From: an uncultured virus (IMG/VR IMGVR_UViG_3300005683_000013)
Taxonomy: Duplodnaviria > Heunggongvirae > Uroviricota > Caudoviricetes
DNA: 64,000 bases
IMG/VR virus record: IMGVR_UViG_3300005683_000013
Direction: 5' to 3' (one strand)
This document shows, one piece after another, positions 1-64,000 of this stretch (the first letter of the stretch is position 1; the number at the start of each line of letters is the position of its first letter). The position numbers and the translations under genes are program-made. The notes beneath the pieces are model-generated. The model was not told where the DNA came from, ran no database searches, and worked only from the letters and a program-made list of their open reading frames with translations.

Positions 1-282
1 CTGATGTGTTTTATCAATCGCATCAGGACGAAAACACGGAGTAACAGCGACGTATTTACCATTGAGAGGTGTTCCATTCAACAACAAATGAATGAACGAC
101 TGTTCTGCACTCCCAACCAAAAGTCCGTCTTGCGTTCTAAGCGGTACTACGTCAACTGGAAGCGTTACGTTGATCGCTTCTTCACATGCATACCAGGGAA
201 CTTCAATATATTGATAACCTTCGGCGTGATAATAATCTATGGCTGCTGCGATATGATTCCAATATATCAAATTTTGCGACAA
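1..282 (-). CDS. Class II aminoacyl-tRNA synthetase-like (SerRS-like) protein, partial; not in ORF track
   Basis: Manual translation from TTG at 282 (GGAG RBS upstream): MSQNLIYWNHIAAAIDYYHAEGYQYIEVPW...LVGSAEQSF...VTPCFRPD; runs off the window. Confidence 0.65.
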   Translation of the reverse strand, partial: MSQNLIYWNHIAAAIDYYHAEGYQYIEVPWYACEEAINVTLPVDVVPLRTQDGLLVGSAEQSFIHLLLNGTPLNGKYVAVTPCFRPDAIDKTHQ

Positions 283-291
283 GTTACACTC

Positions 292-912
292 CTATCTCTT
301 TTGTTCAAGAATCATCTGTTGGATTATCTCTTTGGTCTCTTCAGAGTACTTGAAATATTTACAAGCATCGCTTGGAACTGTTGATCGAGCAAGGCGACGT
401 TCTTCCTCAAACCGATGAACAAAGGAGTGCAATCCTTTGAGGGTTTCGATGTTGAAGGGACGTGCTTCGTACCCGACAAATTCCCATGTAGAGCCATGTC
501 GGAGCGCTTCGGCTCGAACGCGTTCAGGATCCAGCTCACGGGGGTCCCCGAACATGACGAAAATGTTGAGATGAGGGGTTACCGGCTTGGGTTCGTAGTC
601 TGGCTTGTACTTCCGGGCGAATTTCGCAAAGCGGTCTGTCATCTCCTTGGGGAGTGTTTGGGCCACAACGATACTCAAACGGCCATCGGCGGACTCTGAG
701 TAGGCAAAGGCATCAGCTACTCGTGCTACATCATGAATCCCTTCCTTTTGAATCCCTAATGGGTAGAAGAAGTCATAGAGCTTATCACGTAAATCCCACA
801 ATATATTGAAATACGGAGTGTCGCAATGTGGCTGATGCATCTTTAAAACATCTTGTTGCCACTCTTTTAACATCAATTGATCAAATGTTTCTCTATCCAT
901 GATAACGATCAT
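292..912 (-). CDS. Hypothetical protein
   Basis: 206-aa ORF on the dominant strand, promoter-like sequence upstream. Confidence 0.6.
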   Translation of the reverse strand: MIVIMDRETFDQLMLKEWQQDVLKMHQPHCDTPYFNILWDLRDKLYDFFYPLGIQKEGIHDVARVADAFAYSESADGRLSIVVAQTLPKEMTDRFAKFARKYKPDYEPKPVTPHLNIFVMFGDPRELDPERVRAEALRHGSTWEFVGYEARPFNIETLKGLHSFVHRFEEERRLARSTVPSDACKYFKYSEETKEIIQQMILEQKR

Positions 913-1063
913 ATCATGTTATGAAACAATTTACATCTCCCTTTCTCCATCTTGGAAAGCACTCTTTGTCAAGTCTGACATCTTTTTCAGATCTGACATC
1001 GTGCAACCGTAACTCACCACGACGTGCAGAACCAATTCAATTTTGTTTGACATGAGTCAAACT

Positions 1064-1444
1064 TTATACGGAGAGTGGGCGAATTACAATCACTTCATAT
1101 CCATATGATTCAGCCGTCTTAATCATGTTTTTGGTGCCTGGGCTACTCGCCGATTCATCAAGAAAAGCCACGACAACATCAGGATTCGTTTCCAACAACA
1201 TTTTCTTGTTGCGAATCGGGCCTGCGGCTTTTCCCATTTTTTTCCAATCGTCACGTGAGACAGGATACTTGACAATCTTAAACCCTAACTCTTCGGCAAC
1301 GACGTGTGCAATCGTGTCAGCACCAATTGCATCACCATGAACGATTGTCGTTCCGCTAGGAAACTTTGACAAGACATCAATGACAAGTTGTTCGTCTTTC
1401 CAATGACGACTTCCGCTGACCAATACAATCATAGTTTTTTCCAA
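1064..1444 (-). CDS. SLOG/YspA-like (DUF2493-type) protein
   Basis: VLVSGSR, IVHGDAIGAD, GKAAGPIRN and GTKNMI motifs. Confidence 0.8.
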   Translation of the reverse strand: MEKTMIVLVSGSRHWKDEQLVIDVLSKFPSGTTIVHGDAIGADTIAHVVAEELGFKIVKYPVSRDDWKKMGKAAGPIRNKKMLLETNPDVVVAFLDESASSPGTKNMIKTAESYGYEVIVIRPLSV

Positions 1445-1662
1445 ACGTTGAAAGGAACCATTTTCAATGTCGTTTTTGACAAGTCAATCGAGTCCCAAAA
1501 GGCTTTCAACTCTTCATCTGAATTTATCTTACCACTTTGCACATACTTTTTCACAAGTTCCTGCAACTCGGTTTTGACGTCTTCTTTCTTTTGATACGAT
1601 GGTGAAATTTTCACCATCTCTTCAAGTATGATTTTACGAATTGTGTTTATTGAAATTTTCAT
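1429..1662 (-). CDS. Small hypothetical protein with shared N-terminal leader
   Basis: Likely start MKISINTIRKIILEE. Confidence 0.55.
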   Translation of the reverse strand: MKISINTIRKIILEEMVKISPSYQKKEDVKTELQELVKKYVQSGKINSDEELKAFWDSIDLSKTTLKMVPFNVWKKL

Positions 1663-2944
1663 ATCTGTTCTCAAATATCGCAATGTGTCTATCTGCGACT
1701 TTGTCCCAAGAATTTTCCTTGACGTAATTATTTTGTGTAACGATCTGTTGTGATTTCACTTTTTGATCAGTCAACACGCTTTCAAGCGCTGATGAAAGTT
1801 CTTCCACTGTCTCAGCTTTAATTGTCGGTATGTCGCTAAAGTGATTCACATTTGAACTGACGGTTGCAACACCTTTGCTGAACGCCAACCGAGCGGCACC
1901 ACTTGCACCGAAAACTTCATGCTGAGGATGAGACACGTACGGGAACACGACTGCCTGATTCGTTCGCAAGAACGAATCAAGAGACTCGTCAGACTGAAAC
2001 CCTCGTAACAAAGCAACGTTTTCTTGAATTCCAAGTTGTTCAACAAGATCCATAAGCTCATCATAATAAAGTTGATGATCTGCTCGGCTGAAAGGTGATT
2101 CAGAAAAAAGTCCTGTAAAAAACACGTCTGGATAACGTTGTTTGAGCAACGCAGTCGCTCTAATGCTATTTTCCCAACCTTTATAACGAAACCCAAACCC
2201 GAATTGCATAAACGTCTTTGTTGACTTGTAATAGTTCCACAGCTTGGGTTCTTTGATCGTTTCAGTGCAGCCATGAGACACGACGTATACTTTTCCAGGA
2301 ACACACTTTTCAAGTTTGAGAGTGTCGTATCCACCTTGAAGATGTGTTATGATCTCTGGCATCGCGGCTTCACAAATCAATTTATCCTTGTGATGAAACA
2401 CTGAATGCATGGTGATGATTCTACGATAGTCTGAAATTTGATTCATGAATGAAAGCCAATAACTAGCGTTGCTCCATAATCCAAACTCGTGTTGAATCCA
2501 AATGATGTCAGGATCGTATGTCTTCAATTCTTGCGTCAGGTGTTTTAGCGAACCACCACGATTCCAACATGAAACGACTTGATCATCACTTAGAGTGGTT
2601 GTTCCCAATTTATGAACGTCACCGGTTGGAGAACTGTTATGCTCAATAAACAATTTAACGTGACCCACTTTAGGGGCCACGGCGGGCCATAATTGTTCAG
2701 AGTACGTTGATATGCCACAACGCATCTTCCAGTTTCCAACAAGGGCGACTTTCATATCACATGCAAGTTTGTTAGAAATTTTTGGAACGATTTTGTTGTC
2801 TCTCACTTTGTAATCAGATATTAGATCTTGAACAGACACGTTTGACAACTCTTCTGGAAGTTCCATGACACGACAAGAATCAGATTTAAAGTTTCTATCA
2901 GAAACGACTTGAATTCGATCTTTCTTAATTCCAACAAACTTCAT
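1634..2944 (-). CDS. GT-B (GT4-like) glycosyltransferase
   Basis: CGISTYSEQL, IQHEFG, GFGFRYKG and VFPY...ASGA motifs. Confidence 0.85.
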   Translation of the reverse strand: MKFVGIKKDRIQVVSDRNFKSDSCRVMELPEELSNVSVQDLISDYKVRDNKIVPKISNKLACDMKVALVGNWKMRCGISTYSEQLWPAVAPKVGHVKLFIEHNSSPTGDVHKLGTTTLSDDQVVSCWNRGGSLKHLTQELKTYDPDIIWIQHEFGLWSNASYWLSFMNQISDYRRIITMHSVFHHKDKLICEAAMPEIITHLQGGYDTLKLEKCVPGKVYVVSHGCTETIKEPKLWNYYKSTKTFMQFGFGFRYKGWENSIRATALLKQRYPDVFFTGLFSESPFSRADHQLYYDELMDLVEQLGIQENVALLRGFQSDESLDSFLRTNQAVVFPYVSHPQHEVFGASGAARLAFSKGVATVSSNVNHFSDIPTIKAETVEELSSALESVLTDQKVKSQQIVTQNNYVKENSWDKVADRHIAIFENRYENFNKHNS

Positions 2945-2954
2945 GGCAGCCTCC

Positions 2955-3914
2955 CTAAAGGGCGTCGAGAACTCTGCGTCTCATAACAATAAATGATTCT
3001 AGATCGATTTTGTTGCCAACGTAACTTGACTTTGTTTTTTCAAACGTATCAATAAACGCTTGTTTTGACCCGTTGTAGTATGAAAGATTGTAATTTGTCG
3101 TTCCGTCATAATTTAACTTTGAATGATGACTGACAGTGACAGGATTCTTTTTTACAAGATCAGCAAGAACGATTCCGTGAAAACGTTGTGTTATGATGTG
3201 TTGGTGTCTTGAAAACAGTCTTGTGATTGATGAAACATCGTTGTTGTTGTCTTTTGAGACGTAACTGTGATGACGATGTTTCATCTGACTAACGATCTCT
3301 GATGACGCTAAATCATCATGCATGTTATCGTTTTTACACATCGCAAACAAGTTTACTTTATATCCGTCCTCAACTAACACGTCTAGAAATTGTGAAAATT
3401 CAGACTTGAAATAATTCCATGACGCATGCTTCCAATTCTGATCATTCCACTTTGGAACAACACATATGTTTGGAAGTATCAAAACACTCTTTTCAACTAT
3501 TTCTGCTGTTTCGACTTGATCATGCAATGAAAACACGATATCAGGTATTAACATAGCGTTATTGCTATACGTTTTCGCCACTTTGAACGATGGTTCAGAT
3601 CTCACAGCAACAACTTTTGCGACGTTTAATAGCTCGACATGTGTCGGATGAACAACGTCATCAATTCCAACGCCAACGTAAAATATCGGTTTTTTTAGTA
3701 ATTTGCTCTTGTCTTGACATTTCACATCAGCATACAGAAACGACCCACCGCCGAAGAAAACAACGTCACAATTTTTTAATTGTTCATTTGTAATTCTTGT
3801 TGTAAACGTAAACGTGAAATCTGGAAATAGATTTCGATACGCATCCATGAACAGATCGTCACCAATGTTTGACTGAAAATACCAACCGTAAACTAACGCT
3901 CTAGTATTTGACAT
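2955..3914 (-). CDS. Polysaccharide pyruvyltransferase-like protein
   Basis: YGWYFQSNIGDD, FGGGS, VRSEPS, PDIVF and RFHG motifs; start probably MSNTRAL. Confidence 0.8.
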   Translation of the reverse strand: MSNTRALVYGWYFQSNIGDDLFMDAYRNLFPDFTFTFTTRITNEQLKNCDVVFFGGGSFLYADVKCQDKSKLLKKPIFYVGVGIDDVVHPTHVELLNVAKVVAVRSEPSFKVAKTYSNNAMLIPDIVFSLHDQVETAEIVEKSVLILPNICVVPKWNDQNWKHASWNYFKSEFSQFLDVLVEDGYKVNLFAMCKNDNMHDDLASSEIVSQMKHRHHSYVSKDNNNDVSSITRLFSRHQHIITQRFHGIVLADLVKKNPVTVSHHSKLNYDGTTNYNLSYYNGSKQAFIDTFEKTKSSYVGNKIDLESFIVMRRRVLDAL

Positions 3915-4239
3915 TCCATTTGACGTCTCTAATTCCAGAGACGCTCCACTCAATGTAAAGTATGTATGTACCGAACCAAGTGCGATAAATCCTGAACAAT
4001 AGTTCGTCTTCGTCTGGATTGCACGGCGTCGTTGACTGACTTTCAAACTCAACATTTACTTGAGCTGGTCTTCGTTGTAAAGGAAATGCAACGAAATCGA
4101 TTCCACAGACTGTCAACTCTCCTGATTGTGAGCTGACGCCATGACTGTTTTTGTGCCATTCACTGACAACAGTCTTTATGTAGTTTTTTATTGAAAAGAG
4201 CATATCGTATATTTCGTACATTTTATTTCTCCATGTCAT
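3901..4239 (-). CDS. Hypothetical protein
   Basis: 112-aa ORF with TATTTA motif upstream. Confidence 0.55.
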   Translation of the reverse strand: MTWRNKMYEIYDMLFSIKNYIKTVVSEWHKNSHGVSSQSGELTVCGIDFVAFPLQRRPAQVNVEFESQSTTPCNPDEDELLFRIYRTWFGTYILYIEWSVSGIRDVKWNVKY

Positions 4240-4249
4240 TTAAATAAAC

Positions 4250-4283
4250 AACACACAGACGAAATCAATTTCGTCTGTGTGTT
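4250..4283 (-). terminator. Long inverted repeat, probable intrinsic terminator
   Basis: aacacacagacgaaat-ca-atttcgtctgtgtgtt, followed by a T-rich tract on the minus strand. Confidence 0.65.
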
Positions 4284-4307
4284 CATTAGATTTCGTAATC
4301 GAAAGAG

Positions 4308-4565
4308 TCATCTATCCCTAAGTATCTGACTCCTACATGTACGTAAAAATGTCATTAAATTTTTACCTGAATTCTCAAACTTTTCAACTAAAATTGTCAA
4401 TTCTCTTTGTTGATCTGGCGTCAATAAACTCTTTATTTTAGTTAGATTTGCCAATCCATTATCCCAAGAAGAAAACCACAAGCTGATTGATAAATCAAAT
4501 TTCTGAAGATTTTTTTTCATTCTAAATAAACCCAGACTTATCACATCAGCTTGTGACTCTCTCAT
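4308..4565 (-). CDS. Hypothetical protein
   Basis: 85-aa ORF packed in operon. Confidence 0.5.
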   Translation of the reverse strand: MRESQADVISLGLFRMKKNLQKFDLSISLWFSSWDNGLANLTKIKSLLTPDQQRELTILVEKFENSGKNLMTFLRTCRSQILRDR

Positions 4566-4571
4566 TATAAA

Positions 4572-4958
4572 TTAAGTAGGCATCTTGATATTAACCTTGG
4601 CAACGCGGCCGTCAGGCAATATCATTGTCTCTTGTACTACGTCATCAACTTTTTCTCGTGGTTGACTCTTTTCTTCTGAGTACCACAATTGCTCTTTTTT
4701 GATTGCTTGATCAATATGTTTATTGACAAATGCTGTCACCTTCAAGAGCATTGATTGTTGAACATCGGCGATCGACGTAAAAATCTCACCGTTTACTTTC
4801 GACAGTTCAATATGATCGTTGTTAGGACCACATCGAACGACATATGAAACTTGAGTTCCAGATAACGTCGACTTCACGTTTTCTTCAACGACTTGATATG
4901 GTAACACGTTATCAGATGATACAACGTATATGATTTGACCGATAGTGTAAGGCTTCAT
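4572..4958 (-). CDS. Hypothetical protein
   Basis: 128-aa ORF with ATGA overlap to upstream gene. Confidence 0.6.
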   Translation of the reverse strand: MKPYTIGQIIYVVSSDNVLPYQVVEENVKSTLSGTQVSYVVRCGPNNDHIELSKVNGEIFTSIADVQQSMLLKVTAFVNKHIDQAIKKEQLWYSEEKSQPREKVDDVVQETMILPDGRVAKVNIKMPT

Positions 4959-5242
4959 TTTTTACAAATGCCAAGGCTTGGTAATTCTGTATACCAAACA
5001 GAATAATCTGGTGCTGAGTCATCAATTGGCAATGATTGCTGTTTGCAGAGCAACGCTATTTTTTGCCACAACTCGTGTTCAGCGTTAAACCCATTAACAC
5101 TTGTCAGATTTTGACTGACAGTTATTGGTTGATCTAAAACAGTTACGCTAAACAAGTCTCGTAAATGACTTAACTCTGCTCGTGAAAGAGACAGGTTACA
5201 ATCATCATTCGCACGCTTTTGATTCGTCTTTTTAGATGGCAT
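4955..5242 (-). CDS. Hypothetical protein
   Basis: Likely start MPSKK at 5242. Confidence 0.5.
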   Translation of the reverse strand: MPSKKTNQKRANDDCNLSLSRAELSHLRDLFSVTVLDQPITVSQNLTSVNGFNAEHELWQKIALLCKQQSLPIDDSAPDYSVWYTELPSLGICKK

Positions 5243-5270
5243 CGTAACCTGTCTTTCACGGTTTAGTTGT

Positions 5271-5540
5271 TTAAGTGTTGTCCTTGAGAACCTCGACATA
5301 CGAATCGTAAGTGTCCTTGTGAGCAACACCAGATTCGATCTTGACCACTCGCATTGCCGCCTTGAGTGTTTTCATATCCAACTTCTCTGAAAACTCATCA
5401 ATCAACGCTTTACGATCTTCCTTCAGCGATTCAATCTCATTATCAATCGCAGTCAATCGATCAGTGAACTCTCGAGTCACAACTTTCACATCGCTGCTAA
5501 CTTCTGTATTCTCTGAAACGTCTTGAGTATTATTTTCCAT
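5271..5540 (-). CDS. GapR/DsbA-like dsDNA-binding protein
   Basis: FTDRLTAIDNEIESLKEDRKALIDEF...LDMKTLKAAMR pattern. Confidence 0.6.
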   Translation of the reverse strand: MENNTQDVSENTEVSSDVKVVTREFTDRLTAIDNEIESLKEDRKALIDEFSEKLDMKTLKAAMRVVKIESGVAHKDTYDSYVEVLKDNT

Positions 5541-5551
5541 TGTTCTCCGTG

Positions 5552-6685
5552 TTACTTCAGCGAAGCAACTTTATCTAAGGTACCTTGCAACGTTCTGATG
5601 TATATGTTAGTTGAATCAACGCCTTGATTTTGTAATGTTTGAATTTCTGTGGTTAATTGTTTTACGTAAAACGCTTTTGCGGCTGCTTTTACTTGCATTA
5701 ACATTGCTTCTTCAAGTTGTTGACGTTCGTTTTCTGGCGCTTGTTGCAATTTTTGAGCCACACCAAAATTCTTTTTTGTCAGTCTTTCTAACTCTTCAAT
5801 AGATCTCGCAGACATGACTTTTTGTGCTTCGTTATAGATTGCAGATGAAATTTTTGCAGTGATTTGTTTTGCATCATTTTGCATTTGTTTTGTCATTGAA
5901 GACTGTTCTAACATCGATTTCACTCGTGGATCAGCAAAGACCTCTGACAACAAATCAATTTTTGCTTGTTGCGCGTCTGAAACTGCCTCTTGCAAGATTA
6001 CGTTACCACGATCAAAAGAATCATTGATACCTGCTTTTTGCAGCAAGTCTCTCTTTTTCTTTGTGAAATATGGGCCACGAACTTTTGTGTCTACGTAACG
6101 TTCTGGATTTACTTTACGATAGTTTGCGATGTCGTCCTTCAACTCTTTTTCGATGTTTTGTAACCGTTTCTTGATGTCTTCAACGTATTGCTTTAAACTG
6201 TCATTACCATGAGATAGAACTTCAAGAACGTGAACAGCCAAATCAGGGCTGTTTGAGATTAACTTTGTCGAAATAAATGCAGTTGGAGATATCATAAATG
6301 ACAACAACATCACGTCTTTTGTAAATGCTTTTGAATTTGCAGCAAAAACATCTTTATACTTGTCACGGATTCTTGCAAGATCTTTCTTTTCATGATCAAA
6401 GATCATTTTGTAATTGCTTTCCATGAATGGAATGAACGTCGTAAGAACTGTTTCAGTTCCAATTTTTAATAAAGACTTTGTTCTGACACCCATATTAGCA
6501 ACTGCAGCCGTCGCAGTTTTACCAACGTCAAGAAAGGGATCAATGAAGATTTTTTTCAATGATGGACCATATTCGTTATATCCCATCGTGCCCATCATAC
6601 TGGACGCATCACCAGAATACCCATAATCGCCCTCTTCTTTCAAGAGCGTCATAACGTACTCTCTCAATAATTCAATTGAATTCAT
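5552..6685 (-). CDS. Helical hypothetical protein with shared leader (possible virion internal protein)
   Basis: MNSIELLREYVMTLLKEE; CTATTTA upstream. Confidence 0.6.
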   Translation of the reverse strand: MNSIELLREYVMTLLKEEGDYGYSGDASSMMGTMGYNEYGPSLKKIFIDPFLDVGKTATAAVANMGVRTKSLLKIGTETVLTTFIPFMESNYKMIFDHEKKDLARIRDKYKDVFAANSKAFTKDVMLLSFMISPTAFISTKLISNSPDLAVHVLEVLSHGNDSLKQYVEDIKKRLQNIEKELKDDIANYRKVNPERYVDTKVRGPYFTKKKRDLLQKAGINDSFDRGNVILQEAVSDAQQAKIDLLSEVFADPRVKSMLEQSSMTKQMQNDAKQITAKISSAIYNEAQKVMSARSIEELERLTKKNFGVAQKLQQAPENERQQLEEAMLMQVKAAAKAFYVKQLTTEIQTLQNQGVDSTNIYIRTLQGTLDKVASLK

Positions 6686-6699
6686 AGCATTAAATAGTT

Positions 6700-6733
6700 A
6701 AGGGTGACGACATTATTACAGTTCGTCACCCTT
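6700..6733. terminator. Intergenic hairpin
   Basis: aagggtgacga...tcgtcaccctt. Confidence 0.5.
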
Positions 6734-6755
6734 TGAATGGGTTGAATGACAGATG

Positions 6756-7184
6756 TCAAATAAACAGTGATTGAGGAAGTTCTGCAATTCTGCTTGCAAG
6801 TTGTTTTATTAGTGGTCTTTGATAAACATGAAACTTAGACAGGTCGCTAATTGGCATGAAAGCAACTGCAACGTTTTCGTTATCAGCAACAAACGGAACT
6901 GCATCCTGATCTTCTAATTTTGCAAGAAACGAAACAACAGTTTTAGTCTCCTTACGATAAGACGTTTTCACTGACAATAGTTGTTCAATTATCACAACTT
7001 TGACACCTGTCTCCTCAAACGTCTCCCTGATTGCACAATCAACGTATGATTCATTTTCATTGAGGTGACCCTTTGGTATTCCCCAAAGATTTAGTTTTTC
7101 AAAGGGTTTCACTAATAACACGTGTGGAATGTCATCAATGTATTTAACCACACAGCAGCCACATGACGTAACTAGCTTGTTCAT
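6756..7184 (-). CDS. Nudix hydrolase
   Basis: Nudix box PKGHLNENESYVDCAIRETFEETG. Confidence 0.9.
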   Translation of the reverse strand: MNKLVTSCGCCVVKYIDDIPHVLLVKPFEKLNLWGIPKGHLNENESYVDCAIRETFEETGVKVVIIEQLLSVKTSYRKETKTVVSFLAKLEDQDAVPFVADNENVAVAFMPISDLSKFHVYQRPLIKQLASRIAELPQSLFI

Positions 7185-7194
7185 AAATTACATT

Positions 7195-8238
7195 CTACTT
7201 CATGTTCAGACGATTGTTTGGCACAATTGTGAACAAAAATCTCCCTTCAGATGTCACACCATAAGGTTCAACGCTGTCAGGATTTATGTTTATGATAGTA
7301 TGTTCATCAGACACGTAAACAAACATCATACGTTTTCTAATCACGTTTTGTATGTCAAGCCTAATAGAATGTATGAATAATTCTATACTTCCAAACACTC
7401 GTGTGACATCTGGAGCGTTTTCAGCAATTGTCTTAGGGTTTACCTCTTTTTTAATTGAAGAATTTCTGAGGGCGGCGTCAAGCATTATTTTTTTGTATGT
7501 CTGAGAATCTGCCCAAGAATCAGTGGCGCCAAGTCTCATATTTCTAATTCTTGTTTTACACGACTTCCATTCAACTGGTATCCAATTTGAATCAACTAGA
7601 TAATCAACATCACCTTCCAATTTAGATGGCCAACGAAAATCGTTTGAAAAAAAACATAATGAGCCGAACTCACCCTTTCCAGTTTCTCTATTCAACACAA
7701 ACGTTTTTTCCATCTGCTCTTGTTGCCAAGGTTCCGTGATAACAATTTCAGAGAAAAAATTCGATGTTAGCGTAAACGTTCTAAACTGAAAAAGTCTTGA
7801 CACGTTCTCATACATCACAAAAAACAATTCTTCACATGTCTTATACGACACGTATCGTAAATGATATAACGTGTTTACAAATGACAATATTTTGTCATCA
7901 CCCAACCCTAAAGAGTTTGCATCTTTTACTAGCTCTCTAAACTCAGGGGTGTAAAAAGGTGATTTGAATCTATCATATGCATCATAGATTTTTTTAATCT
8001 CTGATTGCAATTGTTTTGCATATGGAATCAATAACCAAGTTTTAAATGCAATCCGTTTTTTACACGTCTTCAACCATTCATTATATGATTCTTGTAACGA
8101 ATTCAATTTTGCTTCTTTGAATTCTTTTGACGTAATTTCAGGCATTAAAACAATCGGAGAGCCTTGATCAAACGATATCAGACTCTCCGATTGAATTGCT
8201 TTGAAGTTTTGGTTATTGTAAGTTACGATTTTTAACAC
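7195..8238 (-). CDS. Putative PD-(D/E)xK nuclease-fold protein
   Basis: GKGE...GDVD...VEWKS spacing. Confidence 0.45.
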   Translation of the reverse strand: MLKIVTYNNQNFKAIQSESLISFDQGSPIVLMPEITSKEFKEAKLNSLQESYNEWLKTCKKRIAFKTWLLIPYAKQLQSEIKKIYDAYDRFKSPFYTPEFRELVKDANSLGLGDDKILSFVNTLYHLRYVSYKTCEELFFVMYENVSRLFQFRTFTLTSNFFSEIVITEPWQQEQMEKTFVLNRETGKGEFGSLCFFSNDFRWPSKLEGDVDYLVDSNWIPVEWKSCKTRIRNMRLGATDSWADSQTYKKIMLDAALRNSSIKKEVNPKTIAENAPDVTRVFGSIELFIHSIRLDIQNVIRKRMMFVYVSDEHTIININPDSVEPYGVTSEGRFLFTIVPNNRLNMK

Positions 8239-8274
8239 TAACAGAAACTAAACTACAGATTGTGAATTTATAAG

Positions 8275-8862
8275 TTATCTCGTCTTAGGAACAATTGGCG
8301 TAGGGGCTGTAGTGTTCTCTTGACTTTGTGGTGCAGATGGTGCTTTAGGCTTTTTAATGATATTCGGTTTAATGCTATGAACTTGTTTCTCTGCCTTTGA
8401 CGTGACCTCAAGTTCAGGATGTGTCTTTTGTGGATCCATCGCTTGTTCACCACTGATTTCACCTGTCACAATTTGTGAGATACCTTTAAGGAACGCATAC
8501 AAAGCAAGTTTTTCATTGTCATTCAAATCATCAAAATACGTGCTCATCTGAGCAAGAATGTTCTGATCTTTAAACGATCGTCCAGAACGTATGCTGTTTA
8601 GTTTTTCAACGATCATTTCAATCGTGATGTTGCCTTTTTGCAAATCTTCTGGATTGGCACTTGAACCAGCTTCGCCGCTGGCAACTTTGCTAACACTCAT
8701 CGTTGAAGGTGCAGATGATTGTTGAGGTGGTGCCGGGGGCGGTGGTGGAGTCGCTTGGGGAGCACCGTCAGGGGCCATTTCTCGAAATAATCTCAGTTGA
8801 ACATTTTTTGAGACATTTTCAAGAAAGTATTTTGCCTCTTCTGAACTTCTTATCTTTTTCAT
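8275..8862 (-). CDS. Hypothetical protein with Pro-rich linkers
   Basis: 195-aa ORF. Confidence 0.6.
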   Translation of the reverse strand: MKKIRSSEEAKYFLENVSKNVQLRLFREMAPDGAPQATPPPPPAPPQQSSAPSTMSVSKVASGEAGSSANPEDLQKGNITIEMIVEKLNSIRSGRSFKDQNILAQMSTYFDDLNDNEKLALYAFLKGISQIVTGEISGEQAMDPQKTHPELEVTSKAEKQVHSIKPNIIKKPKAPSAPQSQENTTAPTPIVPKTR

Positions 8863-9026
8863 GGGTTCCTTTTGTAAACAATTTGATGTAACGGATTCTC
8901 TCGACGGTGTTGCAGCAATTTTGGTCGTGTTTCCTCAACGACAACTTCATTTTTGCTAGCAATTTCTTTTTTTGTTATTTCATCCATGAATTTGTCAAAT
9001 TCAGTTTCTTCTGTCAGTTTTTCCAT
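8859..9026 (-). CDS. Small hypothetical protein (55 aa); not in ORF track
   Basis: MEKLTEETEFDKFMDEI...; ATGA overlap with next gene; start abuts the IsrB element right end. Confidence 0.55.
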   Translation of the reverse strand: MEKLTEETEFDKFMDEITKKEIASKNEVVVEETRPKLLQHRRENPLHQIVYKRNP

Positions 9027-9087
9027 AGATTTTTTTGCTTGCGAAAACCCCGTCTTTGCAGGAAGAGAATCGCAAGTTTCCTTTCTG

Positions 9088-10101
9088 TTATATTATTAAT
9101 TTCCAACTACTATATGACTTTAATATCAAATCTTCTGGTTTGATATTTCTAACAATTCTATTCCCGGTTCTCAAATCATGTACCGATACTTTTCCCTTAC
9201 TACTTCCACCTACATAACAATACCCACACTTTTCATGTTTTACTAAGCTTCCACGTTTAAAACCCATACTTCTAGTGCTACCATAATTTTTCCTCACTCC
9301 ACCTTTTGCGAAGCAAAACACATGAAGTTGTCTTCTGTATAAAACTATGGGAGAAATATACGTCACTTGTGTGTTATCAGGAACCTTGTTTCCTCCAACG
9401 ACTGAGTAACACAAAGTCCAACTATCGACACAATGAGCGTTGAAGCTTCTTTCTAACTTCTTTTTGCTCTTTTTGAGACACAATTCATTTCGTAATTGAT
9501 ACGTCTCGTATCCCTTGAACAAGGAAAGTTTTATTCCTTGCATATTTCTTATCATGTCATAAAAATACATCTTGCCAACTTCAAGAGGAGAAAATGAAAG
9601 GTTCCATTTTCTTTTTCCTTTTAATGTCTTTGCACATATGTCTTCTACAATAACATGACTAACAGGAAACACTTGTCGTAAAGTATTGATAACTGTAAGT
9701 TTCCAATCCCACCTAGTTTTTGTAGAAGGAGGAATGTGATTCTTGCTTCTAGCTCTATTCAATCTGTTTTTTCTGTAAGGAGTCTTTCTTTGTCTTTTAG
9801 CTCTACGAGCATTTCTTCTTGACTCTATCTTGTTTTTTACGTCTGTTTTTGCATCTGCTGTTATATTAAGATAAGTATGAGCTTCAGATTTTATAGTGTA
9901 TCCCTCTTTCTTGCTTCCGGGATCGATTCCTAATGCTACATCTTGAACTTTCCGATCGGAAGGTTCTCGATTTAGTCTAACACAGAAAATACCTCTTCTA
10001 AAAAACGGTGTGGCTTCTCCTACTTTGATCATTCTTCTTGCTCGACTTGGTGTAGTCGGCATAAGAGGATTTTTGTTAGAATCAACTACGGGAACAAACA
10101 T
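9088..10101 (-). CDS. isrB: IsrB RNA-guided nickase (PLMP + split RuvC, no HNH)
   Basis: PLMP, GIDPGS, RRAKR bridge helix, IVEDI, HCVDS; 337 aa with no HNH. Confidence 0.85.
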   Translation of the reverse strand: MFVPVVDSNKNPLMPTTPSRARRMIKVGEATPFFRRGIFCVRLNREPSDRKVQDVALGIDPGSKKEGYTIKSEAHTYLNITADAKTDVKNKIESRRNARRAKRQRKTPYRKNRLNRARSKNHIPPSTKTRWDWKLTVINTLRQVFPVSHVIVEDICAKTLKGKRKWNLSFSPLEVGKMYFYDMIRNMQGIKLSLFKGYETYQLRNELCLKKSKKKLERSFNAHCVDSWTLCYSVVGGNKVPDNTQVTYISPIVLYRRQLHVFCFAKGGVRKNYGSTRSMGFKRGSLVKHEKCGYCYVGGSSKGKVSVHDLRTGNRIVRNIKPEDLILKSYSSWKLII

Positions 10102-10328
10102 GAACTTCCTTTACTATAAGTCGTTTTCCGTGAGGAAAACGTGTATTTACCACATCGACACTGATCATCAAAGCGGTTAGAGACTTGTGGAGCATCCTTA
10201 ACATTTTCTTATCTTATCAAGATTATGATTCAGTTTTGTGTGTCTAATCAATCATGGAAACGACTACGCTATCTTGATGAGAGACAGCTATCATTTCTCA
10301 AGTCTTTCCCTTAGGAGAAGTTATTGAT
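10102..10328 (-). ncRNA. omegaRNA of IsrB
   Basis: About 225-nt non-coding structured leader directly 5' of isrB; 5' ATCAAT pairs with internal ATTGAT. Confidence 0.7.
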
Positions 10329-10352
10329 AGATTCCTCTAACAATACTTATGG

Positions 10353-10781
10353 TCACGTAATATCACGAACCACAAAACAACAATCATCAAGAACATAATT
10401 GAATTCTGTGATTGACATTTCAAGTGCTAATCCAAAAACAAATTGATTGTCTGTGACCTGTAATGACGCTCTTTCAAAGACAGGATTGTTTGGTGTCGCT
10501 GGTGACAGTCTGTCTCGAGTACTAAAGAGATTCAACGCCACCAACGCATCTCTTTTTTTGACATTATCAAGTCTCAACTCTTTAACACAACCTCTGACAC
10601 ATGTCAATGCACTCAAGTTTCCAGTGACCTTGAGGGTGCGATCAGAAAATTTGATAAATAGCGTTGCAGTGTTATCCAATTCATCGTCATAAGAATTATC
10701 GAGGGCACCCTCAAGCTCTTTGCTGACCATTTCAATCGGAGGAGTGTTAGTAAGAAAGTTTTGGCTCATGCTCAGGAACAT
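10353..10781 (-). CDS. Hypothetical protein
   Basis: 142-aa ORF. Confidence 0.55.
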   Translation of the reverse strand: MFLSMSQNFLTNTPPIEMVSKELEGALDNSYDDELDNTATLFIKFSDRTLKVTGNLSALTCVRGCVKELRLDNVKKRDALVALNLFSTRDRLSPATPNNPVFERASLQVTDNQFVFGLALEMSITEFNYVLDDCCFVVRDIT

Positions 10782-11133
10782 ACATCACATCTTTGTAGAG
10801 TATATCAACAAATTTTGCGTATTCTTTATCGAGCTCAGTTATTGCCTCTATGTTCTTTGTGTATATGCATACCTCGACATATTCGTTTGTGACAGCCAAA
10901 TCAGCAAAATGATTTTTTTCTCCTTCGTATTGCAACAATTGAGTCATAAAATGATTACGTTGTGAGATTGTTTCAAACGAATAACGTTTTCTTAGCTTTC
11001 GTTTATCTTCAAGTTGCCAACGATTTAGTGGCATGATCGGCAATTCTCTAACAGAAACGTTAACTGGAGCGTTTGAATTTGGCTTTGTCAAGTAACCCTC
11101 CATCAATTTTCCTAATGTTTTTTGTGTTTTCAT
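10747..11133 (-). CDS. Pterin-4a-carbinolamine dehydratase-like protein
   Basis: W...LRKRYSF...NHFADL...YTKNIEAITELDKEYA; start probably MKTQK. Confidence 0.75.
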   Translation of the reverse strand: MKTQKTLGKLMEGYLTKPNSNAPVNVSVRELPIMPLNRWQLEDKRKLRKRYSFETISQRNHFMTQLLQYEGEKNHFADLAVTNEYVEVCIYTKNIEAITELDKEYAKFVDILYKDVMYVPEHEPKLSY

Positions 11134-11189
11134 GTTGTTTAAACGATCGTGGCGGATTGCTCCGCCACGAAGTAACAATTATGTGTTAA

Positions 11190-12251
11190 TCACTCGTCGT
11201 CGCCGGCACCGGGATAGAATTCTTTCCCGTCTGCTTTCATGGCGTTTCTAATGTACTTATGAAGGTGTTCGCGGAAACCGTCAAGATTTGCAACAATTTC
11301 TGGGTGTTGCTTCATCAAACCGACTTCTTCTTTCGACAACTCGCCGCTCTTACTAAGATATTTGATGTAATCCTCAACAGCGGTCGCAATTATCTCGCCA
11401 CGATCTTTTTCATCTAGATCATGAAGATACTCAACCTTTGCAAGTGCGACGACTTCAAGACGTTTTGCGCCAGCGACTGAAATACCCAACTTTTTGGCGA
11501 TTTCCTCAAATGACTCACCGTCATTTTGAAGATTATAACCGACGCCCTTTTTCTGACGATTCGGCTTCTTTTTGCCAGCTTTTGGATCCATCAGATCATC
11601 ATCGTCTTCGTCATCAGTCTCTGGATCCCAATCTGATGCTTCAAGATCGTCTGAGTCATTTTCATAAGGAACAGAATCAGACCCGTCATCAAGTGTTGAA
11701 TCGTAAGGAACTTCAAGATCGTCGCCATCATCAGCAAGATCTTCGTCATCAGGTTCTGATAACGCTGGATCACCAGAAAAAACATCGTAGTCATCAGAAT
11801 GAGTCGTACCGGGCTCATCAAGATCTTCATCTTTTTTATCAAGAGCCTCTTTCAAGATAGATCTGATGACTTTACGTAGGTTTTCTACGGTAATTTTTTG
11901 TTTACGTGATTTCATTTCTTTTGTCTCTCCAAGGTTATCATTTTCTAAATCGTCAACAGTGTCTTTTATGATGTCTTTGAGCTGTAAGTATAAATGAGGA
12001 ATGACCTCAGGTGGTAACTCTTTTACAAGGTTTTTGATCGCAATCTGAAATTCAATTCCATCTCTCGGAACGAAATTATCGTCACTTTTACAGACGTCTA
12101 TGCATGCGATTCCAGTGTCTAGGACTGGATTTACTTGCACCGGAAAGTTTTCCGTCTCGCCAAATGGATCAAGAACGATCTTAAAATCATCATTATTCTC
12201 AAACGCTTCACGAACTAAATTTCGAACTGCGTTTTTGTTTATTACATTCAT
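11190..12251 (-). CDS. Acidic protein with sigma70-region-4-like HTH
   Basis: Long Asp-rich tract followed by SFEEIAKKLGISVAGAKRLEVVALAK. Confidence 0.55.
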   Translation of the reverse strand: MNVINKNAVRNLVREAFENNDDFKIVLDPFGETENFPVQVNPVLDTGIACIDVCKSDDNFVPRDGIEFQIAIKNLVKELPPEVIPHLYLQLKDIIKDTVDDLENDNLGETKEMKSRKQKITVENLRKVIRSILKEALDKKDEDLDEPGTTHSDDYDVFSGDPALSEPDDEDLADDGDDLEVPYDSTLDDGSDSVPYENDSDDLEASDWDPETDDEDDDDLMDPKAGKKKPNRQKKGVGYNLQNDGESFEEIAKKLGISVAGAKRLEVVALAKVEYLHDLDEKDRGEIIATAVEDYIKYLSKSGELSKEEVGLMKQHPEIVANLDGFREHLHKYIRNAMKADGKEFYPGAGDDE

Positions 12252-12556
12252 TTATCATCACTCAATCGTGGGTTAGTTCCTGGTAACGCATCTCGAGCTG
12301 AAGTTATCCCAGTCTTTGCGTCAGTCCATTTTCTACCAAAATACAACGTCAGGATTGGAACGAAGTATGCGCCCGCAGCTCCTACATCAAAAGGTCTAAA
12401 TTTGACGCTTCCTATACTCTCAACTGAAGAAAGAATGACGAGTAAAGTCGTCACCCAGAATGAAACTGTAGCAAACGTAACAGTAACAGAAGGATATCCT
12501 GAACTGTCTTTGATCCAAATCCACGATGCTTGTGGTGTATCATTTGCTTCTGCCAT
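12248..12556 (-). CDS. Holin-like two-TM membrane protein
   Basis: Two hydrophobic segments and a charged C-terminal tail. Confidence 0.5.
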   Translation of the reverse strand: MAEANDTPQASWIWIKDSSGYPSVTVTFATVSFWVTTLLVILSSVESIGSVKFRPFDVGAAGAYFVPILTLYFGRKWTDAKTGITSARDALPGTNPRLSDDK

Positions 12557-12592
12557 AAAACCTCTTTACAGTAATTATTCGTCTTTTTGTGT

Positions 12593-13051
12593 TTACTTGG
12601 CAGCACCGATGACTAAAATCGTCAAAACTGTTACAACAACGCCAGATGCGACTCCTATACCACACCATAACGCAGGATCAGAACGATTTTTTTCTAAATC
12701 ATTCACTTTTTGCAACAACACATCAACTTGTTTTTCACGACTTTTGGTGATTGCATCAGCAACAGTTTTTGTGTATTCTAACTCTGTCTTTAAATCATCG
12801 ATCGTTTTTTTAGCTTTTGCTTTTTCAATCTCAACAGCTTTTGTTGTTTCAATCTCCACCTGTGTTTTGATGTTGTTGTAATCAACAATAATTTTTGCGG
12901 CCGCGGGTGGGTTCAACAGAAGACCAGAAAATGGAGCTTTTTGTGATTGACGTAACGGAGCAACGAGAGGCTCTGACACATCGTCAGCAATAGCGACGGT
13001 TGATGTCAACATAAACGATAATAACAATCCAGATAATAAAAATCGTTTCAT
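12593..13051 (-). CDS. Signal peptide + coiled coil + C-terminal TM protein (spanin-like)
   Basis: MKRFLLSGLLL...AIA signal, coiled coil, C-terminal GIGVASGVVVTVLTILVIG. Confidence 0.5.
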   Translation of the reverse strand: MKRFLLSGLLLSFMLTSTVAIADDVSEPLVAPLRQSQKAPFSGLLLNPPAAAKIIVDYNNIKTQVEIETTKAVEIEKAKAKKTIDDLKTELEYTKTVADAITKSREKQVDVLLQKVNDLEKNRSDPALWCGIGVASGVVVTVLTILVIGAAK

Positions 13052-13452
13052 TGCGAATCAACCATCACAATTCTAAATCCCGTTGCTAACGAAAAATGTT
13101 TAGCAAGTTTGTCAGGATCGTCTTTTGACGTATCCAAGATAATCTTAATTTCTGACGTCTTTTTTTGTTCTAGTTGTTGTTTAGCAAGAACATACTCTGA
13201 TTCAATCTGATTGAGACGACTTTCTAGACGTTTTAGACTTTCAACGTTTGCTTGTTCGCGTTTTTCAGCAGCAAGCTTCATTGAAGAAATTTCATCATTA
13301 TGAGATTTCTGTATTTTCTGAAACATGTCACTGATGTTTGAATCGTATCTACTAAATAACATTTTCAACACAATGACAATAGCGATAATTGCAAAAACAT
13401 ACCAATACTGTCTAAAAAATGAAATAAGTTTAACAACTATCGTTGACATCAA
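13048..13452 (-). CDS. N-terminal TM + coiled-coil protein (i-spanin-like)
   Basis: WYVFAIIAIVIVL followed by heptad-rich region. Confidence 0.5.
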   Translation of the reverse strand: MMSTIVVKLISFFRQYWYVFAIIAIVIVLKMLFSRYDSNISDMFQKIQKSHNDEISSMKLAAEKREQANVESLKRLESRLNQIESEYVLAKQQLEQKKTSEIKIILDTSKDDPDKLAKHFSLATGFRIVMVDSQ

Positions 13453-13715
13453 TTCATCTGCTTCTTTTTTGCGTCACTAACAGTTACTGGAGTTGCGTTT
13501 TCAATTTCATCAGCTGTGTAATTTTCTGGAATGTATTGACTATCATAAAGTTCATAAAGCTCAATGATACATTCATTGTTTGCTTGACATATTTTGCTAA
13601 GCATAACGTGTGACTTTGACATCTCTTCAACTGCTTTAGTTAAACGTTTTACGTCTGATAGTAAGTTACAAACATTTGTACATGTTTCAAGCACGTTTTT
13701 TGCAAATTTAATCAT
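13449..13715 (-). CDS. Hypothetical protein
   Basis: 88-aa ORF with overlapping start/stop. Confidence 0.55.
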   Translation of the reverse strand: MIKFAKNVLETCTNVCNLLSDVKRLTKAVEEMSKSHVMLSKICQANNECIIELYELYDSQYIPENYTADEIENATPVTVSDAKKKQMN

Positions 13716-14032
13716 GTATCGTCCTCTAGTTCCGATTCGTCAAGTTTATTGTCTTTTTGAGCATCAAGAAGACTATAAATTGCATTTTGATCATGCACAG
13801 AAAACTGTGCTTTCTTTTGCAATTCGTTTATTTGACTCTTGAGTTTTCTTGTGAACAACTTATCAACAACTGTAACACAAAACGTATTGTCGTTTACAAG
13901 TAGAGAGGCGAATTCATTTAAAATTTCTGACAAAGACAATCTTTTTGTAAAGCATATGACTTTCATCCTGTCATAAACTTCTGTCTCTAGCGAGACATGA
14001 ATGTCTTTACGTGCTTGAATCACTGGATTCAT
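13712..14032 (-). CDS. Ribbon-helix-helix-like protein
   Basis: RKDIHVSLETEVYDRMKVICFTKRLSLSEILNEF. Confidence 0.5.
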   Translation of the reverse strand: MNPVIQARKDIHVSLETEVYDRMKVICFTKRLSLSEILNEFASLLVNDNTFCVTVVDKLFTRKLKSQINELQKKAQFSVHDQNAIYSLLDAQKDNKLDESELEDDT

Positions 14033-14035
14033 TTA

Positions 14036-14527
14036 CTACTCCTGTCCTGTCGGACCTGCACCCTTTGCCACAGGAGTTTTATCTCCTTCACCGTCGTCCA
14101 TGCTAGGATTGTCAGTAACTTCTAATCCAAAGTTACCTGCTAACACCTGCTGGACAGTTTTTGCTTGTTTTGGGTCGTAATTCTTTGTAACGTAATTTAT
14201 TGCTCGACGAACAATTGTTCCCTTGACGTCAATGACGTTTTCAAACTTTTCTGCAAGTCTCGCAATAGCGTCGGCGAACGATACTGCGTCAATTTGTTTT
14301 GTTGATGTTTCAACAGATGGAGCGTCGTCTGCTTCTTCACGTAAGAAACTTTCAAATTGATTTTCATCTTCTTTTTGCTTGTCACCTTGCAAAAAAATAC
14401 GATCAACTTGTGCATCAAACGAATCATTTTGTAGTTGATTCGGATCGCTTGCTTGTAGCGGGGCTGTTGCGTCTTCTTTGATTATCTTTTTAAAGACAAT
14501 AAGATCTCTTAATTTTTTGTGTTTCAC
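14036..14527 (-). CDS. Hypothetical protein with shared leader
   Basis: MKHKKLRDLIVFKKIIKED. Confidence 0.6.
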   Translation of the reverse strand: MKHKKLRDLIVFKKIIKEDATAPLQASDPNQLQNDSFDAQVDRIFLQGDKQKEDENQFESFLREEADDAPSVETSTKQIDAVSFADAIARLAEKFENVIDVKGTIVRRAINYVTKNYDPKQAKTVQQVLAGNFGLEVTDNPSMDDGEGDKTPVAKGAGPTGQE

Positions 14528-15225
14528 TTGAGGGCCTCGCCAACTTTGTCCATTTTCTTGAACCGCTCTTCAATCACGTTCCAGTTTAACTCGCGCATCA
14601 TAGCCACGATGTAACTTTTACGATCTTGCAGATAATCATGAAAATATGCATGTTCAGCAACGTCAATTACAATAACTGGAAGCGTTGCTAACATCAACAC
14701 ATCACTATAATCGTCAACAAACGTGTTTACAAACTTACGTAAGAAGACATTATATCCGCAAATTGCAAATCCATCACGTGAAGACATACAACATGACATA
14801 AAATCAGTTTGCCAAGCTGCGAAAGTTCCAAAGTCTCTCTCCAATCGCATATACGCAAGAGAGTCCATGAAAATCTCAGAATGAGGATCGTAGCAATTAG
14901 CAAAATACAATTCATGTAAATAAACTGCATTTAAGTTATGGACTTCATCTTGTTTCAAACTACGATAGTCTGAACCGTCTTCATTTGTTTCTCTACTTAC
15001 AGAATCAATTTTAATGCTAATTTCATTGATTTTTGTTACGTGTGCCTGATACATCGCAAGATGAGCTTGCTTGGCTTTGTCAGATAACAATTCTGTAGCA
15101 GTTGCATAAGGTTTTGGTTGAGCAACATAAGCTTCGTTTTGCTGCGCTTTATCTTCAAATAACAAACCTCCGGCATCTGCTAAAGATTTCAAAACAATCT
15201 TATTTAGATCTTTTTCGTTAATCAT
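14524..15225 (-). CDS. Fe/Mn superoxide dismutase-like protein
   Basis: QAH, LHELYF, DFGTF and DVAEHAY metal-ligand motifs. Confidence 0.8.
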   Translation of the reverse strand: MINEKDLNKIVLKSLADAGGLLFEDKAQQNEAYVAQPKPYATATELLSDKAKQAHLAMYQAHVTKINEISIKIDSVSRETNEDGSDYRSLKQDEVHNLNAVYLHELYFANCYDPHSEIFMDSLAYMRLERDFGTFAAWQTDFMSCCMSSRDGFAICGYNVFLRKFVNTFVDDYSDVLMLATLPVIVIDVAEHAYFHDYLQDRKSYIVAMMRELNWNVIEERFKKMDKVGEALK

Positions 15226-15485
15226 CAGTTTAACTCAAATTCTGATTCTATCTTGTCTGAAGGAATTGTTTTTTGTGCGCCGACAGGATCTTTTATCACA
15301 ACCGTAGACGGTCCAACAGAATCAACTGTATATAATGTTCCAGACGTTTTATGTCTAATTTTCAGACCTGAACTAATGACAGGAGTCTTTAAAACAGTAG
15401 TCTGTTCTTCTTTTAGAATTGCCATCTTTTTTGACCATTCTTCACGGATGATGGTCACAACGTCATCTTCAGTTAAATTCTTCAT
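15225..15485 (-). CDS. Small SH3-like protein with shared leader
   Basis: MKNLTEDDVVTIIREE; GLKIRHKTSGTLYTV; ATATTTA upstream. Confidence 0.55.
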   Translation of the reverse strand: MKNLTEDDVVTIIREEWSKKMAILKEEQTTVLKTPVISSGLKIRHKTSGTLYTVDSVGPSTVVIKDPVGAQKTIPSDKIESEFELN

Positions 15486-15490
15486 ATGTT

Positions 15491-16585
15491 TTAAATATCA
15501 AATCTTGAAGAGCTCTTCGTAAAACCATGAATAATATCAAAATTATTACGTTGAGCCTTGTCAACAAAATGTGTCCATTTAATGACTTTGATGTTTTTTG
15601 ATTCTAGCAACTCGATGCCAGCATTGCTACGATACGTATTTAGATAATACACCGTACTGACACCTCTATTGATAAGAACTGCTGCACATGCTTTACAAGG
15701 TGCTGTCGTGACAAACAAAATTGAATTTTTCAACGATTCGTTTGACTTCACCATTGCGTTGATTTCAGCATGGGTGCAACCACATTGTCCTGGTAACAAT
15801 GATTCACATTGATTCTTGTCACCAGAAATTCCACCGTTGTAACCAAAACACAAAACTCGTGTAAAATCCGTGTCCACAAAAACCGCTCCAACCTGTTTTC
15901 TAACACAAGTTGATCGATTCCGCATCTCACTAGCCATTGACATAAAAATATGTTGAAACGTCGGTCTTTTCCAGGTACCGTAATCGTTCACATAAAGTGA
16001 CATTGCAGGCTCTATTGGAATGTGACACCTATCATTCAATACTCTGAATGAAATATTTTCTAACTGCAGCTTGGCAGTCACCGTGTCAATTTTTAGCTTG
16101 GAGTCTTCGTCACTGTACCCATATATGTCTTCTGACACAACAGAACCATCATGATAATGAATGTCAAAATCAGGTGTGTATATTTTTGTAACACCTGATT
16201 TATCAACGTACATAATTTTACGTTCTGAACGACACCAAAACCTTATTGATTTATCACGTTGCAACACATTCATTCTATCAAATTCGTGTTGATTGATGTA
16301 AGGTTCGTTTGGCAAGTGCCATGCAGGATCTGAACTCTTGTCAAAAATTTTGACATACGACTCTGATGTGTCACTTGAAGTCCTGTTAACATAACAACTC
16401 CAACTGCACCATTTACTTTGAAATGACGAAGTTGTCTCTGATTCTTTATGACAAGTCTCACATTGAAACGTTATCACTTCATTATTGTGAAATTCAATAT
16501 AATGATCCTCACAACAAGGATTTGCAACACGAGAATGTGATTGATATGTTTCTCTTTTACAAACTGCACATTGTGTTCTTTTCAT
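15491..16585 (-). CDS. dCMP deaminase fused to N-terminal Zn-finger/TnsA-like endonuclease remnant
   Basis: C-terminal RSTC, VGA, HAEINA, PCKAC; N-terminal CxxC motifs and YTPDF. Confidence 0.85.
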   Translation of the reverse strand: MKRTQCAVCKRETYQSHSRVANPCCEDHYIEFHNNEVITFQCETCHKESETTSSFQSKWCSWSCYVNRTSSDTSESYVKIFDKSSDPAWHLPNEPYINQHEFDRMNVLQRDKSIRFWCRSERKIMYVDKSGVTKIYTPDFDIHYHDGSVVSEDIYGYSDEDSKLKIDTVTAKLQLENISFRVLNDRCHIPIEPAMSLYVNDYGTWKRPTFQHIFMSMASEMRNRSTCVRKQVGAVFVDTDFTRVLCFGYNGGISGDKNQCESLLPGQCGCTHAEINAMVKSNESLKNSILFVTTAPCKACAAVLINRGVSTVYYLNTYRSNAGIELLESKNIKVIKWTHFVDKAQRNNFDIIHGFTKSSSRFDI

Positions 16586-17166
16586 CTGTCAACTCCATTG
16601 ATCAAAGGGTGATGAAGATAACACCTAGCTTCATATAGATCTGATCCACCGATGAGTATTTCATCAGTCTCCGAAGACCGTCTCCATGAATAAAATGCAT
16701 CTCTTTGACACACAGTGCATACTGCAGAACATTTTTCAACCTTTGTTGCATAAGGTAGAATCTTAGTAACTTCGTTGAATGGCGTGCAATTTGAAGAGAG
16801 CTCAAGCGTCGACGCTATGATCGTTATGCCGTTTTTATACAACCAGATCAATTCGTCTGCAACTCCAGGAATCATAAAAAGTTCATCGACTGCAATTACT
16901 GTGTTGTCGACCTTACTGTCAAGGTCAAACTTTGATAAGACCTCTGACAATAATTCTTTACCGTTTGAAATACACGTTGCTGGAAGCTTCCAACCCATAT
17001 GGGTGACAATTTCATCAACAGAATATCTTTCATCAATCTTTGGTTTGAACGCAAAGACGTGTTGTTTCTGAAACTTATAACGTTCAACTGTCATCAATAA
17101 TTTTGATGTCTTTCCAGACATCATCGGCCCTGCAAAAATAACGAACTCAGGATTTTTTGTCAACAT
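16582..17166 (-). CDS. tdk: Thymidine kinase
   Basis: GPMMSGKT, AVDE, CTVC, IGGSDLYEARC. Confidence 0.9.
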   Translation of the reverse strand: MLTKNPEFVIFAGPMMSGKTSKLLMTVERYKFQKQHVFAFKPKIDERYSVDEIVTHMGWKLPATCISNGKELLSEVLSKFDLDSKVDNTVIAVDELFMIPGVADELIWLYKNGITIIASTLELSSNCTPFNEVTKILPYATKVEKCSAVCTVCQRDAFYSWRRSSETDEILIGGSDLYEARCYLHHPLINGVDR

Positions 17167-17170
17167 GATT

Positions 17171-18196
17171 TCATTTTACACCAAAAATATGAGGTGTTCC
17201 TTCAATAAATCCTGAGTGTGTTTGTTCACACCATTGTGCATGTGAATAGATTTCATTGATTGTTCTAGCGTTACAATATGACATCCCACTTTTGATACCC
17301 ATCTTGAGTTCATTCAAGATGACTTCAACTTTTCCTTTATATGGAACGACAGATGAAACACCTTCTTCAGCAGAACACGTTGACATCTTATGTTCTAAAC
17401 GTGCCTCAGTTGAAGCCATCCCACGAAATTTCTTGTATTTTCCACTTGATGACGTTTCAACGTGGCCTGGTGTCTCTTTTGTGCCAGCAAACAATGAACC
17501 GATCATTACAGCATTAGCCCCTGCAGTCAATGCTTTGACAATGTCTCCACTGGAACGAATCCCGCCATCTGCAACAATGGCAACGTCTTTTTTTGATTCA
17601 TCAACAGCTAGAAAACAATCAATAATACTTGTAAACATTGGAACGCCATGTCCAGTAACAACTCGAGTCTTGCAACAAGAACCCGGACCTATTCCGACCT
17701 TTAGAATATGAACGCCCCAAGAAATCAAATCTTTCGCTGCTTCATAAGTTGAAATGTTTCCTGCCATAACTGTGATGTTACTCCAATTCTTATGGATTTT
17801 CTCAACAGTCTCTTTCACAAGAACTGAATGGCCATGAGCAACATCAACAACAAAGTTTCTTGCTCCGACATCATACAACGCCGCAAACCGTTCAATCCAT
17901 TCAGGATGTTTGACACCAATTGAAACCCAACAATCACAACCATTTTCAACAACATTGGAATATTGTTTGACATTTTGTTCAATTGACATAAACCTATGAA
18001 GCGCGCCAACTGCGCCGAGTTTATACAATGAAACTGCCATGACATCTTCCGTTATCGTATCCATGTTCGCAGAAATAATGGGAACTTTCAAATTAAACTT
18101 CCCAAGTTTAATTGAAGTGTCTGCTTCATCACGTGATCTAATCGATGAAAATTGTGGGACTAGAGTGATGTCATCATATGATAACGCTTTTTTCAT
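17171..18196 (-). CDS. guaB: IMP dehydrogenase/GMP reductase family protein (no CBS domains)
   Basis: [34 protein letters not shown]; GuaC not excluded. Confidence 0.85.
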
Positions 18197-19524
18197 TGGT
18201 TCTTCGGGGCAAAAACCCCGTCCTTGAAAGTTGGGAAGAGCCCAATCTCGTACCTGTACCCATCGCCACGCTGGACCATCCGGCAGTAACGATATGAAAT
18301 ACCTTGTATTAACCCGTGACTTGTTTGGATATTAAAACTTCCAGTCACCCGAATCGCTACACGTCCCGTGTGGGTTCCCACGTTCTTACCTTTCAGTACA
18401 ACTGCCTGAACCAAGTCGCCAGTTTGAAATCCGAACGCCGACTTCTTTCGCATTAGGTACCCACGTGGGAACCCACATAACGTAACCCTCGTCCTCTGGT
18501 AGACTCCCCGACCTGTAGAATAGATAGCAAGCGTTGGTTGTAACCAGTTTTTGATGCCTTTTAATATACCCACACATAAAGCGTCGAGTGCGTGAGTCTT
18601 CGGTATACTAAATCGGCTTCTATTCCACTTCGTTTGACCTCCACTAGCCGTTTCGACAGGTAGCTCTGTAGCCTTGAGTGTATCGTATAGAACACACCTT
18701 GTCGAGTTCACCGCCGCTGCGTCCCGCAATGGCGCCTTCGCACCAACAAGAACCCTCTTGAGCACCTCCGGCTTCTTCGCAAGAAATGTCTTGACAGACC
18801 TCGAACCCTTCTTCTGGTTACATGTGTGACACGATAACGTCAGGTTCGAGACACGATTTGAGCCACCCGAAGCCTTCGGTACAATGTGCTCAACTTGAAG
18901 TGGAACCCCTTCAACCCCACAGTAAGCACACTTCCGACCCCACTTCTCCAACAAATACTCCCGTACTTCGTACCCCTGAAGCTCCCCTTGTTGGTACTCA
19001 ATACCAGAGATTTCTGGATTGAGATGCTTCTGTAGGTCGAATCGAACCAACTCCATCGAGATTCGACTGACCGGAACCAGTCGTCGGAACCTATTGACCC
19101 AAGACAAGGTCGTCTCTACCCTATGTAGGAGACTGGGGGCCAACCAACCCTTAGGCTTCGTTCTGTTGGAAAATCTGTGGGCTCGGTAGCGAAGGTTTGC
19201 CGACCTTCGTCGACGTCTATAACCAGAGCGTTGCTCGAGTGACTTCTTGATGGATGCCCCTCGGTGATGCAATTCGGCGAGGAACATAGGGTGGGTCGTT
19301 TCGGTACCCACTTCACGGGTGAGGGCGATTCCAGTGACCTTTGACCCCGGGTCAAGCTTCACTGCGACGGGTTGAACTTCTCCGCCTACGCGTTCTTTGA
19401 GGCGAATCGTGAACGGAACCGTTCGGTGAATGACCGCTTTCTTCCGTTCTAGTAGAAGCCTTGCCCGTTTCTCAGTACAAGGCATCAGAGGTTTCTTGCG
19501 CTTATCTAGGACAAATACTGACAT
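18193..19524 (-). CDS. iscB: IscB RNA-guided endonuclease
   Basis: PLMP, LDPGS, RRRRR bridge helix, MELVRFD, HNH (CAYC..EHIVP..SNL..CHTCNQKK), HALDA. Confidence 0.95.
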   Translation of the reverse strand: MSVFVLDKRKKPLMPCTEKRARLLLERKKAVIHRTVPFTIRLKERVGGEVQPVAVKLDPGSKVTGIALTREVGTETTHPMFLAELHHRGASIKKSLEQRSGYRRRRRSANLRYRAHRFSNRTKPKGWLAPSLLHRVETTLSWVNRFRRLVPVSRISMELVRFDLQKHLNPEISGIEYQQGELQGYEVREYLLEKWGRKCAYCGVEGVPLQVEHIVPKASGGSNRVSNLTLSCHTCNQKKGSRSVKTFLAKKPEVLKRVLVGAKAPLRDAAAVNSTRCVLYDTLKATELPVETASGGQTKWNRSRFSIPKTHALDALCVGILKGIKNWLQPTLAIYSTGRGVYQRTRVTLCGFPRGYLMRKKSAFGFQTGDLVQAVVLKGKNVGTHTGRVAIRVTGSFNIQTSHGLIQGISYRYCRMVQRGDGYRYEIGLFPTFKDGVFAPKNQ

Positions 19525-19795
19525 ATCTTCCTTGCGGAGCCCTTACGGGCCTAGTAACGCGGCCCTTACGAGCCGTCTCCCCTCGGGAATGTTGTGATCC
19601 GGTGTTGGGACATCTTCCGTTTCGTGCCTAACTCTGGCTTGTCTGCAAAGATGTCTTCGAGAGGTCTGAACTGAGGAAGCATTCGGACGTCGGTCTGGAT
19701 CCCTAATCACAACGTAGCTTTCGCTATCCCTGGTAAACAGGTGCTTTGTGATGTCTCCCGCACAAAGCACCTCCCATAAAGGAGGAGTTGTTTAC
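18197..19795 (-). mobile_element. Non-autonomous OMEGA element (IscB + omegaRNA), GC-rich
   Basis: Sharp GC increase; left end GTAAACAACTCCTCCTTTATGGGAGG; right-end hairpin region TTCCCAACTTTCAAGGACGGGGTTT. Confidence 0.85.
19525..19795 (-). ncRNA. omegaRNA of IscB
   Basis: 270-nt hairpin-rich leader; GTAAAC/GTTTAC pairing, GTGCTTTGTG/CACAAAGCAC stem, CTACGTT and CGAGGGGAGA motifs. Confidence 0.85.
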
Positions 19796-20769
19796 TTAGC
19801 GAACCTACGCCATCCAGGAAAATTGGTTGATTGAATCAGTTCCTTTTTGAGTTCTTCAAGATTCAGTTTTCCTGCTCTGTGAGAGAGCAGAATCAATGCC
19901 CAGTCTCTCCATTCGTCTTTCAGGTTGTCAAGCGTTACAGATCGTAACTCTTCCTCTGAAGAACACTGACGAGCACGTTTTTGAATCTCGTTCAACACAT
20001 CAACTGGTGGGAACTCTGTAATTGCTGGCATTTCTTCGTGAGCAGTATAACCATGATAAGCCGCTGCACTCATCATCTTCTCACACATAGCAAAGTGCTT
20101 TTCATAAATGTGCAAAGAGTTGCTGATATGCTTATATGAACCAAGTTCTACACCCAGTTCAAGAGCCAACAGTTCTTGAAAAAACGTAAATGCTGGAACG
20201 TCATAACTCAATCCAAAGATCAAATCGGTTGATCTCATGTTTGCAACACAATGAAGTTTGTTGTCTCTGATGAAATATTGTAGAGTCAATGTGCAAGGAA
20301 CGTCCAATTTTGCATGATGCGAATCATCAGGCGTTCTGATGTGAATCACGGCACGGCGAGAATCTCTATCTTTTTTCAATTCATCAATCACGTACTGCCA
20401 TTGAGTAAACAGTCCATTGGCGACCCTGGGATGTGTCTTGAATATTCGAGCGCCATAAGCTGAATTAGCCGTTGTGCCATCGTCTGAAATGTTTTTCCAG
20501 AACGACGAATAGTTGGAAATCCATTCCGTTGAGTTTTCACCAAGCGTATACCACAACAACTCAGCAACAAGATATTGAATGCTAAATTCACGCTCTGGAA
20601 TGTAGAGAAGTCTGTTTCGTGGATTTGTTATCTCAAATTGAACAGCGAGATTCTCGTAAATCTTCATGCCGCGCGGTGCTGACTCATATTCATGATAGTA
20701 ATAAACGTCATTAATCAAATCGTAATAACAATCTGTAAAATTTGAATACACTTTATTTAGTTTCATCAA
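19792..20769 (-). CDS. Thymidylate synthase homolog, probable dCMP-modifying enzyme (hydroxymethylase-type)
   Basis: SRRA, PCT, MRSTD, SLHIY; Asp at the substrate-specificity position (GLSYDV). Confidence 0.75.
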   Translation of the reverse strand: MMKLNKVYSNFTDCYYDLINDVYYYHEYESAPRGMKIYENLAVQFEITNPRNRLLYIPEREFSIQYLVAELLWYTLGENSTEWISNYSSFWKNISDDGTTANSAYGARIFKTHPRVANGLFTQWQYVIDELKKDRDSRRAVIHIRTPDDSHHAKLDVPCTLTLQYFIRDNKLHCVANMRSTDLIFGLSYDVPAFTFFQELLALELGVELGSYKHISNSLHIYEKHFAMCEKMMSAAAYHGYTAHEEMPAITEFPPVDVLNEIQKRARQCSSEEELRSVTLDNLKDEWRDWALILLSHRAGKLNLEELKKELIQSTNFPGWRRFAK

Positions 20770-20775
20770 TTTCTC

Positions 20776-21723
20776 CTAGAACAAACGTGAATTGATTGCC
20801 CAGTCTCGAGTCATTTTTAGACCATCCCAAAATGGGACAACAAGTTTCCAACCCAAAATTTTACGTGCAAGAGACATGTCTGCTTTTGTTACGAGCACGT
20901 CGCCTTTTCTTGCAGGTGCATTTTCAATCTGACAATTTGGGAATTCCTGTTTAAACCATTTTAGAATTTCATTATTTGAAACGCCACCTTCAGAACCAGC
21001 ATTAAACGTTACTCCATTAAAACGATCCTTATGTTTTGCACATCTGACAAATACGTCAACAACGTTATCAACGTATGTCATATCTTTGCTTTGTTCACCA
21101 GTACCGTCTGACCGTAATGGTTTATTGTGTTTTGCGGCATATAACCAAGATGAGATTGCGGTGCTATACGCACTCTTACCAAGTTGATTCGGTCCGAAAA
21201 CATTGAACGGTCGAACTGAAACAGTGTCAAGACCATAAAGATCGCCAAACATCTTGCAGAACGTCTCGACCGTTGCTTTTTGCAAAGCATATGGCGACAT
21301 AGGTTTGTGTTCAGAGTGTTCTGGGGTTGGCAAGAGTGAAGCAAGACCATAAACAGATGACGATGACGTGTTTATAAATCGCCCAACATTACCCTTGGCC
21401 GCTTCCAACAATTGAACAACTTTGCTGATGTTATTTTTTGTTGTTTCGTACGGATGCTCAACAGAATAACTTACTCGTGGTGTTGCAGCAAGATGAAATA
21501 TTGTCTGATAACGTTGTTGATGTATCTTGTGTAAGACTGTTTCATTAGTGTAATCACAATAATAAATGTCAACATCTTTGCCAGTGTTACCTTTTGGTAT
21601 AAACACTGCATGTCCAGAACTAAGATCATCAACAACGTCTACATAGTATCCTTCTTGAACCAATCGTGAAGCAAGATTACTGCCAATAAATCCTGCTCCA
21701 CCTGTAACCAAAACTTTTTCCAT
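20776..21723 (-). CDS. NAD-dependent nucleotide-sugar epimerase/dehydratase
   Basis: TGGAGFIGS, SSSSVYG, YALQK, FNVFGP. Confidence 0.92.
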   Translation of the reverse strand: MEKVLVTGGAGFIGSNLASRLVQEGYYVDVVDDLSSGHAVFIPKGNTGKDVDIYYCDYTNETVLHKIHQQRYQTIFHLAATPRVSYSVEHPYETTKNNISKVVQLLEAAKGNVGRFINTSSSSVYGLASLLPTPEHSEHKPMSPYALQKATVETFCKMFGDLYGLDTVSVRPFNVFGPNQLGKSAYSTAISSWLYAAKHNKPLRSDGTGEQSKDMTYVDNVVDVFVRCAKHKDRFNGVTFNAGSEGGVSNNEILKWFKQEFPNCQIENAPARKGDVLVTKADMSLARKILGWKLVVPFWDGLKMTRDWAINSRLF

Positions 21724-21760
21724 CTATGCAAATTTATCAAATAATTTGCAACTGTTCAAT

Positions 21761-23413
21761 TCATGACTTGATGACGCTTGCTCTAAACGTGTCAGGGAAC
21801 AACAGACGATTCTGTCGATAAAACGTTTCCCAACATTCATCTAAGATATACGTCTCCGCGTGATCCATGTCATTTCTAATAGAACGACCAGCGGCTTGAA
21901 TGATTGATCTGACAGTTACGTACGGATACCAATTCTTGTCGCGTTCCATTCTTTTTTTAACACCTGCATCTCCCATGTAAGGAAATGGCATTTTACAAAA
22001 AATTTGAAATCTACTAAGATCATCTTTTAGGTCGACACCTTCAAGCATTGATGGAGAAACCAAAACAGTGGGTTCTGATGATTCATAGTGTTTTTGTAAA
22101 ATCATGTCCCTGTTTGATTCGTCTTGTATTAACAATCGTGGATCTTTTATGTTGTCTCGAATGTAATTAACAATCTTCCAATTAATCCCGTGTATGATTC
22201 CCTTGTCTGTAGCATGGGCGTTCAATAACTCCTTAATGACCATCACCATGTTTGGCAACGTTGTCATGATTGAATCTGCTGACATCTTTCCAACTGGAAA
22301 ATAGTGAACTGGTCGATTCTCCACAGGAAACGGCGAAGGAATTGAAATGAATTCGCACTGTTCAGCATCAATTCCTAAAGACCTGCAAAAAATGTCTTTA
22401 TCGATGATCGTCGCAGACATCAATAGGACGTATTGACCAAACTTAAACAATGATTCGTGACTGAATCCCGACACGTCAATCGTTTTAAACTCAAACTTTC
22501 GAAACCCACGTTTGTTTTTTACTCGATCTTCGTTTTTTAGAACGTTCATCACCCAATTTTCTGCATTATATGTCTCAAGAAATCGATTGACTTTGCATAT
22601 GTGTTTATCTAACATATCATACTGTTTTGCAAAATCACCGAACCCCGCTGACCCACTTATCAAATTTGACTCAATTGCCTTTTCAATGCTCTTTATGTAT
22701 TTGACGAGTGCAGTTCGATATTGTTTTCCAATCCAATCAACAACGTCTTGTTGCGTCTTCAATGTTGGCACTTTGCATTTTAAAACATCTTTTGCAAAAC
22801 GTTCAGAAAACGTCACTTCCACGTGTGATGACAAAACCTCAGCAGTGTTGTGTGCTTCATCAATGACAAGTAAATTTCGTGGTTCTAACTTTCCAGCGTA
22901 CGACGTCTCTGATAGAAAGTATGGAAAATTAGTGATTCCAAGAAAAGCGTTGATAAATGCCTGTTTATCAAGCGTGTATCCACATTGTGTCTTGCAACAC
23001 TTTGCAAAGTCAGTGCCTTCAAGTTGTTTGCCTAGTTTTGCTAGAACTCTCTTTGATTCACCACATGATTGATTTATGTGATGTTTGCATTGATAGTTGC
23101 TTGCAGACTTGATTGTGTGCATCCCAATGCGTGAAAAATCACGCATGTATTGTTCTTGCAATATTTTTTGTGTCGTCAAAATGTATGCACCGGGAGTGAT
23201 TCCTGGGCCCAACGACATGTATTCATTAATAAAATTAGCGACTGTGACAGCAATGGCTGATTTTCCGCCGCCGACTCCGACTTCTGCTATACAATAGCGT
23301 TTGTTTTTATTTACGAATGCGTTCAACACAAAATTAATTGCTGTTTCTTGTTCTGCACGAACTTCTTTGAGTGGAAAGAACTTACGCCAATGTTCAATCG
23401 TGATTTCTTTCAC
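21761..23413 (-). CDS. DinG/XPD-family SF2 helicase
   Basis: GGGKS, Cys cluster, DEAH, MSAT, EGVD, QAAGRSIR. Confidence 0.9.
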   Translation of the reverse strand: MKEITIEHWRKFFPLKEVRAEQETAINFVLNAFVNKNKRYCIAEVGVGGGKSAIAVTVANFINEYMSLGPGITPGAYILTTQKILQEQYMRDFSRIGMHTIKSASNYQCKHHINQSCGESKRVLAKLGKQLEGTDFAKCCKTQCGYTLDKQAFINAFLGITNFPYFLSETSYAGKLEPRNLLVIDEAHNTAEVLSSHVEVTFSERFAKDVLKCKVPTLKTQQDVVDWIGKQYRTALVKYIKSIEKAIESNLISGSAGFGDFAKQYDMLDKHICKVNRFLETYNAENWVMNVLKNEDRVKNKRGFRKFEFKTIDVSGFSHESLFKFGQYVLLMSATIIDKDIFCRSLGIDAEQCEFISIPSPFPVENRPVHYFPVGKMSADSIMTTLPNMVMVIKELLNAHATDKGIIHGINWKIVNYIRDNIKDPRLLIQDESNRDMILQKHYESSEPTVLVSPSMLEGVDLKDDLSRFQIFCKMPFPYMGDAGVKKRMERDKNWYPYVTVRSIIQAAGRSIRNDMDHAETYILDECWETFYRQNRLLFPDTFRASVIKS

Positions 23414-23559
23414 TTTTTCACCTCAGAAATTCGTTTTGCTCGCCAACGTTCAATCATAACAGACACTTTACTGTCTTCCTCTGACAAGAACCCACTGTCA
23501 AGTCCTTCTTGAATTTGCTTTATCAACTCTTCGTTCTTTTTGCCTTCTGAATCGCTCAT
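23410..23559 (-). CDS. Small hypothetical protein (49 aa); not in ORF track
   Basis: Fills the gap with 4-nt overlaps at both ends. Confidence 0.5.
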   Translation of the reverse strand: MSDSEGKKNEELIKQIQEGLDSGFLSEEDSKVSVMIERWRAKRISEVKK

Positions 23560-24872
23560 AGCAAACCCATTATTTTCATCATTGCTGGTGTTGTTTTCTC
23601 ATATGAACAACGATTACGAACAACTTCACGTAAGTTTTGAACGCCTTCAACAAGATAATCAGGACTGCAACGTCTGTTGTTTTTAAACTTGATCACATCA
23701 TCAATCAATTGACACGTAACATCAACAATATTAGAGAAGTCTTCCTTTGCCAACCAGTGGCTCACAGAAGCCTCTCGAGCGATTCGAGAATATTCATTAC
23801 AGTCAAGCCACAGTGGAATACATCCCAATTCAATGCATTCTCGGGCAGCCGTCCCGCCGTACGTGTCAACTGTATAAAATCCTCCAACGATATCACTAAT
23901 TGTTGCAATTAAACGATATTCATCACGATTTGGTGCATCTGGCACAATGTTTAGATGTGCAGGACATAGTGTTGACACTTCACTATTTGAAAACTTTTGT
24001 GATGGGTTTCCAGTGATGACAACAAAATCCTGACGTCGCTTCCAAATCTCTGGAATGATGTCAAACACAAACTTGCCACAATTAGTGTAATCAGAGCTTC
24101 TACCTCGCCCACCAATTCGATTGGGAACAAACAACACGACTTTATCTCTTGTTTGATTTACGATATTTGTCAAATCAAACCTAACGTTTTTTAGGTCTGG
24201 TTTTTGTGTGATTTCGCTGACAGAATACCCATCATCCCATGGCAACGATTTAGCTTTTACTTCTTCAACAACGTGAGGCTGACACTCTTTTGACATTGAA
24301 TCAAAAAACACGTTCATTGAAGTCTCACATTGCCAGAAATTGAAATCAGCCTTTCGGGCCGCCTCAACTTGACCCTGCCACAATGAAGCTTCTGTTGGAA
24401 ACTTTGGACATTCAGGATTGTCGATAAAATGTGAATGCACAAAAAACTTTGGCATGTATTTGCCATAAAGAAAAAACAACGCTCTATAATTTCGTAGTAG
24501 CATTGGATCATTTACGTAAACAGCATCATACTTTACTAGTCGTTTTCTAAAAAGAAGAGTTGTAAGTTCAGACATGTTAAAATCATAACGCGTTGCAAGA
24601 GCGTTAGGTATGATATATGTTGGAAGCCAGCGCACTCGTTTAGTATCAAAAAGATCTGGAACAATTTTGTGTGGTGAAGTTCTGACCTGCGATTCGTGAG
24701 GACCAATTACGTCAATCATTAGATCTTTATTCAACTTCAACATTTCACGAATTCTACCAAAGCACATTTGAAATCCTGAGTCAGCCTCAAGGATAAACAT
24801 GCCATTTGCATCATAGTTTGACAATTGAAGTTGCACTAACAAGTGTTGAGTCATGTGTTCAATCCTATTCAT
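23556..24872 (-). CDS. Divergent GT-B glycosyltransferase (candidate DNA glycosyltransferase)
   Basis: DSGFQ, YVNDP, HSHF, VPNRI, DTYGGTAARECIELGCIP. Confidence 0.65.
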   Translation of the reverse strand: MNRIEHMTQHLLVQLQLSNYDANGMFILEADSGFQMCFGRIREMLKLNKDLMIDVIGPHESQVRTSPHKIVPDLFDTKRVRWLPTYIIPNALATRYDFNMSELTTLLFRKRLVKYDAVYVNDPMLLRNYRALFFLYGKYMPKFFVHSHFIDNPECPKFPTEASLWQGQVEAARKADFNFWQCETSMNVFFDSMSKECQPHVVEEVKAKSLPWDDGYSVSEITQKPDLKNVRFDLTNIVNQTRDKVVLFVPNRIGGRGRSSDYTNCGKFVFDIIPEIWKRRQDFVVITGNPSQKFSNSEVSTLCPAHLNIVPDAPNRDEYRLIATISDIVGGFYTVDTYGGTAARECIELGCIPLWLDCNEYSRIAREASVSHWLAKEDFSNIVDVTCQLIDDVIKFKNNRRCSPDYLVEGVQNLREVVRNRCSYEKTTPAMMKIMGLL

Positions 24873-24944
24873 TTAGTGAACGGTGTACAAACAAAATTCG
24901 CCAGATCAAATTGACCTAGCGAACTAAAACGTAAATAAACGTTG

Positions 24945-25160
24945 TTACTTTTTTTCGTGAAATGGTGTCTTGGCAGATTCCCTATATCTTATTTTATCAA
25001 CATAAATGTAACTTCCATACACACGTTGACTAGTTGAAATGAGACGATGTTTTGAAATGACACCGCAAATAGGACATTCTACATCGACGATGTCAGCAAT
25101 TGACTTTTCAACCTCAAACTCTCCGCAACCATGGTTACACTCATATTCATAGATTGCCAT
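24945..25160 (-). CDS. FmdB-type zinc ribbon protein
   Basis: MAIYEYECNHGCGEFE...CPICG...RLIS. Confidence 0.85.
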   Translation of the reverse strand: MAIYEYECNHGCGEFEVEKSIADIVDVECPICGVISKHRLISTSQRVYGSYIYVDKIRYRESAKTPFHEKK

Positions 25161-25301
25161 TTTACCGCTTCACAACCTTAAATGATGTGATCCACTCAAT
25201 AAATAGGACAATCATAACAAATACCCATTTCAATATCTCAACTACGACAGGATGCAACAATACTGCGAGTAAAACAAAAATCAAAATCTTTTCTAAACTT
25301 G

Positions 25302-25508
25302 TCATTTGACGTCTTCTTTCTGATCGTTAATCCATTCTAGAATAAATTCAGCAAGTTGTTTAGCTTCACCAATGCTATCTTTATCAAAGACAAGCGTTGC
25401 AGTTTCAAACTTTTTATAATCAGTCCAAACAGTGATAGCTAACGTAGATTTATTAACGTCAACATCATATCCTTCGTTGAGATGAGGGACATTAATTTCA
25501 TAAATCAT
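25302..25508 (-). CDS. Small paralog family member 1
   Basis: AKQLAEFILEW motif. Confidence 0.65.
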   Translation of the reverse strand: MIYEINVPHLNEGYDVDVNKSTLAITVWTDYKKFETATLVFDKDSIGEAKQLAEFILEWINDQKEDVK

Positions 25509-25711
25509 CCTTCTATCTCCTTTTGAGAATCAGCCCAGTCTAAAATGAATTGTGCAAGCTTTTTTGCATCTTCTGCATGACGTTTAGCAAACACATACGT
25601 CGCAGTTTGATAGTCATCTTGATTACAAACTGTGATAACCAATCCAGATTTTTCACATGTTTCAACACATAAAGTTTCATCAGATCGTACCTGAAAATCA
25701 ATCATCGTCAT
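25505..25711 (-). CDS. Small paralog family member 2
   Basis: ETCEKSGLVIT...DAKKLAQFILDW. Confidence 0.65.
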   Translation of the reverse strand: MTMIDFQVRSDETLCVETCEKSGLVITVCNQDDYQTATYVFAKRHAEDAKKLAQFILDWADSQKEIEG

Positions 25712-26082
25712 TCTGACACCTGACCAATCGCTCTAATCGTACATGGATCACTATCGTTATGTACTTCATAACAACAAACGACGCCAGACCACTTTACGCC
25801 ATCACGTTTAGCGCTAAATCTTTGTGTGACAATCTCATAATCGCGACATCCTTTTCCTTCACCACCTTGAAAAACAATATTCGTGTAGTTTTGTTTTTCA
25901 AGCGTCGCATTTGGATTTGGATAGACTGGGTTTCCACAACTGGAAAACAGAATAAACAATAAGAACATGCACAAAACTAACACGAGAGTTTTACCAATCG
26001 TAAGATCATCACAAAAATCAAGTATCAATTCCAAGAATTTCCATGCAGAACGACTTAAAAATTTCTTAAATGACGTCATCAT
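25708..26082 (-). CDS. Putative lipoprotein/membrane protein
   Basis: Hydrophobic stretch ending FSSC; GVVCC. Confidence 0.55.
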   Translation of the reverse strand: MMTSFKKFLSRSAWKFLELILDFCDDLTIGKTLVLVLCMFLLFILFSSCGNPVYPNPNATLEKQNYTNIVFQGGEGKGCRDYEIVTQRFSAKRDGVKWSGVVCCYEVHNDSDPCTIRAIGQVSE

Positions 26083-26290
26083 TACATGTCTCCAATTGAT
26101 TGTTTACCCAGTCTAAAATGAATTGTGCAAGCTTTTTTGCATCAGTGACGTGTTGTTTATCAAACACATACGTTGTATCTTCGTGATGATAAGCGAATTG
26201 GTTATAAATTGTAATAACCAGACCAGATTTTTCGCATGTTTCAATAGACAAATTTTCTATAGGTGTTGCTTCAAATTCAATCATTGACAT
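26066..26290 (-). CDS. Small paralog family member 3
   Basis: ETCEKSGLVIT...DAKKLAQFILDW. Confidence 0.65.
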   Translation of the reverse strand: MSMIEFEATPIENLSIETCEKSGLVITIYNQFAYHHEDTTYVFDKQHVTDAKKLAQFILDWVNNQLETCNDDVI

Positions 26291-26315
26291 TTTGAAATTT
26301 TTCCTAATGACATGA

Positions 26316-26849
26316 CTAACCAACGTCAAGTTGGCTGATGATTTCATTGACTTCTCTATCTAGATTTTGATCATCAACGACAACTGTGATAACTTTGCAC
26401 CGAGTGTAAAACTTAGCAAATTCCCAGTATTTGTGATCAATGATTGATAACGCAACTGAATCCAGTCTGTTTGGATCAATATCGTCAACAATTCCAGTAT
26501 AAGAACTTCTACGACAAAAAACATGAACAGCACCAAGTGCAGCATAACTTGCGTCAAGATATCGAAGCACTTGATGATCTGCTTGTCGATTAAAATACTG
26601 TGAATACACAATTTCACAAGGATACCCTCGATCAAAGATGACACTATGACCTGTTTGCTTTAGAAAATCAAGCATCCTAGTGTCAGAGTACCTTGTGGCC
26701 ATGACAAACTTGTCAGACGATTTTAGAAAATTCTCATGTTCGTTTGATGCTTTAAATGTTGGGATTGACAATCTTTTTGAAAGTTCTGCAGCAATATGCG
26801 TCTTTCCTGTCATGTCAGAGCCAATAAACGTGATAATTTGTTGCTTCAT
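26316..26849 (-). CDS. dNMP kinase (thymidylate kinase-like)
   Basis: GSDMTGKT P-loop, FDRG. Confidence 0.8.
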   Translation of the reverse strand: MKQQIITFIGSDMTGKTHIAAELSKRLSIPTFKASNEHENFLKSSDKFVMATRYSDTRMLDFLKQTGHSVIFDRGYPCEIVYSQYFNRQADHQVLRYLDASYAALGAVHVFCRRSSYTGIVDDIDPNRLDSVALSIIDHKYWEFAKFYTRCKVITVVVDDQNLDREVNEIISQLDVG

Positions 26850-27373
26850 GGATTCAATGCCTCAAGTTCTTCAAACGTGATGTAACTGCCTAAAGTGCCA
26901 CAACCTTTTTTCACATGACCTAACTCTGCAGAGAACACAAGATACTTTGCTCGTTTTTCATCAATTTTAATGATTTCGCCAACAACAAGTTTTGATAGAT
27001 CTCTTGCATTATTAAACTTGACAAGGTCACCAATAGATTTTTTAGCGACAATGGAATTATCTTCAATCCATTTTTTGATGACTATGTCATACGCATCATC
27101 ACGAAAACGAGGAACGTCATCAATGATGTCTTCAAGTGTATCGTCAATTGTCCAGCTATTCTGATCTAGACTCTTACAAATCTGAAATCGTTCATCTTCA
27201 TAATCAATTGCTTGACTGATTGATTTACGAATTTGAGAAACGTATTCTTCGTCATTTACGACTTCAGGATCTTCACTCGCAAGATACTTGATAATTTTTG
27301 GCATGAGCTTATCAAGAGTGAGTTCTAACACTTCTGAACTGTAATATGCAGGTCGTTGATTCTGATGTTCCAT
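26846..27373 (-). CDS. Hypothetical protein
   Basis: 175-aa ORF with promoter-like sequence upstream. Confidence 0.6.
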   Translation of the reverse strand: MEHQNQRPAYYSSEVLELTLDKLMPKIIKYLASEDPEVVNDEEYVSQIRKSISQAIDYEDERFQICKSLDQNSWTIDDTLEDIIDDVPRFRDDAYDIVIKKWIEDNSIVAKKSIGDLVKFNNARDLSKLVVGEIIKIDEKRAKYLVFSAELGHVKKGCGTLGSYITFEELEALNP

Positions 27374-27380
27374 GGTCAGA

Positions 27381-27408
27381 ATCTAACACACGATAACGCA
27401 ATTTACAA
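27381..27408 (-). promoter_or_regulatory. Putative early promoter TGTAAA-N16-TAGATT
   Basis: Same architecture near 910-937 (TGTAAA-N16-TATGAT); weaker matches near 38983-39006 and 49820-49847. Confidence 0.45.
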
Positions 27409-27434
27409 AATCAGTTATCGTGTGTGATAATGTA

Positions 27435-29045
27435 TTATTCTTGTTCTAAGTCTCTCGACAGAGATGCAACAATATCTTTAGGAGTGTTTGGGTTCTTGGC
27501 TATAAGTTTTCTTGTGTAATATGATTCATGTCCACTTAACTTTGTAAGAACGTCTGATGGAGTGTTAGGATTTGACACGACGTTGTTAATGACTGCATCA
27601 TGTGTGTCAGTTGATAACATACGTAAAATTTCTTGAGGCGTAGAATTATTTTTTGCAATGCTCATTCTAATCTGAAAATCTTTATCTTTTGCTGCTCGTT
27701 GCAACATTTCAATTGGAACATCAGGGCGTTCAAGTATTATTGATCGTATGTTGTCTCTTTCAGAAGGAGACATGTTCTTGTCGTTGAGCATTGTTTGTAA
27801 AACACTCCATGGAGTTTCAACACGTTTAGCAATTGCTATTTTTTCAGTTGTGTCTCCGCTGGCGTGTTGTTGTAAAAATGTAACTGGAAATTTAATTCTA
27901 GGAGCGTAAATCAATACGTATTTTGTCAAACGAATGGATGTTTTCATCATGTCTAACATGATATTTTCTGGAATCCATTTTGCTCTAGCGACAGCTTCTA
28001 GATTTTGATCTTCACCGTCTTTTACAAGTCGTTTCACAATTTCTATAGGAATCTTGTGTTCAGAATTCATTAAGATATACCAATAAAATTCTGGCCACCA
28101 TTTCGCTATCTGTAGCAATTGTTCAGATGTTATCCAAGATTTCCTAGAAATAATTGACGCAAAATTATACCTTTCATCTTCGTCAGATAAAAGCTTTTTC
28201 AAAACATCAATTGGCATAGGATGTTCAGATTTTTCTAAAACTACCTTATACGCTTCAACAGTTCGCTCTGATTCTGGAAGTTGTTCTATTGTTATTTCGC
28301 CATTTATTAGTTTTGTCAAATTGCTTTTCGGCGCAGATTCTGCAGCAATTTTTGCAATCTTCAACACTTGCTGAAGATTTTTCACATCTTGTAAAGGTTC
28401 TGGATTTTTAAATTCTGTATCTTCTGCATCAAAATATTGATGTTGAATGATCTTATTATCAATGTCTCTTTGAAAAACAAGAGCAACTTTATAGTTTGAA
28501 TCTTCTTTATCTAAGTCTTTGCGCAACAGATAAATCAAAATAACATTTCTTGAAGTATAGTCTTCAAAATATTTTTGATCTCTCATGGTGACACACCATT
28601 TTGTTCCAGATCCATAAGAGCATGACGCTTCTTTGCTAATGATATGAACTAGCAAAACTTGTTCATCTTCGTATAATTTTTTTGAACCGCTTGCTTTCAA
28701 GTCTTTCTTATTTGCAGTCTTAGATTTTCCACCTGTCAATTGTTGAAGTTCGAATAATCGTTCTCTAAGCTCAGTGAAATTCTTCCATGAATTTATATCA
28801 CGTTCAGACACGTCTAATTTGTTCTGAAATTTATGAAACAATTCTATAACATCACCAATCTCTGGTGCTAAAGCCTTTCCTGAAACTAAGACGTTAGTTG
28901 CATACTCCAAATATTTCTTAGTTGATGTAGGATCTCTTTTTGATAGCTCTTCAATGTCCTGTTCGTATTCAGGATATTTTGTTTGCAAGTTCTCAAGTTT
29001 ACCTTCGGCAAGAAATGGAATGATAGAACGTCGTAAAATTCTCAT
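27435..29045 (-). CDS. PcfJ-like domain + leucine-rich-variant/HEAT repeat protein (paralog A)
   Basis: YGSGTKWCVT core; repeats IAKNNSTP, VVSNPNTP, IAKNPNTP. Confidence 0.7.
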   Translation of the reverse strand: MRILRRSIIPFLAEGKLENLQTKYPEYEQDIEELSKRDPTSTKKYLEYATNVLVSGKALAPEIGDVIELFHKFQNKLDVSERDINSWKNFTELRERLFELQQLTGGKSKTANKKDLKASGSKKLYEDEQVLLVHIISKEASCSYGSGTKWCVTMRDQKYFEDYTSRNVILIYLLRKDLDKEDSNYKVALVFQRDIDNKIIQHQYFDAEDTEFKNPEPLQDVKNLQQVLKIAKIAAESAPKSNLTKLINGEITIEQLPESERTVEAYKVVLEKSEHPMPIDVLKKLLSDEDERYNFASIISRKSWITSEQLLQIAKWWPEFYWYILMNSEHKIPIEIVKRLVKDGEDQNLEAVARAKWIPENIMLDMMKTSIRLTKYVLIYAPRIKFPVTFLQQHASGDTTEKIAIAKRVETPWSVLQTMLNDKNMSPSERDNIRSIILERPDVPIEMLQRAAKDKDFQIRMSIAKNNSTPQEILRMLSTDTHDAVINNVVSNPNTPSDVLTKLSGHESYYTRKLIAKNPNTPKDIVASLSRDLEQE

Positions 29046-29071
29046 GTTAGTACTTATCGTTCATCGGTATG

Positions 29072-30106
29072 TCAAGTTCGTATCTCTTTTAGTTTAAAGG
29101 CACTCGTGGAATACCCAAAATCACTCTTGTCGAGCTCGGCAACGTAAGGACAATTCTTTTTTATCTTTTCTGGGTCACCGCCGTTCCAGCAGAATATTTT
29201 CTGTTGCTTACTATTGTTTCCAACTGCTGAAATTAGAAGATAGTTCTTGCCGTTCTTTGTTTGTTTTAGAACAACGTCTGTCACAACAAACCAGTATATT
29301 TCTTTGTTTTCCCATTCTTCAATTGACTTGACACCCATACGTTGTAGCTTGCTTCGCAACTCGTCAGACACAAGAATATCAAGATTTAGGTCACCAACTA
29401 GTTCTTTGTAAAAATCAATACGTTCTTCTTTCGTCCACTCTTCTATTCCCTCAGTTGATTTCAACAACATGTCAAAGTTTTTGCGGCCGAGATTGGGTTC
29501 TTTTTTTGTTGTCTTTTTGATCAAATCCATGTTTTCAACAAGAATATGATGCATGTGTTTATAAGACGAAAAGGTCTTGCCCTCGCCGATCAAATCCATT
29601 GATTGGAACGCCCCGAGTTTAATCAACGATTCAAATCCACGTTTATTGAACTTAGAATGTTTCCACGAACCATCAGCGTTCCACAATAAATCATAGATGT
29701 TTTTATAAGGTCGATGTTCAAAAATCTCATCGACTGCGGCTTCGCCAACGCCTTTGCAAGTCAAAAAAGATGGCATAAGACGCTTGTTAGGCAGCACACT
29801 CCAATCTTTTGTCGCGATATTGATATCAATTGGAACGATCTTGTATCCTAGTGACTTTATCTCACTAATTGCACGTTCCTTGTCTTCTAGGTTTCCAGAC
29901 ATCGTTTCAAGGTATGCACACAACCATTCAGGTTCATAGTGTGTCAATAACCACGCGCAATAATAGGAATCGATGGCGTACGATACGGCATGAGAATTTG
30001 ACGTAAGAACACCATTTGACAAATAAAATTGATGATCTGGATGATCAATTTCTAGATCACACGTTTCATCATACCCAATAAACGTGACAGATTCAATGTT
30101 TGTCAT
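29072..30106 (-). CDS. dnaE: DnaE fragment 5 with N-terminal IntC (29996-30106)
   Basis: ...DLEIDHPDHQFYLSNGVLTSN/SHAVSYAIDSY; KGVG HhH motif. Confidence 0.9.
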   Translation of the reverse strand: MTNIESVTFIGYDETCDLEIDHPDHQFYLSNGVLTSNSHAVSYAIDSYYCAWLLTHYEPEWLCAYLETMSGNLEDKERAISEIKSLGYKIVPIDINIATKDWSVLPNKRLMPSFLTCKGVGEAAVDEIFEHRPYKNIYDLLWNADGSWKHSKFNKRGFESLIKLGAFQSMDLIGEGKTFSSYKHMHHILVENMDLIKKTTKKEPNLGRKNFDMLLKSTEGIEEWTKEERIDFYKELVGDLNLDILVSDELRSKLQRMGVKSIEEWENKEIYWFVVTDVVLKQTKNGKNYLLISAVGNNSKQQKIFCWNGGDPEKIKKNCPYVAELDKSDFGYSTSAFKLKEIRT

Positions 30107-31196
30107 ATTCATCTCCGATAAAATAAACAATTTGTTGTCGATCTGTAGTTAGTATGTGTCTAACTTTGTCTTTACATTCTTCAATCAAATCATTTGTTTT
30201 ATAACAAAATTGACTGGTTGCAATCCTGATGACAGTGAATCCTAAAGCTGTTGCACCGACGTTTAATTCAATATCTTTTGCTTGCACTAAAGGTAATTGA
30301 TTCCATTTTTCAATATTATGAAAATGAATATGACCGTCAAATTCAACAATTATATTGTGTGATTTTGACATGACATCAATTTGACGAATTTGAGTTTTTG
30401 TAAAATGAAAATATTCTTTAGAACGTAATCGTTGATTTCCTTTAAAATCAAATGTAGGAAATTCAAGTTTCAACCATTTCACAACAGCTTTTTCAGGTTT
30501 TGTCGTTCTTTTTTGTATCAGCTTTGATATGCATTTTTCAAAAAACAAATCAGGATCTTTATTTCTCCACTCTTCAAGTTTTTTCATGCGAGCTTCGAGA
30601 ATCTCAGGTCTAGCTGATGTTATTTTCGCTGTCTCAGACGCAACTTTTCTACCAATATCAGATTGGGCCCACATAGTAATTGTTTCTTTGGCAAGTTTAG
30701 ATCGACGGGCACGTTCGACAGGATTTGACATAATTGCTTCAGAAACAACTTTTCCCATTTTTTGACGATATTCTAAAAGGTCGTCACCTGATTCTTTTGC
30801 TCTAACAATCCAATTACCGTTAATGATATTACAAGATTTGTAATTAGATTTTGTAGAAACACACATTACTGGCGATTGATATCTTTCAAGATATTGTTCT
30901 TTTGTTAGTGAATGCTCTAGTCGTATATGAGCAGTAATTTTTGTGCCAGCAAATTGACATATTTTACATTCAATATAATCTATTCCTTCTATTCCATTGG
31001 GCCAGCAATCAACGATATGTTCTTTGTTCGTGTAAATTGGATTGACATAGCCCGGTGTGTTTCTTATCCACTTACCACATCTGTTGCAACGATATTTGAA
31101 GAAATTACGGTTATTGACAATTTGCGTCGTAGTATCTCGTAAAGAGGCAACATCTCCTTCGTCTCTATCGTTCTGAACTTGTGATCTATCGTGCAT
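30093..31196 (-). CDS. Homing endonuclease, Vsr/DUF559-like, with Zn fingers
   Basis: TKPE, QIDV, VEFDGHIHF, VIRI. Confidence 0.8.
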   Translation of the reverse strand: MHDRSQVQNDRDEGDVASLRDTTTQIVNNRNFFKYRCNRCGKWIRNTPGYVNPIYTNKEHIVDCWPNGIEGIDYIECKICQFAGTKITAHIRLEHSLTKEQYLERYQSPVMCVSTKSNYKSCNIINGNWIVRAKESGDDLLEYRQKMGKVVSEAIMSNPVERARRSKLAKETITMWAQSDIGRKVASETAKITSARPEILEARMKKLEEWRNKDPDLFFEKCISKLIQKRTTKPEKAVVKWLKLEFPTFDFKGNQRLRSKEYFHFTKTQIRQIDVMSKSHNIIVEFDGHIHFHNIEKWNQLPLVQAKDIELNVGATALGFTVIRIATSQFCYKTNDLIEECKDKVRHILTTDRQQIVYFIGDEYDKH

Positions 31197-32014
31197 TGAA
31201 TGATTTCTCCAGTTTTCATCTTGAGTTCAACAATTGGTTTTTTGCCATTAGAGTGAACAGCAAGAACCTGAACATAAATTTCCGTATTTGTTTTTTCATC
31301 ACGTGATTTTACGAAATCACCAATTTGTACGTCTTTGATCATTTTTTGTGTTTGCACTAAGCCTTCATTTGTCATTTCATAAGTGTCAATCAACGATTCG
31401 TGATGTAAACAACGATTAAATGCGTATCCTGACAGAAATGCAATTTTCTCATAAAGATTTTCTGCAACTGATTTTGCATATCCATTTTTCATTGCACCTT
31501 CAACAAAGTCGATTCTTAACTGATCAACTTTTGCTTTTGCTGCGTCGCCTCCTGAAATAGATCGTTTCATAATTGCTCGGCGGACCTCGTCGCATTTATC
31601 TTTGGCAAATCCTCCGACGTGTTCGGCGAGCGCCATGACGCCCTCTTGAAAAATTAACATTCCTTTTGTTTTTTCCAGGATTTTGTTAATGCGTTTATCA
31701 CCCCAGTCATATTCTTTGCCAGCGACAGCGTCCAACCAAATTTCGTCAATCTTTGCTGCCAAAGGCCCTGGACGATAAATTGACGTAAGAACTGCTATAT
31801 CATCAATGCTATTTGGCTTTGATCTTTCAAAGAATTTCTGAGCGCCTCTACTGGTGCACTGAAAAATCCCACACCATTTTGCTTGGTGATAAACGTTCTT
31901 ATATACTTCTTGATCGTCAAGGTCAATCTTTCCCACACGCATGTGCTGATCAAACCATTGCCGAACGTCATCGAACCCAACGTCATTTGTTTTTGTGATT
32001 TTTGAAGGTTTCAT
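31064..32014 (-). CDS. dnaE: DnaE fragment 4 with C-terminal IntN (31064-31411)
   Basis: GIFQ, IYRPGP, IFQE, GYAFNR/CLHHES...CTIDHKF. Confidence 0.92.
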   Translation of the reverse strand: MKPSKITKTNDVGFDDVRQWFDQHMRVGKIDLDDQEVYKNVYHQAKWCGIFQCTSRGAQKFFERSKPNSIDDIAVLTSIYRPGPLAAKIDEIWLDAVAGKEYDWGDKRINKILEKTKGMLIFQEGVMALAEHVGGFAKDKCDEVRRAIMKRSISGGDAAKAKVDQLRIDFVEGAMKNGYAKSVAENLYEKIAFLSGYAFNRCLHHESLIDTYEMTNEGLVQTQKMIKDVQIGDFVKSRDEKTNTEIYVQVLAVHSNGKKPIVELKMKTGEIIQCTIDHKFRTIETKEMLPLYEILRRKLSITVISSNIVATDVVSG

Positions 32015-32078
32015 GTTTTTTCTTGAATGATAGACAACTATGTTTGACAGTATTCAACTATCACGGAATTTTCAACCA

Positions 32079-32249
32079 TTGACACTCAGAACCGCCGCAA
32101 CAATTGCCGTATGAACTAGTGATAAATTGTCATAAGAATTATCTACCACCGTCACGTGATGGCAAGTGATGATTCAATGATCGAAGCCTTGGACGCTGAC
32201 GCATTTGACGTACGTTTTATCAAATGTCCCTCGTTGACACTCAGAACCG
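32079..32249. repeat. 16-bp direct repeat TTGACACTCAGAACCG (32079-32094 and 32234-32249)
   Basis: Exact match read from the sequence. Confidence 0.9.
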
Positions 32250-32295
32250 TCAATTATGTCGTTGATGGATTCACCGTCCAGGACGTGAAAACGGT

Positions 32296-34017
32296 CTATA
32301 TCACACTCGAGAGGGTTGATTCTTGGGAAGAAAGTGAGAGATTCTTCTCAAAGATAAAATTTGCGCAGCCACCGATTTTATCGTATCCAAGGGAACTATC
32401 ATGTTGCACAGAATTTTTTAATTCTGTGCAAGACATATCAAATTTATCATGATGATCTGTCCACCACCAATTTGGTGACGTAGTTTCAACTAATTTGAAA
32501 TCTGAAAAAACATAATCATTATTTTCTAAATTCATTCCTAATCTAGAGTCTTGAATCACACGAATCTTTCGTACTGTATTTTTATGACACCAATCTTCAA
32601 TACGACTTATAAGTTTTGCAAAACCACCTGGAATTGATGCAAATAAACCTGTCGCATATTGTGCTATTTCAATACATGTAGAGTCTGTATTTGACGTTTT
32701 TACTGAAATAGCACATACGAGTTCATCATCGTAAATAAGACCTAACGTAAATATTGATTCTACGAAATCATCAAGATGACAATTTTCAAAAAACATTTCA
32801 GCTATATCCTGAGATATTTCCTCAATAGAACAACGTTCAACGTCAATGATTCGAAGTGATTTGTTCAAAACCGATGAAATAATCGACTTAACAACTTGTG
32901 GTTTATTATACCATTCATCATCATAAAATTGCAATAATCGTATTCCATTTTTAATTGCAAATTGACGTTTCATTTCATGATATGTCAAAGAATTTGCACA
33001 CTGAATTTCTGAATGATAATAAACACCATTGCATTCAATGGCAAGACGTTCTGTTGGAATGTGAATGTCAAGTTCATATCCATGTTCAAGTTGATCTCTA
33101 ACATTAAAATGAACGTTAAACCCAAGATCTAAAACGTATTGTCCAACTTCTTTTTCCCATATTGACGTCGAAGCATTTGGCTTACAAATACAATATGGAT
33201 CATTTGACACTTGACCAACAGTGTACCTTACAACTCGACCACATGATTTGCATGTTGACGTAGTCATTAATTTCAGTGCAGCTGCGTAATTTTCTGGATA
33301 GGGATCTAACATAACATCCCAATTATTTACTTGACTTATCAGATCATTTAATTGTTTGATTGATAATCTAGTGTGATTGTGAATCAATCCTTCTTGAAAT
33401 CTACGTTTGCGTGTTGCAGACAGCTTGTTAATCCATAATTGTCTATTTTGACCTTTTGTCCAATGCATACCAGATTTTAATGCTCTTGATATTGATTCTC
33501 CTCGTTTACGAATTCTTTCATCATTTTCGCTTGTCAAACCATAAGACCAATGAAGTTCACCTACGTTTTTGCCAATCAACGATAAAGAAATTTTACGGAG
33601 ACGTTCGTCAGTTTCTTTAGTAAGACCTTTTGACCATGATGGAATGTGTAATTCTTTTTTAGTCTTACTCATCTTCACGGTGCCAATTGCAATTGATTCG
33701 TTAGTTTCTTTTGTTAATCCATGATTCCAAGCAGGTTTGTAATTTTCCCTACGTGTTTTTGCAATTTCATTGATTGCTGTGATTTTATTACATCTAGAAC
33801 ATCTTAAATCGTAACCAGTATCATATCCATTCCATCGTGTCTCTTTACCACAATTACAATAAACTTGCGGCGCTAATTGAAGACGTGTTTCATCACCATT
33901 GATTTGATGTTGTTTAGAATTATGTAAAATAAGAGACAATGCACTTTTTACTTTTCTATCACAAATAGAACATCTATCAGGAATACTAACTTTTCCCGTT
34001 GTTTCACGGTAGATCAT
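32296..34017 (-). CDS. Hef-like homing endonuclease with NUMOD-type repeats
   Basis: WNHGLTKETNE/WSKGLTKETDE/WSYGLTSENDE repeats; ELDIHI, AIECNGVYYHS, DDEW. Confidence 0.8.
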   Translation of the reverse strand: MIYRETTGKVSIPDRCSICDRKVKSALSLILHNSKQHQINGDETRLQLAPQVYCNCGKETRWNGYDTGYDLRCSRCNKITAINEIAKTRRENYKPAWNHGLTKETNESIAIGTVKMSKTKKELHIPSWSKGLTKETDERLRKISLSLIGKNVGELHWSYGLTSENDERIRKRGESISRALKSGMHWTKGQNRQLWINKLSATRKRRFQEGLIHNHTRLSIKQLNDLISQVNNWDVMLDPYPENYAAALKLMTTSTCKSCGRVVRYTVGQVSNDPYCICKPNASTSIWEKEVGQYVLDLGFNVHFNVRDQLEHGYELDIHIPTERLAIECNGVYYHSEIQCANSLTYHEMKRQFAIKNGIRLLQFYDDEWYNKPQVVKSIISSVLNKSLRIIDVERCSIEEISQDIAEMFFENCHLDDFVESIFTLGLIYDDELVCAISVKTSNTDSTCIEIAQYATGLFASIPGGFAKLISRIEDWCHKNTVRKIRVIQDSRLGMNLENNDYVFSDFKLVETTSPNWWWTDHHDKFDMSCTELKNSVQHDSSLGYDKIGGCANFIFEKNLSLSSQESTLSSVI

Positions 34018-34933
34018 TCTTCGTCTCCATGGGTATCATGATATCTGATTCCTCTGTGAGTTCTGATGCCAGAACCCACTGATTATCTTCAAGTTTTACG
34101 TAAACGTTAGACAGCAGCCTGTGTAGAGAGCCGTCAAGACTAATTTCTACGATACCCGTTCTTTTTAGCATAGTTTCAATGGTTTTCTCCACTATTCTGA
34201 GAGTCTCAAGTCCTAGAATGTCAAATTTTACGAAATTGCCTACCTTCTCGCAATGTTTGTAGGAAACGCCTTCTACAAATGGGCTTTGTGGTTCACCTTT
34301 AGAGGTGATGAGAGGCATCTTTTTCATCAAATCGTCACATACCAAAACTCCCCCCGCGTGTCGTGACAAACTTCGGTTTTGTTTGAATAAAACCTTGATC
34401 GACTCACCGACATGTGGATACTTTGCAATGAATTCTCGATATGATTGACTATATTGTATCGCCTCATCATATGTCAACACAAATAAGTTCTTGTCATCAC
34501 CGTGTTTTGTCACTGCCTTTCTGACATCTTGTTCGACGGTTGCTGTTGCAATGTTGACTTCATCAAACGGCAACCCATAAAACTTAGAGATGTCTTTCGT
34601 AAGAGACTTTAGTTTTGTTGTGTTGTAGTTTGAAATTGGCACGACGTTTGTGTTGCCGAATTGTTCTCGCATGACATCAAGGATCTTATCACGATCAGAG
34701 ACATCAGTGTCAACGTCAGGCAGACCGACACGATAGACTGAAAGAAATCGACCGAAAGGAAGATCCCACTCAATTGGGTCAAGGTCTGTTATATCAAGAA
34801 GATAATTGATCAGAGAACCACACCCAGAATTATGAACACTTATTCTTTCAACATTGTACGTATGACTGTTTTGAACAGTCAAATCAACTACTTTGCCCTT
34901 GTGTTGAATCGAAGTGCTCTTTATTAATTTCAT
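34004..34933 (-). CDS. dnaE: DnaE fragment 3 (catalytic palm) with N-terminal IntC (34829-34933) and Hint-like tail
   Basis: SVHN/SGCGSL, PDVDTD, RHAGG, KFDILGL. Confidence 0.92.
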   Translation of the reverse strand: MKLIKSTSIQHKGKVVDLTVQNSHTYNVERISVHNSGCGSLINYLLDITDLDPIEWDLPFGRFLSVYRVGLPDVDTDVSDRDKILDVMREQFGNTNVVPISNYNTTKLKSLTKDISKFYGLPFDEVNIATATVEQDVRKAVTKHGDDKNLFVLTYDEAIQYSQSYREFIAKYPHVGESIKVLFKQNRSLSRHAGGVLVCDDLMKKMPLITSKGEPQSPFVEGVSYKHCEKVGNFVKFDILGLETLRIVEKTIETMLKRTGIVEISLDGSLHRLLSNVYVKLEDNQWVLASELTEESDIMIPMETKNDLP

Positions 34934-35873
34934 GATATTGATATGCCTTTTTTTGAAATTTTTTCAGGTCTTTATCTAACAGAACAATATAATTCATATT
35001 GCAATTTTTACAAAATTGCTCTAACGCACTTATTTTTGCAGCAAACGTTATCGGAGATAAATCGATCCAGCGTTGACCCTTTATTTCATAAACATTTTGT
35101 TCTATGACAAAATCAGGATAATATCGTCTTGTTTTATTCGATTGTGGATCGTAATATTCAATTCCTTCATGAATTTTATCAAATCGTTCTATTTTTACAT
35201 GTGGATTAGCTTCAATTTGACTTAAAATAAACGCTAATTCTAACTTAGAGTCATACCTGACACTTGATTCAAATACTCCTACATGTTTATATTTTCCTTT
35301 GCCTCGAATACGAGATCTAAACTCCTGATCATTTATCCATTTATCACGCATTACACGTGACATGTTATCTCTATATGCTTGTGAAGTCACCATTTTACGA
35401 TGTGATTCTAACAATCTTTCTCGATTGTTTGCCCACATTGCTTTAGAATTTTCACGATGTTTTGCTAGTGTTTCTGGTCGATGTTGTGCAATTTTTTGTT
35501 TTGCAACCATATTAACACGCCAGGCTTCATCACGTTGATAGTATTTTACATAACACTTTGGACATACTTGAACACGATGTTTTCTAAGTCGCATCGATCT
35601 TGCAAATGTTATGTAAATTACCTGACACCGCTCACATCGTATTTGTAATGGTTTTTTTGTCGAATCTATTCCCCAACGATATTCATCCCATGTAAATCCA
35701 ATTTTAAAATCAACGTTAGAAAGTGTCGCTCGTCTAGCAAACGTTTGCTCATTTTTTAATTGTGGTAACAACTGTAACAATCGTTGCCAACAAGATTGTG
35801 TGATAATAAGTGAATTATCAAGTTCTATTTCACGTTTAATGATACTAATTTCTTCTTCAGTAAATTTTGCCAT
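34884..35873 (-). CDS. Homing endonuclease, TnsA-N-like PD-(D/E)xK
   Basis: YDSKLE, YYPDF, YEIKG. Confidence 0.8.
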   Translation of the reverse strand: MAKFTEEEISIIKREIELDNSLIITQSCWQRLLQLLPQLKNEQTFARRATLSNVDFKIGFTWDEYRWGIDSTKKPLQIRCERCQVIYITFARSMRLRKHRVQVCPKCYVKYYQRDEAWRVNMVAKQKIAQHRPETLAKHRENSKAMWANNRERLLESHRKMVTSQAYRDNMSRVMRDKWINDQEFRSRIRGKGKYKHVGVFESSVRYDSKLELAFILSQIEANPHVKIERFDKIHEGIEYYDPQSNKTRRYYPDFVIEQNVYEIKGQRWIDLSPITFAAKISALEQFCKNCNMNYIVLLDKDLKKFQKKAYQYHEINKEHFDSTQGQSS

Positions 35874-35891
35874 ACCTTAGTAGGTATGGCA
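35868..35891 (-). promoter_or_regulatory. Hairpin sequestering the endonuclease start codon
   Basis: TGCCATACCT-ACTA-AGGTATGGCA, perfect 10-bp stem containing the ATG. Confidence 0.7.
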
Positions 35892-35901
35892 CGGGGGTCA
35901 G

Positions 35902-37095
35902 CTAAACTTCTACAATATCGTCGTCTTCAGACAAGTACTGTGCTTGAACCCAACCACGATTACGAGTTAAGAATTTATGATCTTTTGTACAACGAATTAT
36001 TTTCCCATTTTCAAACTCAAGTTCTAAAATATCTTCATCAACATCATAATGATGTGTCGCAGTAACACCTTGATTTTCTCCATAAGCGTCAACAACAATA
36101 TCACCAACTTGAATATCAACAATTGACTTGTAATTTCCAGATCCCATTAACACTTTAGTTTCTGGTGTAAAACAGCCTCTTCCTGGACCAATCAGCGCCA
36201 CACCTCTGCCTAACTCAATGATTTTTGCAAGCGTGACGAAGTATTCACTGAACTTCATTGAAGTGATAACGTTCAATTCTTCTTTTAGACGATCAACGTA
36301 TTCTTTTTTGGTATGCAACCCACGTTTCTTGAGACCTTTGACACACATCTTGATGAGCCAAGAGTCACCAGATTCTTCTTCTGGAACGAGAGTCTTCGGC
36401 AATTTAATGCTCATGTCAGGCTTAACTTCACCGATAACATGATGAGCAATGTCATGTGTTCTTTCAAGAGCATCGCAGATCAAATCATCATCTTCATCGC
36501 CTAGACCACATGTTTCCTTGATCTTGAGATACTCGTCCCACATTTGTGTGGCATTCTTTGGATACAACTCACACTTCAGCTCGTCTTTTGATTTTGGCAG
36601 ACTGTCTGGAGAGTAAGTCTTGTAGTTCATGAACCCTAATTTCTTATAGAGCTCACGTTCACGCCAGACGTTTGGATTGTAATAGTGTGCATCACAAGTC
36701 ACGTTAAGTTGTTGTGTCAGACCATTACGTTTTGCAAACTCAATGATTGAAGCGTTGATCAAGTGTTGGGCACCGAGCTTATTGAACTGAAGCTCAAGGT
36801 ATAGATTTTCTTGTCCAAACACATCAACAAGCATACCGTATGCATTGCCAACAGCATTGACACATGCTTCTTTAATGACGGGATCTCTAAATAGATCATA
36901 ACTGATGTCATCAAACTTGTAATTCTTCAGTGTTTGAAAGATGTTGAATCCAGGGAGTCCCGCGAGGCAATTATGAACCAACAACCCATTAGCGAAGAAA
37001 CAATGAGTGTCTTCTACGGTTATATCATAAACATCAGAAACTTCTTCAATTTCCACAATTTCTTCAACTTGAACAAAGTCTTGAAACATATTCAT
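35902..37095 (-). CDS. dnaE: DnaE fragment 2 with IntC (36970-37095) and IntN (35902-36174)
   Basis: GLLVHN/CLAG; YLELQ, CDAHY; GPGRG/CFTPET...CTKDHKF. Confidence 0.93.
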   Translation of the reverse strand: MNMFQDFVQVEEIVEIEEVSDVYDITVEDTHCFFANGLLVHNCLAGLPGFNIFQTLKNYKFDDISYDLFRDPVIKEACVNAVGNAYGMLVDVFGQENLYLELQFNKLGAQHLINASIIEFAKRNGLTQQLNVTCDAHYYNPNVWRERELYKKLGFMNYKTYSPDSLPKSKDELKCELYPKNATQMWDEYLKIKETCGLGDEDDDLICDALERTHDIAHHVIGEVKPDMSIKLPKTLVPEEESGDSWLIKMCVKGLKKRGLHTKKEYVDRLKEELNVITSMKFSEYFVTLAKIIELGRGVALIGPGRGCFTPETKVLMGSGNYKSIVDIQVGDIVVDAYGENQGVTATHHYDVDEDILELEFENGKIIRCTKDHKFLTRNRGWVQAQYLSEDDDIVEV

Positions 37096-37996
37096 CTAAA
37101 AATCCTTCTTGATTTATGTCAAGTTCCCACAAAATATCAACCTTATAACCTAAACTTACAGCGTAGGATACTTTTTGTTCATCTTTTGTCCATTTGTCTT
37201 TTGCTTGAATTGTGCCATATGGAAATTTTACAAATTGATCTTCAGTAAAAACTCTCGGATCTAGATGCCAATACGTCCCATTTATTTCAATAATCAAATT
37301 GAATTTTTCGATGAATATGTCATACGAATATCTTCCACATTGAAATTGTTGTTTGCATGTCAAACCACATTTTTCAAGCTCAACACAAACTTTTCTTTCT
37401 AAGAGAGAAACGCCAGTTCTCATTGAAAGCAATCCTTTTAAGCCTCTATTTCTACTGAGTTCGCTTATACAAGATTGCGCTTCATCAGAATTTTTATAGT
37501 TAGTAAAACTTTTTGAAAACGGAGAGTTAGATTTTCGATATTCTAGTGCTATTTTTTCTGATATTTCTTTATCGTGTCCTAATTTTTCGTAATACTCTGG
37601 AGTGTTTTTTGGGTTGTAGTGTTTCCAAGTTTTTCTAAGTGATGATGTTTTTGCAGCGCCTATTTTCGATCGATGATTTATGTCAGATCTAATATCATCG
37701 ATCGAAAATGTAGCAGGATATTTGAATTGAACTTTGATTTCTTGTGGTAATTTCAAATATTTTTTATTATCGTGTTTGATATTTTTCGCTATCAACAGAC
37801 TTCTAATGACATTTTTACTAAATTTATATCGATTTGCAATTTCTTGGTAATCTCTATAAATTAGATCTGCCAACATTGATTGACAATAATGTTTGTCTTC
37901 AGACAAATGTTTCAAACATTCCAATGTCAATCCAGCGGCGCTTAAATCAATAAAAAATTGTTCTCTTGCTTTTAGCAATTCTTTTGAAGCTGGCAT
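37064..37996 (-). CDS. Homing endonuclease, Vsr/DUF559-like
   Basis: SLLE, YSYDI, IEINGTYWH, LWE. Confidence 0.82.
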   Translation of the reverse strand: MPASKELLKAREQFFIDLSAAGLTLECLKHLSEDKHYCQSMLADLIYRDYQEIANRYKFSKNVIRSLLIAKNIKHDNKKYLKLPQEIKVQFKYPATFSIDDIRSDINHRSKIGAAKTSSLRKTWKHYNPKNTPEYYEKLGHDKEISEKIALEYRKSNSPFSKSFTNYKNSDEAQSCISELSRNRGLKGLLSMRTGVSLLERKVCVELEKCGLTCKQQFQCGRYSYDIFIEKFNLIIEINGTYWHLDPRVFTEDQFVKFPYGTIQAKDKWTKDEQKVSYAVSLGYKVDILWELDINQEGFLDEYVSRLCSS

Positions 37997-37997
37997 G

Positions 37998-38035
37998 TGA
38001 GTACTCCACCAACATAAGTATCAGTGGAGTACTCA
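37998..38035 (-). promoter_or_regulatory. RBS-sequestering hairpin with late-promoter-like loop
   Basis: TGAGTACTCCAC-TGATACTTATGTTG-GTGGAGTACTCA, 12-bp stem immediately before the ATG. Confidence 0.75.
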
Positions 38036-38039
38036 GTTA

Positions 38040-38954
38040 CTATACTGATAAAATTTTATGTTCTTTAGTAAGGAATTGAGCCTCAATCCATCCTTTATCA
38101 GTGTAAACTTTATGATCTGACGTTAGCTTAATTGTTTTTCCATTTTTCAATTTGATTTGAAGTAATTTTGCATTTTTGCGTGTACAATCACCCCAAACAA
38201 TTTTTTTGAAACACACTTTATTTTGATTTGTGTCATAAGACAAAGTGAATACTTCTTGTCCACTGTTCAACTTATTGATTACGTCAATAATTTTCAAAGT
38301 TCCAAAATTAGTAACAAGTAAAGAATCCGGATGTAGACATGCCGTGCTGGCGACAACGTTTCCTTTAGTTATCGTCTCCTTGATCATACGAACGTCCATA
38401 CGAGGAAATCGATAGTATCCTTCAAGGAAGCTCTTTGATGTCAAATAGAAAAGTTCTTGAAGACCTTGATCATTCTTTGGCAGAAGAACAAGGTGATGTC
38501 GTCGATTGAGTGGATTGAAGTGTTTGGTGCTCTTGCTTTCGTCCTCATCCTCAATTGTCAACGCATTCTTTGATTCAATATCAACAACATCATCATTATC
38601 ATCACTTGTTATAATAAGTTCTGTCTTGATCTTTTCTTTGTTTTTCTTGCGTTCTTTTTCAACAAGTTTGTCAGACTCTGACTTGAGTTTTTCCATTCGC
38701 CAATCATCAAGGTTGGGATGAAAATACGCCTCAATTCCAGGAAGATATTTGAATGTCTTTCCTGATTTTTTCCAATCTTGAACAAGAAGTTGGGCATGCG
38801 CATATGAGTTGAAATTGCCGTGTTCAGTGATTGCGTGTGCATCAAGACCGTTTTCAAGGCACCACTTGAAATGTTCTTCTGGATAACCTAGACCGTCATA
38901 TGGTGAGAACGTGGTGTGATTATGAATGCTAACAAACTTTTTGGGTGTGCGCAT
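38040..38954 (-). CDS. dnaE: DnaE fragment 1 (PHP domain) with IntN (38040-38339)
   Basis: HNHTTFSPYDG, ITEHG, GIEAY, HLVLL, ASTA/CLHPDS...LTSDHKV. Confidence 0.93.
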   Translation of the reverse strand: MRTPKKFVSIHNHTTFSPYDGLGYPEEHFKWCLENGLDAHAITEHGNFNSYAHAQLLVQDWKKSGKTFKYLPGIEAYFHPNLDDWRMEKLKSESDKLVEKERKKNKEKIKTELIITSDDNDDVVDIESKNALTIEDEDESKSTKHFNPLNRRHHLVLLPKNDQGLQELFYLTSKSFLEGYYRFPRMDVRMIKETITKGNVVASTACLHPDSLLVTNFGTLKIIDVINKLNSGQEVFTLSYDTNQNKVCFKKIVWGDCTRKNAKLLQIKLKNGKTIKLTSDHKVYTDKGWIEAQFLTKEHKILSV

Positions 38955-39110
38955 GGAATGACTTTCCCTTTGACTTTTAACTTATATTAAAGGTTACTGT
39001 TTTACAATCGCAGACATTAAACGACACAACGCTGACGCTAATCAGCGTTTGTCAAATTGTTGTTTGGAGATAGATCAGTGATAACTCTGAAATACTCACC
39101 AAGATCTAGA

Positions 39111-40082
39111 TCACGTTTTAAACGAATTAATTTTATCTTTGATTTTTTGTGGAGTTGAAGGATTTTCAGCAATTGCGTTACGAACGTTTTTGTCTTTGTC
39201 TTTTGACAATTCTTTTATGACTTTTATTGGTAAGTTGTGTTGTTGTGCGACATTCCATCTAACATTTGAATCTTTATCTTGCGATAGTTTTTCTAAAATT
39301 TCAGATGTAACGTTTGGATTGTATATGACGCCAACCTTATTAGAAAATTTCTTACTTTTACTAAATTTGTTCAATATTTCAACAGGTAGTGGAATATTTT
39401 TTGCTCGTAAAAGAATGTGTTTATACATCTGATGGTTGTTATTAGCTATTTCTAATAACTTATCAACGCTTAATAGATTCTTTTCAATAACAGCTTGTAT
39501 TAAACCATCATAAAATTGTTCATCTGAGTCAAGATTTTCATAAACTAAACGTTCTAAAATGTCAGGTGAAACTTGTTTGCCTGCAATTGCAACGTATTTA
39601 TACATGTATGTATATTTTTGTGCAAATTGTATCAACATTTCTAACGTCATCCAGTCTTTTCTAGCGATATATTTAACTACACTGTCATTTTGTGCAATGA
39701 AACGTTCTACAACATCCATCGGAATAATGGATTCTGTGTTCTTTAACACAAGCCTATACATGTCATCATCACGTTCTGACTCAGGAACCTGATCAATCGT
39801 TATTTCTTTACTTACTAATTTTGCAAGTGTACTCTTTGGCGCCGAGCTAGCAGCATTTTCAGCAATAGATAAGATTTGTTGAAGATTCTTCACACTTTTC
39901 AATGGTTTCGGTTTCTCAAATTCTGTATCAAGTGCGTCAAAGTATTGTTTCTGAACGATCTTGTTGTTAGAATCTCTTTGAAAAACAAGTGCGACTTTAT
40001 AATTGGGATCTTCTTGCGTCAGATCTTTGCGTAAAGCATAAATGAGAACAATATTTTGTCCAGAGTATTCTTCAAAAAGTTG
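39111..40082 (-). pseudogene. N-terminally truncated paralog C (PcfJ-like remnant + LRV repeats)
   Basis: Frame is open from 40082 (QLFEEYSGQNIVLIYALRKDL...YKVALVFQRD), with no ATG at the point where homology begins. Confidence 0.65.
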
Positions 40083-41084
40083 TTAAGATTCAAGCATTTG
40101 ATCATATTTTAATGCCCAAGACATCTTAACATCGTCAGGAATATATTCTTTGTCGACGATACAACCATATATTTCGCCCTCGCGGCCACCTTCGTTAACA
40201 ACTTTTTCATCAAGATCTTTAAGAAGACGATCGATCTCCTCAATTGATACTTCTTCTTCTCTTGAGTCTTCATCGAGTAAAGTGTATTGGACAACGTCAC
40301 TTGTCCGTTCTGATTCAGGAATCTCAGAATATTTGATTTCACCATTAAGCAATTTTGCCCAAGTACACTTTGGTGCGTTTTTTGCCGTATTTTCAGCGAT
40401 AGACAACACTTGTTCGAGGTTCTTCACGTCTTTCAGCGGAGTTGGTTTCTCGAATCCTATGTCTGGAGCGTTGAAGTATTGTTTTTCTATGATTTTATTT
40501 TTCAGATCTCTCTGAAAGACAAGAGCGACTTTGTAATTGGGATTTTCTTTTGTCAGATCTTTTCGCAACAAAAAGATCAGGATGACGTTTTTTCCAATAT
40601 ATTGTTGGAAATAATTCCTGTCACGCATCGTGACGCACCATTTTGTCCCAGAACCATAAGTCGTAGATGCATCTTTGGTTTTGATGAAATACGTCACAAC
40701 CTGTTCATCTTCATACAGTTTATCTGCGCCGCCTGCTTTCATCTCTCGTTTTTGTGTGGTTTTTGACTTTTCACCAGATTGTTCAAGTTCAAACAATCGA
40801 TCCCTGAGTTCGGTGAAGTTTTTCCACTTGTTTATGTCACGTTTATCAGAGTCAAATTTGTTCTGAAACTTATGAAATAAAACAATAACGTCACCAATCT
40901 CTTGAGCCAAAGCCTTACCGGAGATCAAGACCTTTACTGCATAATCGAGATACTTCTTCGTGGAAGATGGATCACGTTCAGACAGTTCTTTTATCTCGTC
41001 AGCATGATCAGGATACTTTGTTTGAAGGTTCTCAAGTTTGCCTTCAACAAGAAAATGAATGACAGATCTTTGTAATATTCTCAT
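40083..41084 (-). CDS. PcfJ-like domain protein (paralog B)
   Basis: About 250 N-terminal residues align by eye with paralog A. Confidence 0.75.
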   Translation of the reverse strand: MRILQRSVIHFLVEGKLENLQTKYPDHADEIKELSERDPSSTKKYLDYAVKVLISGKALAQEIGDVIVLFHKFQNKFDSDKRDINKWKNFTELRDRLFELEQSGEKSKTTQKREMKAGGADKLYEDEQVVTYFIKTKDASTTYGSGTKWCVTMRDRNYFQQYIGKNVILIFLLRKDLTKENPNYKVALVFQRDLKNKIIEKQYFNAPDIGFEKPTPLKDVKNLEQVLSIAENTAKNAPKCTWAKLLNGEIKYSEIPESERTSDVVQYTLLDEDSREEEVSIEEIDRLLKDLDEKVVNEGGREGEIYGCIVDKEYIPDDVKMSWALKYDQMLES

Positions 41085-41093
41085 GTTAGTTCT

Positions 41094-41423
41094 CTAAGCA
41101 ATCGGTTTTTCGGGAATTAGTTTTGGTACATTTTGAGTATGTTGTGATTTCAGATCGTGATCTCTCTTGACCATTTCTGAAACAGCTGAAAACAACAATT
41201 TCAAGTCTAGAGATCGACCTGACACTTCTTTTCTCGTTGAAGCGTAATCATCAATTATTCTTCTCCAATTTTTCTTGGAGTATTCTGTTGGATGCTTGTT
41301 CACTAACTGTCTAGCAATTGTGTCATAACGTTGTGTGTCAAACAACTCATCGTAATATTGTTGATCAATTTCATTCAACGCATCAGAAACAACTTTTTTC
41401 AACTCTTTGATCGTTAGTTTCAT
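41094..41423 (-). CDS. Hypothetical protein with shared leader
   Basis: MKLTIKELKKVVSDALNE. Confidence 0.6.
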   Translation of the reverse strand: MKLTIKELKKVVSDALNEIDQQYYDELFDTQRYDTIARQLVNKHPTEYSKKNWRRIIDDYASTRKEVSGRSLDLKLLFSAVSEMVKRDHDLKSQHTQNVPKLIPEKPIA

Positions 41424-41941
41424 GTTGAATTGCCTCGAAGCGATCGTTGACTTAGAAGAAACACATGAGACTCATGTTTGTCGGCAAGACTACCAAGCAT
41501 GTTTTCAATTCCAAGCGAAAGTTTTCGTGATGCCTTGAGTGATACGATCACTAAATCAATCACTTTCAATAAAAATTTCTCAAAGTCAAGAGAGACATTT
41601 ATCAAGTTATCACATGCTGGTACATCGTATGGTAACGTAGACAATAAACTTGAAATAATCGTGTCTATTTGTTGCGATTGTTTGACGACGTCAACGCCTT
41701 TTATGTTACTCAATCCAACGATTTTTTCTGCAACAGAATCAACTTCGTCGTTTGTTTCACTATAAAGACGCTCAAATAATAAATGGTCGCCATAGAAGGG
41801 TTCTCCTCTTGACGACCAATGATTTGTCTGGTGTACTCGAGCCACCGCTAGAAGTGACGTTAGCAACACAGATAAGCAATCATACTCTGACACGTTCCAG
41901 TCGACACACCAAGTTGCGAAGTCTTCAGTTAGATAGTGCAT
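41420..41941 (-). CDS. Dps/ferritin-like protein
   Basis: HQTNHW...HLLFERLY...DSVAEK. Confidence 0.8.
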   Translation of the reverse strand: MHYLTEDFATWCVDWNVSEYDCLSVLLTSLLAVARVHQTNHWSSRGEPFYGDHLLFERLYSETNDEVDSVAEKIVGLSNIKGVDVVKQSQQIDTIISSLLSTLPYDVPACDNLINVSLDFEKFLLKVIDLVIVSLKASRKLSLGIENMLGSLADKHESHVFLLSQRSLRGNST

Positions 41942-41978
41942 AAATCTAACAATAACTATTCAACTTGGTGTGTCGAAC

Positions 41979-42503
41979 CTATATTGAATCATCAAATGGA
42001 AATTTTGGATCCCAATTGATTTTTCCTTTATCTAGAATTCCAAGACGAGACGCAGTGATTGGTGTCAGCGACCATACTTCGTTTGTCAAGTGCGCATCTG
42101 GAACGCAGTATTTCAAGTATTTTTCTTTTGTGATATCTGATTTTTGCAAACCCGATACTCGGGATTGATATTCCACAAAATCACTCCACAAAAAATCAAT
42201 TCCATATTGAGAGCATCCTTCAGGCATATAAGGTTTTGGGACGAATCTACAATCAATCATGTTTGCAATTGACTTCACACCATAAATGAAGCGTTTAATT
42301 GTTGACATCGGACCAGCATCAATTGCTTTCAACGCTAAGTCAATTCTTGTTGAAAAACACACTCTTGGCGTGATAGGATCTTCTATGTCTTCATTTTCAT
42401 CATCTTCAAAACGCATTCTTGGAATTCTTGGTTCAAGAACAACTTCTTCGCCGAGATCACGGCTTGTCACATGAAAATACTTCCAATCCCAAATTGTTGA
42501 CAA
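41979..42503 (-). CDS. Putative ADP-ribosyltransferase-fold protein
   Basis: YFHVT, PRVCFS, TNEVW (H-S-E pattern). Confidence 0.5.
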   Translation of the reverse strand: MSTIWDWKYFHVTSRDLGEEVVLEPRIPRMRFEDDENEDIEDPITPRVCFSTRIDLALKAIDAGPMSTIKRFIYGVKSIANMIDCRFVPKPYMPEGCSQYGIDFLWSDFVEYQSRVSGLQKSDITKEKYLKYCVPDAHLTNEVWSLTPITASRLGILDKGKINWDPKFPFDDSI

Positions 42504-42513
42504 AAAACATCTC

Positions 42514-42969
42514 CTAAATTTCTTTAATCATATGCCTTACAGTAGATAACCAAAATGGGCCACACTCTAGTGAGCATAAAATTAACTGCTCATGATTAAA
42601 ATGATTGCAAATTTCCTGTTCTTCAGGTGTAAATTTTGTTATGTCACCTTCAAAAATATGTTCTCCAACCTCTATTCGTAACACGTTATTTTCAATTCTA
42701 AGCCATGGTTGTTCTTCATCATATGCAATTTTCTTTGCATACAAAGAACAATCACACATCAATTCATTCATTGAGGTGTATTTTTCATTTTTTCGCTTTT
42801 TCACTAACGTCCAAAATCCCATGTCAGTTGCAAATAACGTAAACTTAGTCGTGTCATCAAGCGTGATTTCACATATTGATTCGTCAAGCGGTGATTCTTT
42901 TACTGAAATTACAGTCTTGTTCTCTAAGAGATTTTTAAGTTGTTGTAAAGAATCAGTTTTTAAACTCAT
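42514..42969 (-). CDS. Hypothetical protein
   Basis: 151-aa ORF. Confidence 0.55.
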   Translation of the reverse strand: MSLKTDSLQQLKNLLENKTVISVKESPLDESICEITLDDTTKFTLFATDMGFWTLVKKRKNEKYTSMNELMCDCSLYAKKIAYDEEQPWLRIENNVLRIEVGEHIFEGDITKFTPEEQEICNHFNHEQLILCSLECGPFWLSTVRHMIKEI

Positions 42970-43120
42970 GTGCCTGGGTGATCCACCGTAACAAATCCTG
43001 TAAATTCATATTGTGCCATCGAATGCACAATATTTTCTTCAATATCAATCTTAGAATAACCAAGTTCTGACATCATATCGCGGGCAACTTCAAGGTAAAG
43101 TTCTAGATCTTGTAAAGCGT

Positions 43121-43411
43121 TCATGACAAATCTCCTTGTTCTTGTGACTCATTTGAAAAAACAGTAGAATTCAATGACCGTGTTGCTTCATAAGCAGTGA
43201 ATTCATCATCCTCAAGATACAACGTGTCATAAAAACTTTCAAATGACACATCAACAATTCCAGAATCCGTTTCTGACAAAATCGTTTTCATCATCTCAAC
43301 TAACCTTTCCTTTGAATAACCTGCGTTAAATAACGCAATCACAGCATTCTTATAAGCTTCTTCCAAAACTGCGTTAGTGTCAACTAAAGTTACTTGATCT
43401 AAGTTAAACAT
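43121..43411 (-). CDS. Hypothetical protein
   Basis: 96-aa ORF with RBS. Confidence 0.55.
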   Translation of the reverse strand: MFNLDQVTLVDTNAVLEEAYKNAVIALFNAGYSKERLVEMMKTILSETDSGIVDVSFESFYDTLYLEDDEFTAYEATRSLNSTVFSNESQEQGDLS

Positions 43412-43444
43412 GTTATTTCCTTATAATTGACAACATACATTGAA

Positions 43445-44029
43445 TTAAATGTGCACGTAATGTGACCAGTCGTCATGCCAAGAAGAGTCACATCGTTTGA
43501 TGTTCCAGAAATGAACAGACACAGGCGTCGTCGGAATCTTTGATAACTTCATACCTGCCTGTTGTGGAGTTTTATCACCCTTTAGGCGATTGCATGCTTG
43601 ACAACAAGTCACACAATTTTTCCAATTTGTTTGTCCACCTTGTGACTTTGGAATCACATGATCAATCGTCGCTACGTTATTCAAGACTTTTTTGTTGCAG
43701 TATTGACACGTGTAATCGTCTCTAACAAAAACAACACTACGTCTGTAATGAGGTGTCTTATACCTACGATTCACCCAACAATTCAATCGCAACGTTGCAG
43801 GCATTATCAATGGTTGACGTGTTGGCCCGAACTTTGGCAACAACACATCATCCCACGTAGACAACACGTCAACCTTGTTTCGCAGCAATAACGAAACTGC
43901 TCTTTTGGGAGTGACAAATGCAATCGGAGTGTTTGACGAATTTAATAGCAATATACGTTTCACGACGACACCTCGTTTGAAACTACTGTTATAAGTGTAA
44001 CATTTCTTCAATAGTTGTATACGCTTCAC
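43445..44029 (-). CDS. HNH endonuclease
   Basis: RDDYTCQYC, TIDHVIP, WKNCVTCCQACN; real start may be about 20 codons downstream. Confidence 0.9.
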   Translation of the reverse strand: MKRIQLLKKCYTYNSSFKRGVVVKRILLLNSSNTPIAFVTPKRAVSLLLRNKVDVLSTWDDVLLPKFGPTRQPLIMPATLRLNCWVNRRYKTPHYRRSVVFVRDDYTCQYCNKKVLNNVATIDHVIPKSQGGQTNWKNCVTCCQACNRLKGDKTPQQAGMKLSKIPTTPVSVHFWNIKRCDSSWHDDWSHYVHI

Positions 44030-44567
44030 TAGTCAAATCAACGTTTCCAGTGTCCAACAACACTCTTTCTAACGTCACAGGAAAGAAATCGTGTCTGTCC
44101 ACTGCACAATTAAATTGACCAACGTGATCTGGTGACAATCCATGATCATGACCGTGAACTAACAATCGAGGTTTTAATTCATCATAAAGTTCTATGAATC
44201 CTCTATGTTTTTGAAATGACTGTGGTGGAACATGATGAAACATGATATTTTGTGAATGATGTAATCGACACACCTTTTTGAACCCACAATCAATATAGAA
44301 ATCACGTTTTTGATGATCATGATTTCCCATCACTAAAATTTTTTGACCGTGAAGCCTCTTTAAAAGAATTGAAAATTCTTCAATCCTTCCAGACAATCCA
44401 GCAGACAAGTCACCAACATGAACGATAATATCATCATGTTTAACTGTATCGTTCCATCTTTTTTCCATTTCAACGTTCATATGTTCTGCGTCCGAAAACG
44501 ATCTAGAACAATACTTGATGATGTTTGAATGGAAAAAATGATGATCGCTTGCTAAAAATATGCTCAC
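43989..44567 (-). CDS. Calcineurin-like metallophosphoesterase
   Basis: SDHH, GDL, GNHD, HGHDH. Confidence 0.9.
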   Translation of the reverse strand: MSIFLASDHHFFHSNIIKYCSRSFSDAEHMNVEMEKRWNDTVKHDDIIVHVGDLSAGLSGRIEEFSILLKRLHGQKILVMGNHDHQKRDFYIDCGFKKVCRLHHSQNIMFHHVPPQSFQKHRGFIELYDELKPRLLVHGHDHGLSPDHVGQFNCAVDRHDFFPVTLERVLLDTGNVDLTSEAYTTIEEMLHL

Positions 44568-46084
44568 TTACAACCTCCTAATATTTCCCAAATCTTTTCT
44601 TTTTGTTCTTGAGAAACAGGAGGAAGATTTGCAAAAAACCTTTTCTTGTCGCCTTTTCTTATCCAAGATCTCATCTCAACACCACTTACTTTTACAGTAG
44701 AAGAACGTGGCACACCAATTGACCACACGCGACGTTTTTTTGCAAGATTTGGTGCAATCTCTAGTAAATTTTCATATTTCCATGTATGAGCATCTTTGTC
44801 ATCTGTAAAAATTGAAAATTTCACTACGTCAAACAATGAACTGTCTTTTTCAAAATTCTCAAGTCGATGACGCACTTCAAGAACTGGTGATTCACAAAAG
44901 ATAATCTCAACGTTTTCAGGCAACAATGGTATCAAGATCTGCTTCCAAACATGCATCATTTTAATGCCAGAAACGTATCCCAATTCATCGTCTTCTCTGT
45001 CTTTTGTCGAAACAATAAGAAAAACTTTGTCATTACGTTCGGATGCTATTTGTATCATCTTCCAATGACCAATATGCACAGGTTTTCCTGACATTGGATA
45101 GAACGCAACGTTTGAAAGATCGACAACAGATTGATCAATCTCTCTAATCAACTTTGCAGTTAAAAACATGTCATCTTGTAACATCAAGAGCGTTTTTTTA
45201 TCATTTTTTGTCAAAAACTCAACTCTTTTCATTGAATAAACTGTTTTTGACAACTTTGACAAATAATCAACGTGAACATCAGTGGTAATTGATTCGTTGA
45301 TCCTTCTAGCATGATTACGAGTCACTGACCAATACGATGCTTCGCTAGATCGATCTTGAATCCATCTCTGTTTCTTTTCCCAACGAGCATCTTTGTCGTA
45401 TTGATCTTTTGTAACAATCTTCAAAAATTCGTCAGTCTCTTCAACGTACACAACAACACCCTCTGCTTTTCCTCCGAGACATGATTCAAAATTTTCATAC
45501 GTTGAAACGAAACTTTCAAAATCTGAAAACGACGCCTTTGGAATTCCCGAAAAGAGAATTGGCGGCCGAGGTATCTCAAGGACACTCGAATAATCTTCAA
45601 TTTCTTGGTTGGTGAATACCCTACAAAGCAACAAAAAAATTCTGTGGGTGCCCGAATGGGCCAGAGAATGGCCACCAGATATCAGATACATGTCATGATA
45701 ACGACCGTAGTCTCTTGTTAATGTTTGTTTGTTTTGGATGAACTCAACAAAAAACTCAGAATTTAACGGAATCTCTTTTGTTTTATGATGAATTTTCTCT
45801 AAGTGTCTATGAACGTAAGCGTATTGACTAATTCCAATTGAATCTGTTTTCACTCGATCCAATTTTTTCAAACCATCAAACTCTTCTTTATACAAAATGT
45901 TGTCTTTATATGACACAATCCAATTTTTTGTATAATCTTTGTCCCACGGAACATCATTACGATATAACGTAAGTTTTGTTCCGTCAAATTTCTCTCTAAT
46001 CACGACACGTCGTTTCATTAACGCATCTCTTGTACAAGAGATTGAACATGCTTTACGAACAGTTCTTATGGATAAATCAATCAT
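44564..46084 (-). CDS. Ligase-like (KxDG) domain fused to HxGH nucleotidyltransferase
   Basis: EKFDG, VEF, EGVV, LKI; KPVHIGH and SGVEMR. Confidence 0.7.
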   Translation of the reverse strand: MIDLSIRTVRKACSISCTRDALMKRRVVIREKFDGTKLTLYRNDVPWDKDYTKNWIVSYKDNILYKEEFDGLKKLDRVKTDSIGISQYAYVHRHLEKIHHKTKEIPLNSEFFVEFIQNKQTLTRDYGRYHDMYLISGGHSLAHSGTHRIFLLLCRVFTNQEIEDYSSVLEIPRPPILFSGIPKASFSDFESFVSTYENFESCLGGKAEGVVVYVEETDEFLKIVTKDQYDKDARWEKKQRWIQDRSSEASYWSVTRNHARRINESITTDVHVDYLSKLSKTVYSMKRVEFLTKNDKKTLLMLQDDMFLTAKLIREIDQSVVDLSNVAFYPMSGKPVHIGHWKMIQIASERNDKVFLIVSTKDREDDELGYVSGIKMMHVWKQILIPLLPENVEIIFCESPVLEVRHRLENFEKDSSLFDVVKFSIFTDDKDAHTWKYENLLEIAPNLAKKRRVWSIGVPRSSTVKVSGVEMRSWIRKGDKKRFFANLPPVSQEQKEKIWEILGGCK

Positions 46085-47210
46085 TGTTCCTCATAGCATA
46101 ACAAGAATAATACTTGTTCATAAGCATCTGAACGTCAACGTTACTACGTGATAAAAATGGAAACTTTTCTATCATGCTTTTAATGATAGACAATTTGACA
46201 TCTTTGTCAATTAACGCAGAATCTCTATCAAGTTTTTGTCCTTGACCAAACAACTTATATGTAACTAATTGTTCAAACATTGAGATCAATGTTTTTTCTG
46301 ATACATACGTTGAACACAAATCCATCAAACCATGAAACGACCAAAAAGATCGTAACTCATCTTCTGATGGTTCTACGTTAAATAACGATTGAAATATTTT
46401 TCTCAAATCCTTCTCATAAGTTGATTTTGAGATATCAATTTCTTTGTACGCGATTTTTCCGTTTATCATAATGTCATTACCAAAAAAATCGCGTTGTCGT
46501 TCTAATCTAACTCTCAACCCATTATCAACGGAAAATGACAACATTCTAACTGGAGTGTGTTGAACTTTGATCCTGGCTTTGTACGGTGATAACGAAGATT
46601 TTTCCGTAAGAACAACTACGTTATCAGTTGACATCACAGTCCACGCAAGCATCATTAACAGATACTTGTGACCAAGACCTTTGATGCCTAACTTCACATC
46701 ATTCCAATCACTAGAGTGCGCAAATTTAGAAAAACACGTTGGCATTCCATTCACAAACTCAACACCTTCAAAATCAATTTGAACGTATTTGTTGTCTATC
46801 TTAAACACAGAATTGATTTGTGAACCTCTAAGCGCAGATACATTTTGTCCAAGATACGTAACGTTTGGTAACAGTTGAATGCCCTCGAACTCAATCAACA
46901 ATTGAAACAATTTTTCTAAATGATCTGATGAAATCATCACATCAATGTCACCGACACTTGGTTTGTGTTTCAACAACTCATCTGTTGATATTGAAACATC
47001 AAATAAGTGTCTTGAAGACCCAGAAAATTGTGGTGACCCACGCCAAAGAGGAAAGTGAAATTTTGCAAAAAATGCCTTGTTAATCTTTGACAACAATTGT
47101 GTTGTTGTCTCACAAAGGCGTTCTCTTGAAATTTCAAGTAAACTAACTCTTTCGGCATAAGCTATAATAGCGTTAGTTTCTCTATTGATTGCTTTTGAAT
47201 TTCCGCCCAT
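46077..47210 (-). CDS. Pol-beta-like nucleotidyltransferase
   Basis: GSS...GDIDV...VQIDF. Confidence 0.6.
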   Translation of the reverse strand: MGGNSKAINRETNAIIAYAERVSLLEISRERLCETTTQLLSKINKAFFAKFHFPLWRGSPQFSGSSRHLFDVSISTDELLKHKPSVGDIDVMISSDHLEKLFQLLIEFEGIQLLPNVTYLGQNVSALRGSQINSVFKIDNKYVQIDFEGVEFVNGMPTCFSKFAHSSDWNDVKLGIKGLGHKYLLMMLAWTVMSTDNVVVLTEKSSLSPYKARIKVQHTPVRMLSFSVDNGLRVRLERQRDFFGNDIMINGKIAYKEIDISKSTYEKDLRKIFQSLFNVEPSEDELRSFWSFHGLMDLCSTYVSEKTLISMFEQLVTYKLFGQGQKLDRDSALIDKDVKLSIIKSMIEKFPFLSRSNVDVQMLMNKYYSCYAMRNND

Positions 47211-47212
47211 TT

Positions 47213-48274
47213 TTATACATTGAAATCAAAATCGAAATTAAAACGTTCAGTTGGTTTTGTGAGCAAGGCGTCAAGAGCTGGATTTGTTTTCGTGTTGGTG
47301 CCTTGAACGATTATGTTGTATGTTTCTTCATCATCACAATTTTCATACATTGTCATAAACAACACAAGTTCGTCTCTAGTAAAAATACCTTTTCGAATCA
47401 ACTCTGCTGTGTGCATTTTTATTTTGCGTTTCGGTGTCTGACCCATTTCTGAAGTCGTAATATTTTTTGAATACTCTGTCCATAACCATTCAACAAATTT
47501 TTTATGACTTGTTTCAGTGAGTCCAGAGTATCCATGTTTAGCGACATACTTTGCAATTCTAGAAATGATGTTGCCGTTGGACCAATTGACAATTTCTAGT
47601 TTGTTAGATTTTTCAACATCTTGTCGTTTATCATCTTCCCAAACAGTTGTTTTGTTAAACCCGATCATTGAGTTTCGCAAATCAAAACTTTGAATGACGT
47701 CTATCGGATTTCCCAACGTGCATTTAATCGCTTGAACATTATACCTTCTGTCTATGTCACAAATATTGAATTTTTTATGAGTTCTACCTGTGAAATTAAT
47801 GTTAAATGCATATTTTGCTACTGAGTTAGTGACATGAATGTCAACATTATCTGTAATGACACTGATAAAACTTGAAAGTGATGAAACATTTGGAAACCAG
47901 ACATCGACATCTGACGAACTTCGAAATCGAAAAAGTTCTTTCTTTTCATCCTGGGAACCGTCTGGGGTTTTCAACCCATTCGAGGACGTCAATATACGTG
48001 GATACCCGCCGGCAACATACCCGTTATACGAAAATGCTAAATTCAATAATCCAGCGAGAGTTGGATAATACTTCAGCGTAAACGACCATAACGATGAATC
48101 TTTTCTTTCAGAAATCATTTTATTCTGCTCCCAAAGAAAACGTTTCCCAGTGTGGATTTCCGTATTGTGCAGCGCCCACGAACACTTCGAGATTTTTCTG
48201 TGCAACGAATCTACAAGATTCATGTGTGTGGCCACAAAACACAGAAATTTCTTGATCTGGAAACTCATTTGCAA
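47213..48274 (-). CDS. Nucleotidyltransferase (polyA/CCA head-like)
   Basis: VAGGYPR, DVDVWF, VQAI, SFDL; start probably downstream of 48274. Confidence 0.6.
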   Translation of the reverse strand: MQMSFQIKKFLCFVATHMNLVDSLHRKISKCSWALHNTEIHTGKRFLWEQNKMISERKDSSLWSFTLKYYPTLAGLLNLAFSYNGYVAGGYPRILTSSNGLKTPDGSQDEKKELFRFRSSSDVDVWFPNVSSLSSFISVITDNVDIHVTNSVAKYAFNINFTGRTHKKFNICDIDRRYNVQAIKCTLGNPIDVIQSFDLRNSMIGFNKTTVWEDDKRQDVEKSNKLEIVNWSNGNIISRIAKYVAKHGYSGLTETSHKKFVEWLWTEYSKNITTSEMGQTPKRKIKMHTAELIRKGIFTRDELVLFMTMYENCDDEETYNIIVQGTNTKTNPALDALLTKPTERFNFDFDFNV

Positions 48275-48971
48275 GTTTCAACAGTGTGTCTCCCATCACC
48301 TTTGACGAATACCAAGGAAATGCATCAACCTCACTTGGTCCGCCATTCCACCTCATTGCATCAGTGAACGGTGGAAAGTGCGTAAACACTATCAATCTTT
48401 TATTTCCTTGTTCTAAGGCTGTTTTTCCATGTGTATAAACATGGTCTGCAGCAAGATCAGCTCTGTATCTTGACACGTTTACAATTGCATTCATGTCGAT
48501 TCCTGGCATCATGCCACCTAAATTGACAGAAATGAAAGGATGATAGTTGTAAATGTGGTACCAATCATTCATTGTAATGTTTGAAGTGTTCCAATCACCA
48601 TTCCTTGCATCGTACCATCCATCGTGGCCCACAAGTGCGATCTGGTCACTTAGTTGAATAATGTTGGTTCCACTCAACCAGACAAGCTTTGAATTTTCTA
48701 GTGTCAACCTACGACATGTATTTTCAACGTCACTAAACGTTGAATGCCAAAAATCGTGATTTCCTAACACGAAATAAACTGGCAAATCTAAAATGGAAGA
48801 CAATAATGTCAAATCTTCTTCAAGAGAGTGTGATTCTGAAATGTCTCCAGAAATACACACTGAAATAACATCAGAAGACAACGATCTTTTTACGTATTTT
48901 AGCCACTTAATCGTTTGGTCCGTTTTCAGAACGTTTAAATGTATGTCAGTCATCCAACAAAATTTTGACAT
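48120..48971 (-). CDS. Calcineurin-like metallophosphoesterase
   Basis: TDIH, GDIS, GNHD, THFPP, GHTH. Confidence 0.9.
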   Translation of the reverse strand: MSKFCWMTDIHLNVLKTDQTIKWLKYVKRSLSSDVISVCISGDISESHSLEEDLTLLSSILDLPVYFVLGNHDFWHSTFSDVENTCRRLTLENSKLVWLSGTNIIQLSDQIALVGHDGWYDARNGDWNTSNITMNDWYHIYNYHPFISVNLGGMMPGIDMNAIVNVSRYRADLAADHVYTHGKTALEQGNKRLIVFTHFPPFTDAMRWNGGPSEVDAFPWYSSKVMGDTLLKLANEFPDQEISVFCGHTHESCRFVAQKNLEVFVGAAQYGNPHWETFSLGAE

Positions 48972-48975
48972 GTTT

Positions 48976-49569
48976 TTATGTTCTTGATTTCAGACGTTCA
49001 ATCATGTAAATAACGTGTGGCCAACTTAGAGCTCTTTCAACTCGATTTTGACAATACTTGTCGATGCTGTTTAAATTAAACCCATGATTATGAGGTAAAT
49101 CCCACAACAACGCATACCCTTTAGGATGTGCTTCTATCCAACTCACAATGTTTTCGGGTCTGTCATCAATGAACAAATCTCCATCAACAACGTGTTTTGC
49201 TGACGTTTGAATGATGTGCTCTTTATCGATTCCAAATTTAGTGTTTAACCACATCCTTCTATCAAGATCCCAGTTGTATGCATCAAAAGACGCAGTGACA
49301 ACAAACACTTCACCAATTTCATTCATAAATTTAAGAGCAGGCCCAGCGCCGGGAACTTCATTCATTCTTAGACAAAAACCGTTTGTCTCTACATCGGCAC
49401 GCATCAACGCATAAAAGTTTGTAAGTCCCAAGCAACCGAACGTGTCCCAACTTGTCAATTGATCACGATCATAACGTTTTCCAGTCTCGCGTTCAATTAG
49501 ATCAAGCGCAGAGCCCTCGAAGTCAGAAAGAGGACCATCACAATCAACTAAAATTCTAATTTTCTTCAC
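48976..49569 (-). CDS. HAD 5'(3')-deoxyribonucleotidase
   Basis: DCDGPL, VTA, FIDD, PHN. Confidence 0.85.
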   Translation of the reverse strand: MKKIRILVDCDGPLSDFEGSALDLIERETGKRYDRDQLTSWDTFGCLGLTNFYALMRADVETNGFCLRMNEVPGAGPALKFMNEIGEVFVVTASFDAYNWDLDRRMWLNTKFGIDKEHIIQTSAKHVVDGDLFIDDRPENIVSWIEAHPKGYALLWDLPHNHGFNLNSIDKYCQNRVERALSWPHVIYMIERLKSRT

Positions 49570-49811
49570 TTAACACCAGCTTGAACACAACGATTTGGTG
49601 CATCATTGACAAATTTTAGAACGTCACTAAATTGTTCATCATCAAGATCTTTATACGACGATCCAAACTTCGTTTTAATTTCTCTCCAAAGATGTGCATA
49701 ATGATTTCTGACAGGATGACCATCGATCGGCTTCAATAAATTGTTGCGTTTCAAATAATCACCAGTGACACTCACCATCGCAACGATAATTTTACAATTT
49801 TCAGGACTCAT
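49566..49811 (-). CDS. Hypothetical protein
   Basis: 81-aa ORF, KFGSSYKDL. Confidence 0.55.
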   Translation of the reverse strand: MSPENCKIIVAMVSVTGDYLKRNNLLKPIDGHPVRNHYAHLWREIKTKFGSSYKDLDDEQFSDVLKFVNDAPNRCVQAGVK

Positions 49812-49864
49812 ACAATGATGGTATAATACCTCATAGTTGTGTTCACAAGAACCTACTTACTGTT

Positions 49865-50329
49865 ATGAAAACATCTGTTTTACGTCGATACATTAGGTTA
49901 ATTGTAGAACAACACGACAGTATAAGTGGAGAACACTCTGGCATCAAGCTCCAAGGACCTTTTAAAAAACGACAAAAAACAATCAAGAACGTAAAAACAA
50001 TTTATCGTAAATTTCCATTACAAGTTCAACCAGAATTTACAGACGTAATGGATGGCTGGGATGATTTTCTACAGTCAGACGCTCTTGAAAATGATGGTGT
50101 TATTGATATTGAGCATGAAATTGAAATTGATGTGGATGACGTAGATCCGACTGATTATTCTGTCATTGCCATTGACGGTGTGTTGATAACTCAACTTGAT
50201 GCTAATGTTGTAAAAACTGCGGCGGGCGAGTTGACATCATCTGAAATAGATGAGTTGGATTACGACAGATACCTCAATAGAAGTGAAGTCAACTCTGACG
50301 AAGACACAAGTTACGATTGGGACCGTTAA
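49865..50329 (+). CDS. Acidic hypothetical protein with shared leader
   Basis: MKTSVLRRYIRLIVE; CTACTTA upstream; terminator downstream. Confidence 0.65.
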   Translation: MKTSVLRRYIRLIVEQHDSISGEHSGIKLQGPFKKRQKTIKNVKTIYRKFPLQVQPEFTDVMDGWDDFLQSDALENDGVIDIEHEIEIDVDDVDPTDYSVIAIDGVLITQLDANVVKTAAGELTSSEIDELDYDRYLNRSEVNSDEDTSYDWDR

Positions 50330-50334
50330 ACGAC

Positions 50335-50359
50335 TGAAGGCGGGAATAACCCGCCTTCA
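50335..50359. terminator. Hairpin between convergent genes
   Basis: tgaaggcggg-aataa-cccgccttca. Confidence 0.7.
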
Positions 50360-50375
50360 ACTCACAAATAAGATA

Positions 50376-50825
50376 TCACTTTTGCGTTACTTGTATCTTT
50401 TGTGGTTGATCTTGTTTCAGAGAAAACTGAATTGTCAATACGCCGTTAGTCAAGTCTGCTTGAGCAGATTCATGATTCACGTTTGTCGGCATCATCAACC
50501 TTTCAGATTTCGAATGAATTGTCTTTCCAGACGTTAAACAAACTTCTCGTCTTGAAGAAACGACAAGTACATTTTTATCAATCTCAACTGTTAGATCTTC
50601 AAGCTTTACACCTGGAACATCTAACGACATGGTGTAGCTGTCTGCTGTCACACACGAATAAAATCTGTTAACTGGTTTTTCGTTATTATACAGTGGTGTC
50701 GTGTTAATACGTCTTATGACATCACCTCGTTGAGGAGTCCAATCAGGTAATGTAAAGGGATCGTAATTAAACATATCATTGATTGCTGAGTCGACACTAT
50801 TTGCATATATCATGTTTACCTTCAT
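50376..50825 (-). CDS. Small heat shock protein (Hsp20)
   Basis: DVPGV...ADLTNGVLTI. Confidence 0.88.
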   Translation of the reverse strand: MKVNMIYANSVDSAINDMFNYDPFTLPDWTPQRGDVIRRINTTPLYNNEKPVNRFYSCVTADSYTMSLDVPGVKLEDLTVEIDKNVLVVSSRREVCLTSGKTIHSKSERLMMPTNVNHESAQADLTNGVLTIQFSLKQDQPQKIQVTQK

Positions 50826-50886
50826 TCGTCGTTTTCCTCCATTGCGGCATGCAGATCGTAATTACTGATTTTATCGTGTACACAAT

Positions 50887-51267
50887 TTAATAACCGTTTT
50901 TTATGCGGTTAACGTTTTTTTCTCCTTTCTTCATAAATGATTCAAAAAGTTCTTGTTGAGTGACACCTGATAAAATCACCACCTCAAAGAAATAGTGTAA
51001 TGCATCGCTCAATTCTTCAACGTAATCATCTCTGTCAAATTCAGTGATTTCCGTTGCTCGATGAGATTTGCTGTTTTTTAACAACTGTCGAGCTTCATGA
51101 AGTTCATCAGCACATTCATATGAAACTTCTTTGACTAATTTTTGTCCTGATTTTGTTGATAAATCAACTGGAAAATCAGGAAACGTACGTTTCTCCTGTA
51201 AGAGACGCATAAATTGCTCTTGCTGAAGAAACATATCATCTAATCTGTCTTTAGAATCAGCCATCAA
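50887..51267 (-). CDS. MazG-like/all-alpha dNTP pyrophosphatase
   Basis: DELHEA, EELSDALHY, KNVNRIKNGY. Confidence 0.8.
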   Translation of the reverse strand: MMADSKDRLDDMFLQQEQFMRLLQEKRTFPDFPVDLSTKSGQKLVKEVSYECADELHEARQLLKNSKSHRATEITEFDRDDYVEELSDALHYFFEVVILSGVTQQELFESFMKKGEKNVNRIKNGY

Positions 51268-51505
51268 CTTTCACTTCGCCAGCATGATCTTTTGCAAACT
51301 GTAAAAGTTGTTCATGCGTCTTCTCAACGTACTCAACATATTCTTGAGTCAACTCAAGTTGATCAGGTTCCTCTTTTGATTGTTGAACCTTAATGAGGCG
51401 CATATGATCAACAACGTCAGTACCTGTCAAGAAACCCTCTTGAATAATTTGCACGATACGACGTAGCACGTTATCACTCAAACGAAATTCTTTCTTTTTG
51501 CTCAT
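51257..51505 (-). CDS. Hypothetical protein
   Basis: 82-aa ORF. Confidence 0.6.
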   Translation of the reverse strand: MSKKKEFRLSDNVLRRIVQIIQEGFLTGTDVVDHMRLIKVQQSKEEPDQLELTQEYVEYVEKTHEQLLQFAKDHAGEVKVDG

Positions 51506-51510
51506 TTTGA

Positions 51511-52131
51511 TTATTCCTTATAGATCCGATCCCCACAAATGATTTTACGAATAACATCCACAAACACAACACCTACATCTTGATTTGCATTCACAATATG
51601 ACAACTATTTTTATAGTCCTTCTGCCATAACATATAAAGTGTTTGTACTACGTATTGATAAGTGTAATCGCTTTCATACGAATCTTTTTGTTGTTCTCTG
51701 CCAAACGGTGTCCCTATCAAGATGATCGTTACGTCTGGTTGTATAATACGTCTAACCAACCATTCAGTAAACAGCAACGATGCATCATCAGCCACACCAT
51801 ATGCCCACATTGATGCAACCCAACGATCAAAGATAAGATAGTCGTTACTAGCAAGTAACTTTTTTAGTTTAAACGTCTGAAAGTAAATTTTATTGATGAA
51901 GTGAATCAATTGAAACAAGTTTGGAAATGTCCGCGCCCAACCTGTTCTCAGCATCCAATAAATCAACTTATACGTTATTCCCTCATTGTAAGGTGACTTA
52001 ACGACTACACATCGAAACCCTTTCTCACAATAAAAATCACGCAATTGTTGAACTTGAGTCGACTTACCAAGAGAATCAATTCCTTCAAACGCTATGATTT
52101 TACAATATTGTTTATTTATCATGTTGTTCAA
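51511..52131 (-). CDS. tmk: Thymidylate kinase
   Basis: FEGIDSLGKST, FDRW, PD. Confidence 0.85.
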   Translation of the reverse strand: MNNMINKQYCKIIAFEGIDSLGKSTQVQQLRDFYCEKGFRCVVVKSPYNEGITYKLIYWMLRTGWARTFPNLFQLIHFINKIYFQTFKLKKLLASNDYLIFDRWVASMWAYGVADDASLLFTEWLVRRIIQPDVTIILIGTPFGREQQKDSYESDYTYQYVVQTLYMLWQKDYKNSCHIVNANQDVGVVFVDVIRKIICGDRIYKE

Positions 52132-52870
52132 CTATCTCAAGAGGTCTAAGAACTGGAGACACTAAATCGAACGTTGCTTTAGCATACTCTCTAATTTCTT
52201 GTTGAGCATGACTATTCATCAAACGTTGTTCCCAAAAATAAATCAAACACTGCAAACTACACGTCCAAACACATTCTGAATAGATCGTCTGTGGTAACAA
52301 TCCACGAACTTGTTCTTTTGCCGCGCCAGCATCAACTAACGTTTTGTAGTTCTTGTACTGATTCAAACACGATTGTTTGAAAAATTCAACAGGTGCAAGT
52401 CCATCAATAAAAACATCAGAAAGAACGCCATCGCTCCCCTGCTTGTTTGACTTTGATTGCTTTCTAATTTCTGATGGAACATAAAATTCTGGCTCAAATT
52501 CAACGTATCGACCACTCATTTCATTCCAATTTGTCTCAGGAATTTCAATTGTGCCAACGTTTTCAGATTCTAACCAGTCACAGCCTATTTGATGTTTCCA
52601 CCATTGTCGGAAAACAATCAATGGTGCTTTGACACGAAAAGAAAAATATGAGTGTCTAAACGTAGAATAATGTTGATGTTTCAAAAGATAGTTGATTAAT
52701 TTGACGTCATCTTGTGAAAGAGTGTCAACTTCTTTATGAAAAGAAACGCGAGCAGCATTAACGATCTTTAATTTTGGATCTTGAATCATGCCATCAAAAA
52801 ATTGAACATGACCGTGATCTAAAACTTGACGTGAATCAAAGTAATTTCGTAAGTCAAAGTTATCATTCAT
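52112..52870 (-). CDS. thyX: Flavin-dependent thymidylate synthase
   Basis: AARVS, HYSTFRH, RQWWKH, NEMSGRY, AQQEIR. Confidence 0.9.
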   Translation of the reverse strand: MNDNFDLRNYFDSRQVLDHGHVQFFDGMIQDPKLKIVNAARVSFHKEVDTLSQDDVKLINYLLKHQHYSTFRHSYFSFRVKAPLIVFRQWWKHQIGCDWLESENVGTIEIPETNWNEMSGRYVEFEPEFYVPSEIRKQSKSNKQGSDGVLSDVFIDGLAPVEFFKQSCLNQYKNYKTLVDAGAAKEQVRGLLPQTIYSECVWTCSLQCLIYFWEQRLMNSHAQQEIREYAKATFDLVSPVLRPLEIVEQHDK

Positions 52871-52899
52871 TCTCGAACGCCTTTCGAATATTTACAGAT

Positions 52900-53502
52900 A
52901 TGCAAGTTTTACGTGAATACATCAGACAATTTATCTTTGAGGATCGAGCATGGAAACGCGCGGGACTACAATTTGACCCACTTGGCCCATTAAAAAAATG
53001 GGCAGGAAAAGGAACATTTGTACATTTTGGGAATATCAACAAACTAGGGATCAACCCACAATTTCAATACATTTACCCATTTGGTATTCACTCGTATATT
53101 TTTACGACAGAACTTCTAGACAAGATTCTCAATAACTCAGTTCCATTTGCCGGTCATAGAGAATATATCCATATTTTTAAGCCTGTATTACCATCACTTG
53201 TCATTACAAAAGAAAATTTTTCTGAAGATGATTACGAATATTACGTTAGCATGCTAAAAGACATGGGTAAACATATTCCAGAAATGTCATCTCAAGAATC
53301 TCCAATCGAACGCTTCATGAAACTGACAAAACAAATATCAGGTGGTAACAACTACGTTCAATGGGGAATGTTATTTAGAAAACTTGGTATCGAGGGTCTT
53401 GTTGATAAAAAAAGAAACCTAGCTGTGTTTTTTGGTAAGGACACAATTAAACATCTCGACACAGTGATGAATCCTCACTTCTCAAAAGAAGAAGATTATT
53501 GA
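52900..53502 (+). CDS. Hypothetical protein with shared leader, possibly ART-like
   Basis: MQVLREYIRQFIFE; FVHF..KLGINP..PFGIHSY; ATATTTA upstream. Confidence 0.55.
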   Translation: MQVLREYIRQFIFEDRAWKRAGLQFDPLGPLKKWAGKGTFVHFGNINKLGINPQFQYIYPFGIHSYIFTTELLDKILNNSVPFAGHREYIHIFKPVLPSLVITKENFSEDDYEYYVSMLKDMGKHIPEMSSQESPIERFMKLTKQISGGNNYVQWGMLFRKLGIEGLVDKKRNLAVFFGKDTIKHLDTVMNPHFSKEEDY

Positions 53503-53840
53503 AACGTAAATTGATCAAGACAGATTTTTGCATCTGTCTTGATTGTCTGATTGGCATGCATTTTTATAATTGACAGCAACTGTAGTTTTACATCTTGTGA
53601 AAAGACAACGTTTGTCGTAACAAACAAAACTCGCAAACCAAATATTGCAGAACTCACAACGTCATCAACGTCTGATTTCAATTGTTTCAGTAGTAGTGTC
53701 TGTGCCATCTGAGTGTCACTCAATAATGGTATGGCATCTGTGGCATAGACAACTTCTTTGTCACTCAAAGAATTTTCTACAATGGCTCTATGCAATTCTA
53801 ACGGCCATTGTGTGGCATATGTCCAATACTTGAAAAACAT
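53496..53840 (-). CDS. HEAT-like hypothetical protein
   Basis: Helical repeat pattern. Confidence 0.45.
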   Translation of the reverse strand: MFFKYWTYATQWPLELHRAIVENSLSDKEVVYATDAIPLLSDTQMAQTLLLKQLKSDVDDVVSSAIFGLRVLFVTTNVVFSQDVKLQLLSIIKMHANQTIKTDAKICLDQFTFQ

Positions 53841-53854
53841 GTTACCTCATACAA

Positions 53855-53878
53855 GAAATGGGTCAAACGACCCATTTC
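53855..53878. terminator. Intergenic hairpin
   Basis: gaaatgggtc-aaac-gacccatttc. Confidence 0.55.
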
Positions 53879-53906
53879 AAACGTACTTTATTTTATGTAG
53901 CTTGTA

Positions 53907-54296
53907 TTAAAATCTTGGCGGAGCGATTGTTTTACGTTGATCTGGATTCGGACCAGTGTCTGGTCTATCGTCAAATGATGTTTGTACATCACCAACTTTT
54001 GCTGTTCTCACAGCAGAACTAACTGATTTATCAATCAATATACGAAGCTCATGTTCAAATTGAGCGGCGGCGTCACTGACATGTTCTCTAACGGTTGACG
54101 CGATAGATTGACGTGTTCTATTATCTGCACCTTTTCCGCCGTTCTGATCAACGATCATATTTGACACAGCGGTTGGAAATGCATTTGCCAACCGCTGAAA
54201 TCCGTCTTTGAGAGTGCTATTTGACATAGCTCCAGAAGAATACGGAGTAAATTCTTCTCTAATCAAACGCTTTAGTTCTTTCACTTTGATCTTCAT
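53907..54296 (-). CDS. Hypothetical protein with shared leader
   Basis: MKIKVKELKRLIREE. Confidence 0.6.
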   Translation of the reverse strand: MKIKVKELKRLIREEFTPYSSGAMSNSTLKDGFQRLANAFPTAVSNMIVDQNGGKGADNRTRQSIASTVREHVSDAAAQFEHELRILIDKSVSSAVRTAKVGDVQTSFDDRPDTGPNPDQRKTIAPPRF

Positions 54297-54424
54297 GCTT
54301 GCACTTTCGAAAACCTCTGTTGACTTAAAGAGGTTGCTGACGTATCTTAAATATTGCATGAGAACAATATACTCCGTTAATAAATTGAACATCATTCTCA
54401 TGCAACACCCAAAATCTGACTAAA

Positions 54425-56641
54425 TCATCCGCATCGAGAATTTCCACAAGCGGAACACTTAACACAACCTTCTTGATAAATAAGCGTTCCTTCAGCACCA
54501 CAGACATCACACTTCTTTTCTGAAGTTGATTTGACTCCATCTGGGATGTATGCCTTTAGAACTCTTGCGATCACTCTAGCAAATGATGTCATGTCGCTAT
54601 ATTTGTCTTTTTGCAGTTGTTCAACAATGTATTGAACAGGAACATTATGTCGTAACAGCAATGATAACATTCTTGTTAGCGCGCCCTGTGTTGGATTGTC
54701 AAACAATTGAACAATGTCTTTGAACACAAAATCGTCTTCACCAACAGTGATCTTAAGATTATACGACGTTATTCCGTCTTTCTTGCCGTTTTTCACAAGA
54801 ATTCCATGTTTGATTTTTTTTGACACTTCGACAAGCGACGATAATCCGCCAAAGACTTCGTAAGGTTTACCATTTAATAAACCAACAAGAATTGTCCAGG
54901 ACTCACCTGCAATTTTCACTTGTTTAATGTCGCAAGGTAATTCCTTATGACGTTTAAGTGCATGATTCTCTTCTATGATAGAACGTTCTTGAACTGGCTT
55001 TGGATTTTTACGAGATTCGTAATATTCTTTAATTTGTTTCAGCGTTGTTTTATAACCTGATGGCATGTTTCGAAAATACTTTTCGCCTATGCCTAACATC
55101 TTTTCAATTTCTGCATCAGGAACAGCATCATATCGACCAGGAATGTCAATCTGAACCTTCCCATCATCAGACACTAAAACACCGTCCCTAGATTTATCTC
55201 GATAAACAGTGATGCCTTTACACCCAGATTTCCAAGCCTCAAGATACACTTGTGAAACTAGATCATGTGATGCATTCTGTGGAAGATTTACTGTTTTTGA
55301 AATACTATGACAAATCCATTTTTGAGCTGTTGCTTGCAACTTGACAGTCATCATCCAATCAATGTCATTACTAAGCGCTTTATGATATGGAGAATCTTTT
55401 ACGTCAGTTTTTCCTGTGACGTCCATCCATTGTTTAAACGCATGATGATAAACTGTGTGATTTGTCCATTTATCACCCATAGCATCAACAAAATCAACTT
55501 TTGAATCAATGTCATTAGGATTTTGTTTTTTACGTCGAGTATATGATAACATAAACGCTGGTTCAATCCCACTAGTTGTTTGTGTTAGTGTAGACAGTGA
55601 ACCAACAGGTGCGGTCGTCGTATTTGCGATGTTACGTCTACCAAATTTCTTATAGCGTTCAGACAGTTCAGAATCTTGAGACATTATTCGTTGAATGAAC
55701 GGATGTTGATGTTCTAGTTCATAATCGTATACTGCGAACGGGCCACGTTCCTCAGCCATTTTGACGCTTGAACGATATGATGCAAGCGCAAGAGCACGAT
55801 AAATTTTATCAGTCCATTCAATTGATTCTTCAGACCCGTACCTCACGTTCAACATTGCAAGAGCATCGCCGAGACCAGTTGGACCGAGACCAGTTCGTCT
55901 TCCATTTACACATGCACTTCGAATTTTTTTCCAAAGTTCAAGTTCTATTGTTTTGACGTATTCGCTTTCTGGATCTGTTTGCACTTTATTAATGATCTTG
56001 TCAATCATTTCAATTTCAAGATCAACAATATCATCTAACAATCTTTGACCTATTTGAGCACATTCATCAAATTTTTCAAAATTGAATGTTGGGTTGTTTG
56101 TAAACGCACCATCAACAAAATGTGTTAGATCGATTGCTAACAACCTACATGAGTCTCCCATTGAAAGTGCAAGCTCTGCGCATGGATTTGTGCTTACAGT
56201 TTTAAATCCAAAATCTTTGTAGATATCAGCAACACCGTTATTGATCATTGCATCCCAAAACAACCCACCTGGTTCTGCAGAATCCCATCCTGCATCAATA
56301 AATTGTTCCCAAACGTCTCTTGCACGAACAACTTTTGTAATTTTTGCTTGTTCAATTGGAACGTCTATAGGCCATTGCAACGTAAAATCTGTGTCTTTGT
56401 CAACTGCCTCCATAAACTCATCACAAAGTTTAATTGAAATATTTGCGCCGGTGACGCGTGTTCTATCACGTTTAATGTGAATAAATGTTTCAATCTCTGG
56501 ATGATTGCAATTTGATGTATAAAAACCGTTTGCAAGAATTCTATGTGTATCTTTTACTGTAAAATCATAACTAGGGCCTCGACCAATAGATTTAATACTT
56601 TTAATTTTTGACGTGCTCTTGATAACTCTAATCACTTCCAT
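54425..56641 (-). CDS. nrdJ: Class II ribonucleotide reductase C-part with IntC (56510-56641)
   Basis: GFYTSN/CNHPEI; TNPCAE, RRTGLG, TTAPVGS, SGIEP, KGITVYRD, C-terminal Zn ribbon. Confidence 0.92.
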   Translation of the reverse strand: MEVIRVIKSTSKIKSIKSIGRGPSYDFTVKDTHRILANGFYTSNCNHPEIETFIHIKRDRTRVTGANISIKLCDEFMEAVDKDTDFTLQWPIDVPIEQAKITKVVRARDVWEQFIDAGWDSAEPGGLFWDAMINNGVADIYKDFGFKTVSTNPCAELALSMGDSCRLLAIDLTHFVDGAFTNNPTFNFEKFDECAQIGQRLLDDIVDLEIEMIDKIINKVQTDPESEYVKTIELELWKKIRSACVNGRRTGLGPTGLGDALAMLNVRYGSEESIEWTDKIYRALALASYRSSVKMAEERGPFAVYDYELEHQHPFIQRIMSQDSELSERYKKFGRRNIANTTTAPVGSLSTLTQTTSGIEPAFMLSYTRRKKQNPNDIDSKVDFVDAMGDKWTNHTVYHHAFKQWMDVTGKTDVKDSPYHKALSNDIDWMMTVKLQATAQKWICHSISKTVNLPQNASHDLVSQVYLEAWKSGCKGITVYRDKSRDGVLVSDDGKVQIDIPGRYDAVPDAEIEKMLGIGEKYFRNMPSGYKTTLKQIKEYYESRKNPKPVQERSIIEENHALKRHKELPCDIKQVKIAGESWTILVGLLNGKPYEVFGGLSSLVEVSKKIKHGILVKNGKKDGITSYNLKITVGEDDFVFKDIVQLFDNPTQGALTRMLSLLLRHNVPVQYIVEQLQKDKYSDMTSFARVIARVLKAYIPDGVKSTSEKKCDVCGAEGTLIYQEGCVKCSACGNSRCG

Positions 56642-57584
56642 TTAAAATCTCCATAATTTTGTTTTTAACAACATCAAAATTACAATGGATGTCATGTTCC
56701 CAAAATTCAACGTATTTGTAATCATTATCAATTGCAATTTGTTCTTTTATTTTATCATCTTGTCTTTTAGCGATTTGATGATCACGTAACAACTTTAAAC
56801 CATCACCGTAAAACCTAGGATTTCCATGCCAAAAATCACCTTGCACTTCAATTATTGTTTTTTTGTCGTAAATAACAAAATCATATTGTCGTTTCTGTAA
56901 AATAAATGAATATTTGAAATTAGCATTAACTTCGATTAGAAATTTTTCAATTTTTTCTTCAATTTCTGTTTTCTTGATTTTACAAGCCAAAAATTGAGCC
57001 TGTGAAGCTGCCTTAATTTTTTCAATCGTTTCACTACTGTATATGCCTGTCTTACCTTTGTTCCATGGAATATAATTTCTATGAAAAAGCATATCATTTA
57101 TTTTTCTAGTTAGTATGCGTCGATTCGTAATTTCATCTTTATTTTCAGAACTGCACCAATGTGTTTCGGCAATAGCTAAACCAATTTCTTTATTGATTGA
57201 TTCAGCACATTGTGTGCTACAACATCCTCTCAATTTTTTTGATTTTTTACATTGAATACCACATTTTTTACAGTTTCTAATCGATCGAGATAAAGCAGAA
57301 AGTTGTTTTTTTTCATTTATAACTTTATCTCGATCGATTTTTGACGCAAATTTTTTTACAATAATTTTTTTGCGAGAAATTTTTGCCGTCTTCCAATCGA
57401 CACAAAACATTTCCTTTCCAATAAGGATATCACACAATTGTTGATTATTGTAATTTAGTGCTCTAATTAAACTTGTTCCAGTTCTAAACTTATTTGTTTT
57501 AATTCCTTGATATTCAACAACTTCAGGTAATTCAAACCATAATAAATCAAATGATTCTTTTAATAATTTCAGGGTGATTGACAT
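56628..57584 (-). CDS. Homing endonuclease, Vsr/DUF559-like, with NUMOD3-type motif
   Basis: PWNKGKTG, YDFVI, IEVQGDFWH, FWE. Confidence 0.82.
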   Translation of the reverse strand: MSITLKLLKESFDLLWFELPEVVEYQGIKTNKFRTGTSLIRALNYNNQQLCDILIGKEMFCVDWKTAKISRKKIIVKKFASKIDRDKVINEKKQLSALSRSIRNCKKCGIQCKKSKKLRGCCSTQCAESINKEIGLAIAETHWCSSENKDEITNRRILTRKINDMLFHRNYIPWNKGKTGIYSSETIEKIKAASQAQFLACKIKKTEIEEKIEKFLIEVNANFKYSFILQKRQYDFVIYDKKTIIEVQGDFWHGNPRFYGDGLKLLRDHQIAKRQDDKIKEQIAIDNDYKYVEFWEHDIHCNFDVVKNKIMEILNGSD

Positions 57585-57596
57585 ATATCATATATA

Positions 57597-58484
57597 TCAG
57601 CCCTCACTAAGTGTTGTATCATAAAACACTAACTCTTCTTTTTCAACGTCAACGTATTTAATTTCTTTCAAATATTCTTCACCAGTATCAATGTTTTTGA
57701 CAACAAATTTATGATCTGATGTAACCTTGATAGTTTTACCATTTTCGGTCTCAATTTCATACAATTCGCTATCTTCAAATTTTTGATACGCTTCGATTTC
57801 TTTCCATCCTTCATGTGTCCAAACCTTACCAGAATATTGTGTATCGACAACGTTGTCAATTCTTTGCCATCCATCTTGAGTCAAAACATTTGTTGACCCT
57901 TCGAAACATTGAATAGTCAACATGAGCGCGCCGCGTCTTCCACCTTGAGCAACTTCACGACAAGTGTTACTGTATCTATCCATAAACACAGCAATTCCAT
58001 CAGTTGTACCGGCCGCATTTGCAGTTGGCATTCCCTTGGGTCTAATTGATGATATGTCAAATCCGACGCCGCCTCGGCGCTTCATGATTTGTGCCTCTTG
58101 TTGATCAGTATAGAAGATTCCAGCATATGAATCTTCTGGTGATGCAACAACAAAACAATTTGAAATGCTTTGAATCTTGTATGGGTTACCAATACCAGAT
58201 AACGGGCTTCCTTGCGGAACGATTGGGCCCATGCCTAATCTTCCTGGACGTTTACACATATAAGAGTAAATTTGTTCACTAGAAAGAGGATTCGGATATC
58301 TTGCTTCAATGCGAGCAAGTTCAGGTGCAATACGATTCTTGAACATGTCATCAGGATCTGATTCAAGAATCGTATTTTCATTATCTCTCAATGCATATTT
58401 TCCTAAAAAAACATCTGGAGCTACAGTGTCATCTGGAAAATACGCTTGTGTGCTGTGCTTTGCTTCGTCGTAAGTTAATTTCAT
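57597..58484 (-). CDS. nrdJ: Class II ribonucleotide reductase N-part with IntN (57597-57908)
   Basis: SNCFV, GGVG, QGGRRGALMLTIQ/CFEGST...VTSDHKF. Confidence 0.92.
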   Translation of the reverse strand: MKLTYDEAKHSTQAYFPDDTVAPDVFLGKYALRDNENTILESDPDDMFKNRIAPELARIEARYPNPLSSEQIYSYMCKRPGRLGMGPIVPQGSPLSGIGNPYKIQSISNCFVVASPEDSYAGIFYTDQQEAQIMKRRGGVGFDISSIRPKGMPTANAAGTTDGIAVFMDRYSNTCREVAQGGRRGALMLTIQCFEGSTNVLTQDGWQRIDNVVDTQYSGKVWTHEGWKEIEAYQKFEDSELYEIETENGKTIKVTSDHKFVVKNIDTGEEYLKEIKYVDVEKEELVFYDTTLSEG

Positions 58485-58505
58485 ATATTTCCTCGTCTAA
58501 CAACG

Positions 58506-59909
58506 TTACGAAACTTCCTTTATTTCAATCCTGCTATTGAAATGTTGAAGTTTGTCTTTTATCGCCTTTTTTAGATCTTGTTCATTTTGAATCGTTGCGT
58601 CGGTTGCTGACATTGGCGTGGTTTTTTCACCAATAATTTCAAACTTTGATCGAGCAGTATCAATTTTTACTGGAAAAATTATGCCGTCTCTTCCGGCACG
58701 ATTTTTTGCAACATACAACCGACCAAATCCCGATGCTTTTTCAACTGATCTTCTAGAAATAGTGATGACAAAATCATCAATGAAAGCTTTTCCATAACCT
58801 TCACTCATGTTTGTCAAATCGATTATTTCGCTGTCTGCACCCTCTTTGTTTGATTGACTCGCGGTAAAAATAGGTATCCCCAGCTCACCAGCATAACCAC
58901 GTAATTCTTCATGTATTAATTTTAGTTCATGACGCAATGAATCATATTGACGTGTTGATCTCATGATATCAGCATAGTCAACAATGATTAAGTCAGGTCT
59001 AAATCCCTTTAGAGCGCATCTCTCAACGTGTGATCTAATGGTTAAAATTGATGCAGAATTCGTGGGAAAGTATTTGATCTTTAGACGACCTAATTTTGCT
59101 TGTTCTTTTGTATAATACTCAATAACTTTTTCTTTGTTAGCAATAATTTCATTACTATCGATGTCACAAAAGTTTGAGTCATATCGAATTCCAACTTTTT
59201 CTTCACTCAATTCAAACGTGTAATGCAATACATTGTACTTGTTTCGAATTGCGTTTGCTCCGATTGTCGTTAAAAAGTGAGATTTGCCTGCACCAGTGGC
59301 GCCAATGCAACACAACAACTCGCCTTTTCCCATTCCACCCTGAAGAACATCTTTTGCATCTAACTCTGGAATTCCTGTCGGGACCACACAACGATTGATT
59401 AGAGTAAATCTTGATTCCAATTCATCAAAAAAATCGTGTCCAAGCGATGGCATCGTACCGACAGAAACTGCTGTTTTGATAATATCAACAATTGATTCAT
59501 ATTTTTCAGTCTCAATCAAATCAACTGCTTTATCCATTGCGCCTTTAAGCGCTTGCTTTCGACAAAAATCTAATGACTTATCTTTGACCATGGGCAAATC
59601 GCCTGGATCTGGATTTGTCTTTGTTCTTTGTAAATAATCAATTATTTGATCTCTTAATTGAATGTCTTGACCGGATTTTAGATCATCTTTAATAATCGTG
59701 ACTAGTAATTGCAAAGATGGATAATCTTTGTATTTTCTTGCATACTTGAAGTATGCGTCGGACAAATACTGTAGATACTTTAGTTCAAAATATCTCGTAT
59801 CAAAGACTTCAACCATTTGCTCTGCCCATTTTTTATCAGTGAGCAATGCTTGCATGATTTTTTCTTGAAACGACTTTCCGTATTTACCAAATGTATCAAT
59901 TTCTGTCAT
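58506..59909 (-). CDS. dnaB: Replicative DnaB/gp41-like helicase
   Basis: GATGAGKS, IVDYAD, TASQ, AKNR. Confidence 0.9.
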   Translation of the reverse strand: MTEIDTFGKYGKSFQEKIMQALLTDKKWAEQMVEVFDTRYFELKYLQYLSDAYFKYARKYKDYPSLQLLVTIIKDDLKSGQDIQLRDQIIDYLQRTKTNPDPGDLPMVKDKSLDFCRKQALKGAMDKAVDLIETEKYESIVDIIKTAVSVGTMPSLGHDFFDELESRFTLINRCVVPTGIPELDAKDVLQGGMGKGELLCCIGATGAGKSHFLTTIGANAIRNKYNVLHYTFELSEEKVGIRYDSNFCDIDSNEIIANKEKVIEYYTKEQAKLGRLKIKYFPTNSASILTIRSHVERCALKGFRPDLIIVDYADIMRSTRQYDSLRHELKLIHEELRGYAGELGIPIFTASQSNKEGADSEIIDLTNMSEGYGKAFIDDFVITISRRSVEKASGFGRLYVAKNRAGRDGIIFPVKIDTARSKFEIIGEKTTPMSATDATIQNEQDLKKAIKDKLQHFNSRIEIKEVS

Positions 59910-59994
59910 ATGAGCCTTTCGTAAAACAGTTCAAGCAAAGAAAATTCCGTTCTTTGCTTGATTATTCAATAAACTGTAAAATTGTTTTATGTGT

Positions 59995-60987
59995 TTAAAC
60001 GTTATGTTTTGTATACCCAACAAGTAAAAACGCATAAAACAATGATTCAACATCAAACGTTGTGATTCCCTCTTCGATCAACAATTTCATGAATTCAACT
60101 TTGTTTGCTGACGGTTTGTAGTTATCAACAATAAACTCAATTTTTGAAATTTGCGAAGCTGATAGCATCACGCTATCAAGATAAACTAACTGCCAGTTCC
60201 GTTTAATCAAATCTATTGATTCAAGTACCTTAGAATAAACGCCAGATTTTTTTTGGTTCACTGTACAATAATCAATCACTTCATCTATTAAAATGTCTCT
60301 TTCAGATCCAAACAATGGAATTCTTTTCACTAACGTTTTAAATCCAACGCCGTCAATTCCCGGTATGTTGTCTGAAACATCGCCACAAAATGCTTTTGCT
60401 AACGCAAAATTCTGTGGTGTGATCTTGTACTCTTTTATCACATCTTCTTTTTTGATGATTATCTTCTTATGAAGATTGTAAATTTCAATAGAATCATCAA
60501 GAAGTTGATAAAAATCCTTGTCTGACGAAACGATCAATTTTTTTGCTGCTGCAAATTTGCGTTTTGCTAAAAAAGCAATTACGTCGTCGCCTTCGCAATT
60601 TGGAACGTAAACCTGACAGACAGGCAACAATTTTAGTAATTTCGCCAAAGTTCTAATTTGTTGCGATTTATTTTCTTCCGTGTCGGGAATGTCATCTTCA
60701 TAAAAACGATTAAGTTTTTCAGGCTTTCGATTTGCCTTGTATTCTGAAAACAAAGACCGACGTCTAGATGAACCACCACTTTCCCATGCAACGTAAATTG
60801 CCTTAGGATGTGTGTCATTGATGACTTTGTGTAAAGTCTTTAAAAATCCAACGATTCCACCAACTTGGTATCCATGTGAAGACATCGCTGGAAATGCACA
60901 GTAAGACCTAATGAAAAGGTTAACTCAAAGCCCGTCGATAAGCAATATAGGACGCTTATCGACGGGCACCTCGTGATTCTCTGTCAT
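59995..60987 (-). CDS. 5'-3' exonuclease/RNase H (FEN family) with in-frame TGA at 60925-60927
   Basis: ILLIDGL*VNLFIRSY, YKANR, EGDD, SSDKD, GDVSDNIPGIDGVG. Confidence 0.85.
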
Positions 60988-61019
60988 TGAACCAATTTAC
61001 TTCAGATTATACTGATTGT

Positions 61020-62033
61020 TCAGAAAAAACTTCCAGGATCAGAAATGACGTAATCACCCGTCCCGGGCCTTATCATGATATTGTCAGAATGCAAATCATT
61101 CCAATTAAAATTGTGATTCTTGCTTAGGAATTGTAACGTTTTCATCAAGTCTTTCATTTGATCGTCTTCAACCACGGAGTCAAATGTTGTCATGTCATCT
61201 TGTGAAGACATTGGCATCACTAAACTATTCAAAGCGTTACTAATTTTGCCTTGAAAAGTTCCCTCTGCGTATTGCCATTCTTCTAGTGATACACTATTAG
61301 GCAGTTTTTTACCAAATTGTTGCATCGCAGTACGTATTTGTTGAACAAACTGATCAATTAATTTTGAGTATTGTTGAAACGATGAATCGTTTGAACCTGT
61401 AGTTGTTAGTGATTTCTCCATCGTCGATAATGACTTCACAACCATCTGATAAAGTTCAGTAAACATCTGTGGTTCTAGTTTAATTTTTGATTCTTTTAAC
61501 GAAAAAATCAACAGTTTTTTGAGTGAATCAGAACCATGAACAAATGATTTTAGTCTGTTTTTTATCATGTAAACGGTGTCAGACATCTCAACTGGTGACC
61601 ACAAACTCTGAGCAATACTCTTTGGTAATGGCAACAAATACTCCACAAGAACACAATCTTGATAAAACCCAACATCATCATATAATTCTTCTGTGATTTT
61701 ATAAAACTTATACACTGACAAAATGTTTTTAGCAAATTCTTTAGGAAGTTCTTCTTTAAATCCTTTTATCTTTTGATAAACTTCAACTTCATGTTCTGGA
61801 ATGAATTTTGCAACATATCTTTTTCCACTGATTTCGACTTCATATGCAACGGCGTTCGCTCCATTACCAAGTTTTGAGCCTTTCTTACCAGACGGAATTG
61901 GGTTTAAATTTTGATTGACAAGCCATTTTTCAAAAGGATCAGAAGATTTTGATGCCCATTTTTTTAAAACATCAGAATCTTCTCGTAGTGATTCTCGTAA
62001 AACTGTACGTAATTGTTTGACTGTCAATCTCAT
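61020..62033 (-). CDS. Protein kinase-like protein with shared leader
   Basis: LGNGANAVAY, VAK, DLHSDNIM, ISDP; starts MRLTVKQLRTVLRE. Confidence 0.75.
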   Translation of the reverse strand: MRLTVKQLRTVLRESLREDSDVLKKWASKSSDPFEKWLVNQNLNPIPSGKKGSKLGNGANAVAYEVEISGKRYVAKFIPEHEVEVYQKIKGFKEELPKEFAKNILSVYKFYKITEELYDDVGFYQDCVLVEYLLPLPKSIAQSLWSPVEMSDTVYMIKNRLKSFVHGSDSLKKLLIFSLKESKIKLEPQMFTELYQMVVKSLSTMEKSLTTTGSNDSSFQQYSKLIDQFVQQIRTAMQQFGKKLPNSVSLEEWQYAEGTFQGKISNALNSLVMPMSSQDDMTTFDSVVEDDQMKDLMKTLQFLSKNHNFNWNDLHSDNIMIRPGTGDYVISDPGSFF

Positions 62034-62092
62034 GCACTTAAATATCAATGTGCATGAACAACAAGCTCATGCACATTTGACAATCTTACGTC

Positions 62093-62599
62093 TTAGATTC
62101 CAGTGGAACCAAAACCGTTTGACCCTCGAGTTGATTCTGATGTTTCAGATACCTCAATCAGTTTTACGTTCAAATGAGCGCTTACTGTTGCTAAAGTGTA
62201 ATAACACACTAATTGTGCAATTCTAGAACCACGCTTGTACGAGATTGTAGAATCAGTGCTGTTATATAACACCACGATAATTTCACCTCTGTATCTAGGA
62301 TCTAAAATGCCGCCGACTGGAAATACGCCATTTGCTGCCATTCCAGAGCGACCTTCAATCTTCATAAAAGGAACGGCAGAAATCCTATTATCAATTATCA
62401 ACGGTTCTATGCTTTCAGCAAACATCAAACCGGTGCTAACTTTCGCTGTCTTTCCAGGCAACAGCGTCACATCTTCAACACAAGATAGGTCAAAGCCAAC
62501 ATCGCCAGCTGCTTGAATAGGCAGGACCGCGCTCTCGTGACACTTCTTCACCGGTATTAGAATATTACTGTACTTTAGCAAAACATTCCCTCCAATCAT
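62093..62599 (-). CDS. dut: dUTPase (trimeric)
   Basis: GFDL, GRSG, GILDPRYRGE, RIAQL, RGSNGFGSTG. Confidence 0.93.
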   Translation of the reverse strand: MIGGNVLLKYSNILIPVKKCHESAVLPIQAAGDVGFDLSCVEDVTLLPGKTAKVSTGLMFAESIEPLIIDNRISAVPFMKIEGRSGMAANGVFPVGGILDPRYRGEIIVVLYNSTDSTISYKRGSRIAQLVCYYTLATVSAHLNVKLIEVSETSESTRGSNGFGSTGI

Positions 62600-63540
62600 T
62601 CTGTGTCATCTCCTTCTTCACCTGAATCATTCAAGACTTCATCTTGTTCGCTCTTCGATGGAAGTTTGACATACGCAGCCTCCATCATGTCATCAACGTA
62701 TTTTCCTAAAACAGGATCCGAAATAATGTTGCCAAAATCCTTTTTTGAGAATTTCTTGCAAACGATAACGTTTCCTGAAGAATCAGTGACTGTCAAAGAT
62801 TTCCATGCGCCGCCGCCGTCAACCAATAACTTTTTTCCGTCTTTTTCAATTGGGCCATTTTTTTCACAATACATTCGTAACACATCATAAATTTCTTCAT
62901 GTTCAAAAATACCACGACCAAAATGAATTTGAAATTCAACTTTACGAAGAGGTGGAGCGACTTTGTTTTTCACTGTTTTAGCAGCGACATTGATGCCGAT
63001 AATGTCTCCGTCTTTGTTCTCAATTTTTGATCCACCAGTCAAAGCAAGTCGAACGCTAGCATGGAATGGAACGGCCATTCCCCCACTCGTGCATGTTGGG
63101 TCGCCGTACATTGTATTGTGTGACAAAATACCGTTTGAATAATAACAGTTTGATCCCTCGACCTCAATATCCAATATATCTGTTTTACTAGATGTCTTAG
63201 TAACTTTACCAGTTATCCACTTGTTCTCTTCTGACAAAAACAACAAATCTTGTTTGTCAACAGCTTCCATAGCAGGTAACCAATGTTCAATACCGTCTGA
63301 TTTAACATAAAATCGATGTAACCCAGAAACTACTAATGTCTTTCTATTAACAAGATCAACGTTATATGCAATACTTTCTTGTTTTCTAACGATTTTTAGA
63401 ATTTTCGACCAAACATTTACTTTGTTTGTAACGTCATATGCAAGTATCTCATACTTTAAATGACTAACATCAACAGGTGTATCATATTCTAATGTTTGAT
63501 ATGGAAAACCCATTTCTTCAAACAACTTTGAGATAATCAT
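62596..63540 (-). CDS. recA: RecA/UvsX C-part with long IntC (63115-63540)
   Basis: GILSHN/TMYGDPTCTSGGMAVPFHASVR, KNKVAPP. Confidence 0.9.
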   Translation of the reverse strand: MIISKLFEEMGFPYQTLEYDTPVDVSHLKYEILAYDVTNKVNVWSKILKIVRKQESIAYNVDLVNRKTLVVSGLHRFYVKSDGIEHWLPAMEAVDKQDLLFLSEENKWITGKVTKTSSKTDILDIEVEGSNCYYSNGILSHNTMYGDPTCTSGGMAVPFHASVRLALTGGSKIENKDGDIIGINVAAKTVKNKVAPPLRKVEFQIHFGRGIFEHEEIYDVLRMYCEKNGPIEKDGKKLLVDGGGAWKSLTVTDSSGNVIVCKKFSKKDFGNIISDPVLGKYVDDMMEAAYVKLPSKSEQDEVLNDSGEEGDDTE

Positions 63541-64000
63541 TAATTTTTTCCTTTGTAGAATTCATTATAACTTCAAATGATTCCTTGATATCTTTTTCCC
63601 AAATTACCAATCTGTGATAACCTAATTGTTTTGCTTTGTCACGTTTACAAAAATCTCTTCTAATAGATTTTCTTTGCCAGTCATTAATTGGCCCATTTAC
63701 ATAAACTGACGGATTACAATGCCAATAATCACCATGAACTTCTATTAAGATGTTAGTATTTTTAACATGAAAATCAAAATAAAAGCTATCTACCAGAAAT
63801 TGTCTTGTAATTTCAAACCCTTGATTTTCTAACCATTCACCAACTATACGTTCTGGTTTAGAAATTGTACACATATACGCGTTTGGCAATTTTGTATTTG
63901 GCGTTATTCCGTTTTTAATTAAAATTTCTTTTATTTGTTTCCATCCACGTTGTGTTATTTTTGCTATGTCTTTAATGTAAACGCCCTGTTGACCAAGTTC
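63518..64000 (-). CDS. Homing endonuclease, Vsr/DUF559-like, partial
   Basis: SKPE, FDFH, IEVHGDYWH, IWE; frame open to the window edge. Confidence 0.8.
   Translation of the reverse strand, partial: ELGQQGVYIKDIAKITQRGWKQIKEILIKNGITPNTKLPNAYMCTISKPERIVGEWLENQGFEITRQFLVDSFYFDFHVKNTNILIEVHGDYWHCNPSVYVNGPINDWQRKSIRRDFCKRDKAKQLGYHRLVIWEKDIKESFEVIMNSTKEKINDYLKVV

What the first reader, a model, noticed from the sequence alone, without database searches (positions are those of the whole stretch)
29072..38954. DNA polymerase III alpha split into five genes, joined by three split inteins plus one apparently non-spliced junction
Seen: five collinear DnaE ORFs alternate with four free-standing endonuclease genes of three types. 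Joining at the intein boundaries restores conserved DnaE motifs ASTA|CLAG, GPGRG|SGCGS and GYAFNR|SHA. Each IntN starts with Cys and has a TxxH block; each IntC ends in Asn before a Cys or Ser +1 residue. Known: fractured phage genes with IntN-endonuclease-IntC layout and the two-part cyanobacterial DnaE (its site lies four residues upstream of the FNR|SH site). Inference: three trans-splicing reactions give two chains (1+2+3 and 4+5) that form one polymerase. I do not know of a described five-part case.
Basis: partly seen in the sequence, partly recalled or inferred. Interest (0 to 1): 0.92.

Follow-up and report, generated by a model that had tools for sequence, protein, structure and literature searches.

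The report
Phage DNA polymerase gene in five pieces
An uncultured phage encodes its DnaE-type DNA polymerase as five genes: three breaks carry intact-looking split inteins that should stitch the pieces into two chains, and the fourth carries only a dead half-intein that probably clips those chains together.

Summary
Confirmed. On the minus strand of 29,072-38,954, five collinear DnaE (Pol III alpha) genes alternate with four free-standing endonuclease genes. The exteins (205+265+225+188+307 aa) cover a contiguous 1,230-aa relative from end to end.

Three junctions are canonical split inteins with Cys1, TxxH, a terminal Asn and a +1 Cys or Ser. Contigs from other metagenomes delete exactly the predicted cassettes of inteins 1 and 3.

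The fourth junction cannot splice. The 49-aa tail of fragment 3 is homologous to the C-terminal half of an IntN only, and is predicted to fold like Npu DnaE IntN residues 54-97. The 13-aa head of fragment 4 lacks blocks F and G. The tail is conserved in 28 of 98 related loci, shows purifying selection in six of seven informative pairs, is patchy on the extein tree, and sits beside varying endonucleases or none.

Best reading: three trans-splicing reactions give two chains that associate non-covalently, with the dead half-intein as a clasp (inferred).

The layout is not unique. Among 66 full-length relatives DnaE is encoded in one to eight genes, at seven recurring sites. It is an extreme variant of "fractured genes" (Dassa 2009) combined with a tail-mediated split like T4 gp39/gp60. 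This scan has reported similar loci on other DNA.

The parts
38340..38954 (-). Extein 1 (205 aa, PHP domain) of fragment F1
   Evidence: Pfam PHP 4.4e-17. Boundary before CLHPDS. Matches reference residues 3-212.
38043..38339 (-). IntN-1 (99 aa; Cys1, TSDH block B)
   Evidence: phmmer to the NrdJ-1 split intein 8ubs 4.7e-8. An X19 contig deletes exactly 36970-38339.
37064..37996 (-). HE1, free-standing endonuclease (310 aa), 43 nt after the F1 stop
   Evidence: phrog_22677 1e-11 and phrog_3339 'homing endonuclease' 1.7e-6. Weak Pfam MTES_1575. Same BLASTP cluster as HE3.
36970..37095 (-). IntC-1 (42 aa, ends LLVHN, +1 Cys)
   Evidence: Pfam Intein_splicing, profile positions 120-155..
36175..36969 (-). 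Extein 2 (265 aa)
   Evidence: Reference residues 211-475..
35905..36174 (-). IntN-2 (90 aa; Cys1, TKDH)
   Evidence: phmmer to NrdJ-1 6e-7. Allelic IntN found in L016, L049, L056, L062, L089 and L117.
34884..35873 (-). HE2, free-standing endonuclease (329 aa), 28 nt after the F2 stop
   Evidence: Weak Pfam TnsA-like N 5e-4. phrog_33911 6.6e-13. Cluster 3 holds five site-475 endonucleases, HE2 included, plus one at site 507.
34829..34933 (-). IntC-2 (35 aa, ends ISVHN, +1 Ser)
34154..34828 (-). Extein 3 (225 aa, palm with PDVDTD and FDILGL catalytic motifs)
   Evidence: Aligned to Taq DnaE 425-644 and E. coli DnaE 363-576. Pfam DNA_pol3_alpha 5.7e-35.
34007..34153 (-). Tail (49 aa): splicing-dead remnant of the C-terminal half of an IntN
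32296..34017 (-). HE3, free-standing homing endonuclease (573 aa), overlaps the tail's end by 14 nt
   Evidence: phrog_3339 'homing endonuclease' 1.9e-42. Replaced by other ORFs, or absent, in relatives.
31976..32014 (-). Head (13 aa, MKPSKITKTNDVG): short N-terminal extension of fragment F4
   Evidence: Absent from contiguous relatives. Conserved M-S-K-I-T-S-I-x-K-V pattern in 17 loci. Likeness to the first strand of IntC is not significant.
31412..31975 (-). Extein 4 (188 aa, fingers)
   Evidence: Aligned to E. coli DnaE 585-759. Pfam DNA_pol3_finger 2.3e-30.
31067..31411 (-). IntN-3 (115 aa; Cys1, TIDH)
   Evidence: phmmer to Npu DnaE IntN 4lx3 3.1e-8. X2 and X9 contigs delete exactly 29996-31411.
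30093..31196 (-). HE4, free-standing endonuclease (longest ORF 367 aa; true start uncertain)
   Evidence: Weak Pfam DUF559 1.7e-3. phrog_22215. Cluster of site-890 endonucleases.
29996..30130 (-). IntC-3 (45 aa from the TTG; 37-39 aa from the ATG at 30106 or 30112; ends VLTSN, +1 Ser)
29075..29995 (-). Extein 5 (307 aa, HhH and C-terminal part)
   Evidence: Pfam HHH_6 2.4e-11. Reference residues 879-1229.

Best explanation
The region encodes one phage DnaE-type polymerase as five polypeptides.

Three mobile cassettes, each IntN - homing endonuclease gene - IntC, sit at reference sites about 212, 475 and 890. After translation, each IntN/IntC pair associates and trans-splices. F1, F2 and F3 join into a chain of about 744 aa (PHP and palm, ending in a 49-aa tail). 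F4 and F5 join into a chain of about 508 aa (a 13-aa head, then fingers, HhH and the C-terminus).

The fourth cassette (tail - HE3 - head, site about 700) cannot splice. Its tail is the C-terminal half of an IntN, without block A or Cys1. Its head has no block F or G.

The two chains therefore stay separate and form the active enzyme non-covalently. The anionic tail and the cationic head act as a docking clasp derived from the part of a split intein that makes first contact.

What is shown: the gene layout, extein completeness, the catalytic residues, tail homology and predicted fold, selection on the tail, and presence/absence polymorphism with exact boundaries.

What is inferred: that splicing happens, that the two chains bind, and that the tail and head mediate the binding.
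For: - Layout and domains.
- Complete collinear coverage of a contiguous relative.
- Polymerase Asp motifs aligned to Taq DnaE.
- Intein residues and lengths.
- The IntN are related to solved split inteins.
- Allelic split inteins at the same three sites occur in 6, 7 and 10 other distinct loci, with contiguous mini-inteins at two of the sites.
- X2 and X9 contigs join 29993 to 31416, a net loss of 1,416 nt, which is exactly 29996-31411. An X19 contig joins 36952 to 38355, a net loss of 1,370 nt, which is exactly 36970-38339.
- One 12,034-nt contig of another study (X6) spans all four cassettes at about 93% identity. None of the 12 listed indels lies in a DnaE fragment; 5 more were not shown.
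- L055 has 93-97% identical extein DNA but lacks inteins 1, 2 and 3. Identity dips next to the insertion sites, as expected for co-conversion.
- Tail homology and fold: tail HMM against 20,732 ORFs hits only IntN ends, with window IntN-2 at 5.8e-8; the reverse IntN-half HMM hits the L044 tail at 1.8e-6; PDB profile hit to NrdJ-1 at 6.9e-5; fold match to Npu IntN 54-97.
- Tail conservation: 28 of 98 loci. dN/dS is 0.20-0.45 in 6 of 7 informative pairs.
- Charge: tail -7 and head +2 in the window; mean tail charge -3.1 over 28 loci. This fits the anionic-IntN / cationic-IntC 'capture' step described in PMC11766414 (passages read).
- In L002 the split persists with no endonuclease. In L024 the halves lie about 13 kb apart.
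- T4 gp39/gp60 is a characterised precedent in which an insertion of about 70 aa at the break forms a pendant domain thought to aid assembly (PMC11461880, passages read).
Against: - No protein-level data exist. Splicing, chain association and polymerase activity are all untested.
- The complex predictor was unavailable.
- Intein 3 has Ser rather than His before the terminal Asn. Its halves are not charge-complementary (IntN-3 -1, IntC-3 -7).
- The head's likeness to the start of an IntC is not significant (E 0.2 or worse in both directions).
- Foldseek E-values for the 50-aa tail model are not significant (about 1). The case rests on which proteins rank first, on rmsd and on 31-33% identity. 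AF2 may echo the sequence homology.
- The closest pair (window and L055) gives tail dN/dS 0.66, from only 5 substitutions.
- In Aeh1 NrdA the tails were not needed for heterodimer formation (Crona 2010, section heading seen). A clasp role is therefore not the only possible role.
- RNA-library contigs cover the region but cannot prove transcription.
Confidence: 0.75

Rival explanations
1. The tail and head are functionless leftovers of a decayed intein. The two chains associate only through the native palm-fingers interface of DnaE.
For: In Aeh1 NrdA the tails are not needed for heterodimer formation (section heading in PMC3045599). The head is only 13 aa, and its intein origin is not significant.
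Against: The tail is kept in 28 of 98 loci at similar length. Synonymous sites are saturated while about half of the residues are conserved, and dN/dS is 0.20-0.45. It is retained where the endonuclease is gone (L002) and where the halves lie 13 kb apart (L024). It is predicted to fold on its own at pLDDT 93.
Confidence: 0.15
2. Junction 3/4 is still joined, either by an unusual protein-splicing chemistry or at RNA level (group I/II intron or ribosomal bypass). The final enzyme would then be one chain.
For: Phage genes are often interrupted by introns that carry endonuclease ORFs (PMC12880540, passages read). The T4 gene 60 cassette combines a split with translational bypass.
Against: No conserved Cys, Ser or Thr stands at tail position 1. 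There is no terminal Asn, no +1 nucleophile (Phe), and no block A, F or G. Rfam finds no intron in window 28500-39500 or in the 406-nt gap of L002. The tail is selected as protein. The head has its own conserved ATG. The halves are 13 kb apart in L024.
Confidence: 0.04
3. The locus is a decaying pseudogene wrecked by endonuclease invasions, or an assembly chimera. The phage would rely on another polymerase.
For: The window comes from one metagenome assembly and no whole genome is held. Only part of the phage is visible, so another polymerase cannot be excluded.
Against: All five ORFs are open, and the catalytic motifs of both polymerase and inteins are intact. The same five-gene layout is assembled independently at about 93% identity in X6, and a four-gene version in X2. 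Each junction type recurs in many independent contigs.
Confidence: 0.04

Closest known systems
Fractured genes of environmental phages (Dassa, London, Stoddard, Schueler-Furman, Pietrokovski 2009; PMC2677866; section 10 and passages read)
   Same: The order N-part+IntN, short spacer, free-standing endonuclease gene, IntC+C-part, all on one strand. DnaE was one of their hosts, with three loci at three different sites, and DnaE-1 carried an extra IntC. They describe Vsr-like endonucleases, IntN of 88-105 aa and IntC of 33-54 aa.
   Different: Each of their loci showed one complete fracture on a short, mostly truncated contig. Here three fractures and a fourth non-splicing break lie in one complete gene. 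Relatives reach six and eight genes.
T4 topoisomerase II gp39/gp60 split by the mobA cassette, with C- and N-terminal extensions (PMC11461880 passages; bioRxiv 10.1101/2022.08.31.505936 passages)
   Same: A homing-endonuclease cassette splits an essential gene without splicing. It adds a conserved C-terminal extension to the first product and an N-terminal extension to the second. The endonuclease is replaced or lost in relatives, and in some phages the second half lies elsewhere in the genome. The extensions form a pendant domain thought to help assembly.
   Different: A different host protein. The preprint calls the T4 extension 'unique', and neither paper links it to inteins. Here the tail is demonstrably homologous to an IntN half. 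A direct link between the two is only probable: hhalign probability 88.7%, pairwise E 2.6e-6; HMMER E 0.45 across the PDB.
Aeromonas phage Aeh1 NrdA-a/NrdA-b split by mobE (Crona et al. 2010, PMC3045599; abstract and outline read)
   Same: A gene fragmented by a mobile endonuclease. Function is restored by tails acting as protein interaction domains, distinct from RNA or protein splicing.
   Different: Those tails are said to have originated during the mobE insertion. No intein ancestry is reported.
Cyanobacterial split DnaE intein (Ssp/Npu DnaE; described in PMC2677866)
   Same: The host protein is also DnaE. IntN-3 of the window is its closest solved relative (3.1e-8). Its site is nearby; the offset of four residues is recalled, not tested.
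   Different: One break only, with halves at separate loci and no endonuclease between them in the classical description.
NrdJ-1 split intein (PDB 8ubs)
   Same: The closest solved relative of IntN-1, IntN-2 and the tail profile.
   Different: It is a complete, active split intein in a ribonucleotide reductase. The tail matches only its residues 64-108.
[quoted passage not shown]
   Same: Several inteins in one replication-related gene.
   Different: The review calls more than one intein per gene rare. I found no report of several split inteins in one gene. My recollection that only one Trichodesmium DnaE intein is split was not checked.

Membership tests
C-family DNA polymerase (DnaE / Pol III alpha) | PHP, palm (NTPase), fingers and HhH domains in order, with the catalytic Asp motifs | tested here: met
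   Pfam PF02811, PF07733, PF17657 and PF14579 above their cut-offs across F1-F5. PDVDTD and FDILGL align to the Taq motifs. Coverage of a 1,230-aa relative is collinear and complete.
Fractured gene (split intein plus free-standing endonuclease; Dassa 2009), junctions 1, 2 and 3 | N-part+IntN, endonuclease ORF, IntC+C-part on one strand | tested here: met
Fractured gene (Dassa 2009), junctions 1, 2 and 3 | Non-coding spacer of 27-51 nt between the IntN stop and the endonuclease start | tested here: inconclusive
   43 nt at junction 1 and 28 nt at junction 2, so met there. At junction 3 the longest HE4 ORF overlaps F4 by 133 nt and the true start is unknown.
Class 1 split intein, junctions 1, 2 and 3 | Cys/Ser at position 1, Thr-x-x-His in block B, C-terminal Asn, Cys/Ser/Thr at +1 | tested here: met
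   C...TSDH...HN|C; C...TKDH...HN|S; C...TIDH...SN|S.
Class 1 split intein, junctions 1, 2 and 3 | Penultimate His in block G | tested here: not met
   Met for inteins 1 and 2 (VHN). Intein 3 ends TSN, and its alleles in L016, L049, L056 and L115 also read ...LT(SN). Some active inteins lack this His (recalled).
Class 1 split intein, junctions 1, 2 and 3 | Protein trans-splicing activity | not testable with these tools
   Needs expression and mass spectrometry.
Split intein, junction 3/4 (tail and head) | Block A with an N-terminal nucleophile | tested here: not met
   The tail starts directly after the palm helix (…MLKRTG|IVEISLDG). No Cys, Ser or Thr is conserved there across 28 tails.
Split intein, junction 3/4 (tail and head) | Blocks F and G with a terminal Asn and a +1 nucleophile | tested here: not met
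   The head is 12-16 aa, has no HN, and the next residue is an invariant Phe.
Split intein, junction 3/4 (tail and head) | Homology to the Hint fold (partial) | tested here: met
   The tail equals the C-terminal half of an IntN by HMM, by PDB profile and by predicted fold (18 of the 19 listed VIA rows are inteins or BIL domains).
Endonuclease-cassette split with C-/N-terminal extensions (T4 gp39/gp60-mobA, Aeh1 NrdA-mobE) | Extensions at the break that contiguous homologues lack, conserved under selection, with the endonuclease replaceable or lost | tested here: met
Endonuclease-cassette split with C-/N-terminal extensions | Non-covalent assembly of the two products into an active enzyme | not testable with these tools
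Needs biochemistry.
Endonuclease-cassette split with C-/N-terminal extensions | Sequence homology of the DnaE tail to the T4 gp39 C-terminal extension | tested here: inconclusive
Vsr-like / PD-(D/E)xK homing endonucleases of fractured genes | Match to the family profile | tested here: inconclusive
   Pfam MTES_1575 (HE1, HE3), DUF559 (HE4) and TnsA-like N (HE2) all score below the curated cut-offs. HE3 matches phrog_3339 'homing endonuclease' at 1.9e-42. Active-site residues were not examined.

The most novel reading that the evidence does not exclude
The tail - endonuclease - head unit is a distinct kind of mobile element. It is a splicing-dead half-intein cassette that homes into DnaE and permanently turns a one-chain polymerase into a two-chain one. 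It keeps only the half of a split intein that captures its partner.

The classical 'unique' extensions at the T4 gp39/gp60 break would belong to the same intein-derived family. Clasp cassettes would then be a general third way, beside introns and inteins, for a homing endonuclease to live inside an essential gene.

Alongside it, up to six mutually non-interfering natural split inteins would work on a single protein in a single cell (L049).
Probability: 0.4. Interest if true: 0.8.

Novelty: new variant of a known kind. Interest (0 to 1): 0.62.

Why it matters
1. It shows how far an essential replication gene can be broken up by selfish elements and still be kept: five genes here and eight in a relative, one extein being only seven residues inside the catalytic PDIDTD motif.

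2. It points to a fate for inteins other than loss. The partner-capturing half survives as a non-catalytic docking module that still travels with endonucleases.

3. Several different split inteins that must pair correctly in one cell are natural candidates for orthogonal ligation tools. In the window the three IntN are 32-36% identical to each other, and inteins 1 and 2 have opposite charge polarity.

4. Short 'truncated' Pol III alpha ORFs in phage annotations may be pieces of such genes. A possible example is the 172-aa CBB_328 noted in PMC5259590.

Tried and rejected
- Megablast of the 9.9-kb region against 50,697 phage records found no match.
- No whole genome is held for the window, and there are no tRNAs.
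- Rfam at E up to 1 found no intron. The only hits were a sub-threshold RAGATH-30 outside the genes and a sub-threshold gyrA RNA in L002.
- The promoter and terminator scan was not clearly enriched: 34 promoter-like sites against 37.6 in shuffles, and 10 terminator-like sites against 5.2 (sd 2.2). No regulatory claim is made.
- Pfam on 23 tails scanned singly gave nothing meaningful.
- phmmer of HE3 against the PDB gave nothing.
- Word-indexed homologue search with the tail found one partial protein only.
- Short HMMs linking the head to the first strand of IntC were not significant. In one direction the L061 head ranked first, at E 0.21. In the other direction the best IntC hit was at E 1.8.
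- The IntN-half HMM reaches only the L044-type tails (1.8e-6, 0.017). It does not reach the window's own tail subtype.
- Foldseek E-values for the 50-aa model were about 1.
- Shah et al. 2013 and Bonocora et al. 2011 are not held. What I say of them comes from passages in other papers.
- Contigs of an RNA library (X19) cover most of the region but cannot show transcription, starts or ends.
- Literature searches found no paper describing DnaE in five or more genes or an intein-derived non-splicing clasp. These were keyword searches of an open-access library only.

Full report
**What is there.** All genes in this part of the window are on the minus strand. PHROG hits mark a phage replication and nucleotide-metabolism module: DnaB-like helicase, ribonucleotide reductase, thymidylate synthases, thymidine kinase and HNH endonucleases. 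No genome is held for the window, and no GenBank phage is close at the DNA level.

Between 29,072 and 38,954 nine ORFs alternate: F1, HE1, F2, HE2, F3, HE3, F4, HE4, F5. Pfam places PHP on F1. The start of the Pol III alpha NTPase domain falls on F2 and the rest on F3. The fingers domain is on F4 and HhH on F5. Intein/Hint matches sit on the ends of F1, F2 and F4.

**Completeness.** Relatives L001, L003 and L004 encode the same polymerase as one ORF of 1,199-1,240 aa. A 1,230-aa reference cut from L001 maps onto the window pieces as 3-212, 211-475, 475-699, 705-902 and 879-1229. The exteins are 205, 265, 225, 188 and 307 aa, 1,190 aa in all. F3 carries the PDVDTD and FDILGL motifs, aligned to the catalytic region of Taq DnaE. 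F3 and F4 abut on E. coli DnaE at residues 576 and 585, so nothing is lost at junction 3/4.

**The three split inteins.**
- IntN-1 is 99 aa (Cys1, TSDH); IntC-1 is 42 aa (…LLVHN|C).
- IntN-2 is 90 aa (Cys1, TKDH); IntC-2 is 35 aa (…ISVHN|S).
- IntN-3 is 115 aa (Cys1, TIDH); IntC-3 is 37-45 aa (…VLTSN|S).
- Intein 3 lacks the penultimate His.

The closest solved proteins are split inteins. NrdJ-1 is closest to IntN-1 (4.7e-8) and IntN-2 (6e-7), and Npu DnaE IntN to IntN-3 (3.1e-8).

Spacers of 43 and 28 nt follow IntN-1 and IntN-2, and the IntC ORFs overlap the endonuclease genes. This is the layout of Dassa et al. 2009.

The three IntN are 32-36% identical to one another. Intein 1 (IntN +7, IntC -10) and intein 2 (IntN -10, IntC +3) have opposite charge polarity, which would favour correct pairing. 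Intein 3 (-1, -7) shows no such complementarity.

**Independent DNA.** The stretch, or parts of it, is held in 20 runs of 12 studies. Four were laid on the window.
- One 12,034-nt contig of X6 spans 28,994-39,500 at about 93% identity with all four cassettes. This excludes an assembly chimera. None of the 12 listed indels lies in a DnaE fragment; 5 more were not shown.
- Contigs of X2 and X9 join 29,993 to 31,416 with six other letters between. The net loss of 1,416 nt is exactly 29,996-31,411, that is IntC-3 + HE4 + IntN-3.
- A contig of X19 joins 36,952 to 38,355 with 32 letters between. The net loss of 1,370 nt is exactly 36,970-38,339, that is IntC-1 + HE1 + IntN-1.
- X19 also replaces HE3 by 983 other letters.
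- X6 carries an extra insert of about 420 nt at 31,858, and X2 one of about 419 nt. This is the GIFQ|C site, where L055 has a contiguous mini-intein.

L055 shares 93-97% extein DNA identity with the window but has none of inteins 1-3. Identity falls to 66-86% beside the insertion sites, as expected from co-conversion during homing.

**Junction 3/4.** Contiguous relatives read …ETLRLIERTIELxLxKxGNxxPTF(S/K)D(I/V)(K/R)xW…. In the window F3 ends …ETLRIVEKTIETMLKRTG followed by 49 extra residues. F4 starts with 13 extra residues before FDDVRQW. There is no nucleophile at the start of the tail, no Asn at the end of the head, and Phe stands at +1.

The same tail occurs in 28 of 98 distinct loci that cover the site. 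Two of the 100 distinct loci did not cover it. Three loci whose matches run through the site to reference 742-755 were counted as contiguous. A head with the pattern M-S-K-I-T-S-I-x-K-V is present in 17 aligned loci.

An HMM of the 28 tails was searched against all 20,732 ORFs of the 100 loci. Apart from the tails themselves, it hits only the C-terminal ends of genuine IntN-bearing ORFs. The best hit is 9e-10, window IntN-2 scores 5.8e-8 and window IntN-1 scores 2.8e-5. The reverse search with an IntN C-half HMM reaches the L044 tail at 1.8e-6 and two others at 0.017, but not the window's own tail subtype.

Against the PDB the tail profile's best hit is NrdJ-1 intein residues 64-108 (6.9e-5), followed by other Hint-fold proteins at weaker scores.

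The head's likeness to the first strand of IntC (compare MSNIKSITPVG… at site 890) is visible but not significant.

**Selection and mobility of the tail.** Eleven tail pairs were compared. Four were saturated at synonymous sites (pS 0.89-0.97) while pN stayed at 0.32-0.49. Six gave dN/dS of 0.20-0.45. The closest pair gave 0.66, from five substitutions.

On a tree of 176 extein columns and 98 rows, the tail state needs at least 16 changes, and at least 4 are forced by well-supported branches. For example L060 (tail) is sister to L082 (contiguous) with 98% support.

The DNA between tail and head is heterogeneous. It holds endonucleases of the HE1/HE3 cluster in seven loci, several other unrelated ORF families, or nothing, as in the 406-nt gap of L002. 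In L005 a TnpB-like ORF follows the tail. In L024 the F5-like part lies about 13 kb downstream. Rfam finds no intron.

**How it most likely works.** Five polypeptides are made. Three trans-splicing reactions join F1+F2+F3 and F4+F5. The two chains carry palm and fingers separately and associate non-covalently.

The tail (net charge -7) and the head (+2) correspond to the region of a split intein where association starts. A review describes this step as an anionic disordered part of IntN meeting a cationic IntC (PMC11766414). The original paper is not held. My memory that the disordered part is the C-terminal half of IntN is unverified. That the tail and head act as a clasp is inference.

**Comparison with what is known.**
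- The three intein junctions are members of the 'fractured gene' kind. That paper already listed three DnaE loci at three different sites, one with an extra IntC.
- Non-spliced splits with conserved extensions are known for Aeh1 NrdA.
- They are also known for T4 topoisomerase gp39/gp60. There an insertion of about 70 aa at the break forms a pendant domain proposed to chaperone assembly. A preprint describes conserved C- and N-terminal extensions, endonuclease replacement or loss, and second halves encoded elsewhere. Neither T4 paper links the extensions to inteins.
- The DnaE tail profile aligns to the last 40 residues of T4 gp39 with hhalign probability 88.7% (E 2.6e-6) and 15.9 bits in HMMER. 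PDB-wide the match is only E 0.45. This is a lead, not a result.

**How common.** Loci were gathered with patterns from the F3 extein. They comprise 5 + 48 viral loci and the best 80 of 98 metagenome stretches, so the sample is not random.

After removal of duplicates there are 100 distinct loci, 66 of them full length. DnaE is in one gene in 39, two in 18, three in 4, four in 2, five in 1 (the window's own contig, L054), six in 1 (L016) and seven or more in 1 (L049).

Reading L049 by hand gives eight genes. It has six split inteins, at about 475, 507, 514, 741, 808 and 890, plus the tail junction. One extein is only SGAPDID. L016 has six genes.

Split counts per site, with the number of informative loci, are as follows.

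| Site | Split loci | Informative loci |
|---|---|---|
| 212 | 6 | 85 |
| 475 | 7 | 95 |
| about 510 | 9 | 96 |
| 700 | 20 | 90 |
| about 745 | 4 | 88 |
| about 810 | 16 | 85 |
| 890 | 10 | 82 |

One contiguous mini-intein was also found at each of sites 212, about 510, about 745 and 890.

A profile search with the tail against 1.84 billion representatives gave 851 hits at E up to 0.001 and 19 at E up to 1e-10. Of the best 150, 100 match at the protein's C-terminus. Most are IntN ends of fractured genes in many hosts. About ten are DnaE tails without block A.

**Verdict.** The observation and the interpretation hold. The five-gene layout is a striking but not unique variant of a known arrangement. 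The more novel element is the intein-derived, non-splicing tail/head pair.

I found no paper describing either one. The searches were keyword searches of an open-access library only. Earlier notes of this scan describe the same kind of locus on other genomes, including five-gene cases. I formed my reading before seeing those notes, and they are not independent evidence.

Noticed in passing
window 54425-58484 (-): A second fractured gene. The ribonucleotide reductase large subunit is split into a 295-aa N part ending in an IntN (CFEGSTNVL...TSDH) and a 738-aa C part starting with an IntC (...GFYTSN|C). An endonuclease gene (56628-57584; phrog_22677/phrog_559) lies between them.
   Followed up: partly
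L049:1985-15730: DnaE is encoded in eight genes, with six split inteins plus the tail junction. One extein is only seven residues (SGAPDID), flanked by IntC(507) and IntN(514) inside the catalytic PDIDTD motif. Its IntN at site 890 starts with Ser instead of Cys.
   Followed up: partly
L026, L049, L128, L129 at reference site about 514: An atypically split intein. The long IntN carries a block-F-like motif (…DLTVEDDHRFHVVPF…), and the IntC is only 16-20 aa (M..HSFL....VVVHN).
   Followed up: no
L135:3781-3900 (T4 gene 39, C-terminus) and L135:2853-2990 (gene 60 start): The last 40 residues of T4 gp39 (…GEWFTFELNGDTIIVNENDEVQINGKWITVGELRKNL) align to the DnaE tail profile (hhalign probability 88.7%, E 2.6e-6). 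gp60 starts MKFVKIDS…, which resembles the heads. The T4 'TOPRIM insertion' may be a dead half-intein too.
   Followed up: partly
L024 and L134 (same contig): The tail-bearing N half of DnaE and the F5-like part lie about 13 kb apart, so the two-chain form does not need adjacent genes.
   Followed up: partly
P0016, P0021, P0024: Proteins that do not look like DnaE end in a tail-like segment with no block A visible upstream (from the sequence context printed). P0021 looks terminase-like by eye; this label comes from no call. Dead clasps may exist in other host genes.
   Followed up: no
window 27435-29045, 39111-39902, 40083-41084 (-): Paralogous repeat-protein genes (phrog_17056) flank the DnaE locus on both sides. 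The upstream copy appears to be split into two ORFs. This explains the 'goes back' joints seen in the laid contigs.
   Followed up: no
L005:10925-11710: An ORF that looks like a TnpB/IS605-type transposase (by eye, no call) follows the tail where other loci have an endonuclease. The contig ends there.
   Followed up: no
window 31858 (site GIFQ|C of F4): Near-identical relatives in two other studies (X2, X6) carry an extra in-frame insert of about 420 nt here. L055 has a 345-nt contiguous mini-intein at the same site. The window lacks it.
   Followed up: partly
P0108, P0136, P0062: DnaE fragments with an IntN that starts after …L(F/L)xQxKS|C…. This suggests an eighth insertion site in the palm, not seen among my 100 loci.
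   Followed up: no

Follow-up and report, generated by a model that had tools for sequence, protein, structure and literature searches.

Programmed bypassing documented at the bench comes down essentially to T4 gene 60, with further cases in mitochondrial byps, which are 27-55 nt long, and in a Streptomyces phage terminase. Synthetic stop-hops have matched codons flanking a stop, and in the E. coli stop-hops of Weiss et al. (1987; ref. 54 of PMC5009743) nine nucleotides specify one amino acid. On natural in-frame stop-hops a 2016 review writes that 'no occurences are known' (PMC5009743). For T4 gene 60, a preprint proposes that forward movement is driven by pairing of the mRNA as it emerges from the ribosome (bioRxiv 10.1101/2024.12.09.627546). 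The gap is described in another as protecting the MobA element from self-cleavage while avoiding an insertion in the protein, and the cassette is there called unique (bioRxiv 10.1101/2022.08.31.505936). In the literature searched, with most subscription journals outside its coverage, we found no described stop-hop in a flap endonuclease (FEN) gene.

The window analysed here, 64,000 nucleotides of DNA from an uncultured virus of the Caudoviricetes (IMG/VR IMGVR_UViG_3300005683_000013), carries a FEN gene with an in-frame stop codon inside its first catalytic motif. Comparison with related genes suggests that this stop is likely to be crossed by a programmed 6-nt stop-hop brought about by re-formation of a hairpin and that its cassette, a small-scale counterpart of T4 mobA/gene 60, probably travelled with a homing endonuclease.

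As in the synthetic E. coli stop-hops, the FEN arrangement has a take-off codon, a stop, a landing codon that usually matches, and in-frame resumption. The synthetic hops, however, had low efficiency and were made in constructs without stimulators, whereas the FEN arrangement is natural and conserved and has a hairpin and often a Shine-Dalgarno-like motif (PMC5009743). Like T4 mobA/gene 60, the FEN site lies where a phage DNA enzyme has a strongly conserved catalytic region, is associated with a homing endonuclease gene immediately upstream, in many cases decayed or missing although the gap persists, and shows a patchy distribution suggesting repeated invasion (bioRxiv 10.1101/2022.08.31.505936). 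The two differ in several ways. The FEN gap is 6 nt and in frame, against 50 nt in gene 60, and unlike gene 60 it contains no A-site or take-off stem-loop. The FEN hairpin abuts or overlaps the take-off codon, whereas the 5' stem-loop of gene 60 is placed 9 nt upstream (10.1101/2024.12.09.627546). The codon pair is Gly GGA in gene 60 and Leu CUU/CUN in FEN. The host gene, a topoisomerase in T4, is here FEN and has not been divided into two ORFs carrying extra tails, and the endonuclease is NUMOD3 plus Vsr-like rather than the HNH enzyme MobA.

The phage phiHau3 provides a second comparison: there too a phage gene is interrupted by a short coding gap, the codon in the A site is hard to decode, and a Shine-Dalgarno-like element precedes the gap on its 5' side. 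Its gap, however, is out of frame and relies on a rare sense codon tied to the host cell cycle, whereas the FEN gap is in frame and has a stop; in the account of phiHau3 available, neither a hairpin abutting the take-off codon nor a link to an endonuclease is described. The byps of Magnusiomyces capitatus mitochondria are likewise short mobile inserts skipped by the ribosome, with codons that are not always perfectly matched, but they are mitochondrial, each genome has many of them, and they are described as depending little on mRNA context, unlike the FEN cassette (PMC5009743).

The window gene reads on the minus strand from an ATG at 60987-60985 through MTENHEVPVDKRPILLIDGL, the TGA (60927-60925) and VNLFIRSYCAFPAMSSHGYQ... 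to a stop at 59997-59995, all in a single frame (Table 1). This bears out the sequence-only reading, made from the DNA letters without database searches, in which the ATG at 60987 opened a frame running through the TGA into the rest of the gene. After the TGA the FEN frame continues as VNLFIRSY. The first acidic motif of the family (..[IV]-D-G/A..N..F.R) is present, with LLIDG before the stop and NLFIR after it; the Asp of LLIDG is one that we take to be a metal ligand. Deleting TGA GTT gives back the family spacing D-G-L-N, as the earlier claim that removal of six nucleotides yields a family-like sequence had predicted.

Table 1. Features of the FEN locus and its surroundings, in positions of the window
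Feature	Position	Strand	Remarks
FEN / 5'-3' exonuclease gene	59995..60987	minus	one frame across the TGA; 330 codon positions plus terminal stop
ATG start codon of 20-codon leader	60985..60987	minus	leader codes for first strand and catalytic Asp (..LLIDG)
Shine-Dalgarno-like GAGG	60969..60972	minus	1 nt 5' of hairpin
Hairpin 5' arm, GCCCGTCGATAAGC	60954..60967	minus	in variable N-terminal codons V-P-V-D-K
Hairpin loop, 10 nt	60944..60953	minus	three synonymous differences from L082
Hairpin 3' arm, GCTTATCGACGGGC	60930..60943	minus	L-I-D-G codons and first base of take-off codon
Proposed take-off codon CTT (Leu20)	60928..60930	minus	
In-frame TGA stop	60925..60927	minus	relatives have TGA, TAA or TAG at the same position
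Proposed landing codon GTT	60922..60924	minus	would be absent from product
Resume codon AAC (60921-60919) and enzyme body, NLFIRSY... to C-terminus	59998..60921	minus	body under purifying selection in stop-bearing lineages
342-aa ORF directly upstream of FEN	61020..62048	minus	no Pfam match; not a homing endonuclease; absent here in L082
123-aa ORF homologous to nuclease domain of endonuclease family seen upstream of stop-bearing FEN genes elsewhere	63518..63889	minus	beside intein-bearing RecA gene

The 5'-3' exonuclease N-terminal domain PF02739 spans the stop (residues 14-187, E 2.1e-32, 112.5 bits against a cut-off of 34.3), and its score falls to 99.7 bits for the ORF beginning at M35. 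Because the domain aligns across the stop and scores higher than in the M35 ORF, the stretch before the stop is taken to be the true N-terminus of the enzyme. A match to PF01367, the C-terminal H3TH/SAM-fold domain (E 1.4e-8, 35.5 bits), is under the 40-bit cut-off; the domain is listed in the precomputed annotation of close homologues.

The stop in the window is not an assembly error, since L081 is an identical contig, ten protein clusters of 94-99% identity are all gene-called from M35 as 296-aa products, and contigs from four further runs in three studies carry the site without an indel or any change in the hairpin or the TGA. Those contigs that come from RNA libraries are neither proof of transcription nor able to reveal rare edited forms.

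A stop in precisely this position was present in 48 distinct phage FEN genes, the most divergent at about 40% identity. The stop was TGA in 20, TAG in 16 and TAA in 12, and close relatives differ in the identity of the stop only (TGA in L168, TAG in L341 and L377). The sequence-only reading had considered that the stop might be a sporadic lesion in relatives, which this shared position contradicts; the survey indicates that the stop is a conserved design and not a lesion.

The genes came from several searches. Protein-based retrieval, which presupposed no stop, found one in four of 157 loci (L081, the window's twin, and L082, L158 and L159), and a second protein-based set found one in one of 79 readable loci (80 were fetched; L288 was unreadable). 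A first narrow pattern scan gave one new relative (L163) and one chance match (L162). The IMG/VR pattern scans gave 38 FEN genes among 58 loci, 17 among 23 distinct segments and 19 among 42 loci with TAG. The closest uninterrupted relative is P0011, at 79% identity. Searching the window against GenBank phages with blastn produced no match, and tblastn against cultured phages found distant uninterrupted relatives only, in the Microcystis phage Mel-JY01 (35-47%) and the Flavobacterium immuto phages; among GenBank phages, neither method found a cultured one that carries the cassette. A protein-based search of genome contigs found no relative, and a pattern scan of the same kind of sequence returned at least 120 loci with no FEN gene among the matches listed and nothing firm on prophages.

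The genes with a stop appear to encode working enzymes. In eight pairs in which both members bear the stop, dN/dS is 0.05-0.23, a sign of purifying selection on these FEN lineages. An in-frame start 19-41 codons before the stop is retained in all 32 stop-bearing genes examined for it. The leaders of the window and of L082 differ by synonymous changes only, and protein-level conservation, alongside synonymous changes, is also seen in the 13 codons that separate the stop from M35.

These results bear on the view that there is no recoding. A 20-aa leader peptide would then end at the stop, the enzyme would be truncated from a downstream start (M35) or inactive, and the hairpin and stop would act in regulation or at the level of DNA, for example in protection against an endonuclease. 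The M35 products called in the ten clusters agree with it, and the endonuclease link described below suggests that the first role of the insert was at the DNA level. The leader, however, codes for the conserved strand and the Asp of I-D-G, its changes being synonymous; the codons before M35 likewise keep their protein sequence, and purifying selection acts on the body. In 24 of the 48 genes the next ATG in frame is 24-131 codons beyond the stop, and internal initiation thus cannot be the general route; nor are the landing codons start codons. We regard an absence of recoding as quite improbable.

The D-x-x-N spacing is retained in all 147 distinct uninterrupted homologues, and the stop-bearing genes thus have exactly 6 nt extra. 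The codon before the stop, the proposed take-off codon, is CTT in 43 of the 48, CTC in three and CTG in two, and is never TTR, while the codon after it, the proposed landing codon, is CTN in 45, the exceptions being GTT in the window, ATC in L082 and CGA in L322; some of the pattern scans fixed a CTT take-off and an NTN landing, so the codon counts from those scans are inflated. A pattern that left both codons unconstrained again found take-off codons that were solely CTT, CTC or CTG. Among the 87 uninterrupted homologues with Leu at the take-off position, by comparison, nine use CTT and 33 use TTR. Directly 3' of the take-off codon, where a slow A-site codon would be placed, there is a stop in 48 of 48 genes, TGA in the window. 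The match between CTT and GTT in the window extends to two of three positions, and on the window's GUU, as on the AUC of its sister L082, just two of the three positions could re-pair with the tRNA-Leu reading CUU. A longer hop of 12 nt to the next CUU, which had been suggested as an alternative, was rejected as unsupported, that CUU being missing in L082, L158 and L159.

The main rival to a hop is readthrough, in which the stop is decoded and two extra residues (L-X-V/I/L-N) are added beside the catalytic Asp, the upstream structure perhaps helping. Several features fit: the frame is unchanged across the stop, the codon after it is aliphatic in 47 of the 48 genes, as for a translated hydrophobic position, and the change in this codon between the window and L082 is conservative (V to I). 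However, three stops are interchangeable, so that no single suppressor tRNA or near-cognate route fits, and UAA is the stop least prone to readthrough; no tRNA gene was found in the 64-kb window. None of the 147 distinct uninterrupted homologues tolerates an insertion at this point, and L322 has an Arg codon after the stop. Readthrough leaves unexplained both the matching codons across the stop and the restriction of the take-off codon to CTN, and the hairpin sits 5' of the stop, whereas known stimulators of readthrough lie 3'. We think that readthrough is unlikely. The interchangeable stops, the invariant D-x-x-N and the matched flanking Leu codons together favour a 6-nt hop.

Three other forms of recoding can be set against the same evidence. 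CUU UGA after a G-rich stretch resembles the shift site of prfB, which would suit an RF2-type +1 frameshift, but the conserved protein runs on in frame 0. For a frameshift, a reassigned code or selenocysteine alike, TAA and TAG serve equally well as TGA and the other genes of the window are intact under table 11. For selenocysteine the hairpin is again on the wrong side, 5' of the stop, a bacterial SECIS lying 3'. We give these readings almost no credence.

The hairpin upstream of the stop is a perfect 14-bp stem (60967-60930) whose last base is the C of CTT (60930-60928), 2 nt before the TGA; stem, N10 loop and distance to the stop are as the sequence-only reading had described. By itself it folds with -27.5 kcal/mol, and a 131-nt context gives z = -3.06 against shuffles, with one of 200 shuffles as good. 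A contiguous stem of at least 8 bp ending between -1 and +2 of the take-off codon was present in 42 of the 48 stop-bearing genes, compared with 26 of 147 uninterrupted genes and 120 of 1790 shuffles, and the mean MFE was -25.7 kcal/mol for stop-bearing and -13.8 for uninterrupted genes. An intrinsic terminator was considered and rejected on inspection, as only three U follow the stem, and the stem and loop are longer than usual.

Aligning all 32 segments with MAFFT misaligned the 5' arms, whose loops differ in length, and we used anchored scripts and a subset of 15 sequences instead. The formal count of covariation covers these 15 genes, which have the same layout of 14-bp stem and 10-nt loop. 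Paired bases filled 91.9% of cells, against 19-53% in slid controls, compensatory changes were found at seven of the 14 stem pairs, and none of 500 shuffles reached the observed score. G.U exceeds A.C in the stems by 42 to 5, which points to structure in the sense-strand RNA. The check proposed with the sequence-only reading, a conserved stop with a co-varying hairpin in homologues, thus found both. The strong hairpin at the same place in the 26 uninterrupted genes means that it is not exclusive to the stop, and since some uninterrupted genes carry one it may have another or older role.

A Shine-Dalgarno-like motif within 10 nt 5' of the hairpin occurs in 22 of the 42 stop-bearing genes with a hairpin, compared with two of the 26 uninterrupted ones and 6.6% of background windows. 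In the window, the GAGG is 6 unpaired nt from the landing codon provided that the hairpin is extruded, and its placement works only then. In the alignment G-A-G at columns 5-7 is invariant or almost so.

Judged from the aligned genes, the whole arrangement is a conserved design under selection, consisting of a leader ORF, a co-varying sense-strand hairpin that has the L-I-D-G codons as its 3' arm and ends on the take-off codon, a CUN Leu codon, then any stop, usually a CUN codon, and an Asn codon with which the family sequence continues. The proposal of the sequence-only reading, a programmed hop from CUU to GUU or readthrough, is supported by the 48 genes, the three stops, the co-varying hairpin and the purifying selection.

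We infer a zipping model for the hop, which is our own. The window mRNA would be a functional flap endonuclease message with a 6-nt coding gap (UGA GUU) crossed by bypassing. The ribosome would stall with peptidyl-tRNA-Leu on CUU and the stop codon in the A site. During the stall the G+C-rich base of the hairpin would be unpaired, its 3' strand occupying the E site and the mRNA exit path, and the zipping up of the last base pairs would draw about 6 nt of mRNA through the ribosome. The tRNA would then re-pair on the next codon and decoding restart at AAC to give ...LLIDGL-NLFIR..., with the spacing of all uninterrupted homologues. The finished hairpin, 5 nt behind the P site, would end further drive and so set the length of the hop, and it would also leave 6 unpaired nt between the Shine-Dalgarno-like GAGG and the landing codon. 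A stimulatory hairpin overlapping the take-off codon would be, to our knowledge, without precedent.

The enzyme could in principle be assembled from two chains, with the leader peptide (first strand and Asp) and the body made separately and then brought together, like the split T4 topoisomerase subunits. Insertions of homing endonucleases can split genes whose products reassemble (bioRxiv 10.1101/2022.08.31.505936). The second chain, however, would have neither a start codon nor a ribosome-binding site on or close to the landing codon, a peptide of 20-42 aa would be unlikely to supply a buried strand in trans, and the matched Leu codons would be unexplained. We consider a two-chain enzyme very improbable.

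The cassette appears to have a mobile origin. L333, with a stop, and L285, without one, are about 85-95% identical downstream of the site, but their leaders are only about 55% alike and their upstream sequences, which in L333 include an inserted ORF, are unrelated. The inserted upstream ORFs form one family (BLASTP 1e-21 to 1e-153), with NUMOD3 and REase_MTES_1575 domains and matches among the homing endonuclease PHROGs. An HMM of the family matched within 1300 nt upstream in 18 of 48 stop-bearing genes and nine of 147 controls (Fisher 6e-7, overstated since the rows are related). Full-length copies were found in eight of the 48 and none of the 147, and remnants in ten more of the 48; the matches in the nine controls are partial. 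The remaining 30 stop-bearing genes, the window's included, have no trace of the endonuclease.

In the window no endonuclease gene adjoins FEN. The ORF directly upstream has a weak PHROG match to a T7-like protein kinase (E 2e-4), and as it has no BLASTP similarity to the endonuclease family we rejected it as a degraded endonuclease. In L082 the locus consists of a dUTPase, a 151-nt gap and then FEN. Elsewhere in the window, the 123-aa ORF is related to the upstream ORFs of L218, L333, L214 and others (BLASTP 1e-8 to 3e-15) and matches homing endonuclease PHROGs.

The link with a homing endonuclease suggests that the insert arose as self-protection of a mobile element. The leader, hairpin and gap would have spread with a NUMOD3 plus Vsr-like homing endonuclease gene inserting just upstream of FEN. 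The six extra bases would shield the element's own copy of the conserved ...GAY GGN CTN AAY... target, and hopping would do so without adding residues beside the catalytic Asp. The phage of the window would have kept the gap, the endonuclease gene being absent from the locus.

We lean slightly towards seeing in these genes the first natural and widespread stop-hop, one in which a hairpin reaching the take-off codon sets, by its completion, the length of a 6-nt in-frame gap, working as a driver on the exit side, and whose mobile cassette travels with a NUMOD3/Vsr-like endonuclease targeting the DNA of a catalytic motif and outlasts its loss. The cassette is about 60 nt long (leader, hairpin and gap) and exists in dozens of natural variants, which differ in the stop used (all three occur), in the take-off and landing codons (several pairs), in the build of the hairpin and in whether the Shine-Dalgarno-like motif is present. 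So compact a natural system would allow tests of whether mRNA refolding behind the ribosome drives sliding, of how hop length is set and of the weight of codon re-pairing. It may also matter for annotation: gene callers shorten these genes (296 aa against about 328), and nucleases that are probably active would be mis-called. The endonuclease link suggests a general evolutionary route in which selfish elements create recoding sites. If this is general, selfish nucleases would guard a host gene by micro-gaps that the ribosome hops, and bypassing would be common in phages rather than a curiosity of T4.

The 5'-3' exonuclease (FEN) gene is read from ATG 60987-60985 (minus strand) through MTENHEVPVDKRPILLIDGL to a TGA at 60927-60925, beyond which VNLFIRSYCAFPAMSSHGYQ follows without a change of frame, as far as 59995. 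The Pfam 5'-3' exonuclease N-terminal domain spans the stop (residues 14-187, E 2.1e-32), scoring 112.5 bits when read across it against 99.7 bits for the ORF from Met35. As the alignment crosses the stop and scores higher for doing so, the 20 codons before it, including the I-D-G motif, are the true N-terminus. An in-frame TGA within FEN beside a perfect 14-bp hairpin, as the sequence-only reading had it, is confirmed. The gene belongs to a phage replication module whose gene order is RecA (with an intein), dUTPase, a 342-aa ORF, FEN, DnaB. The window's remaining genes are intact under table 11, and no tRNA gene was found in it.

Coordinates of features around the FEN stop and in the neighbouring genes
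Feature	Position	Strand	Remark
Hairpin 5' arm	60967-60954	minus	perfect 14-bp stem
Hairpin loop	60953-60944	minus	
Hairpin 3' arm	60943-60930	minus	ends on the first base of the CTT before TGA
Shine-Dalgarno-like GAGG	60972-60969	minus	6 unpaired nt from landing codon if hairpin extruded
342-aa ORF between dUTPase and FEN	61020-62048	minus	absent at this place in the related locus L082
ORF with intein and RecA parts	62596-63540	minus	
123-aa Vsr-like homing endonuclease ORF	63518-63889	minus	nuclease-domain homologue, beside intein-bearing recA

The in-frame stop is neither an error nor a sporadic lesion. A contig identical to the window (L081) was among the fetched FEN loci of related phages, and every one of 10 protein clusters at 94-99% identity was called as 296 aa from Met35, as gene callers do when the stop is present. 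The stretch occurs in runs of 10 studies. Contigs from 4 runs in 3 studies, 2 of the runs RNA libraries, cover the site with hairpin and stop unchanged and without indels, the nearest difference being a synonymous change at 60973; contigs cannot reveal rare forms, and finding the stretch in an RNA library is no proof of transcription. Two outcomes that would have spoken against the earlier reading, a TGA missing from the reads and a stop that is a sporadic lesion in relatives, were not what we found: the assembled contigs of the 4 runs all keep TGA, and the stop recurs at one position in 48 distinct FEN proteins. In a wastewater RNA library (run X18) a 671-nt contig over the FEN 5' region (window 60700-60990) had a mean word depth of about 3000, and a sister run gave a 13-kb contig at a depth of about 24. 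Either strong expression or plentiful phage DNA in that library may account for the X18 depth.

Protein similarity retrieved 157 loci, one of them (L075) too short to judge; in four, an in-frame stop occupies precisely the same place: L081, L082 (61% identity), L158 (44%) and L159 (42%). L082 reads ...LLIDGL TGA I N C F I R, while L158 and L159 have TAA followed by CTC. Pattern scans of IMG/VR found the design in many further FEN genes, among them a second major clade. FEN made up 38/58 loci with a CTT take-off codon (before the stop) and an NTN landing codon (after it) fixed, 17/23 distinct segments with both free, and 19/42 loci with a TAG stop; the chance matches outside FEN had no hairpin. 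The pooled set holds 48 distinct stop-bearing proteins and 147 distinct uninterrupted ones. The 48 stops are TGA (20), TAG (16) or TAA (12). Take-off is CTT in 43, CTC in 3 and CTG in 2, and the codon after the stop is CTN in 45, GTT in the window, ATC in L082 and CGA in L322, the CTT and NTN counts being inflated because two scans had both fixed. In the scan with both free, take-off was still CTT, CTC or CTG only. Where uninterrupted genes encode Leu here, the codon is CTT in 9/87 and TTA or TTG in 33/87. Close relatives can differ solely in which stop they have (TGA in L168, TAG in L341 and L377), which means that selection keeps the stop itself. On a FastTree phylogeny of 179 distinct proteins, many of whose forks are weakly supported, the stop needs at least 14 state changes; of the 79 readable nearest relatives that one protein-based sample gave for a stop-bearing gene, 78 were uninterrupted.

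Sequence comparison indicates that the stop-bearing gene works despite its stop. In 8 pairs with both members stop-bearing dN/dS is 0.05-0.23, with dS saturated in 5 further pairs. All 32 stop-bearing genes examined have an in-frame leader with a start codon (ATG in 30, TTG in 2) 19-41 codons upstream. When the window is compared with L082, the leader codons for R-P-I-L-L-I-D-G-L show synonymous differences only, and the protein sequence of the 13 codons from the stop to Met35 is conserved. Internal initiation was rejected as a general route, since the first in-frame ATG past the stop lies 24-131 codons downstream in 24 of the 48 genes. Readthrough of the stop is the alternative to a hop over it. 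The D-x-x-N spacing, kept in 147/147 distinct uninterrupted homologues, implies that exactly 6 bases are extra and that skipping them restores the family sequence, in line with the earlier remark that removing 6 nt gives the family-like IDGLNLFIR. In GenBank, FEN homologues of Bacillus phage G (gp690/gp691; H75/H76) and Bacillus phage SPO1L4 (H57) appear as two adjacent CDS or a two-piece match.

Folded alone, the window's hairpin has an energy of -27.5 kcal/mol. That of L082 differs by a compensatory A:U to G:C change, and those of L158 and L159 by further compensatory changes, synonymous in the 3' arm (GAC GGG to GAT GGT) and altering leader amino acids in the 5' arm. Unbroken stems of 8 bp or more whose end falls within -1 to +2 of the take-off codon's first base are found in 42/48 stop-bearing genes, 26/147 uninterrupted genes and 120/1790 shuffles; the other 6 stop-bearing genes have a stem broken by a mismatch. 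The 64 nt up to the take-off codon fold with a mean energy of -25.7 kcal/mol in stop-bearing and -13.8 kcal/mol in uninterrupted genes. In the 15 genes sharing a 14-bp stem and 10-nt loop, 91.9% of cells pair, compared with 19-53% in slid controls; 7/14 pairs have changes on both sides, and the covariation score was reached by 0/500 shuffles. Homologues thus have both the conserved stop and the covarying hairpin that the sequence-only reading proposed looking for. G.U pairs exceed A.C oppositions by 42 to 5, a ratio somewhat flattered by a stem-extension script that favours G.U over mismatches, and this speaks for a structure formed by the sense-strand RNA, not by the DNA.

The hairpin also occurs without the stop. 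Some uninterrupted genes, including the L055 family, the L235/L266/L291 family and L282, have a strong one at the same place (L055-L058, L063, L068, L073, L128, L130, L133, L152, L153; L235, L266, L270, L273, L291, L296, L297; L282), its 3' arm on the V/I-D-G codons and, in the L055 family, its 5' arm in a different codon phase. These genes lie near stop-bearing clades on the tree, and may be revertants without the six bases, forerunners, or carriers of a hairpin with its own role. GGAG, GAGG or AGGA stands at most 10 nt 5' of the hairpin in 22/42 stop-bearing genes compared with 2/26 uninterrupted genes with a hairpin, the background being 6.6% of gene-body windows. The alignment of the 15 genes has an invariant or almost invariant G-A-G, with Glu encoded there by GAG, not GAA. 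The stop-bearing lineages that lack this Shine-Dalgarno-like motif are rich in A+T; possibly their hosts make no use of such motifs.

These comparisons show that the anatomy is conserved and under selection. Programmed recoding in the FEN gene is very likely, and the best mechanism for it is a 6-nt stop-hop, itself probable. While CUU occupies the P site and the stop the A site, the hairpin's G+C-rich base would have its 3' strand inside the ribosome. Completion of the basal pairs would pull the mRNA forward by about 6 bases, and peptidyl-tRNA-Leu would leave CUU, re-pair with CUN and resume decoding at the Asn codon. On CUU, a tRNA-Leu with a GAG anticodon would have made only a wobble pair. 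The finished hairpin would end 5 nt behind the new P site with no drive left, fixing the hop at 6 nt. The landing codons GTT (window) and ATC (L082) allow re-pairing at 2/3 positions only; in this clade the hairpin and the Shine-Dalgarno-like motif may count for more in landing, or hopping may have a lower efficiency.

We know of no precedent for a hairpin overlapping the take-off codon. Among known systems, gene 60 of T4, which lies within the mobA element, comes closest. Our hairpin model follows the idea, put forward for gene 60 in a preprint, that pairing of exiting mRNA is the driver (bioRxiv 10.1101/2024.12.09.627546). The gene 60 mini-SD lies at the same distance (6 nt) from its landing codon as the FEN GAGG with the hairpin extruded. 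The matched codons flanking the stop are the arrangement of synthetic stop-hops, for which a 2016 review gives no known natural occurrences (PMC5009743). The literature searched, most subscription journals lying outside its scope, yielded no description of the FEN cassette. According to another preprint, the gene 60 gap shields the mobA element from its own nuclease, sparing a conserved protein region an insertion, and the gap stays where the nuclease, as often, is lost (bioRxiv 10.1101/2022.08.31.505936).

The closest pair with and without the stop, L333 and L285, is about 85-95% identical beginning some 60 nt downstream of the site and about 55% in the leader, with no similarity upstream, where recA abuts FEN in L285 and L333 has an inserted 316-aa ORF. 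The ORFs of 310-346 aa inserted on the FEN strand in the recA-FEN interval of L222, L312, L311, L324, L175, L333, L214 and L218 are mutually homologous (BLASTP 1e-21 to 1e-153), have NUMOD3 and a Vsr/REase_MTES_1575-like nuclease domain, and match homing endonuclease PHROGs; on this evidence they form one endonuclease family. Its HMM matches at most 1300 nt upstream in 18/48 stop-bearing and 9/147 uninterrupted genes (Fisher 6e-7), all 18 on the FEN strand, and full-length copies lie upstream in 8/48 and 0/147 (8e-6), values that overstate independence because the rows are related. Between recA and FEN, L307 and L308 still have remnants, and within one stop-bearing lineage L324 and L175 have the endonuclease and L304 lacks it.

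The uninterrupted gene of L295 has D-S-T-N in place of D-G-L-N, which may be another way to alter the same target site; directly upstream of this FEN (start near 1491) is a different endonuclease-like ORF (467-1333) with three NUMOD3 repeats (E 1.9e-34). DUF7487 proteins directly upstream of uninterrupted FEN genes (L064:2016-2927, L119:2043-2933) have a short stretch in common with the endonuclease nuclease domain (BLASTP 1e-4 to 5e-10).

At the window's own FEN locus no endonuclease was found. The 342-aa ORF upstream is weakly kinase-like: it has no Pfam match, a weak PHROG match to a T7-like protein kinase (E 2e-4) and, by eye, kinase-like motifs (G-rich loop, VAK, HSDN, DPG). A nuclease-domain homologue does lie further upstream, beside a RecA gene that is seemingly interrupted, in a region running to the window end at 64000. 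The ORF at 62596-63540, with the endonuclease ORF just upstream of it, fuses an intein C-terminal splicing region (weak PF14890 match, ending ...SHN) to a RecA C-terminal part (PF00154 positions 194-261). This RecA intein/endonuclease would give the replication module a second selfish element.
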